DNA of 64,000 bases from Candidatus Levyibacteriota bacterium (GTDB taxonomy: Bacteria > Patescibacteriota > Microgenomatia > Levybacterales > UBA12049): the NCBI GenBank assembly GCA_027459725.1, contig DAIDHK010000002.1, positions 35,752 through 99,751 of the forward strand, given 5' to 3'. A program made the translations under genes and the position numbers. Position 1 is the first letter of the stretch. Every line of letters starts with the position of its first letter. The notes beneath the pieces were generated by a model, which saw only the letters and a list, made by a program, of their open reading frames with translations, was not told where the DNA came from and ran no database searches. This document shows positions 1-64,000 of this stretch, piece by piece.

Positions 1-506
1 GACTATAACCATACATCACCAGCACAAATAAGGTTACCGCCAAATAAATAATGGCATCTCCCAAGTCTGGTTGCAGATAAATAAATAGTAAGATCGGTAA
101 GATTAAAATTAAGACTAAAAACATATATTTACCTTCTGTATTGGTATGTTGTGAAAGAAATGCTGCCATGGCTAACACCAAAAGAGGTTTGCAAATCTCT
201 GAGAATTGGATACTCGCCCCAAAAAGACTTACCCATCTTACTGCTCCATGACTTTCAATACCCAAAAGAAGTACGATTCCCAGAACAATCAAAGAAAATA
301 TGTATATAGGAAGTGAAAATGACTTTAGACGCTCAAAAGACAAATTAGCTACAATAAAAAAAATAATAATTACCAAAACTGCAGAAAATAACTGAGATTT
401 AAACAACGATACGTTTATAGAAGACATAATGATTAAGCTGAACGTTAATAACACAAGCATGGGGATAAATAGCCACCAGTCGACAAAGAAAATCTGTTTT
501 TTCATA
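1..506 (-). CDS. SEDS-family peptidoglycan glycosyltransferase (RodA/FtsW-like), N-terminal part; continues beyond the window start
   Basis: Not in the ORF track because it runs off the edge. Manual reverse translation from the ATG at 506 gives MKKQIFFVDWWLFIPMLVLL...GIESHGAVRWVSLFGASIQFSEICKPLLVLAMAAFLSQ, which is the SEDS signature (G-x-E-x-xGA-xRW-x-LG-x-S-xQPSE-xxK). A second SEDS protein (ftsW) lies in the dcw cluster, so this one is probably rodA. Confidence 0.7.
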
Positions 507-577
507 GCAGGAGTTAAACATGCAGGTGGTTGTAATTGGAACATAACATTATATTCCCAACCCCTACAGAAAAAATA

Positions 578-3460
578 TTAACTAATTGTTTTTACCACAA
601 AACTATCACCTATTTCCAAAATCCCTACTAAGGCATTTTGTTTAATGTAATCTGTAAAATCCTCAGGCCACTGTGTAAGAGTGACGTTAACCATTTCATC
701 AAGCCTAGTTCCCAGCTTCTTTCTTTCTTCTTGAATCTGTCGGACAATATCTCTGGCTTGTCCTTCAGCTTTCAAATCAGGAGTAATTACTGTGTCCAAT
801 TCAAGATAAGCTTCTTTAGCAGCAGGATCATGCTTATATATTATTTTCTTAATATTAACTTCCTCAAGAATAATTCTATTCGCTTCCACTGAAAGTTCGT
901 CTATAAATCTGTTCTTATTTTTGCTAAATTTTCCTACTTTGAAGTTTTCTGGTATCACAAAGGTAATACTTGCAAGAGGTTGACGCACTCTAAGTCCCAA
1001 CTCTTTCCTTTTCGCTAAAGCCATTTCTACTATTTGTTGTGCCATAAATAATTCATTATGCTCAACTAAATACTTATCCATAATATCATGATTAAAATTT
1101 GGCCAGTCAGTTAAATGTACAGACTCATTTCCTGTTATATTTCGGTAAATCTCTTCTGAAATAAATGGTGTAATAGGCGCCATGAGTTTACAGATTGTAA
1201 TGAGCACATATGTTGCTGTCCTATAAAAAGATTCTTTATCATTCTGATCTTTAGCAGTTATACCTACTCTATCTCTACTGCGACGAATATACCAGGTAGA
1301 AAATCTTGTAATAAATATTCTAATATCACTTATTGCAAAAACACTATTATAATCTTCCAACGCCATTGTTATATTTCTAATCTGCATTTGCAAATCACAT
1401 AAAATATCTTTATCTAATATATTAGTTGGTGTAAATTCTTTCTTTTGATATATCCACTTATCAATTCCTGCATACATAGCAACAAAGTTATAAGTATTCA
1501 ATAATATAAGCAATGTTCCACGAACTTGGTTGCGGTATTGTTCTTCGGAAATCAAAATATCTTCACCTTCCATTACTGGACTACCCAGTAAATATAGCCT
1601 TAATGCATCTCCACCATACTTTTGCAGCATTTCTTTCGGATCAGGATAATTCTTGAAATTCTTACTCATTTTTCTACCATCTGTACCCAGGATTACACCT
1701 TCGACTAATACATTTTTAAAGGCAACCGATTTATATAATGCAGCACCAATGACATGTAAAACATAAAACCAGGCACGAATCTGACCGGTATACTCAGCAA
1801 TAAAATCCGGAGGGAAAAAATTCTCCAGTTTTTCAGATTTATTGAAAGGAAAATGTCTTTCTGCAAAAGAAGCAGAACCAGCTTCAATCCAACTATCTAA
1901 AACCTCAGGTGTTCTATGCATTGTTTTACCACACTTGCCACATTTAACTGTTATTTCATCAATTTCAGGCTTATGTAACGAAGTGATCTTTTGTCCAGAA
2001 GCTTCTTCCAATTCTTTGATTGAACCAGGTACGAATCGTTCACCACATTCACATTCCCAAACAGGAACAGGACTTCCCCAATAACGATTGCGGGAAATAT
2101 TCCAGTCAGGAGCAAATTCTAGGCTTTTCAAAAATCTTCCATATTTAAAATGACGAGGGAACCAGTTTACATGCTCGTTGGTTTCTTTCATTAAAGGTTT
2201 TAAAGATTTCACATCAACATACCAGGCATTTTGAGGTGCGTAATATAAACGAGTATGACAACGCCAGCAGAGTGGTACGACATGTTTGTAATCAAATTCC
2301 TGATAAATAAGACCCCGTTCACGTAAATCTTCATTCACAAACTTGTTAGCTTTAAGATAATACATCCCACCAAATTTTGGAATATCTGGGAAAATATTGC
2401 CTTCTTCATCCACGTGCATGGCAATATGTACATTTTGTTCTTTCATAACCACTAAATCTTCTTCTCCATAGGCTGCTATGGTTACCACACCTGTCCCTTC
2501 TTCAGCGGTCACAAAATCTCCGGGAATAATTTGAAATGCTTTTTCTTCAGCTTTTATATTTTTCTTATAATAATCATAATGAGGCTCAAATCTCTTACCA
2601 ACTAGCTTAGAACCCTTTATTTCTTCTATAACTTTATATTTTGGCTCTTTTTTAAGCATCTTCAACGTGGTTTTGGCTAGTATATAGTATTCATTACCCT
2701 GCCTGACTTTAACATAGGTGAATTTAGGATTTACCGCCAAAGCGGGTGTAACAATTTTATTCCAGGGAGTGGTTGACCAGGCTAAGATATATGTATTATC
2801 CTCATCGAGTAGTTTATACTTATATGTTGCTGCCAAATCAGGCATCTCCTTATGATTATCTGCATCCATTGCCACTTCAAAGTTTGAGATGGGAGTCGAG
2901 CAGTGCGGACAATAAAGTGAAACGCGCAAACCCTTGTAAATATAACCCTTGTCATACATCTGCTTAAATACCCACATTACTGATTCCATATAGGGTAAAT
3001 CCCATGTTTTGTAGGCATGTTTAAAATCAACCCAACGCCCTACATGATCTACATACCATTCCCATTCACTCGAAACTTGATTTACATAATGAAGACAACG
3101 ATTGATAAAGACTTTTATGCCAATTTTTTCTTCTATATCTTTCTTGCGCTGAATATTTAATTCTCCTTCAACTTTATTTTCAATAGGCAGACCATGTCCA
3201 TCCCACCCCCAGACTCTTCTGACATGATAACCTTTCATTGTCCAATAACGGCCAAATAAGTCTTTAGGTAGACTAGAAAGCAGAGAACCATAATGAGGCA
3301 TACCCGTAACAAATGGTGGTCCATCCAAAAATGTCCAGCGTTTATTCATTGGTCTCTGCTCGACAGATTTTTCAAATGTCCTATTTTCTTTCCAGTACTG
3401 AAGCGTTTTTTCTTCTAATTCCGGTAAAGTAACTTTTGGGTCAATTGGTTTAAAAGACAT
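578..3460 (-). CDS. ileS: Isoleucyl-tRNA synthetase, eukaryote/archaeal-like type 2
   Basis: 960 aa. Class I aaRS motifs FLDGPPFVTGMPHYGSLL (HIGH-like), GWDGHGLPIE and KMSKNFKNYPDP (the KMSK-x-x-NYPDP pattern is typical of type-2 IleRS rather than ValRS/LeuRS). Confidence 0.8.
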   Translation of the reverse strand: MSFKPIDPKVTLPELEEKTLQYWKENRTFEKSVEQRPMNKRWTFLDGPPFVTGMPHYGSLLSSLPKDLFGRYWTMKGYHVRRVWGWDGHGLPIENKVEGELNIQRKKDIEEKIGIKVFINRCLHYVNQVSSEWEWYVDHVGRWVDFKHAYKTWDLPYMESVMWVFKQMYDKGYIYKGLRVSLYCPHCSTPISNFEVAMDADNHKEMPDLAATYKYKLLDEDNTYILAWSTTPWNKIVTPALAVNPKFTYVKVRQGNEYYILAKTTLKMLKKEPKYKVIEEIKGSKLVGKRFEPHYDYYKKNIKAEEKAFQIIPGDFVTAEEGTGVVTIAAYGEEDLVVMKEQNVHIAMHVDEEGNIFPDIPKFGGMYYLKANKFVNEDLRERGLIYQEFDYKHVVPLCWRCHTRLYYAPQNAWYVDVKSLKPLMKETNEHVNWFPRHFKYGRFLKSLEFAPDWNISRNRYWGSPVPVWECECGERFVPGSIKELEEASGQKITSLHKPEIDEITVKCGKCGKTMHRTPEVLDSWIEAGSASFAERHFPFNKSEKLENFFPPDFIAEYTGQIRAWFYVLHVIGAALYKSVAFKNVLVEGVILGTDGRKMSKNFKNYPDPKEMLQKYGGDALRLYLLGSPVMEGEDILISEEQYRNQVRGTLLILLNTYNFVAMYAGIDKWIYQKKEFTPTNILDKDILCDLQMQIRNITMALEDYNSVFAISDIRIFITRFSTWYIRRSRDRVGITAKDQNDKESFYRTATYVLITICKLMAPITPFISEEIYRNITGNESVHLTDWPNFNHDIMDKYLVEHNELFMAQQIVEMALAKRKELGLRVRQPLASITFVIPENFKVGKFSKNKNRFIDELSVEANRIILEEVNIKKIIYKHDPAAKEAYLELDTVITPDLKAEGQARDIVRQIQEERKKLGTRLDEMVNVTLTQWPEDFTDYIKQNALVGILEIGDSFVVKTIS

Positions 3461-3561
3461 AGCTTCAATTGTAGCTTAAATTACCTTCTTCATCAAGCAA
3501 ATTTGCATCTTTTAATTTAATATCTGAAATTTACTATATTTCTTAAGCTAAGATACTTAAT

Positions 3562-3957
3562 ATGGTAGACGAAAAGCGTTTCTATGTAGGACTAAAGGCT
3601 TTTTTAAAAAAAGGTAACCAAATACTCATTCTTACATCATCAGATCGTGCTGAAATTGGCTTGGATTTTCCCGGAGGTAAGATTAACCAAGAAGAGACAA
3701 ATCTACTAGAAGCGTTAAAACGTGAGGTACGTGAAGAGACCAGCCTGGAAGTTAAAGTCGGGACACCGTTTGCAGTATGGACTAATGACTGGAGCACTAG
3801 CAAATATGCTAAAGATGAAATCTTCCTTGTAGGATACATATGTGACTATGTCTCAGGAGAGGTAAAACTTAGCTCCGAGCATACGGATTATAGATGGATA
3901 GATAAAAATACTTATCAAGAACTGAATGAGGGAAGTAATTATTATCTAGCGTTGTAG
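3562..3957 (+). CDS. NUDIX hydrolase
   Basis: 131 aa. Nudix box GGKINQEETNLLEALKREVREETSLEV (G-x5-E-x7-REVxEEtG). Confidence 0.75.
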   Translation: MVDEKRFYVGLKAFLKKGNQILILTSSDRAEIGLDFPGGKINQEETNLLEALKREVREETSLEVKVGTPFAVWTNDWSTSKYAKDEIFLVGYICDYVSGEVKLSSEHTDYRWIDKNTYQELNEGSNYYLAL

Positions 3958-4300
3958 AAATATTTTGCCTTACCTCTTTTTTTACAATGACTTAAACTTA
4001 AAAACCTTGCTTTATTCATATACTAATTATTTATATTCCACCACTTATTCTCATTTCTTTATAAAACATTTTCATAGCTTCCTCAACCGTTTTAGGAGCA
4101 GGTTTATTTTTTAATTTATTATACGCAATTTTAATATCAATCTTTAGATTTGGATGCTTAAGCAGCAGAGCATTCATGGCAATATAGAAAATATTCATAT
4201 TCTTAATTCCCAATCTTAGCTGAATACTTTTAAGAAGGCAACAGATATCATCCTTTATGCCACGCTTATTTTAAAGTATGGCATAAAGGAATGTATATAC

Positions 4301-5182
4301 TTACAAGCTATGTACTGCCGGAATAATTTTTTCACCAAAAATTCTGATAGGCTCAATCTCTTCAACATTTCTAATGCCGAAGATAACATGTGAAACCCCA
4401 AATTCTTTGAGATGCTTACACTTTTCGATTGCATCTTGTACATTTACTTTCCCATTCTCCGGTCTTATCTGTTCAAGCACTGTAATCTCAATATCATTAA
4501 AATCACGACCTACATCTTGACAATGTTTTTTTAGAACATCTATCTTATGTTTCAATTCCTCATCACCCGATCTGGCAAACAGATTACAAGCATCAGCATA
4601 CTTCGCAACTAATTTTAAGGTTTTTTGTTCACCACCACCACCAATCAGAATAGTTGGATGAGGTTTGGATATTGCTTGCGGGTAATTCATGGGCCACTTT
4701 GCATTCACATGCCTACCCACAAATTCTTTATCATCTCCTTTCCACATCTGTAATGCCATTTGCAATGTATCTTCCAGCCTCTCAAATCTTTCTTTCAAAG
4801 GAGGAAATGGGAAACCTAAAGCATTGGATTCTTGCTCATTCCAGGCTGCGCCTATTCCCATATATGCTCTCCCGTTACTTAAGACATCAAGAGTAGTGAC
4901 TGCTTTTATAAGCAAAGCTGGATGACGATAAATTACTCCAGTTACCATCGTTCCTAATTTGGTATTTTTTGTTAAGCCAGCAAGATAACCTAATGTAGTA
5001 TATGCTTCCAACATAGGCTCTTGCGGTTCACCTATATGCTGAATCTGAAAGAAATGATCCATCACCCAAATACTATAAAAACCAGCTTTATCTGCAGTAG
5101 TTGCTATTTCAGCTAATTTCTTACTAATATTTTTATTTCCCCCTTCCCAGGTAAAACGATTAATCTGTAACCCTATTTTCAT
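4301..5182 (-). CDS. Luciferase-like monooxygenase (LLM) family oxidoreductase, probably F420-dependent
   Basis: 293 aa. TIM-barrel LLM features (WVMDHF, GIGAAW, ILIGGGG). Adjacent to cofD and cofE in a co-directional operon. Confidence 0.7.
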   Translation of the reverse strand: MKIGLQINRFTWEGGNKNISKKLAEIATTADKAGFYSIWVMDHFFQIQHIGEPQEPMLEAYTTLGYLAGLTKNTKLGTMVTGVIYRHPALLIKAVTTLDVLSNGRAYMGIGAAWNEQESNALGFPFPPLKERFERLEDTLQMALQMWKGDDKEFVGRHVNAKWPMNYPQAISKPHPTILIGGGGEQKTLKLVAKYADACNLFARSGDEELKHKIDVLKKHCQDVGRDFNDIEITVLEQIRPENGKVNVQDAIEKCKHLKEFGVSHVIFGIRNVEEIEPIRIFGEKIIPAVHSL

Positions 5183-5210
5183 AATTTCACCTCCTTCCCA
5201 AAAATATTAA

Positions 5211-6131
5211 TTATTCAATTTTTATTGTCTTTTGCGCAAGTGATCTTTTAACGTCCAATGTTTTCATTATGGTATTAGTGACTATAACTTCTATATTCAT
5301 TTTCTCAATATCAACCTTTTGATCTTTATCTTTCTCATCAATGACAATAGTATCCAAAAAATCTTTATAATACTCTGCCACACCGTTTGCAGAAACTTGC
5401 ATACCCATACTCCTCATCATCTTGTCCGCTGGTCCTTTAATAGTCATACCTCCAACAATCGGACTAACTGCTATCACCTTGGCTTGAGTTTTTTTTAATG
5501 CGTCCTTGATCCCTTCAACCGCTAAAATACTACCTATACTTACTAAGGGATTACTTGGAGCTATGAGAACTTTATCCGCTTTTATAATAGAATCCAAAAC
5601 ACCCGGAGCTGGTTTTGCTGCTGTTATACCTAGAAACTCGATTCCATGTACTTCATCTTCCGTTTGGTTTTTTACCATATATTCTTGAAAATGGATTTTC
5701 CCTTTTGGAGTTAAAATGTACGTAGAAACAGGATCATCACTCATGGGTAATAACTTAAACTTTAATCCATAATTGTCTAAAATTATTTGAGTAACTTTAG
5801 TTAAACTTTTTCCTTTTTTCAATATGTCAGTACGCAAAATATGGGTGGCAAGATCTTTATCACCGATTTTAAACCAGTCAGCATATCCCATCTTCGTGAG
5901 CTGTTCCATTGTACAAAACGTATCATTTTTTATCCCCCAGCCGGTAGTTTCATTAACCACTCCCGCTAAGGTATACGTAACAATGTCTAAATCGGGTGAT
6001 ACATGCAGACCATAGAATTCTTTATCATCGCCTGTGTTTCCGATGACAATTAAATCTTCTTCATCAATTACTTGTACAACGCCCTGTAAAAATCTCGCTG
6101 CACCCACACCACCTGCTAATACTGTAATCAT
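5211..6131 (-). CDS. cofD: 2-phospho-L-lactate transferase CofD (F420 biosynthesis)
   Basis: 306 aa. N-terminus MITVLAGGVGAARFLQGV...VIGNTGDD is typical of the CofD/UPF0052 family. Adjacent to cofE. Confidence 0.75.
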   Translation of the reverse strand: MITVLAGGVGAARFLQGVVQVIDEEDLIVIGNTGDDKEFYGLHVSPDLDIVTYTLAGVVNETTGWGIKNDTFCTMEQLTKMGYADWFKIGDKDLATHILRTDILKKGKSLTKVTQIILDNYGLKFKLLPMSDDPVSTYILTPKGKIHFQEYMVKNQTEDEVHGIEFLGITAAKPAPGVLDSIIKADKVLIAPSNPLVSIGSILAVEGIKDALKKTQAKVIAVSPIVGGMTIKGPADKMMRSMGMQVSANGVAEYYKDFLDTIVIDEKDKDQKVDIEKMNIEVIVTNTIMKTLDVKRSLAQKTIKIE

Positions 6132-6136
6132 AATAT

Positions 6137-6898
6137 TTAACGAAACATATCGGTATTCGCACTACGGATTAAATCTTGACCTGTTTTATTAGCTGATATA
6201 AAGTTATATCCCCTTATAAGTGCTACTGGCACTTTTTCTGTTTTGCCCATCACAAGTTCAGCTGCAGCTGCCAGTTCATCAGCCGCAGCTATAATGGTTG
6301 CTTGTAAAAATTGTCCGTTAGTATCCTGCTTACCCCGATAGTCACAGATCGCTTGCATACCAGAAACGCCTATCGCATTATTAACTTGACCTTCTCTCCA
6401 GGGCCTACCCCACGTATCAGTTATAATTACAGCTAATTTAAGATGTTGTCCATTTAAGTAAATAAGTTTTTTTCGAATATCATCTGCTGAACGATCAGGA
6501 TCTTCTGGCAAAATAGATAGTATTTCACTGTCGTCTAAGTTTGAAGCATCTACACCTGCATTGGCACAGATGAATCCCTGTTTGGTTTCACAAATTAATA
6601 CATTATGATCCATTCGTACTATCCTTTTAGTTTGCTGTAAAACTACCTCAATATGGCGTGGATCTTTGTTTGCTTTTATAGCAATTTGTCTGGCAAATTC
6701 GGAAGGAATTATTGTCTTCAAATTAATAATTCTACCTTCTGCCTTGGAAATAATTTTTTGTGTAATAACGATAATATCACCAGCTTGTAAATTAAGATCC
6801 TGTTTTTGCAGTGCAGAATAAATAATATCTGCTATCGAGTCCTTAGATTTAATATTCTTAATATTTCTAATAGGAATGATTGTTAAAGAAGTTGTCAT
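6137..6898 (-). CDS. cofE: Coenzyme F420-0:L-glutamate ligase CofE
   Basis: 253 aa. DIIVITQKIISKAEGR ... ANAGVDASN motifs of the CofE family. The stop/start overlaps the upstream LLM gene (ATGA), suggesting translational coupling. Confidence 0.75.
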   Translation of the reverse strand: MTTSLTIIPIRNIKNIKSKDSIADIIYSALQKQDLNLQAGDIIVITQKIISKAEGRIINLKTIIPSEFARQIAIKANKDPRHIEVVLQQTKRIVRMDHNVLICETKQGFICANAGVDASNLDDSEILSILPEDPDRSADDIRKKLIYLNGQHLKLAVIITDTWGRPWREGQVNNAIGVSGMQAICDYRGKQDTNGQFLQATIIAAADELAAAAELVMGKTEKVPVALIRGYNFISANKTGQDLIRSANTDMFR

Positions 6899-7881
6899 AG
6901 AACTTTTAAACTAGGTAACACTTTTGTACCCAACATTTTAATAAGTTCCTCCTGACGATTATTAGAAGTCGTTTGAATAACTACTGTATCGACTGTCAAC
7001 TTTGTGATTAATGGAGAATATACTTTTATATAATCCTCTGCTGATGAAAGAATAGAATACTTGCTTAAGATTTCTTCCCTAGGCAAATCGTCTGCTTCCT
7101 CTTGTAATAATTTCGGTTCAACTATCGTACTTCTGTGCGGCGCGCGTAAACCTCTCCAAGGACCTAATGCATTCCATGCTTCTTGATTATCGTCAGCAAA
7201 AACACTCCAATGAGTGGCAACTAAGCCAAAACCTATTCTACCTAATCCACTTGCTTTCTCGCTTGCTGGTTGAACAAGTTCGTTCAAAGTATCCTCAACG
7301 TTTTTTACACTGCATATTAAACCATCTGAATACTCAGCTGCCAGTAATGCTGATTTATGCCCTCCCGCAGCTAATAAAATGGGGACTTTATGCAACGGTG
7401 GACTATATAGTTTCAGCTTGTCCGCTTTATAAAATTGACCGTTTTCGTTTAGTTCTTCTCCATCTAACAACTTTCTCATTATTCTAAGAGCTTCCTTCAT
7501 TCTTGCTGAACGCTCTTTATAATTTGGATAGGTATAACCAAGCGGAACCTCATTAATTGCTTCTCCCGTTCCCACTCCTAAAATAAACCTTCCATGAGAT
7601 AAACGGTCAATAGTCGCAGCAGCTTGAGCAACAACTGCCGGGTGATAACGAAATAGAGGAGTTACTACACCCGTCATTAAATCTATCTTTTTGGTTGAAA
7701 CTGCTATGGCTCCCAAAGTTGAAAAAGCGAAACCAGCTGCAGATTGATCATCCACCCATGGATTAAAATGTTCTGAAACAAAAACTCCATCAAATCCCAC
7801 ATTCTCGGCAAGAACTGCATGTTTTACTAAATCTTCAGGTTGAAATTGCTCATGGCCACAAAAGTAATAAATTTTTGCCAT
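6895..7881 (-). CDS. LLM-class F420-dependent oxidoreductase, Fgd (F420-dependent glucose-6-phosphate dehydrogenase)-like
   Basis: 328 aa. N-terminus YYFCGHEQFQPEDLVKHAVLAENVGFDGVFVSEHFNPW and GVGTGEAINE resemble the Fgd family. Confidence 0.65.
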   Translation of the reverse strand: MAKIYYFCGHEQFQPEDLVKHAVLAENVGFDGVFVSEHFNPWVDDQSAAGFAFSTLGAIAVSTKKIDLMTGVVTPLFRYHPAVVAQAAATIDRLSHGRFILGVGTGEAINEVPLGYTYPNYKERSARMKEALRIMRKLLDGEELNENGQFYKADKLKLYSPPLHKVPILLAAGGHKSALLAAEYSDGLICSVKNVEDTLNELVQPASEKASGLGRIGFGLVATHWSVFADDNQEAWNALGPWRGLRAPHRSTIVEPKLLQEEADDLPREEILSKYSILSSAEDYIKVYSPLITKLTVDTVVIQTTSNNRQEELIKMLGTKVLPSLKVL

Positions 7882-7993
7882 AGTCTAGCTTATCATTTAT
7901 ATAAAAATAATAACTGAATGTAAAGCAAGAATTATGCAAGAAACTCAGATTTATATTTCAAAAATATTCTGTTATACTCATTTCTGATTTGAT

Positions 7994-9511
7994 ATGAAAG
8001 TTCCTAAAAGAGTAATTCCCTCCACTATGGCCTCTCAGCACCCAGACCATGCGGATAAACCATATTGGTACCATAAGCACTTTATTGATGTCCATGCTGA
8101 ATCTGAAGAGTGTTTTAGAATGTTTTCTGAACTTGGAATAGATGAATATAAATGGGATTGGGAAGGAAAATTAGTAGATGAATCGGTTATGGAAAGAATG
8201 CTTGGTGAGCATTTCGATTTTTTTAAACGTTATCCACTTGGCGAAAAAAAATTTATAACATTTCGTTTACCAAATCCTAAAGTTGAAACAGAATTCCGGC
8301 TGGGCAGAGCTTTTCTGGGAATATTAAGTGCTGCAGCCATGGCTAAAAAAGTTGGTTTTGTGCACGCCCCTCTTTTTGAAGTAATTCTCCCAATGACTGA
8401 AACTTCTGAAGAGATGTTGGACATACAAAGTGCATTCCAGGAAATTAGTGGTCTAAAACACAAATTATATAAATTAGACAATAACATATTGGATAACATT
8501 GAATTAATACCTTTATTCGAACAGGTACAAACAATTATTAATTCCGATACGATTTTAAAGGAATATATTGAAGGATATAAGAAAATGTTTAAAAGTAAAC
8601 CTGAATATATGCGTCCTTACATAGCCCGCTCAGATCCAGCTCTCAACTCAGGATTGGTTCCTACAGTATTAGCTATAAAGATTGCTTTATCAAAATATAA
8701 AGAATTGACCAAACAACTTGATATCCCTTTCTATCCAATTATTGGCACTGCGGCTTTGCCTTTCCGTGGTGGATTAACTCCAGATAATGTTGAGTCTTTT
8801 GTTAGAGAATATAAAGGAATTAGAACAGTTCTTATCCAAGGAGGATTTCGTTACGACTACCCCAAAGATCTTGTTATCTCTGGTATTAAGAAACTTGATA
8901 CTTTATTAAGTAAACAAGCTGCTGTTGATGTTCCCAAAGTCGATGAGAAAGAAATTCAACACATCATCCCTTTTTTTGAGACATATTATAGAAAAACAGT
9001 AGAAGAAATAGCACCTGTTATCAACCAGCTTGCCTCTTTTCTACCAAAACGACGAGAGAGAGTACAACACATCGGACTGTTTGGATATTCTAGAGGTTTA
9101 GGAAAAGTTTCTCTGCCCAGAGCTATTGGTTTTACAGGAGCGCTTTATTCAGTTGGAATCCCGCCAGAATTAATAGGCACTGGTCGAGGCTTACGAATTA
9201 TTCATTCACTTGGCAAACAAAATTTAATAGATAGATATTATATAAACTTTAAAGCAGATATTATAAGAGCAGGCAAATATTTAAACAGGGAGAATCTAGC
9301 TGACTTAACACAAAATTCTCCTGTTTGGGGAGAAATTATTGATGACATTGATGCATTAGAAAAATATTTAAAGATTGATTTGGTACCAGTTACTAAAGAA
9401 GAAAAAGAACATCAAAAACTGACATCAAAAATCTACACAAATCTTAATAAAGGAGGAGATTTTCAAGACCTTATAGTAAAAGCTGGTATTCTTCGTAAAA
9501 GTCTCGGATAA
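7994..9511 (+). CDS. ppcA: Archaeal-type phosphoenolpyruvate carboxylase (PpcA/PEPcase_2 family)
   Basis: 505 aa. N-terminal IPSTMASQHPDHADKPYW matches the conserved MSTQHPDN start of archaeal-type PEPC. The size (~500 aa) also fits. Confidence 0.7.
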   Translation: MKVPKRVIPSTMASQHPDHADKPYWYHKHFIDVHAESEECFRMFSELGIDEYKWDWEGKLVDESVMERMLGEHFDFFKRYPLGEKKFITFRLPNPKVETEFRLGRAFLGILSAAAMAKKVGFVHAPLFEVILPMTETSEEMLDIQSAFQEISGLKHKLYKLDNNILDNIELIPLFEQVQTIINSDTILKEYIEGYKKMFKSKPEYMRPYIARSDPALNSGLVPTVLAIKIALSKYKELTKQLDIPFYPIIGTAALPFRGGLTPDNVESFVREYKGIRTVLIQGGFRYDYPKDLVISGIKKLDTLLSKQAAVDVPKVDEKEIQHIIPFFETYYRKTVEEIAPVINQLASFLPKRRERVQHIGLFGYSRGLGKVSLPRAIGFTGALYSVGIPPELIGTGRGLRIIHSLGKQNLIDRYYINFKADIIRAGKYLNRENLADLTQNSPVWGEIIDDIDALEKYLKIDLVPVTKEEKEHQKLTSKIYTNLNKGGDFQDLIVKAGILRKSLG

Positions 9512-9515
9512 TAAA

Positions 9516-9989
9516 CTATTCATGATTCTTTGGCCATGTATCCATAACTTGACGCAATATGGCAAATTCACCTATGTGATATGATGTGTGATCAATTGCT
9601 AAAAGAACTTCATGTAAAAATGTCTGTCCGTTACCGTTTGGAACTTTAGCTTCCAGATCTAAATCTTCCTTGTTTAATAAATCGACAATTTTATTTAAAT
9701 CAGTTTCATATTCCACTGTTGTTTTTTGCCAGTCATTAGCCGTAGATCTTTTATCTCTTGTAGGCCAATAATCTTACGGCCAATTTAATTCTTTATAATG
9801 CTTGGCTGTCATAAATTCTAATAAATCTTTCTGAGTACGACGAATATGTTCCAGCAAATCCCAAGGAGAATAAGCCACATTGGGAGGAGTATTATTGATC
9901 TTACCCAGGGGAAAATCCTTTATTGCATCTATAAATGACATATGTGCTTGAGAGGTGGTAAGAAAAGAAATCAACTCCTTACGTATCAC
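9516..9989 (-). pseudogene. DinB/YfiT-like (DinB_2 superfamily) gene interrupted by an in-frame TAA
   Basis: Track ORFs 9774..9989 and 9516..9716 lie in the same frame (both end coordinates are 0 mod 3). They are separated only by a TAA at 9774-9776. Translation continues sensibly across it: ...KELNWP*DYWPTRDKRSTANDWQKTTVEYETDL... Confidence 0.6.
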
Positions 9990-10256
9990 GTTATTCTCAT
10001 CCTTAATATATCACCGTAAAAGTAAAAAACATAAGTTATACAGAGTAAGTTTAATGTAATTTTTTATATTTAAACTTATTTAAAAATTCATCTTGCAAAA
10101 AAATTGTTAATTTGAATATAATGAATTATCTATTTAGATGATTCTTAAGTGTGATACGTCCTCAACTTATAATATCTTTAGTATATACTTACTCTATTTT
10201 TCTGTCCTTAATTATTATCTCGCTTCTAGATTAGGGTTATTTAATCGATACGACAC

Positions 10257-11042
10257 ATGGCAATAGCCGAATCAGAGTTATTAAGAGCACAAAGATTTTT
10301 GGGGCATATTAGAAGAGAATATGGTGCTCCTAAATCCTTCCGCTCGACCACAGATTCACCTACAATAACCTATCAAAGTACTGATAATCGTGGATTAGGA
10401 AAAGTTCGGAGCATACGACGATTAATTCTTCCAGATCCACTAGATGTTCGGGACGACTCAAATGCTTTTTTTTCTGAATGGGCAACAAAAATTTGTTTAG
10501 AGAATCTGCTTAAACAGTATAATATGGTAGTTAACTTTGCTCCTCCAGATCTTGAAAGACCCGATATGACAAGAAAAGGTGTGGATATAATTATTGCTGA
10601 AAAAAACGCGGATAACGAATTAATCCCAATGTTAGGAATAGATATTAAGTTACGTGAATTGGACTCGGTTTATTCTACGGAACGCCATGCATTTGACACA
10701 AAACTTATTGCTCCCGCAATTCATGTTTCATTAGGTAATTGGACGATTAATACGAGAGAACAAGAAGCAGTTAAAATTAGAGAATGGACATCTGATGTAG
10801 CATGTCCAAATATACTAAGATCAGGAAAATTACCACATCTGGAAGAGTTAACTAAACATATTTGCAAACGAGTTGATTATACTCTTAGCACATACGTTGC
10901 TAAGACTAACGGCCATATAACAAATACCTATATCCCCACACCGGAAGAAAAGCATCTCTTTCCAATTTTTGGTAAGAACTTTGATACTTTCTATGAAAAA
11001 TTACTAGTTATGCAAACTATCTTTACAAATTTAAATCACTAA
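10257..11042 (+). CDS. Hypothetical protein; possible PD-(D/E)xK-type nuclease fold
   Basis: 261 aa, no confident family. The motif RPDMTRKGVDIIIAEK...LGIDIKLRE weakly resembles PD...(D/E)xK. Local GC looks higher than neighbouring DNA. Confidence 0.4.
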   Translation: MAIAESELLRAQRFLGHIRREYGAPKSFRSTTDSPTITYQSTDNRGLGKVRSIRRLILPDPLDVRDDSNAFFSEWATKICLENLLKQYNMVVNFAPPDLERPDMTRKGVDIIIAEKNADNELIPMLGIDIKLRELDSVYSTERHAFDTKLIAPAIHVSLGNWTINTREQEAVKIREWTSDVACPNILRSGKLPHLEELTKHICKRVDYTLSTYVAKTNGHITNTYIPTPEEKHLFPIFGKNFDTFYEKLLVMQTIFTNLNH

Positions 11043-11507
11043 TTCATCTTGGTGATGATTTATCCAAGCTCTATGTGCTGAATAGCCCGGCATTACTTTC
11101 CTAACTTGTATCCAGAAGTTTTGTGAATGATTTTTTACCATCGTATGAGCTAATTCATGCACGACTACAGAATCCAATACTGCAGGGGGTACCATAATTA
11201 ACCGCCAATTAAATTGCAGGCGATTATCATGTGTACATGCACCCCATCTCGATTTTGTGTCAACTACTGATACTGACCCATAATTTACATTCATTCTGTA
11301 CGCATAATACTCAACTCTTTTTTTTATGTGTTGTAATGACTGTTGCAAATACCAGACTTTTAGTTCTTTTTGAACTCTAAACTTTAAAAATTGAGGAAAA
11401 AATAAAAAATTGTTTAAAATATGGATTGATTTATAATTACCAAACATTAATTTACGCTGTTCACCTAAAAATAAGAACTCTTCACCCTCTATATATTTTT
11501 TTATCAT
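11031..11507 (-). CDS. DUF45/YgjP-family metal-dependent hydrolase (M48-like zincin)
   Basis: 158 aa. C-terminal HELAHTMVKNHSQNFW zincin-like motif characteristic of DUF45. Convergent with and overlapping the 3' end of 10257..11042. Confidence 0.6.
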   Translation of the reverse strand: MIKKYIEGEEFLFLGEQRKLMFGNYKSIHILNNFLFFPQFLKFRVQKELKVWYLQQSLQHIKKRVEYYAYRMNVNYGSVSVVDTKSRWGACTHDNRLQFNWRLIMVPPAVLDSVVVHELAHTMVKNHSQNFWIQVRKVMPGYSAHRAWINHHQDELVI

Positions 11508-12094
11508 CTATTAATTATACCCTAATCAGAAAACTACAAATGACATACTAAACCGCATTAGATATAAATCACATATGCCTACCGAAAGAATCAGAACTCC
11601 ATATGATATCGTTTTAAATAAATCAGTTACTTTTATTAATATCCAGAATCTTTCAATAACAATTATACTTTTTTCCTACAGCACCATGAGCATAGAAGTT
11701 ACAACTCCTCTAGGATATTCCACTTTAATCTTAACAGTCTCCATTCCAAATATCATTGGCTTGGGAGGATACTAATTAAGCGTGCAGAAAAAGGAAGACG
11801 TTAGCAAAATCTTATCTTTATTCAACAGATTTTTTCAATTTCTTCATAATATAAATTATTAAAGAGAAAATGCATTTGATTTTCAAATTGCCTTCTATAT
11901 ATTTTTGGATTAAACATTAATAGACAACTGAATAACTTCTCTGCCCTCTCTGGTACTGATATTGGCCTTGTATCATATTTAAGTGAAAAATAAGTCAAAA
12001 ATATTAATTAATAAAGTGTGTTTTTTGCTAACTCAACTGTCTCATGAAATCTTTTCATTTCTTTGGCAAATATACCTCTACTTTTTTCAGTTAA

Positions 12095-12337
12095 CTAATA
12101 ATATTTACGTTTGGAGAGATGGATGTCAGTCTCTCGAATCATTTTATCCTCCAACATGCGCTTAATAGCGCCATATAAACTACCAAATCCCAATTTAACT
12201 TTTCCATAAGAGTCTGCTTCAATCTGTTTCAAAATGTCATATCCATGACGATTCTGCGTAACCAGTGAAAGCAAAATATAAAAAATAGCCGGAGTTAAAG
12301 AATTATTTTGCTCTAAAAATTGTCTAAGTTTACTCAT
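12095..12337 (-). CDS. PadR-family transcriptional regulator (short)
   Basis: 80 aa. AIFYILLSL...HGYDILKQIE...GSLYGAIKRM winged-helix PadR pattern. Confidence 0.55.
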   Translation of the reverse strand: MSKLRQFLEQNNSLTPAIFYILLSLVTQNRHGYDILKQIEADSYGKVKLGFGSLYGAIKRMLEDKMIRETDIHLSKRKYY

Positions 12338-12420
12338 GAATCTCCTATATCGTAATTCGATATATTGTCAATAGATATATAAAGATACTCAGCTTTTTAG
12401 TTCAGCAAAAGACTGTAACT

Positions 12421-13125
12421 TTGTCACTTGAGATTGATTTTTGCCAGTTTTGGGCATATACTCCAGCTATGGAAAGACTAAAATTTTCCCCAAACCAAGA
12501 TATTATCAGTAAAACTCTTACTACTGGTGTCACCATTGAGGCTAAAATAGAGCTACCAACCACTATTATGGCTTCGGATACAGCCAATCATGAAGCCAAA
12601 CACGTAGTTGCAGCAGGTGAAATTGAAGAAGCGAGCATTGTCCCAAGAGGAAACGCGTTAGGTATTACAAGACCAAAAGTTTTGACGGCTGCCGCCGCCG
12701 CTGCTCCAGCAGCAGATGGACATGATGGTTATGGCTGGGACAAAAGAATAACAGTAACATATCTGGGAGTTAACTGGGAATCTGCACTAAGTATGGGACG
12801 TCAGGCTCTTGCAGGTAAAACCAGACTGGTGGGATTGATCGCTGCACAACTAGACAGAAAAGGTACTATATATCAGACAGATGTAGATAAAGCAAAACAA
12901 AAATTTGAAGACGAAAACAATGGTATGTATTATGCGTTCGTTCGCATAATAAGCTCTGATGGAAAGATTAGATTAATACAGAAAAAAACTTATCAACACG
13001 AATTAAAAATAAATAAAAAAGAATTACCTATAAACACGACAGGAGAATCAAACAAAAAACAGTCCAATATAAGTTACTATTCAAATATAAATAATCAAGC
13101 TAAAATAATTCCATTCAAACCATGA
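12421..13125 (+). CDS. Stand-alone FtsH-like (peptidase M41) zinc-protease domain protein; start uncertain
   Basis: HEAKHVVAAGEIEEASIVPRGNALGIT resembles the FtsH M41 HEAGH...IIPRGRALG zinc-binding region. No AAA+ module or TM segment. Alanine-rich linker and low-complexity C-terminus. Confidence 0.45.
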   Translation: MSLEIDFCQFWAYTPAMERLKFSPNQDIISKTLTTGVTIEAKIELPTTIMASDTANHEAKHVVAAGEIEEASIVPRGNALGITRPKVLTAAAAAAPAADGHDGYGWDKRITVTYLGVNWESALSMGRQALAGKTRLVGLIAAQLDRKGTIYQTDVDKAKQKFEDENNGMYYAFVRIISSDGKIRLIQKKTYQHELKINKKELPINTTGESNKKQSNISYYSNINNQAKIIPFKP

Positions 13126-13392
13126 GAAGGCCATAAGATTTCGGCCTACTAATATCAAGTAAAAATGGAGAGGACGAAAACACCACTTCATTGGAAACTG
13201 CACTGAAGGTTTCCAAAACTTACCAAACGTACAGTAATTTAATTCATACTTATATAATTGACTAAGGTAATATGTTTAATCAGATCTCAGGTATAGGTAT
13301 AAAAGGAGAGTCAGGTAGGTTTAATTTAGTAGGGATTGATCTTAATTGTTTAATCGTAGAAATAATCTTAAATATAAGTTAGCTTAACCCTA

Positions 13393-14364
13393 TTAATTTT
13401 GACTTACACCCAAGTATCGATGTCTTAATCTAAATTCTTCAAAATACTCTGTTAATCCAGGAATAATATCTGATAAATGAACTAATTTGCCCTTTACTTT
13501 TACCCACGGATCAACAAATCTGGGTTTGTTCGGACCCAGAAATTCAGCACTTTCTTCTCCGGAATAATGGAAATACTTACCTGGCTTTAAACGTAGTAAA
13601 TAGTTATCAATATCGTCATTATGGGCAGATTTTAATTTCTTCATGACATAATCATCTGTTTTAAACAAATCATCTTCTGTTAAGTACCCTTTCTTTAAGG
13701 CGATTTTAATCGACTCTGCTAGGAGAAAGAACGATCCATGAGAAGTGGGATCAAGCCAAATCAAACGAGAAGAATTCATAAACATGATTGCGAACAAACT
13801 TGCAATTTTAACATCTGTAAAATAAAATCGTTGTTTCTCTTCTTTGATTGACTTAAGAAATAATCTAACCGTTTCAAGTGGAATAAGGTCGAATGTATAA
13901 CCATCACGCATAAAGTAATCCCAACGATCCACAGAAATATCAGGTAATTTGTTATCTAATAAGTAAAAATGTTCTTTATGTAAAACTTTTTCGATGTTTA
14001 ACCCATGCCTTTGACAGATAGCCGGAATTTCGGAATTAAGAATGACTTGTTTAGTAAATTTATCATGAAACTCATGATTTTCGTCATGCATAACAAAATC
14101 AATTACATGAGAGAAAGCTGTATGGGGTACATCATGTAAAAGAGAGGCAACCTGTTCTTCAAGCGGACGATTAAACTTATTGGATAAATACCATGCTCCT
14201 ACACTATGTTCAAATCTCGTTTCATCTCTAAACGGTTCTATGAAGTGAACAGCTCCATCCTGGCTAATTTTTTTTAAACGCTGAAGAGGTTGTGAATTTA
14301 TTAAGTCGATTATTAACTTGTTCTCTATATTAATCGTACCGTATATTCTGTCGTTAATAATCAT
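13393..14364 (-). CDS. HD-domain phosphohydrolase, dNTP triphosphohydrolase (dGTPase/SAMHD1)-like
   Basis: 323 aa. N-terminus IINDRIYGTINIE...PLQRLKKISQDGAVHFIEP...TRFEHSVGAWYL and LLHDVPHTAFSH match the HD motif organisation of dNTPases. Shorter than canonical dGTPases. Confidence 0.6.
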   Translation of the reverse strand: MIINDRIYGTINIENKLIIDLINSQPLQRLKKISQDGAVHFIEPFRDETRFEHSVGAWYLSNKFNRPLEEQVASLLHDVPHTAFSHVIDFVMHDENHEFHDKFTKQVILNSEIPAICQRHGLNIEKVLHKEHFYLLDNKLPDISVDRWDYFMRDGYTFDLIPLETVRLFLKSIKEEKQRFYFTDVKIASLFAIMFMNSSRLIWLDPTSHGSFFLLAESIKIALKKGYLTEDDLFKTDDYVMKKLKSAHNDDIDNYLLRLKPGKYFHYSGEESAEFLGPNKPRFVDPWVKVKGKLVHLSDIIPGLTEYFEEFRLRHRYLGVSQN

Positions 14365-14393
14365 GTTAGCATTATATCATTCGAGAAAAATTT

Positions 14394-14945
14394 TTATTGA
14401 ATCGAATTAATAATATCCAACAATAAAGGAAACTCTTTTTTGTAAATAGTGTCACTATTAAAATGCCCTCCATGGGGAATTACAATTGGATCAACATTTA
14501 GATCCTTCGCCAATAATCTTAAATTGTGTTGTGGAACATGTGGATCGTCATCTGCATAAATCACAAAACATTTTTGTACATGTTCTTTTACTTTAATAAA
14601 ATCTATTGTTTTCTCTTTCATGAAAAAGTTATTAATAGAACTTCCATAATTATCAGAAAAACCTGAGACAGATATAAAAGCCTTAATTTTACCTCCCACC
14701 TCTTCCAAAAAATCTAATGCAGCCGGTACTCCCAAGGAGTGTCCAACAATAATTAATTCAGAGATATTAACATCCTTCACTGCAGTTTTAATTTCATGTA
14801 ACCATTCTTTCCGGTTTGGATGATCTGATTTAGGTAGAGAAGGCATGATAACCTGATATTCTTCATTAACCAATTCATCACGAAGCCACTTTTGCCAATG
14901 TATTCCGGCATATCCAGAAACTCCATGTAAGATTAAGACAGTCAT
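14394..14945 (-). CDS. Alpha/beta hydrolase, YdeN/RBBP9 serine-hydrolase family
   Basis: 183 aa. MTVLILHGVSG...HWQKWL and nucleophile elbow VGHSLG. Confidence 0.6.
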   Translation of the reverse strand: MTVLILHGVSGYAGIHWQKWLRDELVNEEYQVIMPSLPKSDHPNRKEWLHEIKTAVKDVNISELIIVGHSLGVPAALDFLEEVGGKIKAFISVSGFSDNYGSSINNFFMKEKTIDFIKVKEHVQKCFVIYADDDPHVPQHNLRLLAKDLNVDPIVIPHGGHFNSDTIYKKEFPLLLDIINSIQ

Positions 14946-15179
14946 GTTTCAAGTATAGACTTACACAATACTTTTAACAATACAAAATGTTTTTATGTTA
15001 CGTATAAAAGATTTATTTATGTTTAGGTACCTTCGCTCCCTCCTGTCTGGCCTTAGATAATACAATAGCAATTAATTGTTGGGAATTTTTCACTTTCTGA
15101 CTGCCATTTTTTAATTTACAGTCATGCATTGCATTCCTGACCTCTTTTTTTGCTTTTTTACCATATTTTGCTGTGTTAA

Positions 15180-15231
15180 ATAAAAATCCTACCGCTAAAT
15201 AGACTTACCCTTTGCCTACTTAGCGGTAGGC
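15180..15231 (-). terminator. Rho-independent terminator candidate downstream of the 15243..15479 gene
   Basis: 11-bp perfect inverted repeat cctaccgctaa / ttagcggtagg (15188-15198 and 15220-15230). On the minus strand it is followed by GGATTTTTATTT. Confidence 0.6.
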
Positions 15232-15242
15232 ATTCCTGAGAC

Positions 15243-15479
15243 TTACTTTCTATATGAACGCTTGACATTTTTACCCTTATCCTCTCTAAAGTCTGGATTA
15301 TCATTAATGACATCCTGATCGTTTACAAAATCAGTCTCCTCGTAATTTCTAACCGCTTGTCCCCCTTTAGAACCTTTTGGTGAATAATTCAAACCATCTT
15401 CTCCTATGGGATTATCATAATCAATATTATCCAAATCATTTTCATCCAAATTAGATTCTATTTTTTTGTTCTTGGCCAT
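15243..15479 (-). CDS. Small acidic hypothetical protein
   Basis: 78 aa, D/E/N-rich. Strong RBS (aggaggtgat) 8 nt upstream of the ATG. Terminator hairpin downstream. Confidence 0.55.
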   Translation of the reverse strand: MAKNKKIESNLDENDLDNIDYDNPIGEDGLNYSPKGSKGGQAVRNYEETDFVNDQDVINDNPDFREDKGKNVKRSYRK

Positions 15480-15712
15480 TTTTTATCACCTCCTGTTTCA
15501 TTAACAGAATAATCATAATATTTATTAGTAAAATATAATTCGTAGTCAAGTAAGAGAGATATAAGAACTATAGAAGATAATTAGATTTATCAATTTAATG
15601 TATTACACTACCACCCTAAGATAATCTTTTACTATAACTATCATTATTTTCTTCAAAAATAATTAAGTAAATCAAAGCTTAGAATGAACTATAACGATGA
15701 GACATAAATAGA

Positions 15713-16288
15713 TCAAATAACATTCACACTAACTTTGTTCGCTCCCAGAGGCTGATACCAATTTGTTCCATCTTGTGTCCAGGTAACCCAAATATTCTCT
15801 ATCCCGGTAGTATTCCAGCTTCCGACGTTATTGGCTGTATAAGTTTGGCCGGGTGCTAAATTGATCCCCCAATCACATCCAAAATTTCCTGCAGTACTTT
15901 CAAAACACAATGCCTGAATCATCTTATTATAAGTAGCTACGTTTTTGACAGTCACGCTAAATGTAGCCCAATCATCGACTTGGATAGTTGACCGGTTAAC
16001 CGTAAGAGGAGACGACTCTGAAATATCATTTTGTGGTCCTCCATCATTTGTAGGTAAAGGTGTGTAATTAAAAGAATTAGTAATTGGAGTAGGAATGGAG
16101 TTAATACTAGAAGTGGATAAATTATTTGTACCTGAGGAATTAGCGGGAATAGTTGTTGAGGAAGACGTTGACAATGATGAGGTTGAGGATGAAATTTGCT
16201 GCGCGTGAGCAAATGGATTATAAAAGAACAAATTTAATCCAATCATTAACCCCAAAACAAAAAACAACATAAATTCTTTTTTTGCCAT
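15713..16288 (-). CDS. Secreted Ser/Thr-rich hypothetical protein
   Basis: 191 aa. N-terminal signal-like hydrophobic segment ending AHAQQ, followed by a long S/T-rich tract. Confidence 0.5.
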   Translation of the reverse strand: MAKKEFMLFFVLGLMIGLNLFFYNPFAHAQQISSSTSSLSTSSSTTIPANSSGTNNLSTSSINSIPTPITNSFNYTPLPTNDGGPQNDISESSPLTVNRSTIQVDDWATFSVTVKNVATYNKMIQALCFESTAGNFGCDWGINLAPGQTYTANNVGSWNTTGIENIWVTWTQDGTNWYQPLGANKVSVNVI

Positions 16289-16291
16289 ATA

Positions 16292-16630
16292 CTAATTAAC
16301 CCGTATTATGCTTAATGAAAATAATGATATGAAGATAAATTGGTAAAATAAACGTAAGAGAAAGGTTTTTTTAAAATTTAGTAGTTGATGATTGTAAGAG
16401 GAATTATTGGCGATGCATCCTAAAGGTCTTCGATTTGGTATATCAGTTGGTATAGAGGGATTTATTTGTACACTCTCAGCTCTTAAACATCCCCCACTAT
16501 TTAATTTACCCATACCAGCAATAAGATCCTTAACAAAAGACTGTGCTCCTATACCAACCACAATTCCAATCACACCTGCCGAAGCCAGCAGTGGTGCTAT
16601 GTTAAGATAATAAAAGTTATATGTAATGTA
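16292..16630 (-). pseudogene. Remnant of an MscS-family mechanosensitive channel gene
   Basis: The minus-strand frame reads ...LLASAGVIGIVVGIGAQSFVKDLIAGMGKL...DIPNRRP, resembling the MscS TM3/beta-domain consensus (GxxGxAxGFGAQ-L-KDxxSG). It has no start codon or N-terminal TM region, and the flanks are AT-rich and non-coding. Confidence 0.45.
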
Positions 16631-16893
16631 ATATACAAAAGTATAATAGTAATCACATTACGTAATACTATTACATAGATTTTCCCTCTCCTAACATTTA
16701 ATAAAGATGGGACTTTAATCAAAGATCTTAGAATAGCATTGAGAAATAAAGCTATGATAATCGTTATTAAGATAATTACAACTTCACAAACACCTTTGGA
16801 AGATAAATTAAAAAATTACATCAGCCATATTTTTACAGACGGGAGTTAGATTTGATCGATGATAAAAAAGTAAGAGTTAAGTAGATATTCTGA

Positions 16894-17448
16894 TTATTTT
16901 TTTAACCAATCTCGGACTGAAATCACTTCTGCTTGACGTGGGAATATTTTTGTAAGTAATACATTATGAACTTCTTCATCATTATCGGCACAACAGTCTG
17001 ATAAAACTGTTAATTTATAATCCTTATCCGCTGCCTCCCGTATTGTAGAAAGCACAACTCCGCTGGTAGAAATGCCACATAGTACCAAATGATTAATTTG
17101 TTGTCCACGTAATACAACTTCTAAATCGCTTCCTGTAAATGCACTTATTCTTCTTTTAACTACGACAATATCATTTTTTTCTGGAGTTATATCAGGTAAT
17201 ATCTCGCTAAGAGCTAGATCAGAAAAACGATTTGGATTCGCTTTTATGATCGAGAAAGATTTATTATTCTCACTTATTTCAGGAAAGCCCGGACGGAATG
17301 TAACACGTACATAAATAATCTTCATAGATGCTATTCTTGCAGTTTTAATTGCTAATTTAATATTTTCTATCAATTTTTCCTGACCCGAAACATTTTTGAC
17401 AATATTATTTTGTACATCCATTACCAGGAGAGCACTCTTATTATTCAT
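16894..17448 (-). CDS. Isochorismatase-family cysteine hydrolase
   Basis: 184 aa. ALLVMDVQN at the N-terminus and the catalytic-Cys region LVLCGISTSGVVLST. Confidence 0.65.
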   Translation of the reverse strand: MNNKSALLVMDVQNNIVKNVSGQEKLIENIKLAIKTARIASMKIIYVRVTFRPGFPEISENNKSFSIIKANPNRFSDLALSEILPDITPEKNDIVVVKRRISAFTGSDLEVVLRGQQINHLVLCGISTSGVVLSTIREAADKDYKLTVLSDCCADNDEEVHNVLLTKIFPRQAEVISVRDWLKK

Positions 17449-18226
17449 AATTTATATTCTACCATGAAATATAAATAAAATCATAATAATAATATACCAT
17501 CACTGTGGTGTAATTGGTTGAGTTGACATATCCCAAATCTGAATTTCTGTAATCTGAGAATTATTGCAAGTCTGTATGTTCTGTATAGCATTGTGATTAT
17601 ATGAATTAACAAAAGTAACCTCATTTACGGACGATATCGCATAGATAAACTTTACAGGAGTCAGTATAGTTGCAGTACTACATTGAGGACCATCGGGAGA
17701 ATGAACTTGCGAATAGATTATTTGTCCGGGATATAGTGTAAGAGTCGGCTTAGGAATGGCACCTAGATCAATAACTTTTATGTTACTGACTTTTTGTATA
17801 TCATATGATACTTGAATGTAAGTTGCTACTATAGACAGTTAATTATTGAAATATTTTTTTATGTCTAAATGTTCCATATACATTGCCAGCTCCTGGACTA
17901 AAATATGCATTAGATTGTAACTGACTTGGAATACAATAAAAGACCGCAGCGTAAATTTTTTCGGATGAGACGTTGGGAGAATTATTAGGTGAAATTAATA
18001 CATTGGGTGTGAGACTGAGAGTCAAATTATTAGACATTACATTATCTAACAAAGTATAAACAAATCCAAAAACTACTAATAAAATTATTATGAGAATTGT
18101 TTGTGTCCTTCTTAAAAAAGACTCAATATCAAATAGTATTTATTAAATGTATAATCTGTATAAGAAAAATGGGGATATATCTTGAGAATATGAAAATACC
18201 TTCTATATTCTTGTTATAATAAATTT

Positions 18227-18965
18227 ATGCAAAAAAGAAGCAAGATCATAGTTAGCGCTCACGAACTAAATAACTACGTGTTTTGCAAACGAGTATGGTG
18301 GTTAAGATTTCATGGTTTTGATCAGGAATCTAACAAGTTAGAACTTGGTACACTAAGACACGATCGTTTAGTATGGCAAGCGCTAATATCACGTAAAATA
18401 TTTATTGTGGGTTTCATACTCTTAATTATTGGCCTTGTAATTCTTGTTTATGCTTTATTATCTAATCTCAATTTATAACATGAATCCTCTCTTATTTATC
18501 TCATTTATCATTATAATATCTGGTGTAATACTAATTTTTGTTTTCAACTTTTTAGAAAATATACTTGGATCCTTGACTGGTAAAATTATCTACCATGATG
18601 CCACTCAACTTCCGGGGAAGACACTAAGAGCTAAAACTTTGCCCCTAATTGGTAAACCAGATTATATCTTAAAAGAAAACGGAGAATACTTACCTTTGGA
18701 ATTTAAAAGTGGAAAAACACCAAAACACCCATATTCTAGCCATAAAGCACAACTTATGGCTTATTGCCTTCTGATAGAAGAAAATTATCATCATCGTCCT
18801 TCTGTTGGTATTTTAAAATACCCTCAAAAAGAATTTAGAATTAAATATACTATCGAAGAAGAATCTTTAACAAGACGATTAGTCAATGAAATAATACATT
18901 TAAAAATAAGTGGTGAAGAACCACATTGTGATCACCCTCAACATAACGTTAATCTAATTGATTAA
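18227..18965 (+). pseudogene. Cas4/RecB-like PD-(D/E)xK nuclease (DUF83-like), split into two overlapping frames
   Basis: ORF 18227..18478 carries the Cas4 N-terminal NNYVFCKRVWWL (YxxCxRxxWL) motif. ORF 18444..18965 carries LIGKPDYILKENGEYLPLEFKSGK (motifs II/III), QLMAYCLL (QxxxY) and a C-terminal EPHCDHPQH. The ORFs are in different frames with a 35-nt overlap inside a hydrophobic stretch. No CRISPR array is nearby. Confidence 0.5.
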
Positions 18966-19332
18966 TTAATATTCAAGACAAAGAAAATAGATTACTCCGT
19001 TTTACTTAATTGGTTGCTTTACATGTGTTACTGTATGCAAAGGGAACCCCTAGCTTTTTGCAATACTTCATGAAATAAGTTGTTAGCAACATGCAATATT
19101 CCATAAGTAGGTGCCATATTCTGCTCGATGTAATATGTTCGTAACCATAAACGAAGGAGCCCTTACACCTGTTCTATATATATCACTTCCTTAACTTACA
19201 ACATCTATCGTTTTGTCCCAACTGAAACGTTTATAGAGGCTATATATAAAAATTTTCAGCCATGTAATTTGAGGGCTAATATAAAGAAAAAGTCTTTTTA
19301 TGTAAAGATAGACTTAATAGAAAATATTTCTT

Positions 19333-19908
19333 TTAATTTTTTCCTAATCTAAAACTGACTGATATATATATTAACAATGAAATTATAAATAAGTAAACTG
19401 GAAAAGCTAAAGATGCATAAGTAAATGTTTTTAAAGTCATTATTGTTATAGTGGAGCTAATACTATTGGTTAAATAAGTCCAACCTTTCTCAGTATCTGG
19501 ATATCTGTATGCTTTAATCAATGTTGGTAAGGCAGCTAATCCATCTGCCAAAATACTAAAAGTTATGGCTATATTACCTACTTTAGTAATAAACCAAAAA
19601 ACTATACCTGCAACAGACAAGGCTCCACATATCAAATCGAACTTAGTAACATGCCATTCTGATTTTTTGTTGAAAAAAGAGGCAATAAAGATCAAAAGAG
19701 GTAAAAATCCCACAATGAAAGTCAGTAATGACTGAATCCCAACACCCTGTTGAATTTCAGCAAAGAATGCCACTAAGGGAGCAATCGCCCATAACAGATA
19801 AGTTATTTTATTCGGTTTTACTTTACCACTGATGGTATAAAATAAATAGCTTAATCCTCCAAGACCGGCAATAGCTACTGCTACATAGGTAAAATTTTCA
19901 TTCAGCAC
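19333..19908 (-). CDS. Integral membrane protein, unknown function
   Basis: 191 aa with about six hydrophobic helices. Short hairpin downstream (aagtct...agactt). Confidence 0.5.
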   Translation of the reverse strand: MLNENFTYVAVAIAGLGGLSYLFYTISGKVKPNKITYLLWAIAPLVAFFAEIQQGVGIQSLLTFIVGFLPLLIFIASFFNKKSEWHVTKFDLICGALSVAGIVFWFITKVGNIAITFSILADGLAALPTLIKAYRYPDTEKGWTYLTNSISSTITIMTLKTFTYASLAFPVYLFIISLLIYISVSFRLGKN

Positions 19909-19984
19909 AGATTTATTATAACAATTAAACTACCAACCTGTAGAACCTATAATGCTGAGTCTTACTGGCGTCAATGAGGCACTT

Positions 19985-20480
19985 CTATAATTCTTTAATC
20001 ATTTTCATATTAAAATCAGGAATATCATCCGGTTTACGGGATGTTACCATCCCTTCATGAACTACTATTTGTTCATCTATCCACTGTGCACCAGCATTGC
20101 GTAAATCAGTTTGCAACAAAGACCAAGAAGTTAATCTGCTACCACGTAATACATTAGCTTCAGCCAGTAACCAAGCTGCATGATAGATCGCAACTACTGG
20201 CTTACCTTTATCAAAAAACTTCAAAACAAATTCTACCACTTTTGGATTCATGCGCGTTCAAGATTCATTGCACCTGGTAGCATCAATGGATCATAATCTG
20301 AAGCATCTAGGTCATCTATGATCATATCTACGTCAAAATCTTTCCACCACTATTTCATATTTCAGACCTTAATTTTACCATCATGTATAGAGATTAATTC
20401 AGATTTTATTTCGTTTTTATTCAGAGCCATACGAGGCTCTTCCAATGGAGCCTGTTCAACACCATCTGTGGCTAAAATAG
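19985..20480 (-). pseudogene. DJ-1/PfpI-family (class I glutamine amidotransferase-like) gene, frameshifted
   Basis: N-terminal piece (20362..20577 ORF: SIAILATDGVEQ...) and C-terminal piece (19985..20251: KPVVAIYHAAWLL...DLRNAGAQWIDE...) are both PfpI-like. The middle segment (VDMIIDDLDASDYDPLMLPGA) is readable only in a third frame. Confidence 0.6.
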
Positions 20481-20642
20481 CTATACTTTCACTCTTTAAT
20501 CGTTGAATCATGGGAAAAATTATAGAAAGAAATAAAAGTTTTGGATAATAGATAACTAAGTTTTTGTAAAAAAGCATTTATACATTTTCTTATATGAATC
20601 CTACTAATTTTTAATAGAATATATACTTAATAGTTTAATAAT

Positions 20643-21236
20643 GTGTCTATTATGACCAAGTTAAATGATTTTAAGAAGATTTACGAGAAAATCAATAGAT
20701 ATATTAACCCACATTATCTGCTCCCACTTCTCTTCATACCATTTATCATGTCAGCAGGTAGTATTTTACTTCCCCAAACTACTAATGCACAAAATACTAA
20801 TTTCCAGGAAATATCTAATTCCATGTTAATTAAACCCTCCCATACACATATAACTTATAATGACAATTTGCCCTCACCCCATAATCCAAATCGAGCAATC
20901 TGGTATCCCGTAACACTAACGAACAGCAACATGAGTTCTTATTATTTTTCTTCCTCGCATAACACTACCTTTTCAGGTACCATAGAAAATTACTCATATA
21001 ATCAACAACATAATGTATTGATTTTGATAAGCATGATTAATAGTAATAATATGACTGTCGCAAAAAAAAGCTGGAAAAATATAAGTCTTGCTCCCTTCCA
21101 AATGTTGAATATCAGACTTACTTCCCCCTTAAATCTAAATAGTGGTAAATATTATGTTAATATAGGAGTTTATACTCCTGAAGGGAGTAAATTACTCGGC
21201 TGGTACCCTCATTATCAAACCTTTATCGTCAGCTAG
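20643..21236 (+). CDS. Secreted hypothetical protein
   Basis: 197 aa. Hydrophobic signal-like segment ending TTNAQ. Confidence 0.45.
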   Translation: MSIMTKLNDFKKIYEKINRYINPHYLLPLLFIPFIMSAGSILLPQTTNAQNTNFQEISNSMLIKPSHTHITYNDNLPSPHNPNRAIWYPVTLTNSNMSSYYFSSSHNTTFSGTIENYSYNQQHNVLILISMINSNNMTVAKKSWKNISLAPFQMLNIRLTSPLNLNSGKYYVNIGVYTPEGSKLLGWYPHYQTFIVS

Positions 21237-21297
21237 TAACTTCATATAACTTAATATATAATTTCTACTTTTTTCTTCTTGCTCAGTTAATTAAACT

Positions 21298-24200
21298 GTG
21301 TACATAATAAATTTAATACTTCAGATTATTATGTGGCATTTAAGATACTTAGTTATAGTTTTCATTTTTAGTCTTTTTTTTCTGTTAAATTCATCTTATG
21401 CATTTGCGACTGATGGATATTTTGTAATTGGAACGGGTGCAGGCGGGGGTGGAGCTGGAGGTTCCACAGGAGCAACCGGAGGTAACGGCGGAAACGCGGA
21501 TGTAACTATAAACCTAGCCACTAGTTCAGCAAATAATGTAATTTTTGGCAACGGAAGTGGCGGTGGGGCAGGTGGCAGATCTATTGGGTTCACCCCGGAT
21601 GTACGTGGGGGACATGGGGGTAGTGGCAATAACACACTTATAGGGGGATCTGGCAATGATATAATTTTCGGCCACGGATTTAATGGCAGAGACACCTCAG
21701 ATGGAGCATATTTTGCTGGCAATGGGGGTCTGGGTGGAGGAGGAGGCGGTGGTGGCGGCGGTGGATTTGGTATTTCTCCAGGTGGTGCAGGAGGTGGTAT
21801 ATGTGGGGGTGGTGGCGGAGCAGGGACTGATAACGGTGGCGGCGGTGGAATTCTAGTTACATGTAATGGAGCTAATATAGGAGGTAATGCCAATTACAGC
21901 TATGGTGGTAATGGAGGAAACTCTGGATATGATTGGCTAAACAGCCAGGGACTGGGTGGTACATATTCTAGCTACAATGGAGGAGGAGGAGGAGGATTTG
22001 GAGGAGCTACAGGAGGAACCGGATCTACCCCAGCAGGTAATGGTGACACCAAACAACACTGGTACTATGATGCGAATGGTTTAATTTATAAATACTTTAC
22101 TTTATCTGTATTACAGAACATTATGACCAACTACCCTAATTATGGTACTGGAAGCGCCACCATTAACGGTAAAGGAGGAAGTAATGAATTATATGGGCTT
22201 GGTACTGACACTACATTTATTATTGATTCAGCTGATAATGCAACTCAGGATAGAATTTGGGATTTTCATGGTAACGATAAACTATTGTTAGAAACAAATG
22301 GTCAAACAGTGGCAACTGTTGACGTAAATCATATAGTTTCAGGTGCTACTACTGGCGATTATGGATCAGGCGTCGCCAACAATGATACTCAATTTACTTT
22401 TGGAAATACCACAGTTGATCTGATAGGAGTAACATATTCTTTAAGCGCTAGTCCTAATGGAACTGTTAATGCAGTTAACCATCCTCCTACTATCTCATTA
22501 AATAGTACACCCTTAGCTTATACTCCTAGTGCAAGTGCAACTCAACTTGACTCTTCCGGATCTGTCAATGATCCAGACGGAGATAGCAACTGGAATGGTG
22601 GAACGCTGGTGGCCCAAATAACATCTAACTCCATTAGCCAAGACACATTATCCCTAAGCGGGACTAATATTTCCATAGATGGGACGATATTGAAATATAA
22701 TGGTAACCCTGTTGGTGCTATCTATCCCAGTGGCGGTTCTGTAACTGGCAATGGAATATTAACCTTAACTTTTGATAGTGGGGCTACTAATGCCATTGTC
22801 CAGGATATGTTGCAAAATATACGATTTTATACAAATACAGCTGGAACTTATAATCGCATTGTGACTGTGACTGCAACCGATTATGCGGGTGCATCTGCAT
22901 CGGCATACCGGGAAGTCGATGTTGCCGGCGCAGGATCTATTACACTTTATACAGTAAACGCAAATGCCGCTGTAGGAGGCTCAATAAGTCCCACTAGCTG
23001 GAATGTTGTTAGCGGCAGTACTTATCAGTTCAGTATCACACCATCCACTGGATATAGTATCGGCTCTGTGACAGGCTGTAGCGGCTCAATCAGTGGTAAT
23101 ACATATACCACAGGAAATATAGGCTCAGCCTGTGACATTTCAGCCAGCTTTACCCCCAATACTTACACTATGGATTTCAACAGCCAAGGAGGCAATTCTG
23201 TGAGCTCTATCTCTCAAGGTTACAATTCATCATTGACATTGCCAAGCGCTACAAAAGGGGGTTACACATTGTCTAGCTGGAATACAGCCCCAGACGGTAG
23301 TTTAACTTCGTACTCTCCTGGATCAAGCATCAATATGCCCTATAATGGAATTACTCTTTACGCACAATGGGTCATCGAAAATACATCTTCCAACAGCAGC
23401 TCATCAAGTAATAATTCAAATTCCATTAATAGTACTAATCCACCTGCATGTTCTGAAGCCATTCCTACCGGCACTCCTAATATTTATGAATTGAATCCCA
23501 CCACTAATTCAGTAATACTGTATTTTACTCCTGTTTCGAATGCTAATAGTTATTATATTCGCTATGGGACTGATTCCAGCGAGAATCAATTTGCTACTTC
23601 ATTTTCTGATTCAGATCATAGTGGTGCGGTGAGTTTTACCATAAACGATTTGCTACCTGGTTTAACATATTATTTTTCTGTCAGAGGTGGAAATGGCTGC
23701 GCACCAGGAGATTGGTCAACTACATCTTCAGTACGAACAACTTCTATTCAAAGTCTTTCTACCGGGCTATCGGCTAGTCCATCAAATGTCATTCCCACTC
23801 CCGATCAAAACAAAAAAATCAATATTGTTTCTGAAAAGCTGACGACTCAACCCTCAAGTGTTTGTTCATATACTGTACAGTCCGGAGATAGCTTGTGGGA
23901 AATTGCTCAAAATAAACTCAACAATGGTACTCAATACCAAATCTTGGAAAAATTAAATAATTTAACTTCACCTTTAATCTCTTCCGGGCAAGTTTTAAAA
24001 TTACCATGTAATAATCAGCCACAAACATTAGTCCAGGCACAAAATGAAATAAAGCAAACAGGTATAGATTTAAATGTTCAGGTTTTGAGTATGGCTGGTA
24101 CTCCAATGTCAGGTGTCTGGGTAACTCTTCATTCCAAGGTACAGAAAGCCTTAACTGATAAAAACGGAGTTGCACACTTTATAAATATAGATACTGGTCA

Positions 24201-24426
24201 CCATCAGGTAATATTGGCTTACAATGGATTTAACGGTGAACAAAATATTTCTATTACCGGTAAACAAAAACAACAGACTTTAACATTAAGAGTACAGCTA
24301 AATAATACAACACTAACACCTTATGTATGGGGTTTGATAGGCGCTCTAATATCTATAATAATTGTTTTAGTATTAATAATATTCTTACTTTTTAAGAAAA
24401 AACACAAAACTAAAAAGATTGAGTAA
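21298..24426 (+). CDS. Large multi-domain cell-surface protein (Gly-rich RTX-like repeats, InlB B-repeats, Fn3-like, LysM, C-terminal TM anchor)
   Basis: 1042 aa. Signal peptide. About 200 codons of GGxGG repeats including the RTX-like nonapeptide GGSGNDIIFG. A divergent InlB B-repeat (VNANAAVGGSISP...GYSIGSVTGC) and a Listeria-Bacteroides repeat (GYTLSSWNTAPDGS...TLYAQW). LysM (YTVQSGDSLWEIAQ...). C-terminal helix LIGALISIIIVLVLIIFLLFKKKHK. Confidence 0.75.
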   Translation: MYIINLILQIIMWHLRYLVIVFIFSLFFLLNSSYAFATDGYFVIGTGAGGGGAGGSTGATGGNGGNADVTINLATSSANNVIFGNGSGGGAGGRSIGFTPDVRGGHGGSGNNTLIGGSGNDIIFGHGFNGRDTSDGAYFAGNGGLGGGGGGGGGGGFGISPGGAGGGICGGGGGAGTDNGGGGGILVTCNGANIGGNANYSYGGNGGNSGYDWLNSQGLGGTYSSYNGGGGGGFGGATGGTGSTPAGNGDTKQHWYYDANGLIYKYFTLSVLQNIMTNYPNYGTGSATINGKGGSNELYGLGTDTTFIIDSADNATQDRIWDFHGNDKLLLETNGQTVATVDVNHIVSGATTGDYGSGVANNDTQFTFGNTTVDLIGVTYSLSASPNGTVNAVNHPPTISLNSTPLAYTPSASATQLDSSGSVNDPDGDSNWNGGTLVAQITSNSISQDTLSLSGTNISIDGTILKYNGNPVGAIYPSGGSVTGNGILTLTFDSGATNAIVQDMLQNIRFYTNTAGTYNRIVTVTATDYAGASASAYREVDVAGAGSITLYTVNANAAVGGSISPTSWNVVSGSTYQFSITPSTGYSIGSVTGCSGSISGNTYTTGNIGSACDISASFTPNTYTMDFNSQGGNSVSSISQGYNSSLTLPSATKGGYTLSSWNTAPDGSLTSYSPGSSINMPYNGITLYAQWVIENTSSNSSSSSNNSNSINSTNPPACSEAIPTGTPNIYELNPTTNSVILYFTPVSNANSYYIRYGTDSSENQFATSFSDSDHSGAVSFTINDLLPGLTYYFSVRGGNGCAPGDWSTTSSVRTTSIQSLSTGLSASPSNVIPTPDQNKKINIVSEKLTTQPSSVCSYTVQSGDSLWEIAQNKLNNGTQYQILEKLNNLTSPLISSGQVLKLPCNNQPQTLVQAQNEIKQTGIDLNVQVLSMAGTPMSGVWVTLHSKVQKALTDKNGVAHFINIDTGHHQVILAYNGFNGEQNISITGKQKQQTLTLRVQLNNTTLTPYVWGLIGALISIIIVLVLIIFLLFKKKHKTKKIE
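21430..22030 (+). repeat. GGN codon-repeat tract (poly-Gly coding) inside the surface-protein gene
   Basis: Runs of ggt/ggc/gga/ggg codons. It is locally GC-rich and strand-asymmetric, and it creates a spurious Pro-rich antisense ORF. Confidence 0.7.
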
Positions 24427-24497
24427 ACTTGGTGATGAAACTTTGTTGTACTTTGACAGAAAAATCTCCTTATATTCTGTTAAACTATACATTCGTA

Positions 24498-25037
24498 ATG
24501 AAAAAAATCTTAGCACACTACTGGCGTTATTTGAGGCTTCCCAAACATATTCAATTCTTTATTATGCGTTTTTTAAATGATGAGTTTTTAGTAGGAGTAA
24601 TAGCCGTCATTTTTAATAATAAAAATCAAATTTTGCTACTAGAACATACATATAGACAAACTCCTTGGAGCCTGCCTGGAGGATATCTAAAAGCAGGTGA
24701 ACATCCTAAAGAAGGTGCTGAACGTGAGATTCGGGAAGAAACAAGTATGAAAGTAAAAGTGGATAAGTTACTGGAGACTTCTACGGACCCGCAGACTGCA
24801 CGATTAGAAATAAGTTGTTATGGTAAATTTATTTCAGGTAAATTCAAACCATCAGATGAGGTAATAAATTTTGGCTTTTTTGATTACGATAGTCTGCCCA
24901 TGATTGGCAAAAGACAAAAAAAGTTAATTGAAAAAGCTATGCGATATAGTAACAGATCAGTACGTTTAAGCAAAAAACAACAACTCAAGAAGATATTACT
25001 AAACAGTTTTTATAAGGTATTCTCCAATATCCACTAA
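24498..25037 (+). CDS. NUDIX hydrolase (start uncertain; track ORF begins at TTG 24429)
   Basis: Nudix box LPGGYLKAGEHPKEGAEREIREETSMKV. Confidence 0.65.
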   Translation: MKKILAHYWRYLRLPKHIQFFIMRFLNDEFLVGVIAVIFNNKNQILLLEHTYRQTPWSLPGGYLKAGEHPKEGAEREIREETSMKVKVDKLLETSTDPQTARLEISCYGKFISGKFKPSDEVINFGFFDYDSLPMIGKRQKKLIEKAMRYSNRSVRLSKKQQLKKILLNSFYKVFSNIH

Positions 25038-25041
25038 TGAA

Positions 25042-26466
25042 TTATTTAAAACTAGATAACTCTCCCCAACGCTTACCGGTCTTAACTTCAACAACTAATG
25101 GAACAGCCAAAGGATAAACACAACAAAGAACATCTTTTATTTCATTAATTACTTTCTTCATTCTGTGATTATCCTTCTCAGGGATTTCAAATACCAAATC
25201 GTCATGAATCTGAAGTAGCAAAAAAACATCTGGATATATATCTAGAATCTTTTCTTGGACATCCACCATAGCTTTTTTCATGAGATCAGCTGCAGATCCT
25301 TGTACCGGGTAATTCATTAATACACGTCTCATATTGTTACTGATAAATTTCTGACCAGGAAATTCGAAGACATAGCGTCGACGGCCAAGCAATGTTTCGA
25401 CTACTCCATTGAGTTTCGCATTTTTTAAGTACTCATCATAGTATGTCTTGATACTGGGATAAGAGATATAAAAATTTTTAATAAACTGTGCCGCATCAGC
25501 TTCGGAAATATGTAATCCTGTACTCATCCCGTAGCTACTCATACCATAAATGATGCCAAAATTAATTGTTTTACCAACTGCTCTTTGTTGCTTGGAGACC
25601 TGTTCGTAAGAAATATTAAATAATTTGCTGGCTGTCAGTGTATGTACGTCTTGGTTATTTTTAAATGCTTTAATTAATTCTTTTTCATCTGCTAAATGCG
25701 CCAGAACTCTTAACTCCTGCTGTGAATAATCAAAAGAGACTAAATTCATTCCCTCGGAAGCAACAAAACATGATTTTATTTCCAGTCCAATCGGAGAAGA
25801 TACAGGAATATTTTGCAGATTCGGATTAGATGAAGCTAAACGGCCAGTGTTTACATAAACCTGGTTATATGTAGTATGCACACGATCATTTTGATCTGTT
25901 TTTGTTATTAAACTTTCTACGTAAGTCGATCTTAGCTTAGTTAATTCTCGATAACTCAGTATATGTGAGATTATAGCAAACTGATCATTATATAATGATA
26001 ATTCTGATTCATTGGTTGCATATTTGCCCGTTTTAGTCTTACCTAATGGCACTCCGACTTTTTCAACCAAAAAATGTCCCAACTGAATAGGTGAATTAAT
26101 ATTTAATCCCCCACCTGTTTGCTTATTAATCTCTTCTTCTAAGTCTAAGATCATTCCCTCAATCTCTTTTCCAACTTGCTTTAATTGTTTGGTATTAAGT
26201 AGTATTCCTCGTTGCTCCATCTTAAATAGAACTTTAGCTAGAGGCATTTCAATCTTATTAAATAATTTTTTAAGTTGAGAATTTTTGTCAAGTAGTTGTT
26301 CTTGAACACGAGCCAATTCCAATAAGTTATCAACTTTGTATTTTTTAAAGGTTTCTTCTTGAGTACCAATAGAATGACCATCACTAAGCAAAGCCTCGGC
26401 AATATAGCAATCAAAGTTTGCCGAAAAATCTTTGGAAGTTTTGCTATCCCAGATTGGTTTAAGCAT
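25042..26466 (-). CDS. polA: DNA polymerase I, polymerase domain only (no 5'-3' exo and no complete 3'-5' exo domain)
   Basis: 474 aa. Begins near the ExoIII-like DCYIAEAL motif, followed by IEMPLAKVLFKMEQRGI. Family-A motifs RRxxK (RAVGKTINFGIIYG), QIHDDLVFE and YPVQGSAAD are present. An in-frame TGA lies 8 codons upstream of the ATG. Confidence 0.8.
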   Translation of the reverse strand: MLKPIWDSKTSKDFSANFDCYIAEALLSDGHSIGTQEETFKKYKVDNLLELARVQEQLLDKNSQLKKLFNKIEMPLAKVLFKMEQRGILLNTKQLKQVGKEIEGMILDLEEEINKQTGGGLNINSPIQLGHFLVEKVGVPLGKTKTGKYATNESELSLYNDQFAIISHILSYRELTKLRSTYVESLITKTDQNDRVHTTYNQVYVNTGRLASSNPNLQNIPVSSPIGLEIKSCFVASEGMNLVSFDYSQQELRVLAHLADEKELIKAFKNNQDVHTLTASKLFNISYEQVSKQQRAVGKTINFGIIYGMSSYGMSTGLHISEADAAQFIKNFYISYPSIKTYYDEYLKNAKLNGVVETLLGRRRYVFEFPGQKFISNNMRRVLMNYPVQGSAADLMKKAMVDVQEKILDIYPDVFLLLQIHDDLVFEIPEKDNHRMKKVINEIKDVLCCVYPLAVPLVVEVKTGKRWGELSSFK

Positions 26467-26509
26467 CTTGCCGTTAGTATAGCGAAATCAAATGGGTTTG
26501 CCAATTATC

Positions 26510-27060
26510 TTCTGCTTTGTAATTGAGCCAAGCGCTGTGAAGCTCTTGTTACTGCCCGATCTGAGGTATAATATCCTAAAGTTTTTAGGATATTCTCTTC
26601 TAGAGTTTTACGTGGTTTAACGGTTAATTCTTTTACCACCTTATTACCAGGATTTATTTCCTCATTTTCCTGCAATTGAACCTGTTACAACTAATTTACT
26701 TATTCCCTCCTCACCCGCAGTACGCAATAAATTTAAAATTACTTCCACATTTATTCTGCAAGCAGCATCTCTATCTATAAGATTTAAACGGCAACTGGAT
26801 TGATTATTACTCCATCTTTACCCACCTCGTGGGCAAATCTATTCAAACTTTCACTATCACTTAAGTCTCCCTGAACAAAACGAATATAGGGATATTAGCT
26901 GGATGGAAACAATTTCATTGTTTCAGTAGGATCACGCACAAGAGCTACAATTTCAGTTTGGGGAGTGTAGTCTGCATATCATGTAATCTCTGCTCCAATT
27001 CCGCCTGTTACTCAAGTAAGTCCCAATCTGACTGGCAAATAAAAACCTGTCTATAAATAT
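26510..27060 (-). pseudogene. Decayed NAD-dependent epimerase/dehydratase (SDR) gene
   Basis: Manual translation of the minus strand gives SDR pieces in three frames. They are TGGIGAEI (Rossmann), YPYIRFVQGDLSDSESLNRFAHEVGKDGVII, NVEVILNLLRTAGEEGISKLVVTGSIAG and the C-terminal KELTVKPRKTLEENILKTLGYY, separated by stops and frameshifts. Confidence 0.6.
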
Positions 27061-27158
27061 GACGATTTTGGAAAAATCTGAGCATATTAATTCATCGTTA
27101 CTTAAATTTCGTATAGAATACTGCCCTTCATTAACTTAATTTCTATGTTTACTGATTT

Positions 27159-28736
27159 TTATTGAGCTATGCCTGATATGATATAAAGTGTAATGGCACG
27201 TAAAGATGTACCGTAGTAACCAGTCGGAGAGTTATTGATTAAATTAGTCAAACTTTGTTGTGCGTATGTTGAGCTCGGATTTACTTGACCGGCAGCCGCA
27301 TATGCTGCTATAAAAGTTGTATCTAAATAGGAAGTTAAAGGTTGCCCTGAAAGTGTATACCCACTCTTAAGATTGGACATTCCGACCTTACTGAAAAAAT
27401 TTGCTTGTTTCTGTAAGACATTTTCAGCATTTGGGTCGCCGTTTGATTTGTAATCCAATAATAAACGAATTGGTGTCCTTACAGCATCGTAATAAAAGTC
27501 ATTAGTATATTGATCAAAAGAAATATTGGCATTGGAAAAATTGCTATTTAACCAATCTGGTAACAATCCAGTGGAGCTATTGGCAGCTTGATTTAGCCAG
27601 GAACTGGTGGCATTTGCAATGGAATTCCACTGGCTATCACCACTGATCTGTGCAAAAGCACGATAATATGATGGTTCTAAATAAGAAGGATTTATTACGT
27701 CCGTTTGACCCCAGTTGTCACCAGGATTTAGATAGTTACCATTGATCAATTCAGTCGATTTCATATGTGTGATGAGATTACGTGCGGCGTTGTCATAACC
27801 ATTGCCCGGCCATTTAGAGTTCGCTTTAATCAAAGCATAAGTCATATCCTCATCTGCATCAGTTGCAGATCCCTGTCCTATGACATTACCATTTTGATCA
27901 ATATCCCAATTCATCAGACCTTTACCATCCATATATTTTTGTCCATACGCCCAAAGTCCATCAAATGTTGATTTATCCCCTGCAAACGCACTTAGCAACA
28001 TACCATAGCCTATCCCCTCACTCACTGTATCGTTGTTATTTTCAGGTCTAACCACTCGGAACATCCCAGAACTTACTGGTCTAACATATATTGATTTCCA
28101 TTGACTGTATGCACTTTGGGCAGCATTGTAAGCAGACAAATTAATATTTACCGCTTGTGGTGAAGAAGTAGGTGTAGAAGCAACTATTGTAGGCATAACT
28201 GCAGGATTACTAGCTACAGGAGTAGGGGTTAAATTAGATGGAGATGCGCTTGTTGTTAAACTCGTGGAAGGCTGCGTAACTACAGGACCGCATGCAGAAA
28301 AAATGGTAACAGTGGAAAGATTGGAAAACCAAGCGTAATTGCTTGACCAATTAGAGTTGAATAAACCAGCTTCAATAGTATATGTACCAGCTGGCAAAAC
28401 AGTAGTAGTTACCGAGTATGTGGTTCCTCCTGCTATACTAAATGCTTGAAATGATTTCTGGTGAGAAGAATTGTATAGTTCAATATCAATAATATTACCT
28501 TGAGGAACAGATTGTGAAAAAGTTAATGTTATATCAAGAGTGTTAGAAGTCGGAGCGGTTGTAGAGATCTGTGGAGGAGTCGTCGAAGCAGCAGAAGATA
28601 TAGGAATACGAATTAAAACGCCCGCGGATAAAATAAATAAACTTAAAAGGCCAGACAGAATAAATTTTCTCGGTCTTACTGTTTTCATAGGCAGAGAACA
28701 GAATATACCAGACGAAAAAAACATTGTCAAAGTCAA
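27159..28736 (-). CDS. Secreted glycoside hydrolase family 8 (endoglucanase/chitosanase-type)
   Basis: 525 aa. Signal/TM N-terminus and an S/T/P-rich linker. GH8 signatures TVSEGIGYGM and ATDADEDMTYALIKANSKW. Confidence 0.7.
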   Translation of the reverse strand: MTLTMFFSSGIFCSLPMKTVRPRKFILSGLLSLFILSAGVLIRIPISSAASTTPPQISTTAPTSNTLDITLTFSQSVPQGNIIDIELYNSSHQKSFQAFSIAGGTTYSVTTTVLPAGTYTIEAGLFNSNWSSNYAWFSNLSTVTIFSACGPVVTQPSTSLTTSASPSNLTPTPVASNPAVMPTIVASTPTSSPQAVNINLSAYNAAQSAYSQWKSIYVRPVSSGMFRVVRPENNNDTVSEGIGYGMLLSAFAGDKSTFDGLWAYGQKYMDGKGLMNWDIDQNGNVIGQGSATDADEDMTYALIKANSKWPGNGYDNAARNLITHMKSTELINGNYLNPGDNWGQTDVINPSYLEPSYYRAFAQISGDSQWNSIANATSSWLNQAANSSTGLLPDWLNSNFSNANISFDQYTNDFYYDAVRTPIRLLLDYKSNGDPNAENVLQKQANFFSKVGMSNLKSGYTLSGQPLTSYLDTTFIAAYAAAGQVNPSSTYAQQSLTNLINNSPTGYYGTSLRAITLYIISGIAQ

Positions 28737-28781
28737 CTGTTAGAATTTAAGTATAATATTGTAATAATAGTGTAAAAACAT

Positions 28782-29702
28782 TTAGTTCTTTGCCGATAAA
28801 ATTCTCCTTTGTAAATTTCTTTCCATGTATAAAACTTCTGGGGGGATCTGATCTTCTCTGATTATTCCTTTGGGATAAAGAATAAAATTACGATCGTGCG
28901 CTGTATGTCTTGTTGTATTAAGCATAACTGGATACATAGTATCAAAATATTGTTCTCTATCTTGATCAAGCAAGACTTGTGCTGAAACAGCAGATGAAGA
29001 TCCTTTTTTTATAGCCAAAATAGTACTTTTTTTTAGTCCTTCATTAATTCCTAAATCATAGCCTAAATTTGACAGACGACACGAAAAAAGGTCATGCGGA
29101 AGATAATTTTTATCTTTAGAATATTCCGTATCGGTTGTCCCTCGAAAAGTAGATTTAAAAATTCCTCCAGATACTAGTTTCCTATCTATCATGTCAATTG
29201 CTCGACTCGGATCAATACTATAAGCAATAGAAAATAGTGCTATTACTCCCCCCACGGAGTCATCAGCAATTCCTTCTAAAAGCTCTACCGATGTCAACTT
29301 CACATTCTCACTTCCCAGACCTTCATCTGAATCAAAAAGTGAGTGATATGCAAGATTAGTTGCTTTAAATTTTAATCCTTGTCCTTCTTTCGATCGAGAT
29401 ATAGCAGCAATTCCACGTGTTACACCAGCACCTATATCTAACACCACGTTACTGAAGGGATTATGTTTGACATAATTCAAAAAAAGACTTAATCCACCTA
29501 AATCTGCAATATAACTTTCTTCGTCTCTTGCTCTATTAAATAAACTTTTTCGCTCTAACGTTCTTACCATGCTCAATTGTTTTGCTAAAACTTTTCTTTC
29601 GTATGAGTATTTTATATGATATGGATCACCACTTAATGATTCTGTCATTATTTTGTTTTGTTCTATATCTAGACTATGACAAATAAAGATTAATCTTAAC
29701 AA
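28782..29702 (-). CDS. Class I SAM-dependent methyltransferase (substrate unknown)
   Basis: 306 aa. Motif I VLDIGAGVTRG. No DPPY/NPPY DNA-methyltransferase motif seen. Confidence 0.5.
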   Translation of the reverse strand: MLRLIFICHSLDIEQNKIMTESLSGDPYHIKYSYERKVLAKQLSMVRTLERKSLFNRARDEESYIADLGGLSLFLNYVKHNPFSNVVLDIGAGVTRGIAAISRSKEGQGLKFKATNLAYHSLFDSDEGLGSENVKLTSVELLEGIADDSVGGVIALFSIAYSIDPSRAIDMIDRKLVSGGIFKSTFRGTTDTEYSKDKNYLPHDLFSCRLSNLGYDLGINEGLKKSTILAIKKGSSSAVSAQVLLDQDREQYFDTMYPVMLNTTRHTAHDRNFILYPKGIIREDQIPPEVLYMERNLQRRILSAKN

Positions 29703-30062
29703 ATAAAGATTAATTTGTATATATTCTTACTTTTGAAAATATATTATAAGTTCTATTTAAATTATGGGAATATATAAAAATACAAAAAATATTTTCAATA
29801 TATTAAACTACTCATAGATACGATACCACTGATAATAATCTACTAAACTAAACAATAATTTAAATGAAAGTTATATCGATAATGTATTAACTTGAGAGAA
29901 GTAAATTTTAAATAGCAAATAGTTTTTTTGTCTTAAGAATGCGGGGATTTCTAAGACATACGCTGTTTTTAGCTTCAATATCTACTATAAACACCTAATG
30001 ATAGGATATGCTTTTTCACAAATTATGTCAACTAGAGTATAATTATAATAAAGATTAATTAT

Positions 30063-30989
30063 ATGAGCTGGAACGAAGTTTTAAATGATTTTATTTTACA
30101 AGCACAACAAAATAACCTAAAAACTTCAACGTATCCAAAAGAGTGGGATAGCTTAAGATTGAGAATATCTTTTGGTATGGGAGCACCTGCAAGAATTCCT
30201 TGGGTTGCATTTGTAGCTCCTGATATGGAAGTTAGTAAAGGATTTTATCCGGTTTATTTGTATTATAAAGACTCAAATACCCTAATACTCTCGTACGGCA
30301 TAAGCGAAACAGAGGAATTTGGGAAATCTTGGCCTTCGGAAATAATGAGCTCCGCACAAACTATAACAGCTTATTTTGATAAAAAAGTTGCCAGATACGG
30401 AGACTCATTTGTTTTTAAAGCTTATAAAGTAAATGTTAAGGGAAATAAGGTTGAACTTGCTTATCCGGAAAGTAAAAAAGTTGCAAGTTCACAAGATATT
30501 GAATCAGATTTAGATACTCTTTTAGATTATTACAAAAATGCAGTTAACCTTAGTTCAAGTAGAATATCTCCTGAACTAAGTCAGGGTTTATTTTATATGG
30601 AAAAGCAATTAGAGGATTTTCTGATTGCTAACTGGCCACATACTGAACTTGGAAAGAAATTAGATTTAATAATTGAAGAAGGAGAATTATTAAGCCAACA
30701 ATATAAAACTGATTTAGGACCAATTGATATTTTAGCAAAGGATAAAAAAACCGGAAGTTATGTTGTAATTGAGCTTAAAAAGAACCAAACCAGTGATGAC
30801 ACCATTGGACAATTAGCTCGATATATGGGTTGGATAAGACTTAATAAGAAAGATGATAAAGTAAGAGGCATTATTATCGCCGGTCAATATGACAAAAAAT
30901 TAGATTATGCTTTAAAAATGGTTCCCAATACAGAGGTGTTTATTTATGAGGTTGATTTTAAATTAAACTCTTTTGAAAGAGTGTCATAA
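30063..30989 (+). CDS. DUF3578 (McrB-N-like modified-DNA recognition domain) fused to a NucS/DUF91-like PD-(D/E)xK nuclease domain; candidate modification-dependent (type IV-like) restriction endonuclease
   Basis: 308 aa. N-terminal half LRISFGMGAPARIPWVAFVAPDMEVSKGFYPVYLYYKDSNTLILSYGIS matches the DUF3578/MrcB_N pattern (SFGxG...IPWIAF...KGxYxVYLF...LSL). C-terminal half GPIDILAKDKKTGSYVVIELKK...IGQLARYMGW...VRGIIIAG matches the NucS C-terminal nuclease core (GxIDIL-x-D...VVIELK...Q...Y...RGILIA). Preceded by a ~360-bp AT-rich intergenic region. Confidence 0.6.
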   Translation: MSWNEVLNDFILQAQQNNLKTSTYPKEWDSLRLRISFGMGAPARIPWVAFVAPDMEVSKGFYPVYLYYKDSNTLILSYGISETEEFGKSWPSEIMSSAQTITAYFDKKVARYGDSFVFKAYKVNVKGNKVELAYPESKKVASSQDIESDLDTLLDYYKNAVNLSSSRISPELSQGLFYMEKQLEDFLIANWPHTELGKKLDLIIEEGELLSQQYKTDLGPIDILAKDKKTGSYVVIELKKNQTSDDTIGQLARYMGWIRLNKKDDKVRGIIIAGQYDKKLDYALKMVPNTEVFIYEVDFKLNSFERVS

Positions 30990-31227
30990 AAAAACGCTTT
31001 ATGTCGCACAATCAATGTAGTGCGACGCGAATTTGAGACTAGAGAGAAATTGTAAAAATAAGTTTGAGGCTAATTAACTTACTATGAGTTATAGATTTTA
31101 ATGTTGTTTCTTTTACCAAGATTCTTGTAATTCGCCAACTATTTACGAATTATGGAATATATGCCAGAATCTGAACAGGAAATATATTCCAGACTTAGCT
31201 TCAGCTTTGAAGCTAGATAGATGAATT

Positions 31228-31605
31228 ATGGAAGAACTAATACTTAAAGCTGGAACATTAGGATTTAGTGTATTAGTTTATTCGAATAGGATTGAATATA
31301 AGCCTATTTTTGGCAAAAATATTATTCCTCTTAACAAAATAAACGATATTGAAACTCCTCCAGTTTGGGGCACAAGCTGGGTAAACATAGTCTTAAATAG
31401 CGGAGAGAAAATTCAGCTTACAGTAGGCACGAATAATGTTAAGAAATTTGTTAGTGTCGTCTCTGGACTATTAGAACAAAACAGCAACCCCAAAGCCCCT
31501 ACAAACACCCTAGATGACCTTGAAAAACTGTCTAAGTTGAAAGATAAGGGAATTATTACTCAAAAAGAATTTGATAAGAAGAAAAAACAACTTCTAAACC
31601 TCTAA
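31228..31605 (+). CDS. SHOCT-domain protein with N-terminal PH-like domain
   Basis: 125 aa. C-terminus LEKLSKLKDKGIITQKEFDKKKKQLL is the SHOCT pattern. Nested inverted repeats lie upstream (31153-31190 and 31196-31215). Confidence 0.5.
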   Translation: MEELILKAGTLGFSVLVYSNRIEYKPIFGKNIIPLNKINDIETPPVWGTSWVNIVLNSGEKIQLTVGTNNVKKFVSVVSGLLEQNSNPKAPTNTLDDLEKLSKLKDKGIITQKEFDKKKKQLLNL

Positions 31606-31614
31606 TTCCAGATT

Positions 31615-32070
31615 TTGTCCGACGCTAAAATCGACTCGCGATATAATTGTATTATGGATACGAACACAGTTGGCAAACCAGCGCTAACTCAGGAACAAAT
31701 TGATGAAGTATTCCGCAAAATAGAACCTTATCTTAAAACCGGAGTAAGTCTTAATAAAGCTTGTCTTTCTGCTGGAATTGCAAAATCAACGGCTTACGAT
31801 TTATATAGAGAAAATGAGTCATTTGCGGAAAAAGTTGATACAGCTAGAAACTATTGCTCAATTCTTGCAAATAGCGTATTTTTAAAGTCTCTTGAGAGAA
31901 TAAATTCAATTGCCGGAACAAGAGAATTAACAGATGGAGAGCTAAAACTACTTGAATGGCTGATTGCCCTACCAATATTCCTTCACGTTTCAACTCCTCC
32001 TGAATCTCATACTTTGACTTCTCAAGATCAGATACTCGTATATCATAAACTCTTTGTTGTATCCACTTAG
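31615..32070 (+). CDS. HTH-domain protein (3' part probably spurious read-through into the transposase fragment)
   Basis: 151 aa. Predicted HTH GVSLNKACLSAGIAKSTAYDLYRE. The C-terminal ~40 codons overlap the antisense transposase ORF. Confidence 0.4.
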   Translation: MSDAKIDSRYNCIMDTNTVGKPALTQEQIDEVFRKIEPYLKTGVSLNKACLSAGIAKSTAYDLYRENESFAEKVDTARNYCSILANSVFLKSLERINSIAGTRELTDGELKLLEWLIALPIFLHVSTPPESHTLTSQDQILVYHKLFVVST

Positions 32071-32350
32071 GTGTCGTCATCTCTCGCACTTTATGTGGCC
32101 TTCGTGTGTGTTTATCATCCTCCAATGTCTGAAGATTCCGTGGATTGTATCTCTTCTTCCAGCGATAAAATACACTTTTTGATATTCCAAAATGTCGACA
32201 CGTTCCCTCTGCATTTTTATCATGACTGAAATACCAATCAATCCAGAGCAAACGTCTCTGTGCATCTTTAGAAAGCTGTGCCGCTTGAATAACTGGGACT
32301 GGTAATATGTTGTAGTGACGCATAACTGCGTCATTGTATCGTTTGGACAA
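31844..32350 (-). mobile_element. Truncated IS transposase, N-terminal HTH only (IS481/IS3-like), no DDE domain
   Basis: CRHFGISKSVFYRWKKRY is the classic transposase HTH. DDKHTRRPHKVREMTTPKWIQQRVYDIR...GQSAIQVVLALH follows. No catalytic rve region downstream; its 3' part is out-of-frame read-through. Confidence 0.5.
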
Positions 32351-32459
32351 TTTACTCTCAACCGTTCTTTATCTATCCCAACCTAGACAAATAGAAGCTT
32401 GGATTTCTCTAAGCCTCTATTCAACTTCCCCAGTGTTCCCCTAATGGTTTCTCGCTGCC

Positions 32460-32490
32460 AATAAAAAAACACCTTTTTACAGGTGTTTCG
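32460..32490 (-). terminator. Rho-independent terminator downstream of ftsZ
   Basis: Stem aacacct / aggtgtt (32468-32474 and 32481-32487) with a 6-nt loop. On the minus strand it is followed by TTTTTTTATT. Confidence 0.6.
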
Positions 32491-32511
32491 CGTAAATCGT
32501 AGCTAATTAGA

Positions 32512-33753
32512 CTAGTTTTTTTGTCTTAGAAATGCAGGGATGTCCCAGGCATCTTCATCAGAAGCTTCTTCTGATCCATTCTGCTTAGGAGTTGTTGCTT
32601 GATTGTTATTACCATTATTATTCATTGCATTCCCATTATTCAAGAATGGGTTAGGTAACGTTTGGTTATTGTTTGTATTTTGAGAAGAAGCTGAATTATT
32701 ATTTTGTTGAGACTGAGGAGCCGACTGGGCTTTTTCTTCAGTTATCCAACGATTAGCTGGAGGCACCATAAATTGCTGTAAATGCTGTTTGGAGTTATCA
32801 AAACCCGTTGCTACTACAGTGATACGCATAGAACTATTCATCGTCTCATCGATAGTAGCACCAAAAATAATATTGGCATCTGGATCAGCAGAACTAGCAA
32901 TAATTTTAGCCGCTTCATCTACTTCTGTCATTGTTAAGTCACTACCACCTACGATATTAAATAATACCCCTCGCGCTCCCTCCATAGAAATCTCTAAAAG
33001 AGGTGAGGCAATAGCAGCACGTGCAGCTGCTTGAGCACGATTCTCACCATCAGCTATACCAATACCCATGAGAGTAGAGCCTGCGTTAGCCATAATAGCT
33101 TTCACATCGGCAAAATCAACATTAATCAAACCGGGAAGTGTAATAATCTCTGAAATACCCTGTACACCTTGATTCAAAACAGAATCAGCTACTTTAAAAG
33201 CCTCTAACAATGATAATTTTCGATCAACTACATCCAGTATTCGCTGATTAGGAATCACAATTAATGTATCAACTTTATCTTTAATATTTTCAATTCCTTC
33301 TTCTGCAGCGACCATACGACGTGTACCTTCAAATGAAAACGGCTTGGTTACTACGGCCACGGTTAGCGCTCCTACCTCTTTAGCTATTTGGGCGACTACT
33401 GGGGCAGCCCCTGTTCCTGTTCCTCCACCCATCCCGGCTGTGATAAAAACCATATCAGATCCTTGTAAGGTTTGTTTAATTTTTTCTGCTGACTCTTCAG
33501 CAGCTTGACGTCCAGTTTCTGGATCTCCCCCTGAACCTAATCCCTTGGTATATTGTTCTCCTATTTGAATTTTGGTTTCAGAATTATTACGCAATAATGC
33601 CTGGGCATCTGTATTCATTGCCACGAAATCAACTCCTTGAATATTTCCGTTGGCAATCATTGAGTTGACAGCATTTCCACCACCACCACCTACTCCTATA
33701 ACTCTGATTTTGGCGAAATTTGAAGTTTGAGGTCGTATCAGCATGTTGCACAA
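32512..33753 (-). CDS. ftsZ: Cell division GTPase FtsZ
   Basis: 413 aa. GGGGGNAVN and tubulin signature [15 protein letters not shown]-rich disordered linker, then the C-terminal peptide DIPAFLR. Confidence 0.95.
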
Positions 33754-33885
33754 ATCCTAGCAGATAGAAAGTCCAATTGCAAGCGAAGTAAAACCAACCT
33801 CCGAACAAATGATAAACATAAAAAGAGATCTAACTAGAAGTTGTACTTATTATAAGTTTACCATTAGAACTATGCAACTTTAATT

Positions 33886-35190
33886 TTATGGCATGAATGA
33901 TTTAATTAAGGAAAAGATCTTTTTAACTAATTTCTTACTTCCACCTAATGACAGGCCCATCTTAAAGTTACCAAGATTTAGACTCTTGCCACCTGTGCTC
34001 TCTCCTCCAGTTGTCGATAAAGTCAAACCAATCACACTAGCAAAAGCAGGACTCTGCACTTCATCAATGATACCTTTAATATTATTAGGACCTCCCGTTC
34101 TTACTGGCATCGCCAATACACGTTTAGCTGATTCTTTTACGCCTACTGTCAATGCACCCCCACCTGTAATTACGATTCCAGCCGGAGTCTGTCCACCAAA
34201 ACCACTCTTTTTAATTTCAAGCCCTATCATAGTAAAAATTTCATTCAAACGAGGACGAATGATTCCTTCTATTAAAGTTTTTTGTGACACCATGCGCAAT
34301 TCTTCCGGCAAATTCAAACTGGACAAGTCGATTTCATCTGATGGTCTTTCTCTCCTTTTACCCTCAACAGCCACTTCTTCCACTTGTACTTGTCTGGCGC
34401 GCTTATTAGCCAAATGAGTAAGATATAGTTTGATTTTTTCTGCACTTTCCAATGAAATACGCAAACCAATTGCTAAATCATTAGTAATATGCCTTGCTCC
34501 AATTGCCAACACAGAAGAGTAAGAAATAGATCCTTCTGTATAGATAGAAATATCTGTAGTTGCAGCACCGATATCAACCAGAATAACACCCAATTCTTTT
34601 TCTGTATCAGTCAGAACCGACTGAGAACTAGAATATCCATTAAAAACAAAATTTGTCACATCAACACCTACTTCTGAGAAGGCCTTTTCCAGATTACGTA
34701 CAGAAATACTATTAGCAGATATAATATGCGTGTCAACTTCTAGGCGAACACCGGACATGCCAATAGGATCTTTAATCCCCTCTTGACCATCTACAATATA
34801 GTTACGAGGTAAAACATGAATAATTTCACGAGTAGAAGGCATAGAGATAGCTCGTGCAGCATCAATAACTCTAGCTAAGTCGTTTTCAGTAATCTCACCA
34901 TTTTGATTTGCCACCGCAACTACACCCCGAGAATTCTGCGATTCAATCTGACTTCCTCCAATAGAAACTACTACATGAGATGCCGAATATCCAGCCATTC
35001 TCTCCGCAGCTTCTAAAGATGTATTGATAGCATTTACTGCATCTTCAATATCCACTATTTGCCCTTTTCGTATTCCTGCAGATTTGACTTCAGATACTCC
35101 TAAAACATTTATTGATTCATCAACTCTTACGATTACACTAACAATCTTATAGCTTCCTACATCTATAGCAACAACAATTTTACCTTCCAT
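33886..35190 (-). CDS. ftsA: Cell division protein FtsA
   Basis: 434 aa actin-like ATPase (VAIDVGSYKI..., DIGAATTDISIY). Immediately upstream of ftsZ. Confidence 0.9.
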   Translation of the reverse strand: MEGKIVVAIDVGSYKIVSVIVRVDESINVLGVSEVKSAGIRKGQIVDIEDAVNAINTSLEAAERMAGYSASHVVVSIGGSQIESQNSRGVVAVANQNGEITENDLARVIDAARAISMPSTREIIHVLPRNYIVDGQEGIKDPIGMSGVRLEVDTHIISANSISVRNLEKAFSEVGVDVTNFVFNGYSSSQSVLTDTEKELGVILVDIGAATTDISIYTEGSISYSSVLAIGARHITNDLAIGLRISLESAEKIKLYLTHLANKRARQVQVEEVAVEGKRRERPSDEIDLSSLNLPEELRMVSQKTLIEGIIRPRLNEIFTMIGLEIKKSGFGGQTPAGIVITGGGALTVGVKESAKRVLAMPVRTGGPNNIKGIIDEVQSPAFASVIGLTLSTTGGESTGGKSLNLGNFKMGLSLGGSKKLVKKIFSLIKSFMP

Positions 35191-35213
35191 AATTCTTTAA
35201 AAAAATATAATTA

Positions 35214-35666
35214 TCAAAATAATATCACAGGTTTCTCATCGCGCAAATCGAGGCGAGAAAACCTCTTCCCTTCCATTGTAAGACGTGACGTTATAAGTTG
35301 TAAAGAGGCTATTTGCATAGACAGGTCAGTTTGCGGGTCAATCACTACTTTTTCATCTCCATCTATTGTAATAATATAAGTCGCATCATCAACTTTATTA
35401 ATACTATCATAATTTATCTTATTTTGGTTAAGTAAATTCTCAATTTCAGACTGTACATCAATTACAGAAGGAGTTTTATTACTGGCCAAATTAACTTTCA
35501 ACATGGACATAGGAGAAATGTAGGGGCTTTTATGTAAAAATAAGTAAACGCTCCCACAAAAGGACGTAACAATCACTAATACACCCAATGAACATGAGAA
35601 AAAAAATAATCGTTTATTACGCGATTCAATTTTTCGATTTTTGACTGGCTTTTTTTTCATATACAC
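35214..35666 (-). CDS. Short FtsQ/DivIB-like cell division protein
   Basis: 150 aa with an N-terminal TM helix. Occupies the ftsQ slot between murG and ftsA. Overlaps murG by 41 nt. Confidence 0.5.
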   Translation of the reverse strand: MYMKKKPVKNRKIESRNKRLFFFSCSLGVLVIVTSFCGSVYLFLHKSPYISPMSMLKVNLASNKTPSVIDVQSEIENLLNQNKINYDSINKVDDATYIITIDGDEKVVIDPQTDLSMQIASLQLITSRLTMEGKRFSRLDLRDEKPVILF

Positions 35667-36759
35667 TCTTAACTATCTCATACATTTTTTTGCTAGCATT
35701 AAGATGAAGATCTAAATTTACATTTTTTATCTTAAAAGATGCTAAATTCTCCATGATCTTTTCTATTAGAGAAACAAAAACATCCTTAGTAGCTTCATCT
35801 TGAAGGAGTATCTGAGCTAATCCAACGTTTTTCAGATAAATGGCATTTTCTAATTGTTCTCCATGCTGACCGTTTTCTAAAGGAATTAGTAAGCAGGGTT
35901 TATTCAGTAACAATAACTCAGTCATGGTATTTCCACCACAACGACCAATGATTAAGTCACTACGTATATAAACATCTGCAATTTTCTCAGGCTTAATGAA
36001 CTCATATAACTCATAATTTTTAGCTAAATCTTTAGAAAATTTGCTTTTAATTTCTGTTAATCTTTCAAAATCTTTGAATTGCTGATTGTTACCTGTCTGA
36101 TGAATAACTATATACTTTTTAAGTAATTCTTCTAAACTATTTTCAATTATCAAATTAATTGCGTGTGAACCGGAGCTTCCTCCTGTAACATATATGACCT
36201 TTTTGCCAATATGTTTTTTCTGACTTTTATAAACTGTATCGAACATATTTATAATTTCATTTCTTATTAAATTACCCGTTAGAATACTTCTTTTTTTAGG
36301 AAAATATTTAAACGAAGAGTCCCATGAAAGACAAATTTTTTCCGCAAAGCGACTAATCAGTTTATTTGCCATACCCGCCTTAGTTGTCTGTTCATGTATA
36401 ACTACGGGAATTCTTAAGGATCTTGCTGCTAAACATACTGGAACAGATAAGTACCCACCAAAACCCACCACAACCGATGGTCTATAACGCATTAAGATAC
36501 TTAATGCCTGTAAATATCCATAAGGGAATTTGCTAGCAGAAGAAAATGTATGACGAGTAAATCTTCTTTGCAATCTGCCGGTTGTTAGAGAAAAAAATCT
36601 GATCCTTTCCTGTTGCATAGTTGTATATTCCAGAGATAATGACTTATCTCCTTCAAAAGTGTATTTTTTACCTATGAAGATTATTTCATCTTTAGGAGAG
36701 ATTTGCTGCAAAAACGCCAAAGCTGGCGATAAGTGACCACCGATTATAGCTATTTTCAT
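35626..36759 (-). CDS. murG: UDP-GlcNAc:lipid I N-acetylglucosaminyltransferase MurG
   Basis: 377 aa. MKIAIIGGH N-terminus and the GGSSGSHAIN donor-binding motif. dcw context. Confidence 0.85.
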   Translation of the reverse strand: MKIAIIGGHLSPALAFLQQISPKDEIIFIGKKYTFEGDKSLSLEYTTMQQERIRFFSLTTGRLQRRFTRHTFSSASKFPYGYLQALSILMRYRPSVVVGFGGYLSVPVCLAARSLRIPVVIHEQTTKAGMANKLISRFAEKICLSWDSSFKYFPKKRSILTGNLIRNEIINMFDTVYKSQKKHIGKKVIYVTGGSSGSHAINLIIENSLEELLKKYIVIHQTGNNQQFKDFERLTEIKSKFSKDLAKNYELYEFIKPEKIADVYIRSDLIIGRCGGNTMTELLLLNKPCLLIPLENGQHGEQLENAIYLKNVGLAQILLQDEATKDVFVSLIEKIMENLASFKIKNVNLDLHLNASKKMYEIVKSVYEKKASQKSKN

Positions 36760-36786
36760 AGATATGTTAAATATTATAAACTACTT

Positions 36787-37863
36787 TCATCTCTTTTCTA
36801 CACTTGAAGAGATGTTAAGCAGTATACCAATTGCCACTAAATCTACTACTAAAGCTGATCCTCCATATGAGACAAAGGGCAATGGAACGCCAGTTAAGGG
36901 CAGTAAAGCTGTCATGGATGCCATATTAATCAACACCTGAATTCCAATAAAGACTGTTATACCCGCTGCTAATAACTTACCAAATGGATCCTTAGCTTTA
37001 CCAGCGATCATAAATCCTCTCCAAATAAAAACGACATAAACCAAAATTAAAACAAAGCATCCTAAATAGCCCAATTCTTCAGCGATAATAGCAAAGATTG
37101 AGTCTGTAACATTTTCAGGCAAATAAGCATATTTTTGTAGAGAATTACCCAGTCCCAAGCCAAAAATACCACCTGACCCGAATGCAATTAATATCTGTTT
37201 CATATGATAAGAAGCTGATGAGATTGAATTATCTACTGATAGAAATGATGTCAAACGTGCAGCCCGGTAAGGAGCAATTTTTATTAAGAGAAAACCTACA
37301 ACCGCAAGAATCGGTGCCACTACATAAAAATATTTTACATCCCCTCCCGATAAAACATATATTGTCATTGCCTCTGCAAAAATAATCATGCCAGTTCCCA
37401 TATCAGGTTGTAACATGATTAACAACATAACAAAGCCAATTAATAAACTGAATGCCAGAAATCTTCCTTTTTCTTTCTGAGAAAACCATGCCGCTAAATA
37501 AATAGCCAATGAAAGCTTAACGAATTCAGTGGGCTGAAAAACAAATATATGAAGATTTATCCAGCGGCTAGCTCCTAATTCATTTATACCTACCCCAGGA
37601 ATAAACACCAAAATTAACATCAAGATTGAAGCCACAAGAAGAATAGGAGAAAAATTAAAAAAGAACTTATAGTTAATTTTAGTAAAAATAAACAACAAAA
37701 TTATTCCCATCAAAGCCCATATTAATTGTTCACGGATATAATGGAATGAATCACCGTGAAAATCTCTAAAAGCAATAACTGACGAGGCATCATAAATCAT
37801 CAACAAACCGAAAAGAGTTAAGCCTATTGTTATTAGCAGCAAGAATGAATCAATTTTTTTCAT
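36787..37863 (-). CDS. ftsW: SEDS-family peptidoglycan glycosyltransferase FtsW
   Basis: 358 aa polytopic membrane protein. dcw position between mraY and murG. Confidence 0.85.
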   Translation of the reverse strand: MKKIDSFLLLITIGLTLFGLLMIYDASSVIAFRDFHGDSFHYIREQLIWALMGIILLFIFTKINYKFFFNFSPILLVASILMLILVFIPGVGINELGASRWINLHIFVFQPTEFVKLSLAIYLAAWFSQKEKGRFLAFSLLIGFVMLLIMLQPDMGTGMIIFAEAMTIYVLSGGDVKYFYVVAPILAVVGFLLIKIAPYRAARLTSFLSVDNSISSASYHMKQILIAFGSGGIFGLGLGNSLQKYAYLPENVTDSIFAIIAEELGYLGCFVLILVYVVFIWRGFMIAGKAKDPFGKLLAAGITVFIGIQVLINMASMTALLPLTGVPLPFVSYGGSALVVDLVAIGILLNISSSVEKR

Positions 37864-37918
37864 CTTTATCCATTATAAAGAGGATCGAAGCCAGCAACAA
37901 GTGTGAAGAAAGTTTATA

Positions 37919-38986
37919 CTAAGGCTGTCCAATAAAAGCAATATATAGACCTAAAATGGCAAAAAATATTCCTACCAGCCATACCCGCATAACAATTTTG
38001 GGTTCTTCCCATCCCTTTTTTAGCAACCACAAATGTAATGGAGCAGCTGGAAAAACCTTTCTCCCCCAATATTTTTTACTTAATACCTGAATTAAAGAAG
38101 AGGCAATTTCAATAACAAATACTCCACCAATAACCATCAAGGCTAATGTTTTTCCGCTAAGCAGACCTATAACAGCTAGTGACGCACCCAAAGATAAAGA
38201 ACCAACATCACCCAACCAAATTCTTGCTTTGAAAATATTGAAATATAGAAAAGCCATCGTCGAACCAATCAAGACTGCTATAAATATACCCAGCGGTTGA
38301 TCAACTTGCTGCATACTAATGGTCAAAAAAGCCAACAAACAAATCAACAATAATCCTGGAGCCAAACCATCCAAACCATCGGTAACATTAAAAGCATTAG
38401 CAAAAGAAACAATAATAAGAGCAGCAAAAGGAATAAAGAAGAACTCTAATCGTAGTGTACCGAATCCATGAATAAAAATGAAAGCATACTTAAGCTGAGT
38501 ATAAAATATGGTGGCAATAATCAATGCTAAAATCCATTGAATGATAAACTTATGACGAAAACGCAGTCCCCAAAAGGCATTCTTACTATCTACATTGACC
38601 AGTTTTTTCATATCGTCATACAATCCCAATAAACCAAAGCTTATCAGCGTGAAGAAAATTACAAATGCTTCCCAGGGATTGACCTGTATCCCCAAGATTC
38701 CATATGCCCATAGAGTGATAATGGACACTATTAAAATTATTAGAATTCCTCCACCAAAAGGAGTACCCACTTTCCAAGAATTATATTTGTCAAAAATAGG
38801 GGTATGATGATTAAACATGTCCCTCGTAACCTGTTTTTGTCTTTGCAATTTAATACGATACAAGAAGTCGATAAAAGGAACGATCAAAATGGCAGAAATT
38901 ACAAGTGAAAGTAAAATGAGTCCCAAAAATTGTGCCATAGTATTGCCTAACTTTCTAATTATACACTCGCTACTATCATAAAACAA
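37919..38986 (-). CDS. mraY: Phospho-N-acetylmuramoyl-pentapeptide transferase MraY
   Basis: 355 aa. NAFNVTDGLDGLA motif. Confidence 0.9.
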   Translation of the reverse strand: MFYDSSECIIRKLGNTMAQFLGLILLSLVISAILIVPFIDFLYRIKLQRQKQVTRDMFNHHTPIFDKYNSWKVGTPFGGGILIILIVSIITLWAYGILGIQVNPWEAFVIFFTLISFGLLGLYDDMKKLVNVDSKNAFWGLRFRHKFIIQWILALIIATIFYTQLKYAFIFIHGFGTLRLEFFFIPFAALIIVSFANAFNVTDGLDGLAPGLLLICLLAFLTISMQQVDQPLGIFIAVLIGSTMAFLYFNIFKARIWLGDVGSLSLGASLAVIGLLSGKTLALMVIGGVFVIEIASSLIQVLSKKYWGRKVFPAAPLHLWLLKKGWEEPKIVMRVWLVGIFFAILGLYIAFIGQP

Positions 38987-39133
38987 CTAATCTATGGCTA
39001 TCTTCAGATCAAATTTTCTCAAAAAATACATTACAGGGGGTATATTTTATGACTTATTATCTCGTGAAATTATATTATTATCACATTTAGAATTAAAAAT
39101 TTCATCCTTCTTGTTCTTTTATCAAAATAAACA

Positions 39134-40945
39134 TTATTTAACAGTCACGCTCTTAGCTAAATTACGAGGTTTATCCGGATCTAATTTTTTGAGCAATGCC
39201 ATATGATAAGCTAGTAGTTGTATTGGAACAATTTGAGCGATTATTGAAGCTTCGCCTAGATTTTTAACTTCCAACCAATAATCAAATACACTATTATTAA
39301 AAGGACTAATACCAATGATTACTCCTCCACGTGATTTAATTTCTGTAGCATTGGAAATAATTGCGTCATACGTTTCATCATTTGGAGCAAACACAATACA
39401 TGGGCTACCTTTACTAATTAGTGCCAGTGGTCCATGTTTTAACTCGCCGCCCGACAACCCTTCTGTATGGACATAACTTACTTCCTTAATTTTCATTGCT
39501 GCTTCTAAAGCTGTGGGATAAGAGGCACCTCTGCCAATGGTGTAGATATGTATCGCATTTTTTAAAAACTTTGCAATCTTTTCAATTTCTTTTGCAAATT
39601 TAGGTTCAAGAATTCGCTCAATTTCGTGAGCTACTGTTAATAAATCCCCCTTTGCTTTATCTGTTTCTCCTATCATTGAAAAAGAGAGGGAATATAGAAC
39701 AGCCAATTTAGCCACATACGCCTTGGTAGAAGCAACAGCTTTTTCCGGACCGGCACCCAGTAACAATTTATAATCTGCCATACGATACAGAGTAGAACCT
39801 AGTACGTTTACAATTGCTACTATTTTACTTTTTTTACTCTTTGCTCTTGTCAATGGCTCTACAATATCAATTGTTTCACCTGATTGAGAAAGTGCAATAA
39901 TCAAACTTTTACTATTTAGAAAATCTTCCAAATAATTAAATTCCGAAGCGAAGGCCATATTGACATGCAGTCGTGCAATTTTCGAAAAAAGATAAGTTCC
40001 GCTTAAACAAGCATATGCTGCACTTCCTGCTCCTATAAAAAACGTACCTTTCGACTTTTTAATTATCTGGCCCAGTGTATGTATTTGTTGAGTATAATTT
40101 TCTGCAATATTGCGGATAACTTTCGGCTGTTCATAGATTTCCTTCAACATATAATGTTGGTATTTACCCAAAGATGTATCCTCTATTTTCCAATTTACTT
40201 TTGTAAAATGGGGAGTTATTTTCTTACCATCTGGTAATGTTAACAAAGTAATATTTTTGCCCAAAATAACCATCTCGTCATCTTTAATAAACAAAACTTC
40301 GTTAGTATATTTTATGATTCCCGCTGTATCTGAAGCGATCATAAACCCATCTGAACTCTTGCCAACCACCAACGGAGAACCATTTTTGGCTGCAACGATT
40401 TCTGATGAAAGAGAATATGCCACAACCACAGCATTCATTCCTTTTAATTGATTAAAAGTATCTCTAACAGAAGTCGCAAAACCTTTAGTTTTCAAATTTT
40501 CTTCAATCAAATGAGGAATAATCTCTGTATCTGTTTCTGAAGTAAATTGATGTCCTTTACGCAGTAACAATTCTTTTAATTCAACATAATTCTCGATTAT
40601 ACCATTATGTACAACAGCAATATTTTTACTACAATCTAAATGAGGGTGAGCATTTTTTTCTAAGACTCCACCATGAGTAGCCCACCGGGTATGACCGATA
40701 GACAGATTTGAGGTATATTTTAATTTTCTTGATAATATGGCATCACCAATCTTACCTACATGTTTCTCAACCTCAAATTGTGATTTATTTTCATTCTTTC
40801 TTTTGTCACTTGTCTTGCGGATAGTTTGCATTTTACTTGCAACTCCCCAGGAATCATACCCTCGATACTCCATCAGTTTTAAACCTAATAAAACTAATTC
40901 AGAAGCATTGTTTTTTCTCCCGATATAGGCAAAAATTCCGCACAT
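39134..40945 (-). CDS. glmS: Glutamine--fructose-6-phosphate aminotransferase GlmS
   Basis: 603 aa. N-terminal MCGIFAY (Ntn Cys) and two SIS domains. Confidence 0.9.
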   Translation of the reverse strand: MCGIFAYIGRKNNASELVLLGLKLMEYRGYDSWGVASKMQTIRKTSDKRKNENKSQFEVEKHVGKIGDAILSRKLKYTSNLSIGHTRWATHGGVLEKNAHPHLDCSKNIAVVHNGIIENYVELKELLLRKGHQFTSETDTEIIPHLIEENLKTKGFATSVRDTFNQLKGMNAVVVAYSLSSEIVAAKNGSPLVVGKSSDGFMIASDTAGIIKYTNEVLFIKDDEMVILGKNITLLTLPDGKKITPHFTKVNWKIEDTSLGKYQHYMLKEIYEQPKVIRNIAENYTQQIHTLGQIIKKSKGTFFIGAGSAAYACLSGTYLFSKIARLHVNMAFASEFNYLEDFLNSKSLIIALSQSGETIDIVEPLTRAKSKKSKIVAIVNVLGSTLYRMADYKLLLGAGPEKAVASTKAYVAKLAVLYSLSFSMIGETDKAKGDLLTVAHEIERILEPKFAKEIEKIAKFLKNAIHIYTIGRGASYPTALEAAMKIKEVSYVHTEGLSGGELKHGPLALISKGSPCIVFAPNDETYDAIISNATEIKSRGGVIIGISPFNNSVFDYWLEVKNLGEASIIAQIVPIQLLAYHMALLKKLDPDKPRNLAKSVTVK

Positions 40946-40996
40946 ACTAGTTAAAGATGGGTTTCATTGTAGTTCTTTCTACCACAAAATCAAGTA

Positions 40997-42259
40997 CTAA
41001 TCTTCCATGGTGGAGGATACAATTTCTTGAAATTTAGTATAATATCTAGTTTTATCTGGAATATTAGATTTTATCATAGTATTAGGTCCCACTATCGTAT
41101 TATTTCCGATAATAGAGCCTGGTAGAGAAGATACATTTATACCAATTTTGATATTATCTCCGGCAATCACCCCCAAATTTTTAACTCCTGTGTTAAGAAC
41201 ATTTTCACCAATTTTAACAATAACTTCTTGTCGATCAAATCTTTTGTTGCCTGTGTTAAAACCAGCACCTACTCGACAATGTTGTCCAAAAACAGAGTCT
41301 CCGACAAATCCGGAATGAAAATGGGTATCTGAACTAATAATCGAATTACGTATCTCCATATTTGCACCTGCAATACAATTCTCACTTAGAATTGTACCTT
41401 CGCGTAGGATAGCATTATTTCCTACTACTGCCCTTCTCCCTATATAAACGGGCCCTTTCAAAACCGCGTTTTCCATTATTTTCGCACCTTCTTCAATTAT
41501 CACATCTCCATCTATAGTTGAATTTACTGCTATTTCTGCGGTATTAGAGATATATCTTTTTAAAGAATTAAATAAATATTTTTTTACCGAGAATATATCC
41601 CATGGGTATTTCAATGAAATACTCTCTTGATGAGTTTCAACATATGAAACAAGATTATTTTTAGCAAAATTAGAAAGTGAGGATTCAAAGTTATAATGTT
41701 CTAATTTGCTTTGTTCTAAAATTTCCAAGAATTTTAAAGGTATTAAATATATTCCTACTAATCTTAAGTTTGAAAGCTGGTCTTCTTGTCTAGGTTTTTC
41801 TATGATCTGTAGAACTCTATTATGCTCAACTTTTAAAACTCCAAACTTTGATATATCTCGTTCTTTTTTTGCTAATAGAACAGTTTGATCTTTGTGTACT
41901 TTTTCATTGATCATTACTTCTTTGAATTCCGGAAAGTCAACGTGATGAGCATGCATGACAAAAAATTCATCCTCTAAAAAATCTCTGGCTTGCAATAAAG
42001 CATCTCCCATTCCTAATGCTTGTGGTTGTTCTACTATTTTTATCTCTAACTGTAAATCCGGACATTTACTCATTAACTCTTTAAATTGTGCTGCTTTTTT
42101 AACAACAACCACCACATTTTTTATTCCGCTACGTTGTATCGACTTAAGGGTATGATAGATAATTGGTTTATCGAACAAAGGGAAAAAAGATTTATGTCCA
42201 TAATTTAAATAAGGATAAAATCTGCTTGAGTTTCCCGCTCCCAATAAAACTACTTGCAT
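40997..42259 (-). CDS. Bifunctional sugar-1-phosphate nucleotidyltransferase / hexapeptide (LbH) acyltransferase, archaeal-GlmU-like
   Basis: 420 aa. N-terminus VVLLGAGNSSRF (NTP-transferase fold). The C-terminus has left-handed beta-helix hexapeptide repeats. Confidence 0.6.
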   Translation of the reverse strand: MQVVLLGAGNSSRFYPYLNYGHKSFFPLFDKPIIYHTLKSIQRSGIKNVVVVVKKAAQFKELMSKCPDLQLEIKIVEQPQALGMGDALLQARDFLEDEFFVMHAHHVDFPEFKEVMINEKVHKDQTVLLAKKERDISKFGVLKVEHNRVLQIIEKPRQEDQLSNLRLVGIYLIPLKFLEILEQSKLEHYNFESSLSNFAKNNLVSYVETHQESISLKYPWDIFSVKKYLFNSLKRYISNTAEIAVNSTIDGDVIIEEGAKIMENAVLKGPVYIGRRAVVGNNAILREGTILSENCIAGANMEIRNSIISSDTHFHSGFVGDSVFGQHCRVGAGFNTGNKRFDRQEVIVKIGENVLNTGVKNLGVIAGDNIKIGINVSSLPGSIIGNNTIVGPNTMIKSNIPDKTRYYTKFQEIVSSTMED

Positions 42260-42269
42260 ATCATTAAAA

Positions 42270-43040
42270 TTATTTTTGATTATATACTTTTTGTGCCATT
42301 TCTAAATCAGCGAATGTATTGATACCAAACCAGGGCAGTTTTCCTGCACGCAAAATACCAACCTTAAAATTGCTTTTGAAAGCTATCTCGATTAAATCTG
42401 TCAAGTAGTACTCTTGGGACACCGAATTAACTTGTATAACTGGCAAATATTTCTGCAAGAATTGTTTATTAAAAATATATAGACCAGAATTAATTTCTTT
42501 TATTTTCTTCTGTTCTTCGGTTGCATTCTTCTCTTCCACAACTCCAATAATTTTGTTTTTTTTCCTCAAAATACGTCCTAATCCCTTAGGATTTTCTACT
42601 AAAAAACTAACTAGGGTTAATACATTTTTTTCTTTATGATGCTGATTTATGAATTCTTTTAGCAAGGTTAATGGATACATAGATGCATCATCACCATAAA
42701 TAACTATGACATCAGAAATGCCTTTAGAGACTTTCTCAAACCCTAGTTGCGTGGCATGACCAGTACCCAACTGTTGTTCCTGATCAGCAAAGATAACTTG
42801 AGTACCTTGTAAAGACGTAATCACTGAATCTCTAGCATAGCCAACGACTACAATAATAGATCCTAGGTACAAATTTTCAAACATCTTTACAATTCGTAAT
42901 ATAAGAGGCTGATCGTTTAAATAATGGGTCACCTTATTTTTATTTTCTGAATGCATTCTGGTACCTTTACCAGCTGCTAAAACAACAGCAGCAATATTTG
43001 AATAATTTTCCATCCTATTATATAAATTTAAAACGATCAT
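42270..43040 (-). CDS. Stand-alone GlmU-N-like UDP-GlcNAc pyrophosphorylase domain protein
   Basis: 256 aa. AAVVLAAGKGTRM and QEQQLGTGHA match the GlmU uridyltransferase-domain motifs. No LbH domain. Confidence 0.6.
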   Translation of the reverse strand: MIVLNLYNRMENYSNIAAVVLAAGKGTRMHSENKNKVTHYLNDQPLILRIVKMFENLYLGSIIVVVGYARDSVITSLQGTQVIFADQEQQLGTGHATQLGFEKVSKGISDVIVIYGDDASMYPLTLLKEFINQHHKEKNVLTLVSFLVENPKGLGRILRKKNKIIGVVEEKNATEEQKKIKEINSGLYIFNKQFLQKYLPVIQVNSVSQEYYLTDLIEIAFKSNFKVGILRAGKLPWFGINTFADLEMAQKVYNQK

Positions 43041-44377
43041 TCATCTTGCTCTTTTTTAATATTTGCCCCAAGCTTCTTTAACCGTTCGTCAAAATCTTCA
43101 TACCCCCGTCTAATAGTGTGCACACCATGAACTACGCTTTCACCATTAGCGATCAATGCAGCAACAACTAATGATGCTCCTGCTCGTAAATCAGAAACAC
43201 CAACTACACCATCATGTAATTTAGCAGGACCATAAATTCTTGCCGCATGGAAAAATTCGGGTCGATCATCATCAAAATTGAAATTATAAAACGCTTTTTT
43301 ATCTCTCACTTCAGGATTAAATAATTCAATTTTGGCACCCATTTTTTTTAACTGTGTAACATAACTGAAGCGATCTTCAAAAACGGTTTCGTGAATTACT
43401 GATTCACCTTCGGCTTGAGTCATTAAAACTGCCCATGGTGCTTGCCAATCGGTCATAAACCCTGGATAAGGTTGTGTCGTGACATCAACTGGTTTTAAAG
43501 GACCTTTATAGAAATACCTAATTCCATTTTCTTTTATTTCCAAACCTCCACCCGCTTGCGCTAATGCCTCATTAAACTCTTTAAGCCCGATTTCACTAAC
43601 TCCTTCAATAAAAACATCTCCTTTTGATGCCACAGCTGCAATAGCAAAAGTTACTACTTCATTTCTATCAGGAGCAATAGTAAATTCAGTACCATGCAAA
43701 CTCTCTACACCCTCAACTTCAATTTCTCGTATAGTATTCCTCTTTATTTTGGCACCCATTTTATTCAACAAATCAATTAACTCGTCAATCTCAGGCTCAG
43801 CCGCTGCATTATGCAAAAATGTTTTTCCCTTTGCTAAGGTAGCGGCAATCAACAAAGTTTCAGTACCAGTATGAGTATTTTTATTAAATCTATACGCACA
43901 TCCCCGCAGACCTCTTGTTTCGGCATGGAAGTATCCATCTTCGCTTTCATAATTAACTGTTGCTCCCAATTTAATTAATCCTTCAACTGTTCTATCAATA
44001 GGTCGCGCTCCTAGTCGACAACCTCCTGGATTTGGAATCACGGCATGATGTAAACGTGCTAACAATGGAGAGAGAAACATAGACGATGTACGTATATGTG
44101 CAGCTTGATCTAGAGTTATTTTATCCTTGATAAACTCTTTAACTTGAATTGTGGCAGTATGATCCTGCAAATCAACTGTTCCCCCCAATTCTTTGATAAT
44201 TTCTGCCATCACAAAGAAATCAGAAATCAATGGGACATTATGTATAATGACTGGCTCCGGCGTTAAACAAGCCGCAACAATAGCCTTTAAAGCCACATTT
44301 TTAGCTCCAGAAGGACGGACTGATCCTTTCAGAGCATTACCGCCGATAATAATATATTTTTGATTTCTGTTTTCCAT
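43037..44377 (-). CDS. murA: UDP-N-acetylglucosamine 1-carboxyvinyltransferase MurA
   Basis: 446 aa. Active-site-loop Cys in NPGGCRLGARPID. Confidence 0.9.
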   Translation of the reverse strand: MENRNQKYIIIGGNALKGSVRPSGAKNVALKAIVAACLTPEPVIIHNVPLISDFFVMAEIIKELGGTVDLQDHTATIQVKEFIKDKITLDQAAHIRTSSMFLSPLLARLHHAVIPNPGGCRLGARPIDRTVEGLIKLGATVNYESEDGYFHAETRGLRGCAYRFNKNTHTGTETLLIAATLAKGKTFLHNAAAEPEIDELIDLLNKMGAKIKRNTIREIEVEGVESLHGTEFTIAPDRNEVVTFAIAAVASKGDVFIEGVSEIGLKEFNEALAQAGGGLEIKENGIRYFYKGPLKPVDVTTQPYPGFMTDWQAPWAVLMTQAEGESVIHETVFEDRFSYVTQLKKMGAKIELFNPEVRDKKAFYNFNFDDDRPEFFHAARIYGPAKLHDGVVGVSDLRAGASLVVAALIANGESVVHGVHTIRRGYEDFDERLKKLGANIKKEQDE

Positions 44378-44441
44378 AAGTAAACAAACCCTAAAATACG
44401 AAATGTAAGGTTATTTTCTTATTCCTTCTACCTGGTATCGC

Positions 44442-45854
44442 TTAAGATATATCATCAATAATCTTATACACATCTCCCGCTCCAATAGTCACGATCAGAG
44501 TTTTAGGGGGATAAGAATGATTGTTAATGTATTTTACCACATCTACCAAATTTGCCTCATATTTTACTTTTTTACTTTTTGCTTCTATCGCTTCCGCCAA
44601 CATCAGAGAAGAAACACTAAAATCTGACTGCTCACGGGCCGAGGCAAAAATGTCCGTCAAAATAATTTCATCGGCTTCAGAAAAAGATTTTGAAAAATCA
44701 TCAAAAAAAGCCTTAGTACGCGAAGCTGTATGAGGTTGAAAAATGCAAACCAAATAATATCCAGGGAACATACTCCTTAGTGTCTTAAGACTAGCTTTTA
44801 TTTCCGTCGGATGATGACCATAATCATCATATAAGACATAACCTCTTCTACTATCTCCTCTATATTCCAATCTTCGTTTACTACCGCGGAAAATCTGCAT
44901 ATACATCTTAATATCGTCTATAGATATTCCCGCATTAATGCCAACAATTATTGCTGCTGCTGAATTCAATATATTATGCTCACCAGAGACATGCAGTATA
45001 AATTTATCCAAATCCTCACTTTTCCGTGCCAATGTAAATGTAGTTTCATGGGTTTTTACTTGTACATTTTTGATTTGATATTCATTTCGTTCGGAAAAAC
45101 CAAAACTTATTACTTGCGCGGGAGAATTCCCGCTTAGATCTAATAAATTTTTATCATCACCATTAATTATTAATAAACCAGTAGGATCTAGCTGCTGAAT
45201 AAAATTGGCGAATGCTTTTTTGACACTTTCGAGATCGGGATAGACATCAGGATGATCGTGTTCTAGATTTGTCATTACCAAAACTCTAGGATGCTGCCAG
45301 AGAAATTTAATTGTCCTGTCATACTTTGACTCAGTTACGTATTCATCTGCTTCTGCCACAAAGTAATCACCCTTACCCAGATGCCCTGCATATCCTAATG
45401 AGGGAATACTCGCCGTACCCACGACATAACTCGGATCTTTCCCTGCCGTAGTAAGTAAAGACGCTATCATTGCGCTAGTCGTAGTTTTGCCGTGTGTACC
45501 TGTAATTGAGATGCCGATAAACTTGCGATCCAAAATCTCACCTTGCATAAATTCGCCCACTGCTTGCGCCTGAGAAATAACTTGAATCCCTCGTTTCTTA
45601 GCAGCCACAACCTCAACATTGTCATAGCCTCCGTGTGCATTTGTTGTAATAACTAAATCAGGTTGACCAATATGATCAGCTGAAAATCCTTCAAAAACTT
45701 TAATATCATTTTTTGCCAACACAGAATCTGTAATAAAAACCTGAGGTATATCCGAACCTGTAACGTTAATTCCGGCTTGTTTAGCAATTATCGCTAGCGG
45801 TGTCATACCCACCCCCTTGATTCCTACGAAATGAATTGATTTAATTTTTTGCAT
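44442..45854 (-). CDS. murC: UDP-N-acetylmuramate--L-alanine ligase MurC
   Basis: 470 aa. IHFVGIKGVGMTPLAIIAKQAGINVTGSD is typical of the MurC N-terminus. Mur ligase central domain (GTHGKTTT). Confidence 0.85.
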   Translation of the reverse strand: MQKIKSIHFVGIKGVGMTPLAIIAKQAGINVTGSDIPQVFITDSVLAKNDIKVFEGFSADHIGQPDLVITTNAHGGYDNVEVVAAKKRGIQVISQAQAVGEFMQGEILDRKFIGISITGTHGKTTTSAMIASLLTTAGKDPSYVVGTASIPSLGYAGHLGKGDYFVAEADEYVTESKYDRTIKFLWQHPRVLVMTNLEHDHPDVYPDLESVKKAFANFIQQLDPTGLLIINGDDKNLLDLSGNSPAQVISFGFSERNEYQIKNVQVKTHETTFTLARKSEDLDKFILHVSGEHNILNSAAAIIVGINAGISIDDIKMYMQIFRGSKRRLEYRGDSRRGYVLYDDYGHHPTEIKASLKTLRSMFPGYYLVCIFQPHTASRTKAFFDDFSKSFSEADEIILTDIFASAREQSDFSVSSLMLAEAIEAKSKKVKYEANLVDVVKYINNHSYPPKTLIVTIGAGDVYKIIDDIS

Positions 45855-45883
45855 ATTTAATTTATGAATAAAAGCAAAAATTT

Positions 45884-46621
45884 TTATATACCCACTACAG
45901 TTGCAAAAACCTCACCTGTATCTTTTCTATCTCTGGCTCGAAAAGAAAAGAACTCATCTGCATGATCCTGTGTACACATCATAGCATCAAAAATATTCAC
46001 TTCCAGCAAACCAGCTGCAATCAATTGCCATTTTACCAGACTTTGTAAGCTCAAAAAAGGTTTATTATCTTCATAAGTTAAATAACCAATCGATTCTGAA
46101 TATTTGTTTTTAAATCTCATTGCCCGATCTTTTTTAATCGAGTAACAACATTCACGGATAGAAGGCCCAATTGCTGATACAATATCAACAGGGTCACTAC
46201 CCAAACTAATCATTTTATCTACTGTGTGCTTAACAATATTGGTGTATACTCCTTTGTATCCTGCATGTATTGCAGCAATAGTTTTAATTTTGTAATCGAA
46301 TAAAATTATAGGTAAACAGTCAGCAGTTTTTATAATTAAAAAAAGACCTTTCTCTTTTGTCAGCAAACCATCTGTTTCATTTTTTATAGAATTCTTATCC
46401 GATAACTTCACGAACTCTAAATTCGTTCCATGCACTTGATTCATGCCAACCACTCCTTGATAATCGGAGTCTACTAGTGAGGTAAAACTTTTTATTTTAC
46501 TTAAACTATCTCCCGATCCAAACTGCATGTCTTTCAACTCAACAGTTGAAAATCCATGTCGTAATCCCAAGTCATTAAGTTCTGATATCTGGTAAAACCC
46601 CCGTTTATTTTTTCTTAACAT
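45884..46621 (-). CDS. pgeF: Peptidoglycan editing factor PgeF (YfiH/DUF152 family)
   Basis: 245 aa. MNQVHG, TADCLPI and AIHAGYKG motifs. Confidence 0.75.
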   Translation of the reverse strand: MLRKNKRGFYQISELNDLGLRHGFSTVELKDMQFGSGDSLSKIKSFTSLVDSDYQGVVGMNQVHGTNLEFVKLSDKNSIKNETDGLLTKEKGLFLIIKTADCLPIILFDYKIKTIAAIHAGYKGVYTNIVKHTVDKMISLGSDPVDIVSAIGPSIRECCYSIKKDRAMRFKNKYSESIGYLTYEDNKPFLSLQSLVKWQLIAAGLLEVNIFDAMMCTQDHADEFFSFRARDRKDTGEVFATVVGI

Positions 46622-47828
46622 TCTTCCTCTTTTCCATCGCCTTTTCTACTGCCTCGTGGTCATCCCAATGAATTTCACCATAACCGAAATTCATAGAATT
46701 TTCATGACCTTTGCCAGTAATTACAACTATGTCACCTTTCTTCGCCAGGCTTATAGCTTTATCTATTGCTTCCTGTCTATCAGGTATTTCCAACAAATGT
46801 CCATCTTTAAATTTTTTATCAGTAATTCCAACCTTAATTTGATAATTTATTTCTTCTACTTTTTCACTACGAGGATCTTCTGAAGTGATAATAATAATAT
46901 CAGAATATTTACTGCTAGCTTCCCCCATTAATGGTCTTTTAGTGTGATCCCGAAGGCCTGCCGCACCAAAAACGTGTATAATTCTCCCTACACTATGCAT
47001 ATCTTCTTTAACGGATGACAATATTTGTTTTATTGCATTAGGAGTATGCGCAAAATCGATCATCACAGCGAAATCTTCATTATAGACAATTTCTTCCCGA
47101 CCAACCGGTGCACTAAAATCTAACAATGCGTTACGCACTTGGTCAGAATCAATTCCCAACTGCAAACAAACCGATATCGCTGCAAGGCAGTTATAAATGT
47201 TAAATTCGCCTATTAAATGATTTTTAAAAGGGAAAACTCTCGGATTTACATCGGATTTTGAATCTAGACCGTATGTGACAACTTTCAATCTTTTTTTTGT
47301 TTTAAGCCTTTCTATTTTAGAATTTATTTTTACGAAAGACTGATCATCTCGATTGATAACCGCAATCCGCGAATTCTGTAATAATTTAAATTTAGCTGAG
47401 ACATAGTTATCATAAGTTTTATGATAATCCATATGTTCATGAGTAATATTTGTAATTACACCAATTTTGAAAGGAATTCCAAAAACCCTATGCTGATCGA
47501 GACCATGTGAAGTTACTTCTAAAACGATATATTCAGATTTTGCTTTTACTGCTAATTTTATATATCGAAGTAAAGCCAAGGAATCTGGATTAGTAACATG
47601 AAATCCAGTATCATATGATTTCCCATCAATAACAGCTGCAACAGTAGAAACTAAAGAAACTTTCTTACCTGCTTGGCGTAAAATATGATAAATCATATTA
47701 GAAGTTGTAGTCTTACCATCTGTTCCTGTTATCCCTATAAATGTTACTCCTCGGGCAGGAAAACCATTTGCTACATGTGCTGAGATAGCTTGACCTAAAT
47801 GATAAACATTTTTTGCTCGTTGCCACAT
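46605..47828 (-). CDS. murE: Mur ligase, probably MurE (UDP-MurNAc-L-Ala-D-Glu:diamino acid ligase), lacking the usual N-terminal domain
   Basis: 407 aa. GITGTDGKTTT P-loop, plus EVTSHGLDQHRV and ITNITHEHMDYH (MurE-like; MurD/MurF carry SSFQL instead). Confidence 0.55.
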   Translation of the reverse strand: MWQRAKNVYHLGQAISAHVANGFPARGVTFIGITGTDGKTTTSNMIYHILRQAGKKVSLVSTVAAVIDGKSYDTGFHVTNPDSLALLRYIKLAVKAKSEYIVLEVTSHGLDQHRVFGIPFKIGVITNITHEHMDYHKTYDNYVSAKFKLLQNSRIAVINRDDQSFVKINSKIERLKTKKRLKVVTYGLDSKSDVNPRVFPFKNHLIGEFNIYNCLAAISVCLQLGIDSDQVRNALLDFSAPVGREEIVYNEDFAVMIDFAHTPNAIKQILSSVKEDMHSVGRIIHVFGAAGLRDHTKRPLMGEASSKYSDIIIITSEDPRSEKVEEINYQIKVGITDKKFKDGHLLEIPDRQEAIDKAISLAKKGDIVVITGKGHENSMNFGYGEIHWDDHEAVEKAMEKRKNVKKK

Positions 47829-47898
47829 AATTAATATTATATCGCTTTAAACACTTATATTATATACAAAATTAAATTAAAAGTGGTTTACGCATCAA

Positions 47899-48477
47899 TT
47901 ATTGTGCAATCTGGTGGATAAGTATCAAAAATTGATGGTAGTGAGTATAAAAAATATATCCACAGACTATCATTAGTATAGGAAAAACTACTAAGCGTTC
48001 AACCCAACTTCCCGTTTGTACACGAAAATCTTTATAAGGAGGAAAACCAAACCGATATGGAAGTGGTAACAGCCATGGCACACCTTCTCTAGTAATCGTG
48101 TCCATAACTAAATGTGAAAAATAGCCAATAATAAAGGCCCACCAAATAATATTCATATTTAAGTGCGGAAAGCTGGGAGTAAGTAGTATCAAAATATAGT
48201 GAAAACCAAATCCAAATATAGCAGCACCAATTAACGAATGTGAAAGAAAACGATGACCACCCAATAATTTATCAAATACACGCCCGAATAATCCTCCAAT
48301 TGGTAAGTTCTTCCAGAGTGGCGCTGTGGGTTGATCGATGTCGGGAGCAATGCCTCCTACTAAATTGGCAGTAATAGCCACTAATCCCGTAGCCAAAGAA
48401 ACAGAGTGAACAGGATGTGTAACTATAATATAAGACAGTGTTGTGAATGCTGCTAAATCATGTGTTCGTCCTGTCAT
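47899..48477 (-). CDS. Membrane-bound metal-dependent hydrolase (YdjM/DUF457 family)
   Basis: 192 aa. MTGRTHDLAAF N-terminus, His-rich, polytopic. Confidence 0.55.
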   Translation of the reverse strand: MTGRTHDLAAFTTLSYIIVTHPVHSVSLATGLVAITANLVGGIAPDIDQPTAPLWKNLPIGGLFGRVFDKLLGGHRFLSHSLIGAAIFGFGFHYILILLTPSFPHLNMNIIWWAFIIGYFSHLVMDTITREGVPWLLPLPYRFGFPPYKDFRVQTGSWVERLVVFPILMIVCGYIFYTHYHQFLILIHQIAQ

Positions 48478-48551
48478 ATTGCAATTATAAATTAAGTATA
48501 GTGTATTATATTAAAAGAGTAAATCAAAGTTAATTATTCTAAAATATCCGA

Positions 48552-48866
48552 ATGAAAACCATCACGATTACCAATGTCACAACTGCTATTAACTTAAAAG
48601 ATAAGATAATTGGTCTTCTAAATACCGCAGAAGCAAAACCTATTTTTTTTCAAACCCGCTGGGGAATTCATACTTTTGGAATGAAATATCCAATTGACGT
48701 TTTAATTCTGGATGACCAATATATTATTAAAGATTTAAGACAAAACCTTAAACCCTGGAGGTTGTTTACTTGGAATCCTATTTACCAATACGTAATCGAA
48801 CTGCCTTCAGGTATGATTAAAAATAAATCTTATACTAAAAATTGTAAAGTAATTCTTAAATTTTAA
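48552..48866 (+). CDS. DUF192 (COG1430) family protein
   Basis: 104 aa. RWGIHTFGMKYPIDVLILDDQ...YQYVIELPSG pattern. Confidence 0.55.
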   Translation: MKTITITNVTTAINLKDKIIGLLNTAEAKPIFFQTRWGIHTFGMKYPIDVLILDDQYIIKDLRQNLKPWRLFTWNPIYQYVIELPSGMIKNKSYTKNCKVILKF

Positions 48867-49075
48867 TCATCTTCTGCCAGTCTTGAGGCATGTCTCCATT
48901 CCTCAGAAGATTTTATATTATGTGTCTTTATCGCTTTCATTAAATCTCTTCCATAAACAACAGTCTTATCTGAAAGTCTGGTATCCTGTGGGTACAGTCT
49001 ATATTTGAATCGCAAAAATTCCCAATAGCGCTTTTGACAATTATGACATCCACAACCAATTGCATGCTTAAGCAA
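48863..49075 (-). CDS. Small Cys-containing hypothetical protein (frame stays open about 45 codons upstream with no ATG)
   Basis: HAIGCGCHNCQ motif. The track start is a TTG. Confidence 0.3.
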   Translation of the reverse strand: MLKHAIGCGCHNCQKRYWEFLRFKYRLYPQDTRLSDKTVVYGRDLMKAIKTHNIKSSEEWRHASRLAEDD

Positions 49076-49272
49076 CGAGTTACCCTCTTTTACAACAAAT
49101 TTATCAACAGCAGATCCTGCTTGTCCAGGTAAGGATTCCGAATATCCAGAACGAATATATCTATCAGGATTCTCATCGGGTGCATGCGGAATATATGTAA
49201 ATTCTAATCTTCTTATTAGCGTAAGATATCACTGTTTATACTCAATTTCAACTAGAATTAAAAAATGCTATA

Positions 49273-49617
49273 ATGCAAAATATGATGAAACCTATTATTA
49301 CTTTAGAAGATTTTGCAAAACTTGACTTGAGAGTTGGTAAAGTGTTAAAAGTCGAAGAAAAAGAAGGATCAGAAAAATTACTTAGACTTACAGTAGATTT
49401 TGGTGAAGAAGGAAGAAGAAATATTCTTTCAGGAATTAAACAATGGTACAAAGCCGAAGAGTTAGAAAATAAACAATTTATTTTTGCTTTTAATCTGGAG
49501 CCACGCAAAATGATGGGTGAAGAATCAGAAGGTATGATTTTGGCTGCTGAAGGAGAGGAAAAACCTCTACCACTGCAACCCCTCAAAGAGACCAAACTTG
49601 GTGCAACCATTAGGTAA
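49273..49617 (+). CDS. tRNA-binding domain protein (CsaA/Trbp111/EMAP-II-like OB fold)
   Basis: 114 aa. DLRVGKVLKVEEKEGSEKLLRLTVDFGEE...SEGMIL pattern. tgctataat -10-like element 12-20 nt upstream. Confidence 0.7.
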   Translation: MQNMMKPIITLEDFAKLDLRVGKVLKVEEKEGSEKLLRLTVDFGEEGRRNILSGIKQWYKAEELENKQFIFAFNLEPRKMMGEESEGMILAAEGEEKPLPLQPLKETKLGATIR

Positions 49618-49671
49618 TAACATATAGTTATTTTAAATTTATTTTAAGTTCCTATACCCCGGATAAATAGT

Positions 49672-51360
49672 TTAATTATCTCCTCCAGTAGGTGGAATAT
49701 TGTAATATGTAAGCATATCTTTAGTGATATTAAACCATGTAGGTGCTGCAGTTTCTGATCCCCATTCATACAAGGTCGGCTTATTTACAATTACCAGCAT
49801 AGCGAACTTTGGATCATCAGCAGGAGCGTAACCTATAAAGGAAGCAATAGTATTTGTCGGGTCATAATGGCCGTTTATAGGTATTTGAGCTGTTCCTGTT
49901 TTACCTGCGATTCTATATCCATGAATACGATAAAACTGTGCTTCTCCATGATCAACGGAATTTACCAGAATTTCATTCATCGTCTTTGCGGTTTGGACTG
50001 ATACGGTCCTTCTGACCTCCTTTGGCGCAATATTAACCACACTACCATCCGGATTTATAATCTGTTTTACAACCTCTGGCTGCATCATAACCCCATTATT
50101 AGCCAAACTTGAAAAGCCCGTTAATAATTCGATTGGAGTCATCGCAATCCCTTGCCCGAAACTTGCAGTTGCAACATCAATTGGATACCACTGATTTTCT
50201 GGTTTTATATCAGCAGACGCCTCTCCTTGTAAATCAATTCCAGTAATGTCTTTGATGCCAAATCTATTTAAAACATCTTCCATACCGGACAATCCCAGTT
50301 TTTCACTAACAAATGTCATTCCAGTATTATCAGAATTCTGAATTACATCAATCATATCAATACCTGGAATATATTTATCATTCCAGGTATGAATTTGATA
50401 TCCACCAATAGATACAGGTCCGCCGCAAATAGTACACTTGGTATATGGCGTAACTAGACCCTTATCTATTGCAGTCGCCATGACAAGCGGTTTGAAAGTT
50501 GATCCCGGCTCATATGTATCTGATATAAAACCATTTATATAATCCTGATCTGTATAATTTGCATAATGCGCGGGATCAAAACTAGGATATTGAGCCATAG
50601 CTAATATACCTCCAGTTTTTGGATCAATAGCTGCTGCCATAATACTCTTGCCCCCATATAAAGCTAAGCCTTTTCTCAGTTCTTTTTCCATTGTATATTG
50701 AAATGCTCTATCGATATTAAGGACTAACGTTCTACCTTCCTGATCAGGTGTATAATTTTGTAACTTTGAGAGAATAGGTCTGCCAAATGCATCATGAATT
50801 TCCATCTCATAAGTAGACTGTCCTGCTAAAAGTCTATTGTAGAAGCCTTCCAGGCCAAAGTATCCTTTATCGTTGCCGTTTGCATCTTTGCCCACAAACC
50901 CTAACAAATTTGCTGCCATCGAAGCTTCCGGATAATATCGGCCATATTTTTCTTCAAACCCAACTCCAGGTAAGTTAAGTTTACTAATCTTTTCTTCCAC
51001 GCTGTTATCTACACTGGGAGCAAGCGAAACCCAGAAACGGTCTAAGTTTAATAATGCGCTTATTGATGCCGGATCTTCGTTAAGAATTGGACTTAAAGCA
51101 TTTGCTACCAAGTTTGGATTACTTATCAGTTTTGGATTTGCGTAGACAGTATAATCAACCTTATCAGCAGCTATGGCATATCCATCCGAAGTTTCTATCT
51201 CACCTCTTTTTGGAGTTACCTTAACGTAGTTTCCATATTGCGCATTACCCATGTTTACTAGTTCATTGGCTCTCACTACTTGCCAATAAAACAATCGCAA
51301 CGCAACAAGCAGAAAAAGTACAGTAAAAGCTATTAAGGTCAAGCGATATCGGCGGCTCAT
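49672..51360 (-). CDS. ftsI: Class B penicillin-binding protein (FtsI-like transpeptidase)
   Basis: 562 aa. N-terminal TM, then SXXK (GSTFKP), SXN (NSDNTG) and KTG (AGKTGTA) motifs. Confidence 0.9.
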   Translation of the reverse strand: MSRRYRLTLIAFTVLFLLVALRLFYWQVVRANELVNMGNAQYGNYVKVTPKRGEIETSDGYAIAADKVDYTVYANPKLISNPNLVANALSPILNEDPASISALLNLDRFWVSLAPSVDNSVEEKISKLNLPGVGFEEKYGRYYPEASMAANLLGFVGKDANGNDKGYFGLEGFYNRLLAGQSTYEMEIHDAFGRPILSKLQNYTPDQEGRTLVLNIDRAFQYTMEKELRKGLALYGGKSIMAAAIDPKTGGILAMAQYPSFDPAHYANYTDQDYINGFISDTYEPGSTFKPLVMATAIDKGLVTPYTKCTICGGPVSIGGYQIHTWNDKYIPGIDMIDVIQNSDNTGMTFVSEKLGLSGMEDVLNRFGIKDITGIDLQGEASADIKPENQWYPIDVATASFGQGIAMTPIELLTGFSSLANNGVMMQPEVVKQIINPDGSVVNIAPKEVRRTVSVQTAKTMNEILVNSVDHGEAQFYRIHGYRIAGKTGTAQIPINGHYDPTNTIASFIGYAPADDPKFAMLVIVNKPTLYEWGSETAAPTWFNITKDMLTYYNIPPTGGDN

Positions 51361-51665
51361 TGTTGATAGGCAAGCGGCATAGAATTTTGTGCAGAAAATG
51401 CTACAGTATTTTTGTCCGCTACAAATCCCATTTTAGCAGCCTCTGAAGCAATTTGCGTATACGAGGACATAGACAGTACTTTCTGCTCCATGTTGGTGTC
51501 TTGAAGCTGCAGTCTACTTAACTGTGTTTGCAATTTGTCCAGACTTATACCGCCTGTGGACATCATATTAGATACTGTCAAATTAACAATTAATAGTGAT
51601 ATAACTGTAAATATTAATAATGTTAATATAATAACGGGCAGTTTCATATATTTATTTTTTTTCAA
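51357..51665 (-). CDS. ftsL: FtsL-like cell division protein
   Basis: 102 aa with a single TM helix. Sits between rsmH and ftsI and overlaps both (4 nt and 14 nt). Confidence 0.6.
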   Translation of the reverse strand: MKKNKYMKLPVIILTLLIFTVISLLIVNLTVSNMMSTGGISLDKLQTQLSRLQLQDTNMEQKVLSMSSYTQIASEAAKMGFVADKNTVAFSAQNSMPLAYQQ

Positions 51666-52545
51666 AAGCTCTTAATTTCGCACTTCTACTTCTAACATTT
51701 GCTGAGATCTCAACTTCAGTCGCCAATACCGGTTGATGTGTAATAACAACACCAAGACTTTTTCGTTCAAAGTCCGAAAACAAATGTTTTACTATCCTAT
51801 CTTCCAATGAATGAAAAGATATAACGACTAATCTTCCCTTACTTTGCAATAAACTACATGCTGCAGGCAATGCTTCTTCAAGGGAGTGAAGCTCATCATT
51901 TACAATTATTCTCAATGACTGAAATATCCTTGCTGCAGCAGCCGTTCGATTTAACTTCGCTGGCATTACACTCTCAATAATCTCTATCAGTTGCTTAGTC
52001 GTCTTTATTGTATTATCCTTTCTTACCTTAACAATTTCTGTTGCAATACCATGAGCAAACCTTTCCTCACCAAATCTACTAAATATCTCTATCAATTCGT
52101 TTCTATGCAAACCATTCACCAAATCCTTGGCGGTTACCGATAAATTACTGTCCATACGCATATCTAAGGGTCCTTCTTTGCTAAAACTGAATCCTCGATT
52201 AGGGTCATCAATCTGATGACTTGAAACACCAAGATCAAAAATAATTCCTGCAACGTTTTTAAAACCATATTCTTCAGCAATTGTTGCAATATTCCTAAAA
52301 TTACCCTTAGCTAGAACAATTTCTTTCCCAATCTTAAAATTTGAATTTTGAATTTCAAAAGTTTTTTTAGCCTCATCCAATGCTTCCTGGTCTACATCAA
52401 TTCCTAAAACTCTTCCACCCTTATTTAATATTTTTAAACTATGTCCTCCACCGCCCAATGTTGCATCAATGTACATTCCTGCAGCTTTTACATTTAAAAA
52501 TCCAATCGATTCTTCTGGCAAAACGCTGATATGGTACTTATTCAT
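51652..52545 (-). CDS. rsmH: 16S rRNA (cytosine1402-N4)-methyltransferase RsmH (MraW)
   Basis: 297 aa. HISVLPEE and DATLGGGGHS motifs. Confidence 0.9.
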   Translation of the reverse strand: MNKYHISVLPEESIGFLNVKAAGMYIDATLGGGGHSLKILNKGGRVLGIDVDQEALDEAKKTFEIQNSNFKIGKEIVLAKGNFRNIATIAEEYGFKNVAGIIFDLGVSSHQIDDPNRGFSFSKEGPLDMRMDSNLSVTAKDLVNGLHRNELIEIFSRFGEERFAHGIATEIVKVRKDNTIKTTKQLIEIIESVMPAKLNRTAAAARIFQSLRIIVNDELHSLEEALPAACSLLQSKGRLVVISFHSLEDRIVKHLFSDFERKSLGVVITHQPVLATEVEISANVRSRSAKLRAFEKK

Positions 52546-52975
52546 GTTTTTCTTCTCTGGACAGGCGTTCTGCGATATTTATTGCATTCTCACTCAAACG
52601 ATTCTGCTGGTCCTCCCAACCTTTTTTGTTCCAAATTTCCACAAAGCGTGAGATACCGGCAAAAATAATTTCATCTGATATCTGGGCGTATTCACGTAGA
52701 TATGCAGGCAGCACACATCTACCTTTATTATCCAGTTCCACAAATGTTGCGTTTCCAAGTAAAAATCTTTGTATCTCTCTTGCCGATTTCTCTGTAAAAG
52801 GTCTCCCCTCAGTCCCTTCTAGCAGCGTCTTCCACATGCCTTCAGAAACCACGATAAGACAATGTTCAAATCCTTTAGTAAGAATTATTCTCTCACCAAG
52901 TATCTGTCTAAATTTGCTGGGCAGGCTAATCTGTTGTTTGTTAGTTATAGTTCCCTCGTACTGTCCCAGTAGCAT
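52538..52975 (-). CDS. mraZ: Transcriptional regulator MraZ
   Basis: 145 aa. MLLGQYEGTITNKQQISLPSKFRQ (MraZ double SpoVT/AbrB). Confidence 0.85.
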   Translation of the reverse strand: MLLGQYEGTITNKQQISLPSKFRQILGERIILTKGFEHCLIVVSEGMWKTLLEGTEGRPFTEKSAREIQRFLLGNATFVELDNKGRCVLPAYLREYAQISDEIIFAGISRFVEIWNKKGWEDQQNRLSENAINIAERLSREEKHE

Positions 52976-52982
52976 ATCTTTA

Positions 52983-53010
52983 TCCTACTTTTTCCTACTT
53001 TGTACTATTT
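52983..53010 (-). promoter_or_regulatory. Three 10-bp-phased direct repeats (AAGTAGGA on the mraZ strand) between the mraZ start and a TTGACT -35-like element; candidate MraZ operator
   Basis: Plus strand tcctacttt / tcctacttt / tgtactatt at 52983, 52993 and 53003. MraZ proteins bind three 10-bp-spaced repeats upstream of their own gene. Confidence 0.45.
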
Positions 53011-53106
53011 ATTTTGCTCCTATTATTAGTAAAAGTCAATACAAAAATCTACGAAAACAAGCAAGAAGATTAAAGAAAATTAAACAATTATCAGAAGATG
53101 AAGAAT

Positions 53107-53649
53107 TTAACCTTGAGGTATATTAATTGAGTCGTCAACTTTATAAATAGATCCATCTAACTTAGTTATTTTCATCTCCAGCTGTACTGAAGTAACTCCT
53201 GTATCATAACGACAAACTCCACTAGAACAAGTACCTAATTCCCTAAATTGAGATGAATATGAAGTCTTACCATTAAGTATTACAGGATTATCGCTACCAA
53301 ATTCCTGAGTGACCTTCTGACCTTGGTTATATTGATTTTGATCACTTAGTGGAATATCAGCCTGATAAGTGAAGTTCCATTCCAAAGACTTAATTCCCTC
53401 TAGCTTATTTGCAACAAACTTGATTGCCTTATTGTCATTTCTTAAAACCAATTGTAGACCAATATCAGATGGAGACAGCGTACCAATGATTTGCATCTGA
53501 TCTCCACTTTGAGACCCAGATTGTGTCTGACCTGCTTGATTGCTTAAACCCTTAGAACCTAAGAAAAACCAAGCACCACCGCTAACGATAAGGATAGCAA
53601 GAATTGCTATTACACCAAATAGGACTTTACGATTTTGCAAATATTTCAT
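53107..53649 (-). CDS. Membrane-anchored hypothetical protein
   Basis: 180 aa. N-terminal TM and a Q/S-rich linker. Confidence 0.45.
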   Translation of the reverse strand: MKYLQNRKVLFGVIAILAILIVSGGAWFFLGSKGLSNQAGQTQSGSQSGDQMQIIGTLSPSDIGLQLVLRNDNKAIKFVANKLEGIKSLEWNFTYQADIPLSDQNQYNQGQKVTQEFGSDNPVILNGKTSYSSQFRELGTCSSGVCRYDTGVTSVQLEMKITKLDGSIYKVDDSINIPQG

Positions 53650-53685
53650 AGATCTAGATTAATTTTACCAGCCGTACCGCTTTTG

Positions 53686-54402
53686 TCAACTAATTGAAGT
53701 AGTTACGGAGATATTAGACAAATGTATTTTATTTGAGAAAAAAACTTCAATGGCGTCTGCGTAAAAAGAACTCTCATTTAAAGGTGATATTCTGAAGGGT
53801 AAATTTCTTGACCATGCTTCTACCGCTTTATAAGCAACCACAGGAGTCTTACCCTTCGTAGTAAATCTTATACGAGGATCTGCCGGACGAGGGAGGTCAA
53901 TAACAATTTCTGCACTTCTCGTTTCAATTGCTTTACCTGGAGAAATATATCTATCTAAGTAAATTGACATATCTCCTTCCTTTGAAAATCTTTTTAATGT
54001 ATTTACTGCATTTCTCAAAGATACTGTTGAGTATTCATTATAGAAGGCAAACATAATTTTTTGGTACTTAATCATTAAATTAATAAGAGATTGATTTTTA
54101 ACCTTGGTAAACTCTGGTTCTTCAGCCCATTTTCCGCTTATATAATATGCATAAAATTTCTCAAGCTCTTCAGCTGCAGGAATTGGTATATGTAAACTTG
54201 GAGATGATATTGAAGATGTATCAATATAACCATGAAATTTTTTCCCTTTAAAGACACCTGAACTAGAGTCTCCAACAAAGGATGCACGATATCCTATCGT
54301 TTCACTTGCACCTCCACCGTTTGAGGAAAACGCAACCTGACTCCAATCTTTTGCAGTAGTATCTCTATATTTATTCTTAAATCTATATTTTTCTAAACTC
54401 AC
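53686..54402 (-). CDS. Hypothetical protein
   Basis: 238 aa. No recognisable motifs. Confidence 0.4.
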   Translation of the reverse strand: MSLEKYRFKNKYRDTTAKDWSQVAFSSNGGGASETIGYRASFVGDSSSGVFKGKKFHGYIDTSSISSPSLHIPIPAAEELEKFYAYYISGKWAEEPEFTKVKNQSLINLMIKYQKIMFAFYNEYSTVSLRNAVNTLKRFSKEGDMSIYLDRYISPGKAIETRSAEIVIDLPRPADPRIRFTTKGKTPVVAYKAVEAWSRNLPFRISPLNESSFYADAIEVFFSNKIHLSNISVTTSIS

Positions 54403-54449
54403 TATGTGGGAATTATAGTAAATTTTACAAAATAAGGCAAAATTTTGAA

Positions 54450-55832
54450 CTAAATTGTAATCAGCAGTCGATTAAAATGTGAAGTTAGGTCTTCAATCTT
54501 TATTCTGTCTTGTTGTGTAGTGTCACGATTACGAACAGTAACCATTCCGTCCTCTAAGCTTTGAAAATCCACCGTAATACACCATGGAGTTCCAATTTCA
54601 TCCTGCGCCAGGTATCTTTTTCCAATATTCCCTCGATCATCCCAGATTATTTTTCCATTTATGTTATTTTGCAAATCATTATATACTTCCCGCGCTGTTT
54701 CTATTAACTCCGGTTTATTATGCAATAATGGAAATACTGCAACTTTTACAGGGGCCAAAGAAGGAGCTATTTTCAAGAAAACCCGCTTATCATCCTCTGT
54801 ATATGCATTAGATAAAATCATAAGTATACTTCTAGTAATACCTAACGCTGGTTCAATTACATGAGGTAAGAATTTTTTACCTGTTTGTGGATCTATATAA
54901 CTTAAATCCTTTCTTGAGTATTCCTGTTGTTGATGCAAATCATAATCGGTTCTATAAGCAAGTCCCCATAATTCCTTAAAACCAAAAGGAAAATTGTATT
55001 CTAAATCTACTGTTTTTTTACTATAAAATGATCTTTCCTTCTCCGTATGCTCACGCCAGCGCAAATCATTTTCGCTAATCTTTAATTTATTAACTACAAA
55101 TTCCCACATCTCCTCTTGCCAATCTGCAAATAACTTCTCCCATTTTGTAGACTCAGGATCAAAGAAATATTCTATCTCTCCTTGTACAAACTCTAATGTA
55201 CGAAAGACTGAATTTCCCGGAGTAATTTCATTCCTAAAACTTTTTCCTAACTGAGCTACTCCAAATGGCAACCTAATCCTAGTAGAATCAATAATATTTT
55301 TAAAGTTTACAAACATTCCCTGTGCAGTTTCCCCACGTAAGTATGCCTTCGCATCATCACCTTGGACTAAACCTAATTCAACTCCAAAAAGCTGGTTAAA
55401 TTTACGTATTGGTGTCCAGTCAAATTCTCCGCATACAGGACAAACAACTTTATTTTCATTCAGCAAACTTTCTAATTCAACTAGCGGCATCCCCTCAACA
55501 TTCTTATTCAACGAATCTTCTAATAAATGATCTGCTCGCATTCGATGTCGGCAATTTCTACAATCAATCATCGCGTCTGCAAACGTAGCTACATGTCCAG
55601 ATGCTTCCCATATTTTATGATGAGAAATAATGCTTGCATCCAAACCTACCATATCTTCTCTTTTTTCTACAAAATTTACCCACCATAAATTTTGAAGATT
55701 GCGCAATAATTCAACCCCCATTGGTCCATAATCGTAGGTGTTCGCTACACCTCCGTATATCTCAGATCCTGGGTAAATAAATCCTCGTCTTTTGCAAAGT
55801 GCAATTAATTTTTCCATGATGTTATTTGCCAT
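54450..55832 (-). CDS. glyQS: Glycyl-tRNA synthetase, alpha2 (archaeal/eukaryotic-like) type
   Basis: 460 aa. N-terminus RRGFIYPGSEIYGGVANTYDYGPMG and class II motifs. Confidence 0.85.
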   Translation of the reverse strand: MANNIMEKLIALCKRRGFIYPGSEIYGGVANTYDYGPMGVELLRNLQNLWWVNFVEKREDMVGLDASIISHHKIWEASGHVATFADAMIDCRNCRHRMRADHLLEDSLNKNVEGMPLVELESLLNENKVVCPVCGEFDWTPIRKFNQLFGVELGLVQGDDAKAYLRGETAQGMFVNFKNIIDSTRIRLPFGVAQLGKSFRNEITPGNSVFRTLEFVQGEIEYFFDPESTKWEKLFADWQEEMWEFVVNKLKISENDLRWREHTEKERSFYSKKTVDLEYNFPFGFKELWGLAYRTDYDLHQQQEYSRKDLSYIDPQTGKKFLPHVIEPALGITRSILMILSNAYTEDDKRVFLKIAPSLAPVKVAVFPLLHNKPELIETAREVYNDLQNNINGKIIWDDRGNIGKRYLAQDEIGTPWCITVDFQSLEDGMVTVRNRDTTQQDRIKIEDLTSHFNRLLITI

Positions 55833-55878
55833 ATACGTATCATAGCAAAAAAATTAGCTTTAATAAAATGGAATATAA

Positions 55879-56421
55879 TTATTTATGAAGAAAGATCTCT
55901 TTAGCTTTAAGTTTTTTTTCCATCAAGCTTTCAATATAATATTGTACATTGAAATATTCGCTCATCCACATCCTTTGGTTAGCAAAACCCAATAATTCTA
56001 ATAGACTTAATTCGAAGTTTCTCATTAATTCGTGTGGCTCACAATTTAGACAAAGCCTATCTAATGTTTCGATTAATAGATTAAATACATTTTCATTCTC
56101 TTCATTTTCCGGACAAAGTCCGTCAATTATTTCGCAGATATGATAACCAAACCCAATCTTTAATAAATCACTTTTTATGAACTTATAATCAGAAATCATT
56201 TCTGCTTCAGACAATAGAGGAATATTACCATTATTATATAAAGTTAATTTTGTACGATTTAACAACTCCACATGTGGTGAGCGTCTACTTGAAATTTTAC
56301 GAATTCCAGGAGCCTTTACAATAATTTTGCCATTAGATCTGGTAAAAATCGTTAAAATTTTATCCGCCTCACTATAATTTTTCCTTTTTATAACAATACC
56401 CTCAGTTTTAATGACTCGCAT
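55879..56421 (-). CDS. recO: DNA repair protein RecO (short form)
   Basis: 180 aa. MRVIKTEGIVIKRKNYSEADKILTIFT...GKIIVKAPGIRK N-terminal OB-fold pattern. Confidence 0.6.
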   Translation of the reverse strand: MRVIKTEGIVIKRKNYSEADKILTIFTRSNGKIIVKAPGIRKISSRRSPHVELLNRTKLTLYNNGNIPLLSEAEMISDYKFIKSDLLKIGFGYHICEIIDGLCPENEENENVFNLLIETLDRLCLNCEPHELMRNFELSLLELLGFANQRMWMSEYFNVQYYIESLMEKKLKAKEIFLHK

Positions 56422-56451
56422 AATCTATAACAAATACTATTCTCTATGAGA

Positions 56452-58440
56452 TTACTTCAATTGTAAAGTTCTATCAGTCAATAAGGGGAACTGATCTAAT
56501 TGTCTGCCGTTATAAACTATAGTGTATTCGTTATCATTTGTACCTGCCTGTTTCTGAATCATTAAAGGCAAAGAAGATCCATTTTGTAATTTGAAAGGTA
56601 ACTTATAGGTCACCGTTAATGTGGCCTTCCCTAAAGGTCTAATTACGGTATATCCTTCAAATACTGTCTTTCCAAGTTGGTTGTATGTTTTCATTGTAAC
56701 TTGTGAGCCAGTATTAGATACCAACTGACTACCTTGAGGAACATAAATTCTGATCCAATCTCTTAAATCAGCATTTAAACATAGCCCACCACTGGCCAAA
56801 CTACAATTAGAAGGTGCATGATCGTTAGTGTAATTAATAGTAACTGTTTTAGTAATAGTTCTATCAGATCCAACAGTATAATCACTTTCTACCGCTTCAT
56901 TAGTAAACAAATTAGCCTTATCTCCCCCGAAGTTAGCATCATTAATAGCCAGATAGTCTCCACTAAAGGGTAATATTTGTCCAGCCGCATTCAATGACTC
57001 CAAACCCTTCTGCGCCTGCGGATCATTTAGGTCAAATAAAATATGTTTTTGTGCTGTTAAAGTTATCATGGACTGAAAAAGAGGCCCCCAGTACTTTTTT
57101 GGTGATGACTGCAAAGCTTTCTGCATAATAGACACTAGTAATGCGCCTAACAGACTTTTCCTGTCAGTTCTCAAATAGTTAACTGGCCTAGATATATCAT
57201 TCTCAAGTTGATATATAACCTGGGGACAATCGCATCTTGGGTCATTGTTTGTTGTAAATTCAGTACCATTCGCATATACAGAGTTATCTAAAATCTTAAT
57301 GGTTGAAGTTAACACATACGTGTCAATAGCAATATATCCATCTACAGGCTCATAATTAGGAGATTTAGCATACATCTGTTTGAACAGTCTCATATTCGTC
57401 AAGAAATCAGGAGATAAATTAGAGTCACGCAAATTATAGACAGGATCGGTCAAATGTAGATATTCCACCAGTGGAGCAGGAGCGGGAGGCTTATTTGGAA
57501 TTGAATCATCAAGCGGATATATATCTGCTGAGGTTTCAGGAGTAATTACACCCTTATCGACGGAGAATATGGAATAGCCAGTTATAAAACCACCACCAGG
57601 ACGAAGTTCTTTATCATTCTGGAAAATAATAAAATATTTCTGAGGACTATTCTCGCCCATTAATGCAGGAAGCTCGGTAATAAAAGGTCTAGCCTGATTT
57701 ACTGCAACTACACCCTCATCTACATAAGTCTGAATTTGAGTTATATCGGAACCAATTGTCTTCCCAAATAACCAGGAAGGATAATGATTAGGATCAATAC
57801 CATCCACCTCGGTTTTTACCTGTTCTAAGCTGGATGCAATATTACCAATGTCAGGAGTAATTTTACCAAGTGTCAAAACTGCTGTTGATATACGTGAAGC
57901 GGCTGAACCACCCACGAAACTTCCTTTACCTTTTAAACCTAATAGATCTGCATAAGGTTTTAAATCGTTGATTACGACTTGTGCGGTATTTAAACTGGCA
58001 CTTCCAGCCTTCATGGCATGCTGGGCGTCGGAATAGTACATGTTTGCAATTGGAACAAATTGCAAATATCCCATCGCATCCAGTTTTTTTGCAGTATCTG
58101 CCATTGCAAGTTTACTCTGCTGCAATTGAGTATCCGCAACGTCTATATTTTGTGATTTAATTGCCGCATAAAAAGCGGTTAAGGAAGCTTTCGTGACCTT
58201 TGCAGAAGCAACTAGATTTTTAACAGGAATACCCACAGCGAAAATGAGTATAATTATAACCACCGCTAATATTGTTACAACAATACCAACATTTTTTTTC
58301 CAATTCTTATTTTTTCTTTTACTTCTCATAAGTTGATTAGAAATAGGTTCTAAACCATGTTTCTCTAAAACTTGTTTATCAGCAAAATCAATTTTTTTAA
58401 ATCCGTCCATTACAGTAATAATATTACTTAACACTAACAT
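56452..58440 (-). CDS. Membrane-anchored extracytoplasmic protein, DUF4012-like
   Basis: 662 aa. One N-terminal TM. ELRPGGGFITGYSI motif. Lies at the head of a glycan-synthesis gene block. Confidence 0.4.
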   Translation of the reverse strand: MLVLSNIITVMDGFKKIDFADKQVLEKHGLEPISNQLMRSKRKNKNWKKNVGIVVTILAVVIIILIFAVGIPVKNLVASAKVTKASLTAFYAAIKSQNIDVADTQLQQSKLAMADTAKKLDAMGYLQFVPIANMYYSDAQHAMKAGSASLNTAQVVINDLKPYADLLGLKGKGSFVGGSAASRISTAVLTLGKITPDIGNIASSLEQVKTEVDGIDPNHYPSWLFGKTIGSDITQIQTYVDEGVVAVNQARPFITELPALMGENSPQKYFIIFQNDKELRPGGGFITGYSIFSVDKGVITPETSADIYPLDDSIPNKPPAPAPLVEYLHLTDPVYNLRDSNLSPDFLTNMRLFKQMYAKSPNYEPVDGYIAIDTYVLTSTIKILDNSVYANGTEFTTNNDPRCDCPQVIYQLENDISRPVNYLRTDRKSLLGALLVSIMQKALQSSPKKYWGPLFQSMITLTAQKHILFDLNDPQAQKGLESLNAAGQILPFSGDYLAINDANFGGDKANLFTNEAVESDYTVGSDRTITKTVTINYTNDHAPSNCSLASGGLCLNADLRDWIRIYVPQGSQLVSNTGSQVTMKTYNQLGKTVFEGYTVIRPLGKATLTVTYKLPFKLQNGSSLPLMIQKQAGTNDNEYTIVYNGRQLDQFPLLTDRTLQLK

Positions 58441-58485
58441 TACTTGTCAACTTGACAAGTCACAAAAACATATAATTACAGCATT

Positions 58486-59157
58486 CTACAGAGCATTTTT
58501 ACCCGAAATCATAGCCCAGGGAGTTTTAAGTATAATCCAAAAATCATAAATAATCGACTTACGACGAGCATATTCTGCATCCATACTTATACGTTTATCA
58601 AAATTTAACATACTTCTACCCGAAACCTGCCAATAACCAGTAACTCCCGGTTTTACGGATAACACTTCGTTCACTAGTTGTTTAGTCTCAGGATAGCGCT
58701 TTTGTTGCTTTTCTAATTCTTCTGGATAATAAGGTCGCGGACCTACAAGGCTCATATCACCCTTTAGAACATTTACTAATTGTGGAACCTCATCAAGAGA
58801 ATATTTACGAATAAATTTCCCTATTTTTGTAATTCTAGGATCGTCTTTTATCTTGTAATTTCCTCCTTTTTGCTGTTCTTCATAAGCTTTACTAAATTTA
58901 GGATCAGTTCTCAACAAATAATACGCATTAGTGATCATAGAACGAAATTTATAAGGATAGAAACGCTCTCCATTTCTCCCTACTCTTTTGGGGGTATCAG
59001 CAAAAATTGGGCCTTCTGAATCCAGACTAATCAATAATGCCACTATAAGTATTACCGGAGAAAAAATGATTAATAGAATAAATGCCAGGACTATATCCAT
59101 TAATCTTTTAATAAAATTATAAAACTTATGCTGTTTAAACTCATCTGTAGACGTCAT
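58486..59157 (-). CDS. Polyprenyl-phosphate sugar-phosphate transferase (bacterial sugar transferase family, PglC/WbaP-C-like)
   Basis: 223 aa. One [25 protein letters not shown] motif. Confidence 0.8.
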
Positions 59158-60239
59158 GTAAGATGCTCATGCTCCGTTCCTTTTAAACTAGCTACAAATT
59201 TTTTTATTTTCGGCACTGACTCTTTCGGACAAATTAAAATAACGTCTTCAGTACTAACTGCCACAAGACCTTCTAAGTCTATACCCACTATTAACTGCTC
59301 TGTCTCATTGTGAACAATCGAATCTTTGCAGTCTTCAAGAATAACTTTCCCTTTCGTAACATTAGCATCAACCGTATCGCTTAATGCTTCTTTCATAGCC
59401 TCCCAAGCTCCAATATCACTCCATCCAATATCCTCAGAAATAACACAGCCATAACTTGTGTCCATTTTTTCCAAAATAGCATTATCAAACGATATTTTCT
59501 CAATTGTTGAATAGACATTCTTAAGAACTTTTTCATAATCTTGTGTCCCATAAGCATTACTAATTAGTTTTAACTTATTAAATATTTCTGGCGAAAGAGT
59601 CTCAAACAATTGCCATAGAAACCTGGGGGTTGTGGCAAAATAACCTAGATTCCAGGCATGTTTACCATCTGTTGCGTATTTTTTTGCTACTTCCAGAGGC
59701 GGGCTGTACTGAAATCCAGTAAATTTATAAATGTTAACATCTTCATTTTTGCTTACTTGCTCTCCAAATTCAATATATCCAACATTTTGATTTCCGTAAC
59801 GTGGTTTTTGCCCGATAAAAACAATACGATGTGGATCTTCTTCTATTAATTTTCCTGCAACTCTTAAGATTTTTCTGAATTTAGCTTCTTCTTTAACCAA
59901 ATGATCGCTTCCCCACAACAAAACAATTGGCTCATCAGGATTTGTCTTAACTAATCTTGAAATTACAAGCCCTACTGCAGGACCTACATCTCTCATTTCT
60001 GGTTCAACAATAATGTTTTCTTTAGCAAGCTTGGGTAATTGTTCGTGGATAATATCCTGATAACGCTCTCCTGTAGAAATATAGATATCTCTCCATTCAA
60101 AACTAGGAAAGAGTTTATGAACTGCGATCTGCAACATAGAACGATCCTGTATAATTTTACCAAATTGTTTAGGAGTATTTTTACGAGATAAAGGCCACAA
60201 TCTTGAACCTACTCCACCAGCAAAAACAATAATTTTCAT
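59154..60239 (-). CDS. Mannose-1-phosphate guanylyltransferase-like nucleotidyltransferase
   Basis: 361 aa. IIVFAGGVGSRLWPLSRKNTPKQF. No cupin/PMI domain. Confidence 0.7.
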   Translation of the reverse strand: MKIIVFAGGVGSRLWPLSRKNTPKQFGKIIQDRSMLQIAVHKLFPSFEWRDIYISTGERYQDIIHEQLPKLAKENIIVEPEMRDVGPAVGLVISRLVKTNPDEPIVLLWGSDHLVKEEAKFRKILRVAGKLIEEDPHRIVFIGQKPRYGNQNVGYIEFGEQVSKNEDVNIYKFTGFQYSPPLEVAKKYATDGKHAWNLGYFATTPRFLWQLFETLSPEIFNKLKLISNAYGTQDYEKVLKNVYSTIEKISFDNAILEKMDTSYGCVISEDIGWSDIGAWEAMKEALSDTVDANVTKGKVILEDCKDSIVHNETEQLIVGIDLEGLVAVSTEDVILICPKESVPKIKKFVASLKGTEHEHLT

Positions 60240-61321
60240 ATAATTAAATTACTTATAGCAATCTTAAATTCTTTCTCAAAGCCTTTCAGACTAAATTTTT
60301 CCGCTTGTTTTCTACAGATATTTGGATTATAACGGAATTTAACAAATTTCGTCAACGCTTCAGCTAAGGACTCAACACTTAGATTATCAAAAAACATACC
60401 AGTCTGCCCATTTATAACAATTTCTTTAACTCCACCTTGATTATATGCCAAAACAGGTTTGCCATAATATTGTGCTTCTAGCGCTGTTAAACCAAAATCC
60501 TCTCTACCCGGAAATATAAAACCGCTGCAGTTTTTATAATACGTTATTAATTCACTATCACTCAACCCCCCCAAAAAATTAATTGTAGGGCCTGACATCA
60601 TCTGTAAACGATAATAGTCATTACCGGTACCAATTATGTACAACGGTAACTTTAATCTATTACAGGCTTTTATAGCTAAATCTATTCGTTTGTAATTAAC
60701 TAACCTTGATACAATTAATAAATAGGGCTTTGAGTTTACATTTTTTATCTGATGATCTTTGGCCAAATTTGTCAGTAACAAAGGCGGATAAATAACCTGG
60801 GATTCCCTATTATAAAATGTCTTAATTTGTGATTGGATTTCTTTAGAAATTGCCACCATTTTATCAGGCCTGCTACTGGCGATTTTATCCCAATTTCTTA
60901 GATAATTAACTGCTGGTTTTGTGAAAAATTTGAAGCTGTGATTTGAAAAATACGTTTCATATCCGCTCCATAAATATCTTGTAGGAGTTAGGCAGTAACA
61001 CAAATGTTTTGTTTTCCCACTAGTAATAATTCCTTTTGCTGCCTCACTAGTCACGGAAATTACTAAGTCATATGAACTAAAATTGAATTGCTCAAAAGCT
61101 AAAGGCATTAAAAATGGTACCAACTCATGTCGACGTCTGATAAGAGGAATTCTTTGCAAAAAAGATGTATGAACTGTAAAAACGTTAGCCCAAGGAGCAG
61201 AGCGGGGATTATATACTGATGTGTAAAGAGGAGCCTGCGGGAACATCTTGTGTAAAGCAAGTAGTACCCTTTCGGCACCTCCCCATTTATTTACCCTATC
61301 GTACACGAATGCAACTTTCAT
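60236..61321 (-). CDS. Glycosyltransferase family 4
   Basis: 361 aa. GT-B GT4 features (KWGGAERV, EDFGLTALEA). Confidence 0.7.
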   Translation of the reverse strand: MKVAFVYDRVNKWGGAERVLLALHKMFPQAPLYTSVYNPRSAPWANVFTVHTSFLQRIPLIRRRHELVPFLMPLAFEQFNFSSYDLVISVTSEAAKGIITSGKTKHLCYCLTPTRYLWSGYETYFSNHSFKFFTKPAVNYLRNWDKIASSRPDKMVAISKEIQSQIKTFYNRESQVIYPPLLLTNLAKDHQIKNVNSKPYLLIVSRLVNYKRIDLAIKACNRLKLPLYIIGTGNDYYRLQMMSGPTINFLGGLSDSELITYYKNCSGFIFPGREDFGLTALEAQYYGKPVLAYNQGGVKEIVINGQTGMFFDNLSVESLAEALTKFVKFRYNPNICRKQAEKFSLKGFEKEFKIAISNLII

Positions 61322-62414
61322 AGATTTTGACCGTTTTTATTGCCATTGTAGTCCAAGAATATTTTTTTGCGTGTTTAATTCCTCTGTCTAATAATATTTT
61401 CTTTTTGCCTGCAGGTAAGTTTATTACTTCTTCCATGGTATTTGCAATACTCTCCTCATCATAGGGATCAAAATAATAAGCGTTATCAGCACAAACTTCT
61501 TTAAGTGCTGGAATGTCTGATGCTATCACCAAACATGAATTTGTTAGTGCTTCCAAAGCTGGCAAACCAAATCCTTCCATCAATGATGGTATTACTACTC
61601 CTATCGCATTTCTATAATAAGAACTCAATTGTTCATCTGTTATTTTACCGGTAAAAACCACATTTTTTCCTATATTTATTTTTTTTACTTCATTTTTTAA
61701 TTGTTGCATAAAAAAATCTTCCCTTCCTATGAAAATCATTTTTACGTCTGGATTTTTGTTGATTATTTGTTTGAACGATTTAATTAGACGATTACAGTTT
61801 TTGTGAGGGTAGACATTTCCTACATGTAAAAAATACTTTTTATATCCAAAGGTGCTATTATTTTTTTTGTTGTCAATCTTTTCAGGACTTCCTTCATAAG
61901 TTACAGTTACTTTAATATCATTCAAATGAAATTTATTTAATACATCTTTTTTTACGGAATTCAGGGGTACGATAATTTTACAACTGCTTTTTAATGCATG
62001 ATTAATGACAGCGGAATATCCCAACCTCTTCATTTGATAAACAAAAAAAGGTAAAGTAGAAGCCTTTCCTGTAGAAAAACTATTAATTATAAGGTCATGA
62101 ATAGTAACAACAAAAGGATAATTATATAAAATAGGTACTGAAAAATAAGGAAAATGCATTAGATCTAAATCCTCATTCTTAATACACATTGGGAACAGAA
62201 ACTGCTCTTCAAGACTATGCCAATGAAAATCTGCTTCTACAATCTTAAATGTGTCTTTCGAAATAACCTCCTTTACTTCATTGATATTCTTCGATAAGCA
62301 AAAAAGTACATAAGAATTTTTCTTATCAACTTTTGATAAATTTGTTACCAATTCTCTGATATATCTTCCTACTCCTGTTTCATCCCAAAGTCGAACATCA
62401 ATTCCAATTTTCAT
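61296..62414 (-). CDS. Glycosyltransferase family 4
   Basis: 372 aa. GT4 features (GVGRYIREL, EGFGLPALEAL). Confidence 0.7.
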   Translation of the reverse strand: MKIGIDVRLWDETGVGRYIRELVTNLSKVDKKNSYVLFCLSKNINEVKEVISKDTFKIVEADFHWHSLEEQFLFPMCIKNEDLDLMHFPYFSVPILYNYPFVVTIHDLIINSFSTGKASTLPFFVYQMKRLGYSAVINHALKSSCKIIVPLNSVKKDVLNKFHLNDIKVTVTYEGSPEKIDNKKNNSTFGYKKYFLHVGNVYPHKNCNRLIKSFKQIINKNPDVKMIFIGREDFFMQQLKNEVKKINIGKNVVFTGKITDEQLSSYYRNAIGVVIPSLMEGFGLPALEALTNSCLVIASDIPALKEVCADNAYYFDPYDEESIANTMEEVINLPAGKKKILLDRGIKHAKKYSWTTMAIKTVKIYESCIRVR

Positions 62415-62521
62415 ATACGGCTAGTATACCACAAGAGCTTAATTTAAAATTTTCAAAACTAAACTTAAGCAATATTGTATAAATTCTTGCAATTTCGAGG
62501 AAATTATTCTTTAATTACTAT

Positions 62522-63940
62522 ATGAAATATATCATTTTCACTTATACGGGTGAAGGCCTACCAATTGCACATAAGTTACTAGAAGAAGGACAAGAAGTTA
62601 CTGTCGGGATAGTAGAAGATAAAAGAATGACATTAACAAAAGTAGAGAAAAGATCGAACGAATACGAAACATCACTTGAGAAAAAAAGACGACTATCTTT
62701 ATACAAAAATATGTTAAATAAAATATCGGCAGTAAAACTGTTAAAACAGATGAAAAAGATCAGAGATAAAGAAAATTATTTTCTTTTCTTTGATTACAAT
62801 AATTTATTCCGTTTCGCAGATTATGCCAAATCTCTGGGTTTTATTCATGGAAACTTTCCAACTGAGAAAGATCGCTTATTCGAAGTAGATAGAGACTACG
62901 CAAAAGATTTCGTCAAAAAATATTATAAGGATATTAAAACTGCAGAGAAGGCAGAATTTAGAACTATTAGAAGGGCAACAAAATTTTTGAAAGAACATAA
63001 TAGAGAGAAAGTATGGGTACTTAAGGGTAAAAATTTATTGGCTCCAACTTTTATTCCTAATACCGATGATCCCGAACTTGCAAAATGGCAAATAATTGAA
63101 ACGTTAGAAGCCTTTAAAGATTATTATGAAGATGCGGGATTTATTCTTGAACGAAAAATTACCTCGGTAGCTGAAATTACTCCAGAAAGAATTTATTATA
63201 ACGGTAAGCTCTTATCACTAACTATAAATTTTGAAAATAAACAAATAGGGAGTGGTAATTTGTCACTACAGACAGGTTGTGCAGCCGATTTAGTCTTTCC
63301 TATTGCTCTTGATAACAAAATAAATAATCTTACATTTCCCCCTATCGTTGACAAACTAGCCAAAAGACATAAGGGTCTTTTCATCTGGGATGCCTCCTTA
63401 TTAATTGATAAAAAAACAGGAGAGATGTATTTTGGAGAATTTTGTCCAAATAGACCTGGCTATAACTCATTTTTTACCTGTCTATCACAATTACCCTCTG
63501 TTCATTACTTTTTTGAAAAAATAGTAGCACAAGAAAATCCATTTGAACTAGGTACAGTTGGCGCATCGACGACATTATTCAATTTATTACGCGATCCTAC
63601 TGAAAGACATCTCATGTCAGGTGCATCTGTAAATTACACTCCAAAAGCTGCTAAATATATATGGTCTTGGGACATATACAAAAAAAAGAAAAATGATAAA
63701 ATGAGGATTGTCGGTTATGATTGGCAGTTGGCTCCCATAACGGGTGTTGGCCATTCAATAGAAGAAGCAACAAGAATGCTATTTGAAAATATAGAGGAAT
63801 TTTCGTTAGCTGGAATATACTATCGTCCAAAATCAGATTTTCTTTCTATGGATTATCCAACCTCAATCTTAAATCGTTTAAGGTATGGTTTACAAAAAAA
63901 ATTGTATTCTCTACCCTTTTCTGTAACTTTTAAATCATGA
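62522..63940 (+). CDS. ATP-grasp-like protein, PurD (GAR synthetase)-like C-terminal region
   Basis: 472 aa. The C-terminus MRIVGYDWQLAPITGVGHSIEEATRMLFENIEE resembles the PurD C-domain. Confidence in a PurD function is low. Confidence 0.35.
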   Translation: MKYIIFTYTGEGLPIAHKLLEEGQEVTVGIVEDKRMTLTKVEKRSNEYETSLEKKRRLSLYKNMLNKISAVKLLKQMKKIRDKENYFLFFDYNNLFRFADYAKSLGFIHGNFPTEKDRLFEVDRDYAKDFVKKYYKDIKTAEKAEFRTIRRATKFLKEHNREKVWVLKGKNLLAPTFIPNTDDPELAKWQIIETLEAFKDYYEDAGFILERKITSVAEITPERIYYNGKLLSLTINFENKQIGSGNLSLQTGCAADLVFPIALDNKINNLTFPPIVDKLAKRHKGLFIWDASLLIDKKTGEMYFGEFCPNRPGYNSFFTCLSQLPSVHYFFEKIVAQENPFELGTVGASTTLFNLLRDPTERHLMSGASVNYTPKAAKYIWSWDIYKKKKNDKMRIVGYDWQLAPITGVGHSIEEATRMLFENIEEFSLAGIYYRPKSDFLSMDYPTSILNRLRYGLQKKLYSLPFSVTFKS

Positions 63941-64000
63941 AATATATAGTAATAGGCTTCGATGGCTTCATATTCGCTCTAGCACATAAACTTCAAATAG
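63938..64000 (+). CDS. Start of a paralogue of the preceding ATP-grasp-like gene; continues beyond the window
   Basis: MKYIVIGFDGFIFALAHKLQ matches MKYIIFTYTGEGLPIAHKLL of the upstream gene. ATGA stop/start overlap. Confidence 0.4.

What the first reader, a model, noticed from the sequence alone, without database searches (positions are those of the whole stretch)
29703..32510. Small accessory island (nuclease, SHOCT protein, HTH protein, truncated transposase) inserted between a methyltransferase gene and the 3' end of the dcw cluster
A ~360-bp very AT-rich spacer (29703-30062) precedes the nuclease gene. The island is plus-stranded within a minus-strand context. It ends in an IS-transposase N-terminal fragment (HTH only) followed by the ftsZ terminator. 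Hairpins at 31003-31026 and nested inverted repeats (ggaatatat...atatattcc, 31153-31190; tagcttca..tgaagcta, 31196-31215) sit between the genes. This looks like a transposon-delivered defence cassette whose transposase has since decayed.
Basis: partly seen in the sequence, partly recalled or inferred. Interest (0 to 1): 0.6.

Follow-up and report, generated by a model that had tools for sequence, protein, structure and literature searches.

The report
Decayed integrated island at ftsZ end
A 2.6-kb foreign islet carrying a methylated-DNA-sensing nuclease was spliced into the last codons of the cell-division gene ftsZ of an uncultivated (Levybacteria-like) bacterium, most likely by a site-specific recombinase that has since been lost; it is a tidy but fairly ordinary case of a decayed mobile element.

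Summary
Two corrections apply: the transposase fragment is on the minus strand, and the 'methyltransferase' call is weak.

A 40-nt imperfect direct repeat (33/40; 29920-29959 and 32513-32552) duplicates the last 13 codons of ftsZ and brackets the island (alignment score 45; shuffles 19±2.4).

The nuclease combines the 5-methylcytosine-binding N-terminal domain of McrB with a NucS-like PD-(D/E)XK domain. Its base-pocket and catalytic residues are intact, so it looks like a stand-alone type IV restriction enzyme. About 2000 homologs sit in variable neighbourhoods, never beside the other island genes.

The 'HTH protein' is a 3'-truncated phage small-terminase-like gene. In 3 of 4 retrievable relatives it lies upstream of a large serine recombinase whose gene runs into the 3' end of a convergent tRNA gene. 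The window has the same topology, with ftsZ as target.

There are no terminal inverted repeats, no second IS copy, no DDE domain and no composition shift.

Best reading: a small recombinase-type integrative island entered the ftsZ 3' end and supplied a replacement end. An IS481-type insertion and one deletion later removed the recombinase. No empty site could be found in relatives. This is a new member of known kinds and of modest interest.

The parts
28782..29648 (-). Flanking methyltransferase-like gene. The likely ATG is at 29648; the ORF as listed starts at a TTG at 29702. Probably chromosomal, not part of the island.
   Evidence: ORF. The only family hit is a sub-threshold Methyltransf_11 match (E 0.0099). 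The motif VLDIGAGVTRG is visible in the sequence. No homolog was found next to ftsZ in any relative.
29703..29919 (.). Very AT-rich spacer (17.5% GC). Inferred to be the original sequence downstream of ftsZ and the upstream region of the methyltransferase-like gene.
   Evidence: Its position left of repeat copy A is the basis for the inference.
29920..29959 (-). Repeat copy A (attL-like): a displaced or duplicated ftsZ 3' end. It encodes [12 protein letters not shown] followed by Tyr instead of a stop codon. It forms a 12-6-12 near-palindrome, TGTCTTAAGAAT-GCGGGG-ATTTCTAAGACA.
   Evidence: Among 83 ftsZ loci, only the window carries a second copy of this peptide motif.
30015..30043 (+). Promoter-like site (TTCACA-17-TATAAT, 11 of 12 matches) 20 nt upstream of the nuclease ATG.
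   Evidence: This is a consensus match only.
30063..30989 (+). Cargo gene 1: a single-chain nuclease. Residues ~7-160 form a McrB-N (ADAM/DUF3578) 5-methylcytosine-binding domain. Residues ~178-300 form a NucS_C/YhcG-like PD-(D/E)XK domain (D222, E237, K239).
   Evidence: McrB-N residue roles come from PMC3424535.
31003..31026 (+). 7-bp GC-rich hairpin just after the nuclease stop codon. It has no U-tract, so it is at best a weak terminator.
31153..31215 (+). Two adjacent hairpins (31153-31190 and 31196-31215) in the 238-nt leader of the SHOCT gene. Role unknown.
   Evidence: region z -2.63. No Rfam family matches.
31228..31605 (+). Cargo gene 2: a 125-aa protein with an unassigned N-terminal domain and a C-terminal SHOCT motif.
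   Evidence: Pfam SHOCT E 2.8e-8. PHROGs 2700 and 888, both of unknown function. It is absent from all 80 nuclease-homolog loci.
31654..31974 (+). 3'-truncated small-terminase-like (phBC6A51/Sf6-type homeodomain) gene. It lacks the final ~40-70 codons seen in relatives. The ORF then reads on to 32070 through foreign sequence.
31946..31974 (.). Deletion junction where the truncated HTH gene (+) meets the truncated transposase gene (-). The two family-like reading frames overlap here on opposite strands.
   Evidence: HTH family homology runs to nt ~31974. The Pfam HTH_32 match of the transposase runs to residue 135, which is nt 31946.
31975..32350 (-). IS481-family transposase N-terminal HTH fragment (about 125-135 codons). 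The DDE domain is missing. The ORF as listed is 31844-32350.
   Evidence: NCBIfam IS481 positions 2-125 of 284, E 6.9e-13. HTH_28 and HTH_32 hits. No minus-strand ORF continues below 31844.
32466..32489 (-). Intrinsic terminator 23 nt after the ftsZ stop codon. On the integration model it is supplied by the element or by the IS, not native.
   Evidence: The post-stop sequence shows no significant similarity to that of the relative with 93%-identical FtsZ or of any other relative.
32513..32552 (-). Repeat copy B (attR-like): the functional 3' end of ftsZ ([12 protein letters not shown], stop codon at 32512-32514).
   Evidence: The C-terminus WDIPAFLRQ[KR]N is near-invariant among the 120 closest FtsZ homologs.
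32512..33753 (-). ftsZ, the target gene and last gene of the dcw cluster.
   Evidence: Pfam Tubulin and FtsZ_C. Homologs.

Best explanation
The segment 29960-32512 is the remnant of a small site-specific integrative island that inserted by a Campbell-type crossover into the last codons of ftsZ.

Integration (inferred). The circular element carried an attachment site that mimics the ftsZ 3' end. After integration, ftsZ therefore kept an in-frame ...IPAFLRQKN-stop end plus a terminator. A second copy of that end was left at the far side of the island. The recombinase was most likely a large serine recombinase encoded just downstream of the small-terminase-like HTH gene and reading towards ftsZ, as in related islands.

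Decay (inferred). An IS481-type element later landed between the recombinase gene and ftsZ. One deletion, running from inside the transposase gene to codon ~107 of the HTH gene, then removed the recombinase and the transposase catalytic domain and locked the island in place.

What remains is cargo with its own promoter:
- A single-chain modification-dependent (type IV-like) nuclease. Its McrB-type domain would flip out and recognise modified cytosine, and its NucS-like PD-(D/E)XK domain would cut the DNA. This would restrict phages or other DNA carrying modified cytosines.
- A small SHOCT-domain protein of unknown role, not functionally tied to the nuclease.

Shown here: the repeat, the domain content, both truncations, and the recombinase linkage in relatives. 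Inferred: the recombinase type in this particular island, the order of events, and the nuclease's substrate.
For: (1) The direct repeat.
- It is 33/40 identical with 2593-nt spacing, and no other 40-mer in the window reaches even 28/40. It scores 45 against 19±2.4 in shuffles, with 0 of 2000 reaching that score.
- Copy A still encodes IPAFLRQKN. The 3 differences in those 27 nt are all synonymous, while the 4 differences in the preceding 9 nt are all non-synonymous. All 7 mismatches fall in the last 24 positions (p 0.019).
- The two half-sites next to the island are perfect 12-nt inverted repeats. The reconstructed attP would be TGTCTTAGAAAT-GCNGGG-ATTTCTAAGACA.

(2) The HTH gene family.
- There are 206 relatives. 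Their homology to the window gene stops at codon ~104, and they continue for 40-70 more residues.
- 24 of 42 match small-terminase PHROG 4102, and 18 of 42 match Pfam Sf6_terminase.
- The predicted fold (pLDDT 89) finds its best matches among viral small-terminase and phBC6A51-type homeodomain proteins, at marginal significance.

(3) Recombinase linkage in relatives.
- In L169/L170, L167/L168 and L171 the homolog is followed on the same strand by a 514-566-aa Resolvase+Recombinase+Zn_ribbon_recom protein.
- Two of these recombinases, compared with each other, are 39% identical.
- In all three cases the recombinase stop codon lies inside the 3' end of a convergent tRNA gene. This is the same layout as HTH-> ... 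<-ftsZ in the window.
- These islands are small, housekeeping genes lie within about 5-7 kb around them, and one carries a defence-type ATPase (mad3/AriA-like, E 1.5e-34).

(4) The nuclease.
- Its N-terminal domain matches McrB-N structure 3SSC (E 7e-21).
- The pocket residues of PMC3424535 are kept: W49->W47, S60->S58, Y64->Y62, L68->L66, I82->I80, T85->T83, Y117->Y111. D84 is replaced by E82.
- D222, E237 and K239 are at least 95% conserved in 120 homologs.
- It hits the PADLOC candidate defence family PDC-S02 (E 6.5e-46).
- About 2000 homologs are found in bacteria and archaea, in variable neighbourhoods enriched in SLFN-type helicase, HIT, MazG-like and HNH genes.
- A NucS-like nuclease fused to a modified-base sensor has been shown to protect against phage (PMC12191111).

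(5) The region after ftsZ differs in every relative examined, so it is a variable region.
Against: - No recombinase gene or fragment exists in the window. The recombinase type is inferred only from relatives whose HTH proteins are 43-50% identical.
- In those relatives the recombinase gene overlaps the target gene. In the window the sequence next to ftsZ is a terminator plus the IS fragment, so an extra IS insertion exactly at the junction has to be assumed.
- No long flanking repeat could be found for the three related islands. Typical serine-recombinase sites share only a few bases, so a 40-nt repeat is not a hallmark of that family and would fit a tyrosine integrase equally well.
- The central spacers of the two copies differ by one base.
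- Copy A lacks the stop codon (TAT).
- No empty site (ftsZ directly followed by the spacer and the methyltransferase-like gene) was found.
- The island shows no composition shift (GC 34.2% against 34.7%; tetranucleotide z 0.15-1.07).
- The reconstructed attP was not found in viral contigs.
- Nuclease specificity is untested.
Confidence: 0.55

Rival explanations
1. Remnant of a full-size temperate phage. A prophage integrated at the ftsZ 3' end, using either a serine or a tyrosine integrase. Almost all of it was later deleted, leaving a moron-type nuclease, a SHOCT gene and the 5' part of its small terminase gene.
For: The HTH family includes a genuine phage small terminase. In L172 the homolog is followed by a large terminase (phrog_2, E 4.5e-32) and a portal gene. 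The SHOCT protein matches phage protein families. The ftsZ-end repeat fits any Campbell-type integration.
Against: Three of four retrievable relatives are small islands in which the HTH gene is followed by the recombinase, not by a large terminase. The window contains no other phage gene near the island, and the nuclease and HTH proteins find nothing in GenBank phages or IMG/VR. A much larger deletion would be required.
Confidence: 0.15
2. One reading: an IS481-family element, or a composite or one-ended transposon built on it, carried the cassette in, and the transposase then decayed.
For: An IS481-type N-terminal fragment sits at the ftsZ-proximal end. The ftsZ stop codon lies in ACTAGT, and CTAG is the classical IS481 target (own knowledge). 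The closest relative, L081, also has an IS-type HTH ORF after ftsZ.
Against: - There is only one IS fragment and no second copy.
- There are no significant terminal inverted repeats.
- The fragment ends at an internal deletion junction with a truncated HTH gene, so it cannot define a transposon end.
- A 40-nt diverged repeat that preserves the FtsZ C-terminal peptide is unlike DDE-transposase target duplications, which are 4-15 bp (own knowledge).
- The cargo genes are never linked to such a transposase in 80 nuclease loci or in 7 HTH loci.
Confidence: 0.1
3. Recombinase-independent Campbell insertion. A circularised DNA fragment from a related bacterium happened to contain an ftsZ 3' end with neighbouring accessory genes. 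It integrated by a single homologous (RecA-type) or microhomology crossover in the 16-nt identical core.
For: The two copies share a perfect 16-nt block, TAGTTTTTTTGTCTTA. The diverged part of copy A looks like an ftsZ end from another lineage, with synonymous changes only in IPAFLRQKN. No recombinase is present in the window.
Against: 16-30 nt is very short for homologous recombination. This model does not explain the palindromic half-sites, nor the HTH-recombinase linkage with identical topology in relatives.
Confidence: 0.1
4. No insertion at all. The gene order is ancestral for this lineage, and the ftsZ-end copy arose by a local duplication or rearrangement.
For: There is no compositional signal and no empty site in any relative.
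Against: - The repeat precisely brackets a block of opposite-strand genes.
- Two of those genes are truncated mobile-element genes fused at a deletion junction.
- The nuclease is patchily distributed across bacteria and archaea at 55-73% identity, which is typical of horizontal transfer.
- None of the four distinct ftsZ neighbourhoods recovered from relatives contains any island gene.
Confidence: 0.07

Closest known systems
SCC elements (e.g. SCCmec) of staphylococci, integrated by the large serine recombinases CcrAB/CcrC into the 3' end of rlmH (orfX) (own knowledge)
   Same: A small cargo island lies at the 3' end of a conserved housekeeping gene. The reading frame of that gene is preserved. 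The island is flanked by direct repeats of the gene's end with adjacent inverted repeats. Cargo includes restriction and defence genes. Relatives of the window island encode large serine recombinases.
   Different: The target is ftsZ rather than rlmH. The recombinase is missing here. The recombinase in relatives is coupled to a small-terminase-like HTH gene. The host is a candidate-phyla-radiation bacterium.
e14 and phage 21 at icd of E. coli, and Bxb1 at groEL1 of mycobacteria: elements that insert in a gene's 3' end (own knowledge)
   Same: Campbell-type insertion into the 3' end of an important gene. e14 and phage 21 supply a diverged replacement 3' end, so the gene stays functional and a pseudo-3' end remains at the other junction.
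   Different: e14 and phage 21 use tyrosine integrases and are full or defective prophages. In the window the duplicated segment is only ~30-40 nt and the element is 2.6 kb.
E. coli McrBC, a type IV restriction system (PDB 3SSC; PMC3424535, PMC11090510)
   Same: The N-terminal domain is homologous to McrB-N/ADAM (E 7e-21), with the 5mC pocket residues conserved.
   Different: There is no AAA+ GTPase domain and no McrC partner. The reader domain is fused directly to a NucS-like PD-(D/E)XK nuclease, so cleavage cannot depend on GTP-driven translocation.
Single-chain modification-dependent endonucleases built as 'sensor domain + nuclease', such as MspJI, PvuRts1I, SRA/EVE-HNH enzymes and the NucS-like END-Mag (PMC6765204, PMC12191111)
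   Same: The same design logic: a base-flipping or modified-base sensor fused to a small nuclease, acting as a single gene without a methyltransferase.
   Different: The sensor here is McrB-N/ADAM rather than SRA, EVE/PUA or iEndoIII. I found no characterised member with this exact pair. PADLOC PDC-S02 matches only the nuclease half.
NucS/EndoMS mismatch endonuclease
   Same: The C-terminal PD-(D/E)XK domain matches (Pfam NucS_C E 1.1e-14; NCBIfam E 2e-16).
   Different: The N-terminal NucS DNA-binding and dimerisation domain is replaced by McrB-N. Scores are far below the NucS equivalog cut-offs (60 bits against 216).
Phage-inducible chromosomal islands and other phage satellites that carry their own small terminase and an integrase (own knowledge)
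   Same: In relatives, a small terminase-like gene lies next to an integrase-type recombinase in a small island inserted at a tRNA gene.
   Different: The islands are far smaller (5-7 kb or less). No capsid-remodelling or replication genes were recognised, and no helper phage is known. The satellite reading is speculative.
IS481-family insertion sequences
   Same: The N-terminal HTH region of the transposase matches.
   Different: There is no DDE domain, no inverted repeats and no target duplication. It is a dead fragment.

Membership tests
Type IV (modification-dependent) restriction endonuclease, single-chain sensor+nuclease type | A domain that recognises a modified base | tested here: met
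   McrB-N/ADAM homology: PDB 3SSC E 7e-21, Pfam MrcB_N E 5.8e-11, NCBIfam McrB residues 7-183, E 1.5e-24. Equivalents of pocket residues W49, S60, Y64, L68, I82, T85 and Y117 are conserved.
Type IV (modification-dependent) restriction endonuclease, single-chain sensor+nuclease type | An intact endonuclease catalytic motif | tested here: met
   PD-(D/E)XK motif: D222 (IDIL) and E237-x-K239 (VIELK) are at least 95% conserved in 120 homologs. NucS_C E 1.1e-14.
Type IV (modification-dependent) restriction endonuclease, single-chain sensor+nuclease type | Cleaves modified but not unmodified DNA and protects against phage | not testable with these tools
   Needs biochemistry and plaque assays.
McrBC system | McrB AAA+ GTPase domain | tested here: not met
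   The NCBIfam McrB match covers only model positions 7-183 of 459 (86.6 bits against a cut-off of 637). The rest of the protein is a NucS-like nuclease.
McrBC system | Adjacent McrC (DUF2357 + PD-(D/E)XK) partner gene | tested here: not met
   The neighbours are a SHOCT protein and an AT-rich spacer. No McrC-type family appears among the neighbours of 80 homologs.
NucS/EndoMS | NucS N-terminal domain and a full-length equivalog score | tested here: not met
   Only the C-terminal domain matches: 59.8 bits against a cut-off of 216, residues 203-279.
PADLOC candidate defence family PDC-S02 | Full-length match to a family model | tested here: inconclusive
   E 6.5e-46, but only residues 148-302 align to positions 152-306 of the 308-position model. 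The N-terminal half differs.
Large-serine-recombinase integrative element (SCC-like or phage-like) | Encodes a large serine recombinase | tested here: not met
   There is no recombinase or remnant in the window. One is present next to the HTH homolog in 3 of 4 related contexts. The window island can therefore be filed only as a presumed derivative.
Large-serine-recombinase integrative element (SCC-like or phage-like) | Element bounded by att sites with dyad-symmetric half-sites around a short crossover core | tested here: inconclusive
   The direct repeat is highly significant. The half-sites next to the island are perfect 12-nt inverted repeats, but that inverted repeat alone is only marginal (49 of 2000 shuffles reach it), and the spacers differ by 1 nt.
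Large-serine-recombinase integrative element (SCC-like or phage-like) | Insertion relative to an empty site in related genomes | tested here: inconclusive
   The four distinct ftsZ neighbourhoods recovered from relatives (five loci) lack the island genes, but they also lack the methyltransferase-like gene. The source assembly could not be retrieved.
IS481-family insertion sequence or composite transposon | DDE (rve) catalytic domain | tested here: not met
   Only model positions 2-125 of 284 are present. No further minus-strand ORF follows.
IS481-family insertion sequence or composite transposon | Terminal inverted repeats, a short target duplication, and a second IS copy for a composite | tested here: not met
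   The best inverted repeat between the island ends is 12 nt and is reached by 49 of 2000 shuffles. There is no second copy in the window.
Phage small terminase subunit (Sf6/phBC6A51-type) | N-terminal HTH/homeodomain DNA-binding domain | tested here: met
   phrog_4102 E 5.4e-5 for the window protein, and 24 of 42 relatives match it. Pfam Sf6_terminase matches 18 of 42 relatives. The best fold matches, at marginal significance, are viral small-terminase and phBC6A51-type homeodomain proteins.
Phage small terminase subunit (Sf6/phBC6A51-type) | C-terminal oligomerisation part and an adjacent large terminase gene | tested here: not met
   The C-terminal 40-70 residues are missing, and there is no large terminase in the window. 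Only relative L172 has one.
SHOCT-domain protein | C-terminal SHOCT motif | tested here: met
   Pfam SHOCT 33.7 bits against a cut-off of 27, residues 97-123.

The most novel reading that the evidence does not exclude
The window island and its relatives (L167, L169, L171) would form a previously undescribed family of minimal elements (7 kb or less) in candidate-phyla-radiation bacteria. Each is built from a small-terminase-like DNA-binding protein and a large serine recombinase whose gene ends inside the target gene. They would possibly be phage satellites that use the terminase-like protein to be packaged. They rewrite the 3' ends of essential genes, and the window shows the first case in which a mobile element supplies the FtsA-binding C-terminal peptide, the stop codon and the terminator of FtsZ.
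Probability: 0.2. Interest if true: 0.55.

Novelty: new member of a known kind. Interest (0 to 1): 0.35.

Why it matters
The case shows how a streamlined, uncultivated bacterium picked up and fixed a defence gene. The element went into the last codons of an essential cell-division gene without damaging it, and then lost its own mobility genes.

The McrB-N + NucS-like fusion is abundant (about 2000 homologs) but has not, as far as I could find, been characterised. It could be a compact new modification-dependent nuclease for detecting modified cytosines.

The linkage between the terminase-like gene and the serine recombinase, with the recombinase stop codon inside the target gene, is a useful marker for finding small integrative islands (or satellites) in candidate-phyla-radiation genomes. 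It also points to new serine recombinases with defined natural attachment sites.

None of this overturns current understanding.

Tried and rejected
- Retrieving the source contig by exact protein look-up (nuclease, its database twin P0001, FtsZ) returned nothing on record.
- Synteny test. 80 species-representative ftsZ loci have FtsZ at most 58% identical and contain no island or methyltransferase-like gene. Closer relatives from the protein database gave four distinct neighbourhoods (L081; L082/L083; L164; L165; FtsZ 72-93% identical), each with a different gene after ftsZ. No empty site was found.
- Apparent conservation of the ftsZ terminator in L081. The blastn alignment ran 32 nt past the stop codon, but a dedicated alignment of the post-stop regions is not better than shuffles. 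I rejected this as evidence that the terminator is native.
- Terminal inverted repeats: none significant.
- Composition: the island is not deviant.
- Conserved nuclease + SHOCT/HTH operon: rejected. None of 80 nuclease loci has the other genes, and the neighbours are heterogeneous.
- Nuclease and HTH protein in IMG/VR and GenBank phages: no hits. The transposase fragment has no hit in plasmids. Only the nuclease half occurs on plasmids, fused to other N-termini.
- The word-index homolog search for the HTH protein found only the protein itself. The exhaustive search was needed.
- Recombinase remnants in the window: none.
- Left-end repeats of the three related islands: not found.
- The reconstructed attP palindrome in viral contigs: no match.
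- Rfam on the island: only chance-level hits.
- Literature search for ftsZ as an integration site: nothing relevant.

Full report
**1. What is there**

The window is low-GC (34.7%). Its FtsZ is closest to Levybacteria/Microgenomates-type proteins. The best relative is 93% identical, on the 3.2-kb contig L081. Species-representative genomes reach only 58%.

Between the end of the dcw cluster (ftsA and ftsZ, minus strand) and a minus-strand methyltransferase-like gene lie the following features:
- A 17.5%-GC spacer, 29703-29919.
- A 308-aa ORF, 30063-30989(+).
- A 238-nt structured spacer.
- A 125-aa SHOCT-domain ORF, 31228-31605(+).
- An HTH ORF starting at 31654(+).
- On the minus strand, a 168-aa ORF, 32350->31844, that matches only the N-terminal HTH region of IS481-type transposases: NCBIfam positions 2-125 of 284, plus Pfam HTH_28 and HTH_32.
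- A canonical terminator at 32489-32466(-), following the ftsZ stop codon at 32512.

The intergenic RNA folds better than shuffles (z -2.63) and matches no Rfam family. The transposase stub is on the minus strand. The 'methyltransferase' label rests on a sub-threshold Methyltransf_11 hit (E 0.0099), with nothing in NCBIfam or the PDB.

**2.

The strongest repeat in the region is a 40-nt direct repeat, 29920-29959 (copy A) and 32513-32552 (copy B), 33/40 identical.
- Copy B is the functional 3' end of ftsZ ([12 protein letters not shown]-stop).
- Copy A, read on the same strand, encodes [12 protein letters not shown] followed by Tyr.
- No other 40-mer in the 64 kb on either strand reaches even 28/40.
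- The local alignment scores 45, against 19.0±2.4 (maximum 31) in 2000 shuffles.
- Within the 27 nt encoding IPAFLRQKN, the three differences are all synonymous. The four differences in the preceding three codons all change the amino acid, at positions (W, D) that are near-invariant in the 120 closest FtsZ proteins.
- All seven mismatches lie in the ftsZ-body side of the repeat (p 0.019). A perfect 16-nt core, TAGTTTTTTTGTCTTA, sits on the other side.

Each copy can be written as 12-6-12:
- Copy A: TGTCTTAAGAAT-GCGGGG-ATTTCTAAGACA.
- Copy B: TGTCTTAGAAAT-GCAGGG-ATGTCCCAGGCA.

The two half-sites that face the island (A-right and B-left) are perfect inverted repeats of each other. As an inverted repeat on its own, this is only marginal (49 of 2000 shuffles reach it).

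Among 83 other ftsZ loci, none has a second copy of the C-terminal peptide motif outside the gene.

A direct duplication of a gene's 3' end bracketing foreign genes is the signature of a Campbell-type insertion into that end. The known parallels are e14 at icd and SCC elements at rlmH (own knowledge). The island proper is therefore about 29960-32512. The AT-rich spacer to its left is most simply the original sequence downstream of ftsZ.

**3. The cargo nuclease**

- Residues 7-123 align to the crystal structure of the E. coli McrB N-terminal domain (3SSC, E 7e-21). NCBIfam matches McrB positions 7-183 (E 1.5e-24).
- Sukackaite et al. (PMC3424535) identified residues that wall the 5-methylcytosine pocket or contact the flipped base: W49, A59/S60, Y64, L68, I82, D84, T85, Y117. 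These correspond here to W47, V57/S58, Y62, L66, I80, E82, T83 and Y111. All but two are identical.
- The intercalating Y41 is Met here. The paper notes that this position is not conserved among McrB-N homologs.
- Residues ~178-300 match NucS_C, YhcG_C and PDDEXK_4. D222, E237, K239 and a QTSDDT...GQxxRYMGW block are at least 95% conserved in 120 homologs.
- There is no GTPase domain and no McrC, so this is not McrBC. It is not NucS either (60 bits against a cut-off of 216).
- The PADLOC candidate family PDC-S02 matches the nuclease half only (E 6.5e-46). On plasmids the same nuclease half is fused to other N-termini.
- The exact fusion is abundant: 1977 hits, with the top 120 all about 300-320 aa, 64-73% identical and sharing the same Pfam domains. 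They come from Patescibacteria, Chloroflexota, Syntrophorhabdaceae and even Micrarchaeota.
- In 80 metagenomic loci, no homolog of the SHOCT, HTH, transposase or ftsZ genes is nearby. The immediate neighbours are heterogeneous, with a sprinkling of defence-island-type genes: SLFN-type helicase 7, HIT 6, MazG-like 5, HNH 3.

I infer a stand-alone, horizontally mobile, modification-dependent (type IV-like) endonuclease. It is analogous in logic to MspJI, PvuRts1I and SRA/EVE-HNH enzymes, and to the NucS-like END-Mag, which has been shown to protect against phage (PMC6765204, PMC12191111). The SHOCT protein is independent cargo of unknown role.

**4. The HTH gene identifies the vehicle**

- The word-index search found only the protein itself.
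- The exhaustive search found 206 relatives at up to 51% identity and 120-200 aa long. They align to query residues ~5-104 and then continue for another 40-70 residues with a conserved W-A-x-NS...EEFG segment. The window gene is therefore cut after codon ~104-107 (nt ~31965-31974), and the rest of its ORF is antisense of the transposase stub.
- The family matches phage small-terminase profiles: PHROG 4102 in 24 of 42 relatives, PHROG 1482 in 22 of 42, and Pfam Sf6_terminase in 18 of 42.
- A confident model (pLDDT 89) finds its best matches, at marginal significance, among viral small-terminase and phBC6A51-type homeodomain proteins.

Genomic context could be read for four relatives:
- In L172 the gene sits in a true phage module: large terminase (phrog_2, E 4.5e-32), then portal.
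- In L169/L170, L167/L168 and L171 it is followed on the same strand by a 514-566-aa large serine recombinase with Resolvase, Recombinase and Zn_ribbon_recom domains. The recombinase follows immediately in two cases and after two small genes in the third.
- The L167 and L169 recombinases are 39% identical to each other.
- In all three the recombinase stop codon lies 20-56 nt inside the 3' end of a convergent tRNA gene: Pro, Tyr, Pro.
- Housekeeping genes resume within a few kb on both sides, so these islands are at most about 5-7 kb.
- One island carries a mad3/AriA/GajA-type defence ATPase (E 1.5e-34).

The window has the same topology, with cargo, then HTH->, then [gap], then <-target gene 3' end, and with ftsZ in place of a tRNA.

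**5. Reconstruction**

The transposase stub and the HTH gene are both truncated, and they meet head-on at 31946-31974. That is a deletion junction, not a transposon end. No recombinase fragment survives.

The most economical history is:
1. A small island (cargo, terminase-like HTH gene, large serine recombinase) integrates into the ftsZ 3' end. Its attachment site mimics that end, so FtsZ keeps its conserved C-terminal peptide.
2. An IS481-type element inserts between the recombinase gene and ftsZ. The ftsZ stop codon lies in ACTAGT, and CTAG is the classical IS481 target (own knowledge). The terminator may belong to the IS end.
3. One deletion, from transposase codon ~130 to HTH codon ~107, removes the IS right half and the recombinase and immobilises the island.

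Steps 2 and 3 and the recombinase class are inferences.

The post-stop sequence next to ftsZ is not significantly similar to that of the 93% relative or of any other relative. This is compatible with that sequence being element-borne.

**6. What does not fit or could not be shown**

- No empty site was found. Each of the four distinct neighbourhoods recovered from relatives (FtsZ 72-93% identical) has a different gene after ftsZ: an IS3-type orfA, a glyoxalase, and two different genes of unknown function. None has the methyltransferase-like gene.
- The island is compositionally indistinguishable from its surroundings: GC 34.2% against 34.7%, tetranucleotide z 0.15-1.07.
- Flanking repeats of the three related islands were not found.
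- A 40-nt repeat is not specifically diagnostic of serine recombinases; a tyrosine integrase would also fit.
- The two spacers differ by one base, and copy A has lost the stop codon.
- The reconstructed attP is absent from IMG/VR.

**7. Verdict**

The island is real, and the flanking repeat of the ftsZ end gives positive evidence that it was inserted. The 'defence cassette' idea holds for the nuclease. The 'transposon-delivered' idea is not supported, and the IS fragment looks like a secondary hit that helped to kill the element.

Relative to what is known, this is a decayed member of the class of recombinase-driven islands that insert into gene 3' ends. It carries an uncharacterised but conventional-looking type IV nuclease. 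The unusual points are the target (the FtsA-binding tail of FtsZ) and the terminase-like/serine-recombinase module shared with small islands in candidate-phyla-radiation genomes. These make it mildly interesting rather than surprising.

Noticed in passing
L167:3323-6662, L169:10001-12267, L171:5714-7984: Three small islands in CPR-like contigs share one module. A small-terminase-like HTH gene is followed by a large serine recombinase whose stop codon lies inside the 3' end of a convergent tRNA gene (Tyr, Pro, Pro). One island also carries a mad3/AriA-like defence ATPase. These may be a family of minimal integrative elements or phage satellites.
   Followed up: partly
L081:2564-3179: In the closest relative (FtsZ 93% identical), ftsZ is followed after ~280 nt by an IS3-type orfA-like HTH ORF, and the contig ends there. 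Each of the four distinct ftsZ neighbourhoods recovered from relatives has a different gene after ftsZ. The end of the dcw cluster looks like an insertion hot spot in this lineage.
   Followed up: partly
window 20500-24500: This is the strongest tetranucleotide deviation in the window (z up to 5, GC up to 42%). It coincides with a 1042-aa ORF (21298-24426, +) encoding a surface-type protein with LysM, Listeria-Bacteroides repeat, fn3 and Ig-like domains.
   Followed up: partly
window 25042-27158: The DNA polymerase I-like ORF (25042-26466, -) is only 474 aa, covering the polymerase domain. The ~690 nt upstream of it, up to the GH8 gene, hold no long ORF. It may be a truncated or split polA.
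   Followed up: no
window 29679-29715 and 30047-30060: A 14-16-nt AT-rich motif, (ACA)AATAAAGATTAAT(T), occurs twice in tandem upstream of the methyltransferase-like gene and once immediately before the nuclease ATG. Matches of this length are expected by chance a few times in AT-rich DNA, so it may mean nothing.
   Followed up: no
window 32333-32361 (-): A promoter-like site (TTGAGA-17-TACAAT) sits just upstream of the dead transposase fragment. The 168-aa chimeric HTH ORF may therefore still be expressed.
   Followed up: no
L167:100-260: The start of this contig looks like a 16S rRNA gene fragment on the minus strand, close to the left side of the island.
   Followed up: no

Follow-up and report, generated by a model that had tools for sequence, protein, structure and literature searches.

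The 64,000-nucleotide stretch of DNA analyzed here, which we call the window, encodes a 308-residue protein that joins an McrB-N-like DNA reader to a NucS-like nuclease and that, judging from its domain content, is most likely a one-protein cutter of methylated foreign DNA. [quoted passage not shown] Modification-dependent restriction is assigned as the function because of the domain content, and what we propose for its substrate, cleavage, oligomeric state, and role in defense is likewise inferred. The reader domain and an endonuclease domain with an intact active-site motif lie in one chain, as is expected of a single-chain type IV enzyme. The initial annotation had called the open reading frame, which the list of open reading frames and the sequence bear out as a real frame of 308 codons with an ATG start, and both sequence strings that it cited are found in the protein. 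An identical protein is present in NCBI (P0001), encoded on a contig of 204,891 bp. The gene and its parts are as follows.

30063..30989, plus strand: reader-nuclease fusion gene, ATG start, stop codon included, 308 residues
30063..30542, plus strand: McrB-N/DUF3578 ("ADAM") domain, residues 1-160, predicted base-flipping reader of modified cytosine
30543..30596, plus strand: variable linker, residues 161-178, with pLDDT below 50 (163-178); the least conserved stretch of the family alignment
30597..30986, plus strand: NucS-like PD-(D/E)xK nuclease domain, residues 179-308, NucS_C, with the conserved helix YMEKQLEDF
30015..30043, plus strand: promoter-like site TTCACA-17-TATAAT from a consensus scan, 11 of 12 matches, 20 nt 5' of the ATG

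The promoter-like site is a candidate only, because shuffling gives no fewer sites of this kind than the region contains.

The N-terminal half carries the predicted reader. MrcB_N (PF12102) matches residues 23-160 with 42.8 bits against a Pfam cut-off of 25, NCBIfam matches residues 6-192 to the N-terminal part of McrB (E 1.5e-24), and a PDB sequence search recovers EcoKMcrB-N (3SSC and others) at E 7e-21, with 42% identity to the reader domain (49 of 116 aligned residues). The AlphaFold2 model of the 308-residue protein is of moderate confidence only (pLDDT 74.6, pTM 0.52). Its reader half matches 3SSC, 3SSD, 3SSE, 6GCD-F, and 8IJO in Foldseek with target-normalized TM scores of 0.78-0.82 and E ~5e-10, and the finger loop (residues 39-43) is modeled at low confidence. 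In EcoKMcrB-N, S38 and W49 clamp phosphates, Y64 and L68 form the pocket wall and touch the 5-methyl group, and Y117 stacks on the flipped base (PMC3424535). By alignment, McrB S38, W49, Y64, L68, and Y117 correspond to S36, W47, Y62, L66, and Y112 of the window protein, which are conserved in 41, 42, 35, 43, and 43 of 43 family members, respectively; I80 and T83 are also among the pocket residues kept. At the position of the intercalating Tyr41 in McrB, the window protein has M39 and the family has Met or Gln, and the substitutions Y41A and Y41Q in McrB-N reduce binding (PMC3424535).

The C-terminal half is a nuclease domain of the NucS type. NucS_C (PF01939) matches residues 199-278 with 55 bits against a Pfam cut-off of 24, and YhcG_C, over residues 178-295, falls just under the Pfam threshold. 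NCBIfam matches residues 203-279 to NucS (E 2e-16), and its NucS equivalogs, which have cut-offs of 216 and 252 bits, reach 59.8 and 41.6 bits, with the C-terminal part alone matching. The NucS/EndoMS structures 2VLD and 5GKE are recovered by the PDB sequence search, and in Foldseek the model matches EndoMS/NucS with E 7e-6 to 4e-4 as well as the nuclease domain of Can2; similarity to NucS by phmmer is weak (E ~1e-3). The active-site pattern D222...E237-L-K239...Q250xxxY254 is invariant at all five residues in the 43 family members. When the nuclease is aligned onto the catalytic segment of Pyrococcus abyssi NucS, the Asp position falls opposite an Ala in the 5GKE chain. The N-terminal domain of NucS, which serves in mismatch binding and dimerization, was not found in the 308-residue protein by Pfam or NCBIfam. 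The domain assignments of the initial annotation thus hold: profile matches to both the MrcB_N and the NucS families are significant, and the predicted fold includes a PD-(D/E)xK domain with the D...ExK motif intact. The sequence and structure matches lie far outside what chance would give.

We propose that the McrB-N/ADAM domain would bind DNA on its minor-groove side and flip out a modified cytosine, which would enter the aromatic pocket of the domain. The most likely target would be 5-methylcytosine, with 5-hydroxymethyl- or N4-methylcytosine as further possibilities, in line with Escherichia coli McrB-N. A flexible linker of ~18 residues would tether the reader to the NucS-like nuclease, which is probably dimeric and would cut DNA near the recognized base without NTP hydrolysis or translocation. 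NucS itself dimerizes via a domain that the fusion protein does not have. Host DNA would escape cutting, under this proposal, because it lacks the recognized modification.

Two known systems are close to the fusion. With EcoKMcrBC, the GTP-dependent system of E. coli K-12, the fusion shares a homologous N-terminal DNA reader (TM ~0.8), the pocket residues, and the expected target class of modified cytosine, whereas the intercalating tyrosine is a methionine in the window protein. EcoKMcrBC also has an AAA+ GTPase motor and a separate nuclease, McrC, both of which the fusion is without; its own nuclease is NucS-like and lies in the same chain as the reader. Neither AAA_5 nor any other P-loop family matches the 308-residue protein in Pfam or NCBIfam, and the true McrB proteins in our comparison set (L055-L071) have such a match. 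The fusion is therefore not expected to cut in the McrBC manner, by long-range translocation between two sites. With NucS/EndoMS, the archaeal and actinobacterial mismatch endonuclease, it shares the C-terminal PD-(D/E)xK domain and the D...ExK...QxxxY pattern, but the N-terminal domain of that enzyme is replaced by the McrB-N reader.

The initial annotation had also inferred that the fusion would be a compact, poorly described defense architecture. Other pairs of domains, however, already provide examples of a reader plus a nuclease in one protein, and single-chain type IV enzymes of this kind form a well-known class. Other single-chain modification-dependent enzymes include MspJI, the SRA/EVE-HNH enzymes TagI and VcaM4I, and PvuRts1I/AbaSI. 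McaZI is a further such enzyme, of the DUF3427-PD-(D/E)XK type (Lutz et al. 2019, PMC6765204). All of these combine one reader with one nuclease and have no NTPase or methyltransferase, as does the fusion, but both of their domains come from families other than those in the window protein. Fusions of a NucS-like nuclease to a sensor have been validated as well: END-Mag joins an iEndoIII sensor to a NucS-like PD-DExK nuclease and restricts phages with modified DNA (Yee et al. preprint, PMC12191111), and Madara/PDC-S11, a NucS-like nuclease with an EVE-like domain, does likewise (preprint 10.64898/2026.09.05.749240). The window protein resembles both in combining a NucS-like nuclease and a modified-base sensor in a single chain, and a weak PDC-S11 match falls on its nuclease core (E 1.2e-7). 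It differs from them in its sensor, which is McrB-N/ADAM rather than the inactive EndoIII of END-Mag or the EVE-like domain of Madara, in its domain order, which is reversed in Madara, and in its predicted target, which is of the 5mC type rather than modified G or glucosyl-hmC. The family, moreover, is large and already databased, under the name "PDDEXK nuclease domain-containing protein". As for the literature that could be searched, which did not cover most subscription journals or REBASE, it yielded no account of an McrB-N plus NucS_C fusion or of a three-gene cassette of DUF2075, MazG, and the fusion.

Reader and nuclease are interchangeable modules. Among close relatives of the reader are fusions to Mrr_cat (P0156), to HNH_2 (P0196), and to the McrB AAA_5 GTPase, and close relatives of the nuclease, at 41-64% identity, have as N-termini DUF3427 (slightly short of its Pfam cut-off), the PDC-S02 N-domain, or others. 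The nuclease of the window protein is 38-45% identical to that of Arthrobacter-group PDC-S02 proteins, and two PDC-S02 profiles match its C-terminal 155 residues (E 6.5e-46 and 3.4e-37). The match covers only positions 152-306 of the 308 in the profile, whereas a true PDC-S02 protein (L054) covers 1-306; three further PDC-S02 profiles match only the N-terminal part (residues 1-195) of that protein. Because the PDC-S02 N-domain is missing, the fusion does not qualify as PDC-S02 when full-length criteria are applied. None of the phages T4, T5, and T7, to our knowledge, carries plain 5mC. The one PDC-S02 representative assayed, a protein with an uncharacterized N-domain, failed to protect E. coli B against these three phages (10.1101/2024.09.26.614923), which counts against the restriction reading.

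The fusion gene was also said to have no GTPase or methyltransferase partner, and a profile search of its neighbors and a scan of the window agree, showing no McrB-type GTPase, McrC, or DNA methyltransferase beside it. Motifs of C5 or N4/N6 methyltransferases occur in no window open reading frame of 90 or more residues. The 306-aa gene upstream (28782-29702) was considered as a methyltransferase partner on account of the SAM-binding-like string VLDIGAG and rejected; it shows neither a DNA-methyltransferase motif nor a Pfam match with E<0.01, and its position is beyond the repeats that bound the islet described below. The same holds for homologs elsewhere. Across 42 genome loci with a called gene (148 neighbors, 135 Pfam families), no GTPase, McrC, or DNA methyltransferase recurs as a neighbor, and the 25 most frequent of these families, the ones listed, include none of the McrC type. 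When the 44 full-length genome loci were scanned crudely for motifs over ±10 kb, a single methyltransferase candidate emerged, a Dam-like one in L007.

One pair of genes does recur, and it raises the possibility that the fusion acts with two partners, a MazG-like nucleotide pyrophosphohydrolase and a DUF2075/Schlafen-type helicase, in a three-gene system, in which case the window copy would be orphaned and perhaps non-functional alone or working differently. The helicase, which gives Nhi/AbiO/PDC-S41-like matches, lies directly upstream of the fusion gene in seven separate neighborhoods from very different taxa: six of the 42 loci (L011 Bacteroidetes, L017 an archaeon, L019 and L020 Saccharibacteria, L021 Nitrososphaerales, and L044 Falkowbacteria) and that of P0114 (L079-L081). 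A MazG-like gene is also present in six of the seven, the exception being L011. In five of them, the two genes share a strand and the fusion gene begins 19-34 nt past the helicase, and two helicase subtypes occur beside the fusion gene, which implies that the association arose at least twice. The pair is absent, however, from ~85% of the 42 loci, and in L017 and L021 it is divergent and non-operonic. The window protein, moreover, retains all catalytic and pocket residues, and type IV enzymes often adjoin other defense genes without needing them. We therefore regard dependence on these partners as improbable and favor the single-chain type IV enzyme.

That enzyme belongs to a family of ~308-residue proteins, 50-73% identical to the query, whose carriers lie in both bacteria and archaea and include CPR, DPANN, Bathyarchaeota, SAR11, SAR86, and others. 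Such conservation is higher than usual for a defense gene. At 50% identity, the family reduces to few clusters despite covering both prokaryotic domains; together with its patchy spread, this is better explained by horizontal transfer than by vertical descent. A scan of viral contigs yielded no full-length homolog and a single contig with the C-terminal domain only, and on this basis we rejected a phage-encoded origin.

The genomic setting of the window copy also points to movement. The gene lies at the end of a cell-division gene cluster, within a 2.55-kb islet between 40-nt repeats that duplicate the 3' end of ftsZ.

29920..29959, no strand assigned: left 40-nt imperfect direct repeat, whose minus-strand reading is a relic of the ftsZ 3' end; proposed left islet boundary
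31228..31605, plus strand: second islet gene, 125 residues, C-terminal SHOCT domain (Pfam SHOCT, 33.7 bits against a cut-off of 27)
31844..32350, minus strand: 168-residue HTH open reading frame (HTH_28, 32.8 bits, above cut-off), possible mobility-gene remnant
32513..32552, no strand assigned: right 40-nt repeat, the genuine ftsZ 3' end (minus strand); proposed right islet boundary

The two repeat copies are 83% identical in a repeat search, and their 29-nt core, allowing up to 3 mismatches, occurs at these two sites only (0 expected from 100 shuffles). We propose that the islet is mobile and was inserted and that the repeats are att-like. The window contains no tRNA genes, so the islet is not tRNA-targeted. 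An empty site past ftsZ was sought by comparing FtsZ with metagenome contigs; the best FtsZ matches were just 47-69% identical, none of them carried homologs of the window's flanking genes, and no empty site was seen. The neighbors of the fusion gene are a family-8 glycosyl hydrolase (GH8), the 306-aa protein, the SHOCT protein, and the HTH open reading frame; the SHOCT gene is not recurrent among neighbors of homologs at other loci. The 168-residue frame, which overlaps a 151-residue one on the plus strand (31615-32070), gives HTH_32 and HTH_Tnp_1 matches below their cut-offs and no catalytic domain in a profile search. The small island next to a transposase remnant that the initial annotation had reported is thus present as an islet, and the transposase/integrase-type HTH matches fit a remnant without proving one. 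Its suggestion of a defense-type setting holds for the small island but not for the surroundings, which are a cell-division gene cluster and no defense island.

Such surroundings bear on another reading, still less probable than the three-gene system, in which the fusion would be a housekeeping or DNA-repair nuclease and not a defense enzyme. Its reader would then search the DNA of the cell itself for cytosines that are methylated or damaged, as in a methylation-directed, NucS-like repair. A nuclease of the NucS/EndoMS mismatch-repair type, the 50-73% identity maintained across phyla, and the presence of the gene in streamlined genomes (SAR11, CPR, and DPANN), often beside dnaG-rpoD or ftsZ, would all suit a repair role, and the majority of homolog neighborhoods are not defense islands. 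These contexts are not consistently housekeeping, however, and the patchy distribution in few clusters points to horizontal transfer. The window copy sits inside an inserted islet with att-like repeats, the mismatch-binding and dimerization domain of NucS is missing, and each of the two domains also turns up joined to other restriction-type modules, all of which argues against a repair role. Least probable is a toxic, abortive-infection, or selfish mobile-element nuclease with modification-independent cleavage and a McrB-N-like domain serving as a general DNA-binding module: McrB-N flips unmodified cytosine too in crystals (PMC3424535), Tyr41 is replaced, the gene is carried in a small mobile islet, and the authors of the Madara study leave a non-specific abortive response open (10.64898/2026.09.05.749240), but the 5-methyl-sensing Y62 and L66 are kept, the 42 loci show no recurrent antitoxin or immunity partner, and viral copies are essentially absent.

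If the restriction prediction holds, an McrB methylcytosine reader operates without a GTP-driven motor, and very small genomes such as those of SAR11, CPR bacteria, and DPANN archaea gain a concrete defense gene. The near-identical copies in bacteria and archaea would then be a clear case of cross-domain transfer of a defense gene. Modification-dependent enzymes such as MspJI and AbaSI have yielded epigenetics reagents, and the fusion would enlarge that class by a small endonuclease that depends on 5mC and needs no NTP. More tentatively, ADAM-NucS might be the main compact methylcytosine-directed restriction enzyme of streamlined and episymbiotic prokaryotes (SAR11, SAR86, CPR, and DPANN), a nearly invariant cassette of one gene that crosses between bacteria and archaea and that in some lineages forms an as yet undescribed three-gene system with the MazG-like protein and the DUF2075 helicase. 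Were this so, its cuts would fall a fixed, short way from 5mC, and it could become a new tool enzyme for methylome mapping, because no NTP is needed and the McrB-N pocket is well understood. No new principle would be opened, because the shuffling of readers and nucleases in type IV systems is well established.

A minor observation concerns PADLOC matches among the neighbors of the homologs, where ten other large neighbors had none. MzaA was matched four times and RT_UG29 and RTasDnaG-like three times each, and SAR11 copies of the fusion gene are placed after dnaG-rpoD. We rejected these as defense neighbors; they are probably cross-matches to housekeeping RpoD and DnaG in SAR11-type loci, because the counts equal those of the sigma-70 (4) and primase (3) neighbors.

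The open reading frame at 30063-30989 on the plus strand proved to be a real gene, as the initial annotation had claimed: it starts with ATG, encodes 308 amino acids, and contains both of the sequence strings quoted for it. The DUF3578 domain proposed for its N-terminal half is recovered by Pfam MrcB_N/DUF3578 at residues 23-160 (42.8 bits against a cut-off of 25) and the NucS-like nuclease proposed for its C-terminal half by NucS_C at residues 199-278 (55 bits against a cut-off of 24), with YhcG_C matching near threshold over residues 178-295. NCBIfam matches cover the N-terminal part of one McrB equivalog model (E 1.5e-24) and the C-terminal part of two NucS equivalog models; each of these scores lies far under the full-length cut-off, as expected of a chimera. 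Against PDB sequences, the N-terminal half finds EcoKMcrB-N (3SSC and relatives, E 7e-21) and the C-terminal half P. abyssi NucS and T. kodakarensis EndoMS. An AlphaFold2 model built from 30 homologues (mean pLDDT 74.6) consists of two well-folded halves with a low-confidence stretch, residues 163-178, between them. Foldseek matched the N-terminal half to every crystal structure of McrB-N (target-normalised TM 0.78-0.82, E ~5e-10) and the C-terminal half to EndoMS/NucS (E 7e-6 to 4e-4), in agreement with the folds originally proposed; the C-terminal half also matches the Can2 nuclease domain. The fusion of reader and nuclease in one ORF is confirmed.

The reader domain shares 42% identity with EcoKMcrB-N across 116 aligned positions. 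In McrB-N, the flipped nucleotide is held at its phosphates by S38 and W49, and the pocket is walled by W49, L68, and Y117 on one side and Y64, A59, and S60 on the other. Y117 also stacks against the flipped base, the Watson-Crick edge is read by the backbone of residues 82-85, and Y64 and L68 touch the 5-methyl group and thereby discriminate 5mC from C (Sukackaite et al., PMC3424535). The alignment gives S36, W47, L66, Y112, Y62, V57, S58, I80, E82, and T83 as the counterparts of the pocket residues, and among 43 family members S36 is conserved in 41, W47 in 42, Y62 in 35, and L66 and Y112 in all. The only clear difference from the McrB-N residue set is the intercalating Tyr41, which is Met here; of the 43 family members, 29 have Met and 13 have Gln. 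McrB homologues differ at this site, which may adjust the sequence-context preference, and binding by McrB-N is weakened by Y41A and Y41Q (PMC3424535). The N-terminal half shows a McrB-N fold, and its modified-cytosine pocket is intact.

On the nuclease side, D222, E237, K239, Q250, and Y254 are invariant (43/43) and align with the NucS active-site segment G-x-V-D...V-L-E-L-K...Q-x-x-x-Y. EndoMS chain 5GKE has Ala at the position aligned to D222; this DNA complex was reportedly solved with the catalytic Asp mutated to Ala, and a catalytic role of D222 would agree with that. The helix YMEKQLEDF (residues 178-186) preceding the nuclease core is almost invariant and probably provides the additional acidic residue that nucleases of this superfamily often have. 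The C-terminal half shows a NucS-like fold, and its D-ExK-QxxxY site is intact.

A flexible linker joins reader and nuclease, with no motor, McrC, or methyltransferase. We propose that the reader would flip 5mC and perhaps 5hmC or 4mC as well, both accommodated by EcoKMcrB-N (structures 6GCD-6GCF). The nuclease domains of two protomers would then be brought together and, with no need for NTP, cut both strands near the site, as MspJI-, SRA-HNH-, or PvuRts1I-type enzymes do; host DNA would be spared for want of the recognised mark. We put the probability that the protein is a modified-cytosine-dependent DNA endonuclease acting in defence at roughly 70%.

The protein resembles several known systems in part. 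Its reader belongs to the McrB-N/ADAM family, but the protein has no GTPase and so is not a McrB; nor is it part of an McrBC system. Its nuclease is NucS-like, but the protein lacks the NucS N-terminal domain and scores far under the equivalog cut-offs, and so is not a NucS. With the PADLOC candidate PDC-S02 it shares only the C-terminal half; the N-terminal domain of true PDC-S02 proteins, such as that at locus L054, is absent. One PDC-S02 representative, for which the N-terminal domain is not given, failed to protect E. coli B from T4, T5, or T7 (10.1101/2024.09.26.614923), a result uninformative about a 5mC-directed enzyme. The architecture had been called poorly described; we found no description of an ADAM and NucS_C fusion in a literature search, but the general type IV design of reader plus nuclease is well established (PMC3874153, PMC6765204, PMC7641849, PMC11090510), and END-Mag (PMC12191111) and Madara/PDC-S11 (10.64898/2026.09.05.749240), each combining a NucS-like nuclease with a modification sensor, have been shown to defend against modified phages. 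The fusion is a solid, testable call that would not surprise a specialist; further interest comes from its cross-domain spread in streamlined genomes, the recurrent MazG-like/DUF2075 cassette, and the putative insertion at the ftsZ end.

Both modules occur with other partners. Close relatives of the reader are fused to Mrr_cat (protein P0156, 374 aa) and to an HNH nuclease (P0196, 303 aa), the latter fitting a preprint that places ADAM/DUF3578 among readers recruiting HNH nucleases (10.1101/2025.04.06.647449). Reader relatives also occur in true McrB proteins with an AAA_5 GTPase (loci L055-L071; P0205, P0251, P0149, P0186). Close relatives of the nuclease, 41-64% identical and likewise with the EKQLEDF helix, have different N-terminal domains: one DUF3427-like (L050; 26.7 bits, just under the cut-off of 27.7), that defining PDC-S02 (L054), and at least two more lacking family assignment (L046, L073). 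DUF3427 is the modified-cytosine sensor of SauUSI/McaZI. The reader swaps among three unrelated nucleases and the nuclease among several readers, as would be expected of type IV restriction modules. A further close relative of the reader, P0174 (489 aa), joins a McrB-N/ADAM domain to sigma-70 region 4 and LuxR/GerE-type HTH domains in place of a nuclease, and may be a transcription regulator that senses methylcytosine.

A search of 5.8 billion proteins returned 1977 matches, the best 120 of which are all 295-321 aa long, 64-73% identical to the query, and carry precomputed MrcB_N and NucS_C domains in every case. The few source names given are "PDDEXK nuclease domain-containing protein", "DUF1016 family protein", and "hypothetical protein". 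Scanning one genome per species, we found 44 loci matching essentially the whole protein at 50-69% identity, in bacteria (Syntrophorhabdus, Gammaproteobacteria, Dehalococcoidia, Bacteroidota, Marinimicrobia, SAR11, SAR86, SAR324, and many CPR lineages) and archaea (Bathyarchaeota, Woesearchaeota, Aenigmatarchaeota, Nitrososphaerales, and Thermoplasmata). Clustering of a library at 50% identity leaves the full-length proteins with no more than a handful of representatives; they hence form one tight family spanning both prokaryotic domains, the hallmark of horizontal transfer. Viral contigs gave one match only, restricted to the nuclease half.

As originally stated, the gene has neither a GTPase nor a DNA methyltransferase as a neighbour in the window, and McrC is likewise missing there. 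Nor does any of the three recur among the 25 most frequent of the 135 Pfam families in the 148 genes lying no more than two positions from a homologue, at the 42 of 44 loci in which the ORF caller recovered the gene; a crude methyltransferase motif scan within 10 kb on either side of homologue loci gave a single candidate, Dam-like, in L007. One association recurs: a DUF2075/Schlafen-group-3 helicase lies directly upstream of the gene in 6 of the 42 loci, all in unrelated taxa of bacteria and archaea, and likewise at the homologue P0114 (L079), whose neighbourhood was examined separately.

Helicase neighbourhoods (locus:coordinates, upstream of the gene)
L019:8083-9973, MazG-like and helicase
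L020:8072-9972, MazG-like and helicase
L044:8045-9963, MazG-like and helicase
L017:7702-9932, MazG-like and helicase
L021:7604-9859, MazG-like and helicase
L079:5057-6978, MazG-like and helicase
L011:2067-4091, helicase only

A MazG-like pyrophosphohydrolase is thus also present in six of seven. The reader-nuclease gene follows on the helicase strand after 19-34 nt in five and forms a divergent pair in two. The helicases are of two subtypes, with a GIY-YIG-like or PD-(D/E)xK-like N terminus, and they match Nhi, AbiO, and PDC-S41 in PADLOC. A literature search found no mention of DUF2075 together with MazG, and the MazG-like protein, helicase, and reader-nuclease may form an undescribed two- or three-gene defence cassette.

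The remaining neighbours of defence type each occur once: PD-T7-4, SduA, mad2, an R-M control protein, and, 6.4 kb from the gene in L077, an MmeI-like enzyme. PADLOC matches to MzaA, RT_UG29, and RTasDnaG-like are probably cross-matches, since their counts equal those of the housekeeping neighbours dnaG/rpoD. In Pelagibacteraceae (SAR11) single-cell genomes (L024, L025, L026, L041) the gene lies downstream of the dnaG-rpoD operon, which immediately precedes it in four cases, with one gene between rpoD and it in L026; two short ORFs intervene after rpoD in a gammaproteobacterial MAG (L006). The predicted restriction enzyme is fairly common in these very streamlined Pelagibacteraceae genomes. 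Overall, homologues sit consistently neither in housekeeping operons nor in defence islands, and defence genes adjoin at times; the context is one of a lone mobile gene that has landed at many sites.

The suggestion of a small island beside a transposase remnant is supported: the gene lies in a repeat-bounded islet with a 168-aa ORF that matches only transposase-type HTH domains and may be such a remnant. The window has no defence island around the gene.

Features of the islet and its flanking repeats
29920-29959, left repeat copy, same register as ftsZ, encodes ...[11 protein letters not shown]
30063-30989, plus strand, reader-nuclease
31228-31605, SHOCT domain
31615-32070, plus strand, sub-threshold match to small-terminase-like HTH
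31844-32350, minus strand, 168 aa, transposase-type HTH
32513-32552, minus strand, right repeat copy, true ftsZ 3' end, ...[13 protein letters not shown]

The 40-nt imperfect direct repeats (33/40 identical, 16-nt exact core) delimit 2.55 kb, 29960-32512. In the left copy the FtsZ C-terminal peptide (IPAFLRQKN) is kept through synonymous differences and a Tyr codon replaces the stop. With up to three mismatches, the 29-nt repeat core occurs at these two sites only, with zero expected in 100 shuffles. The pattern suggests that a 2.55-kb integrating element entered at the 3' end of ftsZ and supplied a replacement for it. No integrase lies within 29960-32512, so the element looks decayed, and no close relative was found for an empty-site comparison of the ftsZ-end insertion. 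The ORFs at 31615-32070 and 31844-32350 overlap by 227 nt and likely at most one is a real gene; the region 31615-32350 looks like decayed mobile-element DNA. A good promoter-like site, TTCACA-17-TATAAT, ends 20 nt before the reader-nuclease ATG; the region is AT-rich and shows no enrichment of sites of this kind, and we regard it as a candidate promoter.

Directly left of the islet, outside the repeats, a 306-aa ORF (28782-29702, minus strand) has a SAM-binding-like VLDIGAG string and no Pfam match at E<0.01. The gene's G+C of 32% does not stand out from the window's 34.7%, and the window is mostly housekeeping in content, with the mraW-to-ftsZ cell-division/cell-wall cluster, polA, and F420-related genes. 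One ORF elsewhere in the window matches several Cas4 profiles (best E 1e-15), and the window also gives a weak Cas1b match (E 4.6e-09); no further cas-gene profile matched in the window, and the ORF is probably a stand-alone RecB/Cas4-family nuclease. A 1042-aa ORF (21298-24426, plus strand) probably encodes a large surface protein: its N-terminal region is very glycine-rich, and it has Ig-like repeats, a LysM-like stretch, and a membrane anchor at the C terminus.

Follow-up and report, generated by a model that had tools for sequence, protein, structure and literature searches.

A surface-sugar operon and a predicted PurD-fold ATP-grasp ligase pair lying side by side in a Levyibacteriota genome

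In a genome of Candidatus Levyibacteriota, a block of surface-glycan-type genes adjoins a divergently transcribed pair of ATP-grasp-like genes, which raises the question of whether the two belong to one pathway. The window, as used here, is the whole 64,000-nucleotide stretch of DNA that was analyzed, and the locus lies at its end. A sequence-only reading had proposed that the ATP-grasp pair may put an amide-linked modification on a mannose-containing glycan made by the block. On balance, we lean toward two separate things side by side, an ordinary glycan operon and a PurD-fold ligase pair that is independent of it.

The surface-sugar operon

The glycan-type genes are on the minus strand and the ligase pair is divergent from them on the plus strand. 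Every gene described was confirmed at the following coordinates:

61296..62414, minus strand: GT4 glycosyltransferase, 372 aa, opening the block (Pfam Glycos_transf_1, 112 bits; Glyco_transf_4, 33 bits)
60236..61321, minus strand: second GT4 glycosyltransferase, 361 aa, a paralogue of the first (Pfam Glycos_transf_1, 105 bits)
59154..60239, minus strand: ManC-like sugar-1-phosphate nucleotidylyltransferase without a PMI domain, 361 aa (NTP_transferase, 86 bits; ManC_GMP_beta-helix, 30 bits)
58486..59157, minus strand: small monotopic polyprenyl-phosphate phosphoglycosyl transferase (PGT) of the PglC/WbaP-C-terminal type, 223 aa (Bac_transf, ~208 bits, full model)
56452..58440, minus strand: DUF4012 membrane protein, 662 aa, closing the glycan-type block (PF13196, 71.5 bits)
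62415..62521, no strand: AT-rich intergenic region of 107 bp separating the divergent GT4 and first ligase genes (sequence reading)
62522..63940, plus strand: predicted PurD-fold ATP-grasp ligase, tandem copy A, 472 aa, beginning MKYIIFTYTGEGLPIAHKLL (predicted structure, homologues)
63937..64000, plus strand: start of tandem copy B, its first 21 codons reading MKYIVIGFDGFIFALAHKLQI (ATGA overlap with the stop codon of copy A)

In transcription order, the minus-strand block runs GT4, GT4, ManC-like, Bac_transf, and DUF4012, with overlaps of 26 nt (GT4/GT4), 4 nt (GT4/ManC-like), and 4 nt (ManC-like/Bac_transf) and a gap of 45 nt from Bac_transf to DUF4012. DUF4012 is therefore the last gene of the block and not its head, as had been proposed; a GT4 gene comes first. 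The next gap after DUF4012 is 30 nt, and recO and glyS follow downstream on the same strand with gaps of just 30 to 47 nt. Given these short gaps, the transcription unit may extend beyond the glycan genes and is possibly not glycan only. A promoter scan of the 107-bp divergent region was uninformative (47 sites versus 46.8 expected).

The five block genes had been identified correctly in the sequence-only reading, as judged by Pfam and NCBIfam. Both GT4 proteins share one BLAST cluster (c40). Their Glycos_transf_1 C-terminal domains scored above the cutoff in both cases, and the Glyco_transf_4 N-terminal domain scored above it in the first protein and below it (22 bits) in the second. The ManC-like protein matched TIGR01479 at ~226 bits (225.9), below the equivalog cutoff of 372.95, over model positions 4 to 350 of 467. 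Because the match stops at position 350, the PMI cupin domain is absent, and the bifunctional GMP-plus-PMI architecture of ManC (NCBIfam TIGR01479) was not found in the window protein; judging by its sequence, the enzyme is probably a mannose-1-phosphate guanylyltransferase.

The Bac_transf domain (PF02397) scored 207.6 bits over model positions 1 to 178 of 179. TIGR03025 and TIGR03022 match this protein only via their C-terminal catalytic parts, and every NCBIfam equivalog score was below its cutoff. Read from the sequence, the protein has a single hydrophobic helix near its N terminus, with an S-P pair, and an LDEVPQL motif, which presumably holds the catalytic Asp-Glu dyad of PglC-type enzymes. 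With its full-length domain, helix, and dyad, it is a small monotopic PGT of the PglC-like kind. The DUF4012 score of the last protein lies well above the cutoff of 28 bits and covers residues 266 to 399, which confirms the family assignment by profile; the protein has one N-terminal hydrophobic segment, VGIVVTILAVVIIILIFAVGIPV. A relative with 86% identity (L003) keeps the gene order of the operon, including the position of DUF4012. Neither the window block nor the extended L003 locus contains a gene for the synthesis of a uronic acid or other carboxy sugar.

We regard the minus-strand block as an ordinary surface-sugar operon of a candidate phyla radiation (CPR) bacterium. Like extracellular polysaccharide (EPS) loci of the Bifidobacterium/CPR type, it pairs a priming transferase with DUF4012 and combines both with GT genes; DUF4012 adjoins the priming transferase in a Bifidobacterium EPS locus (PMC5412050), and the family is overrepresented among CPR and Gram-positive bacteria (PMC6744442). 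The window locus differs from these in the short, 223-aa form of its PGT and in having no Wzz, Wzx, or Wzy gene inside the window, and in L003 Wzy_C and PMT_2 lie beyond the ligase pair. We propose a polyprenyl-phosphate-linked glycan operon of the monoderm/CPR type, in which the small PGT would prime the lipid carrier, the ManC-like enzyme would provide a GDP-hexose (probably GDP-mannose), the two GT4 enzymes would extend the glycan, and DUF4012 would be an accessory membrane protein, a typical companion of the priming transferase. The word "uncharacterized," which had been applied to the whole pathway, suits the ligase family but not the glycan pathway.

Fold and conserved residues of the ligase pair

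The copy B fragment is identical at 16 of its 21 residues to the second gene of L003, and the full L003 copy B (463 aa) shares 49% identity with window copy A (E, 1e-161). These identities indicate that the paralogy of copies A and B is real and, together with the fold model, bear out the earlier description of a divergent, paralogous ATP-grasp-like pair. The AF2 model of copy A had a pLDDT of 91.7, and its top 15 PDB matches in Foldseek were all GAR synthetases (PurD; E, 1e-20 to 6e-16; TM, 0.57 to 0.69; 458 to 474 aligned columns; identity, 13 to 17%). According to this model, copy A has the full four-domain (N-B-A-C) ATP-grasp architecture of PurD. L-Amino-acid ligases and ATP-grasp enzymes of the biotin-carboxylase type share the three-lobed core and formed the second tier of matches (E, ~1e-13 to 4e-12), but with lower TM (0.46 to 0.56) and without a match at the sequence level. 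A TupA-like fold, as in the Campylobacter ligase domain Cj1438C discussed below, was considered and rejected, the best PDB matches being PurD and then biotin carboxylases; a TupA-like viral protein was matched only at an E value of 7e-5 and a TM of 0.24.

At the sequence level, the ATP-grasp signal in copy A is weak (GARS_A, 19.7 bits against a cutoff of 27), and purD and GARS_A were the only sequence-family matches in Pfam and NCBIfam. Thus, the ATP-grasp label is established by the predicted structure and not by the profile search. Across both clades (A and B) and 63 further members, no variation was seen at R57, N93, E121, R124, K128, K168, E218, E238, K240, D290, E306, C308, N310, R311, R435, D439, and R452. 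K168, E218, E238, K240, D290, E306, and R311 are conserved at ≥90% in the broad ligase family, and N310 is invariant in 76 close members but falls below 90% in the broad family. The conserved Lys/Glu/Asp/Asn/Arg set is kept by both paralogue clades. The family thus combines the predicted fold with the conserved Lys and acidic/Asn residues of ATP-grasp enzymes; the residues map putatively onto the catalytic residues of PurD by motif comparison and a weak HMM alignment, and their roles are presumed from this. Since both copies have the full set, the usual ATP-grasp reaction would be expected, in which an acyl-phosphate, formed from a carboxylate and ATP, reacts with an amine to give an amide. 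This mechanism is likely shared with PurD, and the Mg/ATP motif (E-F-C-x-N-R versus E-F-N-C-R) and the C-terminal YR.D motif are related.

The R-[LF]-G-D-P-E pattern, which we take to be the PurD signature that includes Arg287 and Glu292 of the Aquifex enzyme, is missing from the family: R[LFM]GDPE was absent from all 152 sequences checked, 76 of them close members and 76 from the broad alignment. Copy A reads FGEFCPNRPGYNS at this site, keeping the Arg and not the GDPE part. The N-terminal loop motif is GGREHA in PurD and TGEGLPIA in the ligase, which also has an extra helical insert at about residues 31 to 66 and a conserved C-terminal tail of ~35 residues (DYPTSILNR). In Aquifex PurD, Arg287 and Glu292 bind glycine (PMC8880213). 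The missing signature motifs argue against glycine as the acyl substrate and against phosphoribosylamine as the amine. Further, copy A scored 29.4 bits against TIGR00877 (purD), for which the cutoff is 288, and no pur gene (purM, purN, or others) was found in the Pfam-annotated flanks of any ligase locus examined. The sequence-only reading had named PurD with purM/purN neighbors as what would overturn it; the window ligase pair is not PurD. Copies A and B would instead be translationally coupled duplicates within a PurD-fold ATP-grasp family of their own.

Distribution and neighborhoods of the ligase family

No model for the family was found in Pfam, NCBIfam, PHROG, or PADLOC. We found 455 homologues of copy A. 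A Levyibacteriota genome has several paralogues, and copies with ~50% identity are scattered patchily in Aquicella, Udaeobacter, and Anaerolineales. More distant relatives, which are much more diverse, form a core gene of uncultivated phages of ~38 to 44 kb. The phage link is seen in L083, L084, the P0177 contig, and IMG/VR loci L085 to L089, and the longest contigs of the phage-type subfamily cluster at 38 to 44 kb. The phage gene is located in the virion/lysis module and not in the replication module. Some phage-type relatives have inteins in the catalytic motif, exactly before Cys308, and some carry a fused capless HAD-like domain; these features, and the lack of a purine-pathway context, further set the family apart from PurD. 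The family appears to be horizontally mobile and is most diverse in the ~40-kb phages; a narrow, highly conserved offshoot may have spread to Levyibacteriota, Coxiellales, Udaeobacter, and Anaerolineales. We infer a phage-to-cell direction from relative diversity among the sequences, not from a rooted tree.

This glycan operon adjoins the tandem pair only in the window and in L003. In L003, the pair sits between two glycan-gene blocks, with GT4, PMT_2, Wzy_C, GT2, and acetyltransferase genes downstream. Elsewhere, tandem pairs lie beside Mur-ligase/dcw genes (L004 and L080), SET-domain genes (L090, L091, and L010), or a TIGR00375 family protein and DNA ligase (L081); at least six other tandem loci have neighbors unlike those of the window. 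The L004 operon additionally has an ATP-grasp_3 enzyme and a LysA-like decarboxylase, and MurT/GatD and AdoMet_dc are near the pair in L091. Single-copy members are mostly solitary (the Coxiellales gene stands alone), and PAP2 and NTP_transferase genes recur near them. Thus, the family is not reliably linked to a glycan operon.

The envelope or amine flavor of the ligase neighbors in other genomes is anecdotal and does not amount to a statistical enrichment. A conserved glycan-locus linkage of the Cj1438C type was also considered and was rejected, as it is lost in L004, L080, L081, L090, and L091.

Possible functions of the pair

The decoration of the glycan has a precedent in Campylobacter jejuni, where the Cj1438 C-terminal domain (Cj1438C) and Cj1435 provide an ATP-grasp amide ligase within a surface-glycan locus: Cj1438C joins serinol-phosphate or ethanolamine-phosphate to GlcA through an amide linkage, and the phosphate is then stripped by the phosphatase Cj1435 (PMC11800379). 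By analogy with the amidation of this capsule glucuronate, the two enzymes of the window would modify the mannose-containing glycan of the adjacent operon with an amide-linked amino acid or aminoalcohol, which seems to us rather unlikely. The chemistry has a precedent, the pair divergently adjoins the operon across only 107 bp and lies between two glycan-gene blocks in L003, and the HAD-fold domain that relatives of the pair carry as a fusion parallels a phosphatase acting after amine-phosphate ligation. However, the adjacency is confined to two close relatives and differs at the other tandem loci, Coxiellales, Anaerolineales, and phage members have no adjacent glycan genes, and neither the window block nor L003 offers a uronic-acid or carboxy-sugar synthesis gene. 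Moreover, the window ligases are stand-alone and PurD-like, whereas Cj1438C is TupA-like. Without conserved adjacency to the operon, or a carboxy-sugar gene, the proposal of an amide-decorated mannose glycan is unsupported.

We also consider it unlikely that the family modifies a nucleotide, a nucleoside-phosphate, or a nucleic-acid end, keeping an ancestral preference for a phosphoribosyl-type amine and serving phage genome modification or repair. The nearest fold is PurD and not a peptide or glycan ligase, and inteins and free-standing HNH genes interrupt or flank the phage genes, as is typical of nucleotide-metabolism and replication genes; yet the substrate motifs of PurD (RxGDPE and GGREHA) are absent and the phage gene is outside the replication module. 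The fused accessory domain is nearest in fold to the T4 Pnkp 3'-phosphatase, at a weak Foldseek E value of about 0.01, and a PNP_UDP_1 nucleoside phosphorylase sits immediately upstream in Aquicella, although among the examined loci this holds for Aquicella lusitana alone. The P0177 phage contig also has Mom, Dam, and N6_N4 methyltransferase genes. A phage-derived enzyme acting as a cellular toxin, defense, or counter-defense factor, with a small conserved neighbor or an amidohydrolase as antagonist or partner, appears improbable. It would fit the patchy, transfer-like distribution with about 50% identity across phyla, the several copies per genome, the variable neighbors (among them Fic, an Ntox11-like protein, a type IIG restriction-modification enzyme, and GIY-YIG), and the tight two-gene modules with a conserved protein of 145 to 170 aa (28 loci), found also on a phage contig, or with an Amidohydro_2 enzyme (14 loci). 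Neither partner accompanies the window pair, though, a PADLOC search gave no match, and the very strong sequence conservation, with multiple paralogues stably retained in tiny CPR genomes, points to a housekeeping role. Finally, a genuine but divergent PurD (GAR synthetase) in tandem duplicate is barely credible: the fold matches across all four domains, the family matches are purD/GARS_A, and JGI and UniRef label some members "phosphoribosylamine-glycine ligase," but against this stand the 29 bits for a cutoff of 288, the low identity to solved PurD structures, the complete lack of RxGDPE and of neighboring pur genes, and the presence of the family in phage virion modules.

We therefore return to the reading of an ordinary glycan operon beside an independent ligase pair. 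Given the two flanking glycan blocks in L003, the pair may have a lineage-specific role in glycan decoration. A phosphorylated or envelope-related substrate is hinted at by the fused capless HAD-fold domain, by the ATP-grasp_3 and LysA-like enzymes of L004, by MurT/GatD and AdoMet_dc in L091, and by the PAP2 and NTP_transferase genes. Our best guess is that the pair catalyzes two ligations of a related kind or acts as a heteromer on an amino-acid, peptide, amine-type, or phosphorylated envelope-related molecule, and that it would do so independently of this particular glycan operon.

Layout and paralogy of the tandem ligase pair

The two paralogous ligase genes at the end of the window are an unannotated, mobile, phage-linked clade of ATP-grasp enzymes with a predicted PurD (glycinamide ribonucleotide [GAR] synthetase) fold. 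The stop codon of the first gene, copy A, overlaps the start of the second, copy B, as ATGA, and 21 codons of copy B lie inside the window. The two N termini quoted in the sequence-only reading were exact. A 107-bp intergenic region separates copy A from a minus-strand block of five glycan genes (56452-62414).

Ligase copy A and the adjoining glycan block, the latter in order of transcription
62522-63940, plus, ligase copy A, 472 amino acids (aa)
61296-62414, minus, GT4 glycosyltransferase, first in transcription order
60236-61321, minus, second GT4 glycosyltransferase
59154-60239, minus, NTP_transferase with a ManC_GMP beta-helix and without a PMI domain
58486-59157, minus, Bac_transf phosphoglycosyl transferase (PGT), 223 aa
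56452-58440, minus, DUF4012 protein, 662 aa, with one N-terminal hydrophobic segment

The best match to copy A beyond the window's own record came from "Candidatus Levyibacteriota bacterium clean344" (86% identical; locus L003, L numbers denoting loci in other genomes or contigs). Gene order in L003 is identical to that in the window, and its second ligase gene encodes 463 aa. We took the copy B sequence from this relative; its N terminus equals the window fragment at 16/21 residues, and it is 49% identical to copy A of the window. In a neighbor-joining tree of 76 family members, the A copies and the B copies formed two sister clades, and the duplication is therefore old within this sublineage. 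Tandem pairs were found in the window, L003, L004, L006/L080, L008/L081, L009, and L090, and as a pair split by one gene in L091; most other loci had a single copy. Only four positions (170, 251, 255, and 438) distinguish A from B. Residues R57, N93, E121, R124, K128, K168, E218, E238, and K240 were invariant across the A clade, the B clade, and 63 other members, as were D290, E306, C308, N310, R311, R435, D439, and R452, and the family as a whole is very well conserved (mean column identity, 63%).

Genes of the glycan block overlap by 26, 4, and 4 nt, and 45 nt separate the last two. Because the block runs GT4, GT4, NTP_transferase, Bac_transf, DUF4012, the DUF4012 gene is transcribed last and, contrary to the sequence-only reading, does not head the block. 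Beyond it, the same strand runs on through recO, glyS, and two unannotated ORFs with gaps of only 30 to 47 nt, and mraZ and rsmH come next on the minus strand after a 131-nt gap. The ORFs between glyS and mraZ had no Pfam match (53107-53649, 180 aa, and 53686-54402, 238 aa; both minus), and the former carries an N-terminal hydrophobic segment. PADLOC and PHROGs scans of the DUF4012 protein gave zero matches. A PGT gene beside DUF4012 has been documented (PMC5412050, PMC6744442), and glycan blocks of this kind are known. The block adds little here, since PGT/DUF4012/GT4 loci are already recognized as characteristic of CPR and Gram-positive bacteria.

With 31-40% GC, the window is AT-rich, and both its gene content and its nearest relatives assign it to Levyibacteriota, a lineage of the CPR/Patescibacteria. 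Neither tRNA genes nor Rfam matches at gathering thresholds were found in its 64 kb, and a promoter and terminator scan gave the same result as for shuffled sequence. A dcw-type cluster occupies 33886-52975 on the minus strand; its first part consists of mraZ, rsmH, a 562-aa ORF at the ftsI position, and a 407-aa Mur ligase without an N-terminal domain, its middle of a Cu-oxidase_4 (PgeF/YfiH-like) gene followed by MurC, and its later part of MurA, a separate NTP_transferase, a GlmU-like gene, MraY, FtsW, MurG, and FtsA. The scanned ORFs of this cluster included no Ddl. Replacement of Ddl or a Mur ligase by the pair was considered and dropped, since 64 kb is too short a stretch to show genome-wide absence and bacteria with normal cell walls also have the family.

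Predicted fold and relation to PurD

The sole Pfam match of the pair was GARS_A at 19.7 bits, under the cutoff of 27, and the sole NCBIfam match was purD at 29.4 bits against a cutoff of 288; neither paralogue had a match in PADLOC or PHROGs. For the AlphaFold2 model predicted from 51 homologues (pLDDT, 91.7; pTM, 0.90), the best 15 PDB fold matches were all GAR synthetases and covered the whole chain (E, 1e-20 to 6e-16; TM, 0.57-0.69; identity, 13-17%), with biotin carboxylases next at ∼1e-13. A fold search of BFVD gave only generic ATP-grasp matches (TM ≤0.41). By sequence, a PDB search with a single ligase protein returned only noise, and one with the family profile returned marginal PurD matches (E, 0.0016).

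Despite the shared architecture, it is extremely unlikely that the pair is a true PurD. The family motif FGEFCPNR resembles EFNCR of PurD, but the N-terminal loop reads TGEGLPIA where PurD has GGREHA, the score falls far under the purD cutoff, and the RxGDPE signature was present in 0/152 sequences checked. In Aquifex PurD, the glycine-binding Arg287 and Glu292 sit within this signature (PMC8880213). Both proteins are probably active ATP-grasp enzymes of PurD architecture with a different substrate pair, and their superfamily membership points to an acyl-phosphate/amine mechanism, that is, amide-forming ligase chemistry. To our knowledge, CPR organisms lack de novo purine synthesis, and a "PurD" annotation is therefore misleading.

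Cellular members and their genomic context

The close family comprised 455 members (E of 1e-3 or better), and a scan of species-representative genomes yielded 75 loci. Many loci came from Levyibacteriota and other Patescibacteria, and one genome (DAIDHL01) held at least four ligase copies across three contigs. Several MAGs labeled "uncultured Gammaproteobacteria" (L006, L007, L039, L052, and others) carried ligase genes near-identical to those of Levyibacteriota, together with CPR-like GC content and a CPR-like dcw/Mur gene order, and for these reasons their labels look unreliable. Genuine non-CPR clades were found in Coxiellales (including the complete Aquicella lusitana chromosome), Udaeobacter and other Verrucomicrobiota (GC, 0.54), and Anaerolineales (GC, 0.55), all ∼50% identical to the window protein. 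In Coxiellales, the ligase gene stands alone among unrelated neighbors. In A. lusitana (L001, 11428-12851), a 251-aa unannotated gene and a 221-aa Ntox11-like gene lie directly downstream and convergent to the ligase, with a PNP_UDP_1 nucleoside phosphorylase upstream. Two Verrucomicrobiota copies (L077, 9899-11411, and L079, 5148-6519) are split into two or three ORFs and are probably pseudogenes or assembly frameshifts.

Single-copy ligases had two recurrent partners, both absent from the window. A very conserved protein of 145-170 aa, with no family assignment and with the motifs MRYDDVGDY, LHEFIEY, and H..AN..ER, was encoded directly beside the ligase in either orientation in 28 loci (within L013-L076; e.g., L025, 11407-11844, and L039, 3387-3863). 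An Amidohydro_2 gene overlapped the ligase convergently in 14 loci. In the Udaeobacter-type loci L016, L021, L024, L035, L038, L041, L044, L045, L051, and L058 and also in L012, the overlap covers ∼11 nt at the 3′ end of the ligase gene; genes for a hexapeptide (LbH) protein and for an unannotated protein of ∼298 aa lie upstream, and nearby are a chlorite-dismutase-like gene and, in five of these loci, one for a HAD hydrolase.

The genomic context of the tandem pair is not conserved. In the window and L003, the pair is divergently adjacent to the glycan operon, and in L003 it is followed by genes for a GT4, a PMT_2, a 1,063-aa Wzy_C protein, a GT2, a hexapeptide acyltransferase, and another GT4. 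In L004 and L080, it lies between an operon of Mur-ligase, MurC, MurA, GlmU-like, and GlmS genes, to which it is divergent, and ftsI, ftsL, and rsmH; in L004, a plus-strand four-gene operon (10001-15423) encodes ligase A, ligase B, an ATP-grasp_3 protein, and a LysA/FslC-like PLP decarboxylase. In L081 and L009, it neighbors genes for a DNA ligase and a TIGR00375 family protein. Asparaginase_2, GNAT, MR_MLE, and M20 genes precede the pair in L090, and two SET-domain genes follow it there (10791-11537 and 11534-11938). In L091, a SET-domain gene (9401-9820) separates the two copies, with AdoMet_dc after them and MurT/GatD ∼4 kb upstream. Small SET-domain (lysine-methyltransferase-like) genes, unusual neighbors for bacteria, thus stand beside or between tandem ligase genes in three genomes (L090, L091, and L010, 9274-9741).

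Phage relatives, fusions, and possible function

An exhaustive profile search gave 586 representatives at 50% clustering (P numbers). The cellular clade makes up only ∼3 of these; the others show far greater diversity, at 25-45% identity, and phage-to-cell transfer is suggested by this relative diversity only. Members with retrievable context lay on phage contigs: L083 (a VirSorter contig), L084, the P0177 contig, which also bears Mom, Dam, and N6_N4 methyltransferase genes, and L085-L089 (five IMG/VR genomes of 24-42 kb). There the ligase gene ends a co-directional block encoding minor tail, virion structural, transglycosylase-like, and endolysin-like proteins and adjoins a GroES-like gene and/or a free-standing HNH endonuclease. 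An unannotated 743- to 1,124-aa protein follows it in L084, L087, L089, and the P0177 contig, with M23-type lysins further downstream in several contigs. Among contigs of the phage-type subfamily, the longest cluster at 38-44 kb, suggesting that these genomes are complete. Phage contig L084 also encodes a homologue of the small partner protein seen in the CPR loci (16391-16816; E, 3.5e-13), before an M23 lysin. The viral-contig matches came from alignment A1, the broad alignment A3 being too diverse as a query; a viral-contig scan with phage-type P0147 alone found nothing, nor did tblastn of GenBank phages (INPHARED) with P0147 and the window protein. In the literature, we found no relevant description of a PurD-like phage or intein family.

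Four phage-type representatives (P0163, P0188, P0203, and P0207) carry LAGLIDADG-type inteins precisely between Glu-Phe/Tyr and Cys308 of the catalytic motif FGEFCPNR (profile ∼304/305, window residues 307/308), with the junctions ...GEY|CFSEDTE...FFSSN|CPMRFGW. At least 10 representatives (P0131, P0136, P0145, P0153, P0170, P0176, P0186, and P0201-P0203) have an N-terminal accessory domain of ∼115 aa, which P0137 bears at its C terminus; L088 (9632-11497) is also a fusion. The domain shows the HAD-like motifs DxDG[TV], I[IV]TG, K, and [ED][DN]; it had no Pfam match, and its profile gave nothing meaningful against PDB sequences. Its AlphaFold2 model (pLDDT, 92.5) was nearest to capless HAD phosphatases (T4 Pnkp 3′-phosphatase, MDP-1, and Nir2 LNS2; TM, 0.55-0.66; weak E, ∼0.01), the HAD assignment coming from fold search alone. 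As read by eye, P0169 and P0177 have a different C-terminal extension with similar motifs, and other representatives have one resembling a coiled coil and then a beta-rich domain. Most capless HAD enzymes work on macromolecular substrates or rely on a partner domain to serve as their cap, and for this reason the ligase may act on a phosphorylated or polymeric substrate.

These contexts bear on what the pair does. The sequence-only reading had tentatively joined it to the neighboring operon as a pathway for a mannose glycan with an amide-linked modification. We rate this as quite unlikely because the adjacency is confined to one lineage, the link being absent in other genomes with an orthologous tandem pair. 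Moreover, no carboxylated-sugar synthesis gene was found in the window block or L003, and the fold of Cj1438C, the Campylobacter glucuronate amidoligase domain and the only glycan amidoligase studied in depth, is TupA-like (PMC11800379). The locus is worth keeping as a lead on the ligase family, not as a glycan-decoration pathway. Several genomes have neighbors of an envelope, peptide, or polyamine flavor (Mur ligases, MurT/GatD, a LysA-like decarboxylase, AdoMet_dc, PAP2, NTP-transferases, and a dipeptide-epimerase-like MR_MLE protein), which is suggestive. We lean, with modest confidence, toward the two ligases working independently of the operon, on a substrate of amine, peptide, or phospho type that is probably envelope-related. 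Nucleotide or nucleic-acid chemistry ranks next and is unlikely; it stands ahead of glycan amidation, which is followed by a role in a conflict system, itself improbable, and finally by a true PurD.

A bolder reading, somewhat less likely than not, is that the tandem genes belong to a new PurD-fold ATP-grasp ligase family that arose or diversified in ∼40-kb phages as a core gene beside virion and lysis genes, sometimes intein-split or fused to a capless HAD phosphatase-like domain or a coiled-coil/beta-rich tail. On this reading, Levyibacteriota would later have acquired and multiplied the gene, which would have moved on to Coxiellales, Udaeobacter, and Anaerolineales, and its reaction would be new for ATP-grasp enzymes, e.g., ligation onto a phosphorylated or polymeric envelope or nucleic-acid substrate.

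The value of the locus lies in the ligase pair, which flags a large, strongly conserved family whose enzyme fold is confidently predicted and whose active site is intact. No model for it exists in Pfam, NCBIfam, PHROG, or PADLOC, and some members are misannotated as PurD. Tiny CPR genomes keep several paralogues of it, and it is a core gene in a widespread phage group. Knowing the reaction of the family would close a gap in CPR physiology and, in phage biology, would explain the presence of an ATP-dependent ligase in a virion module.
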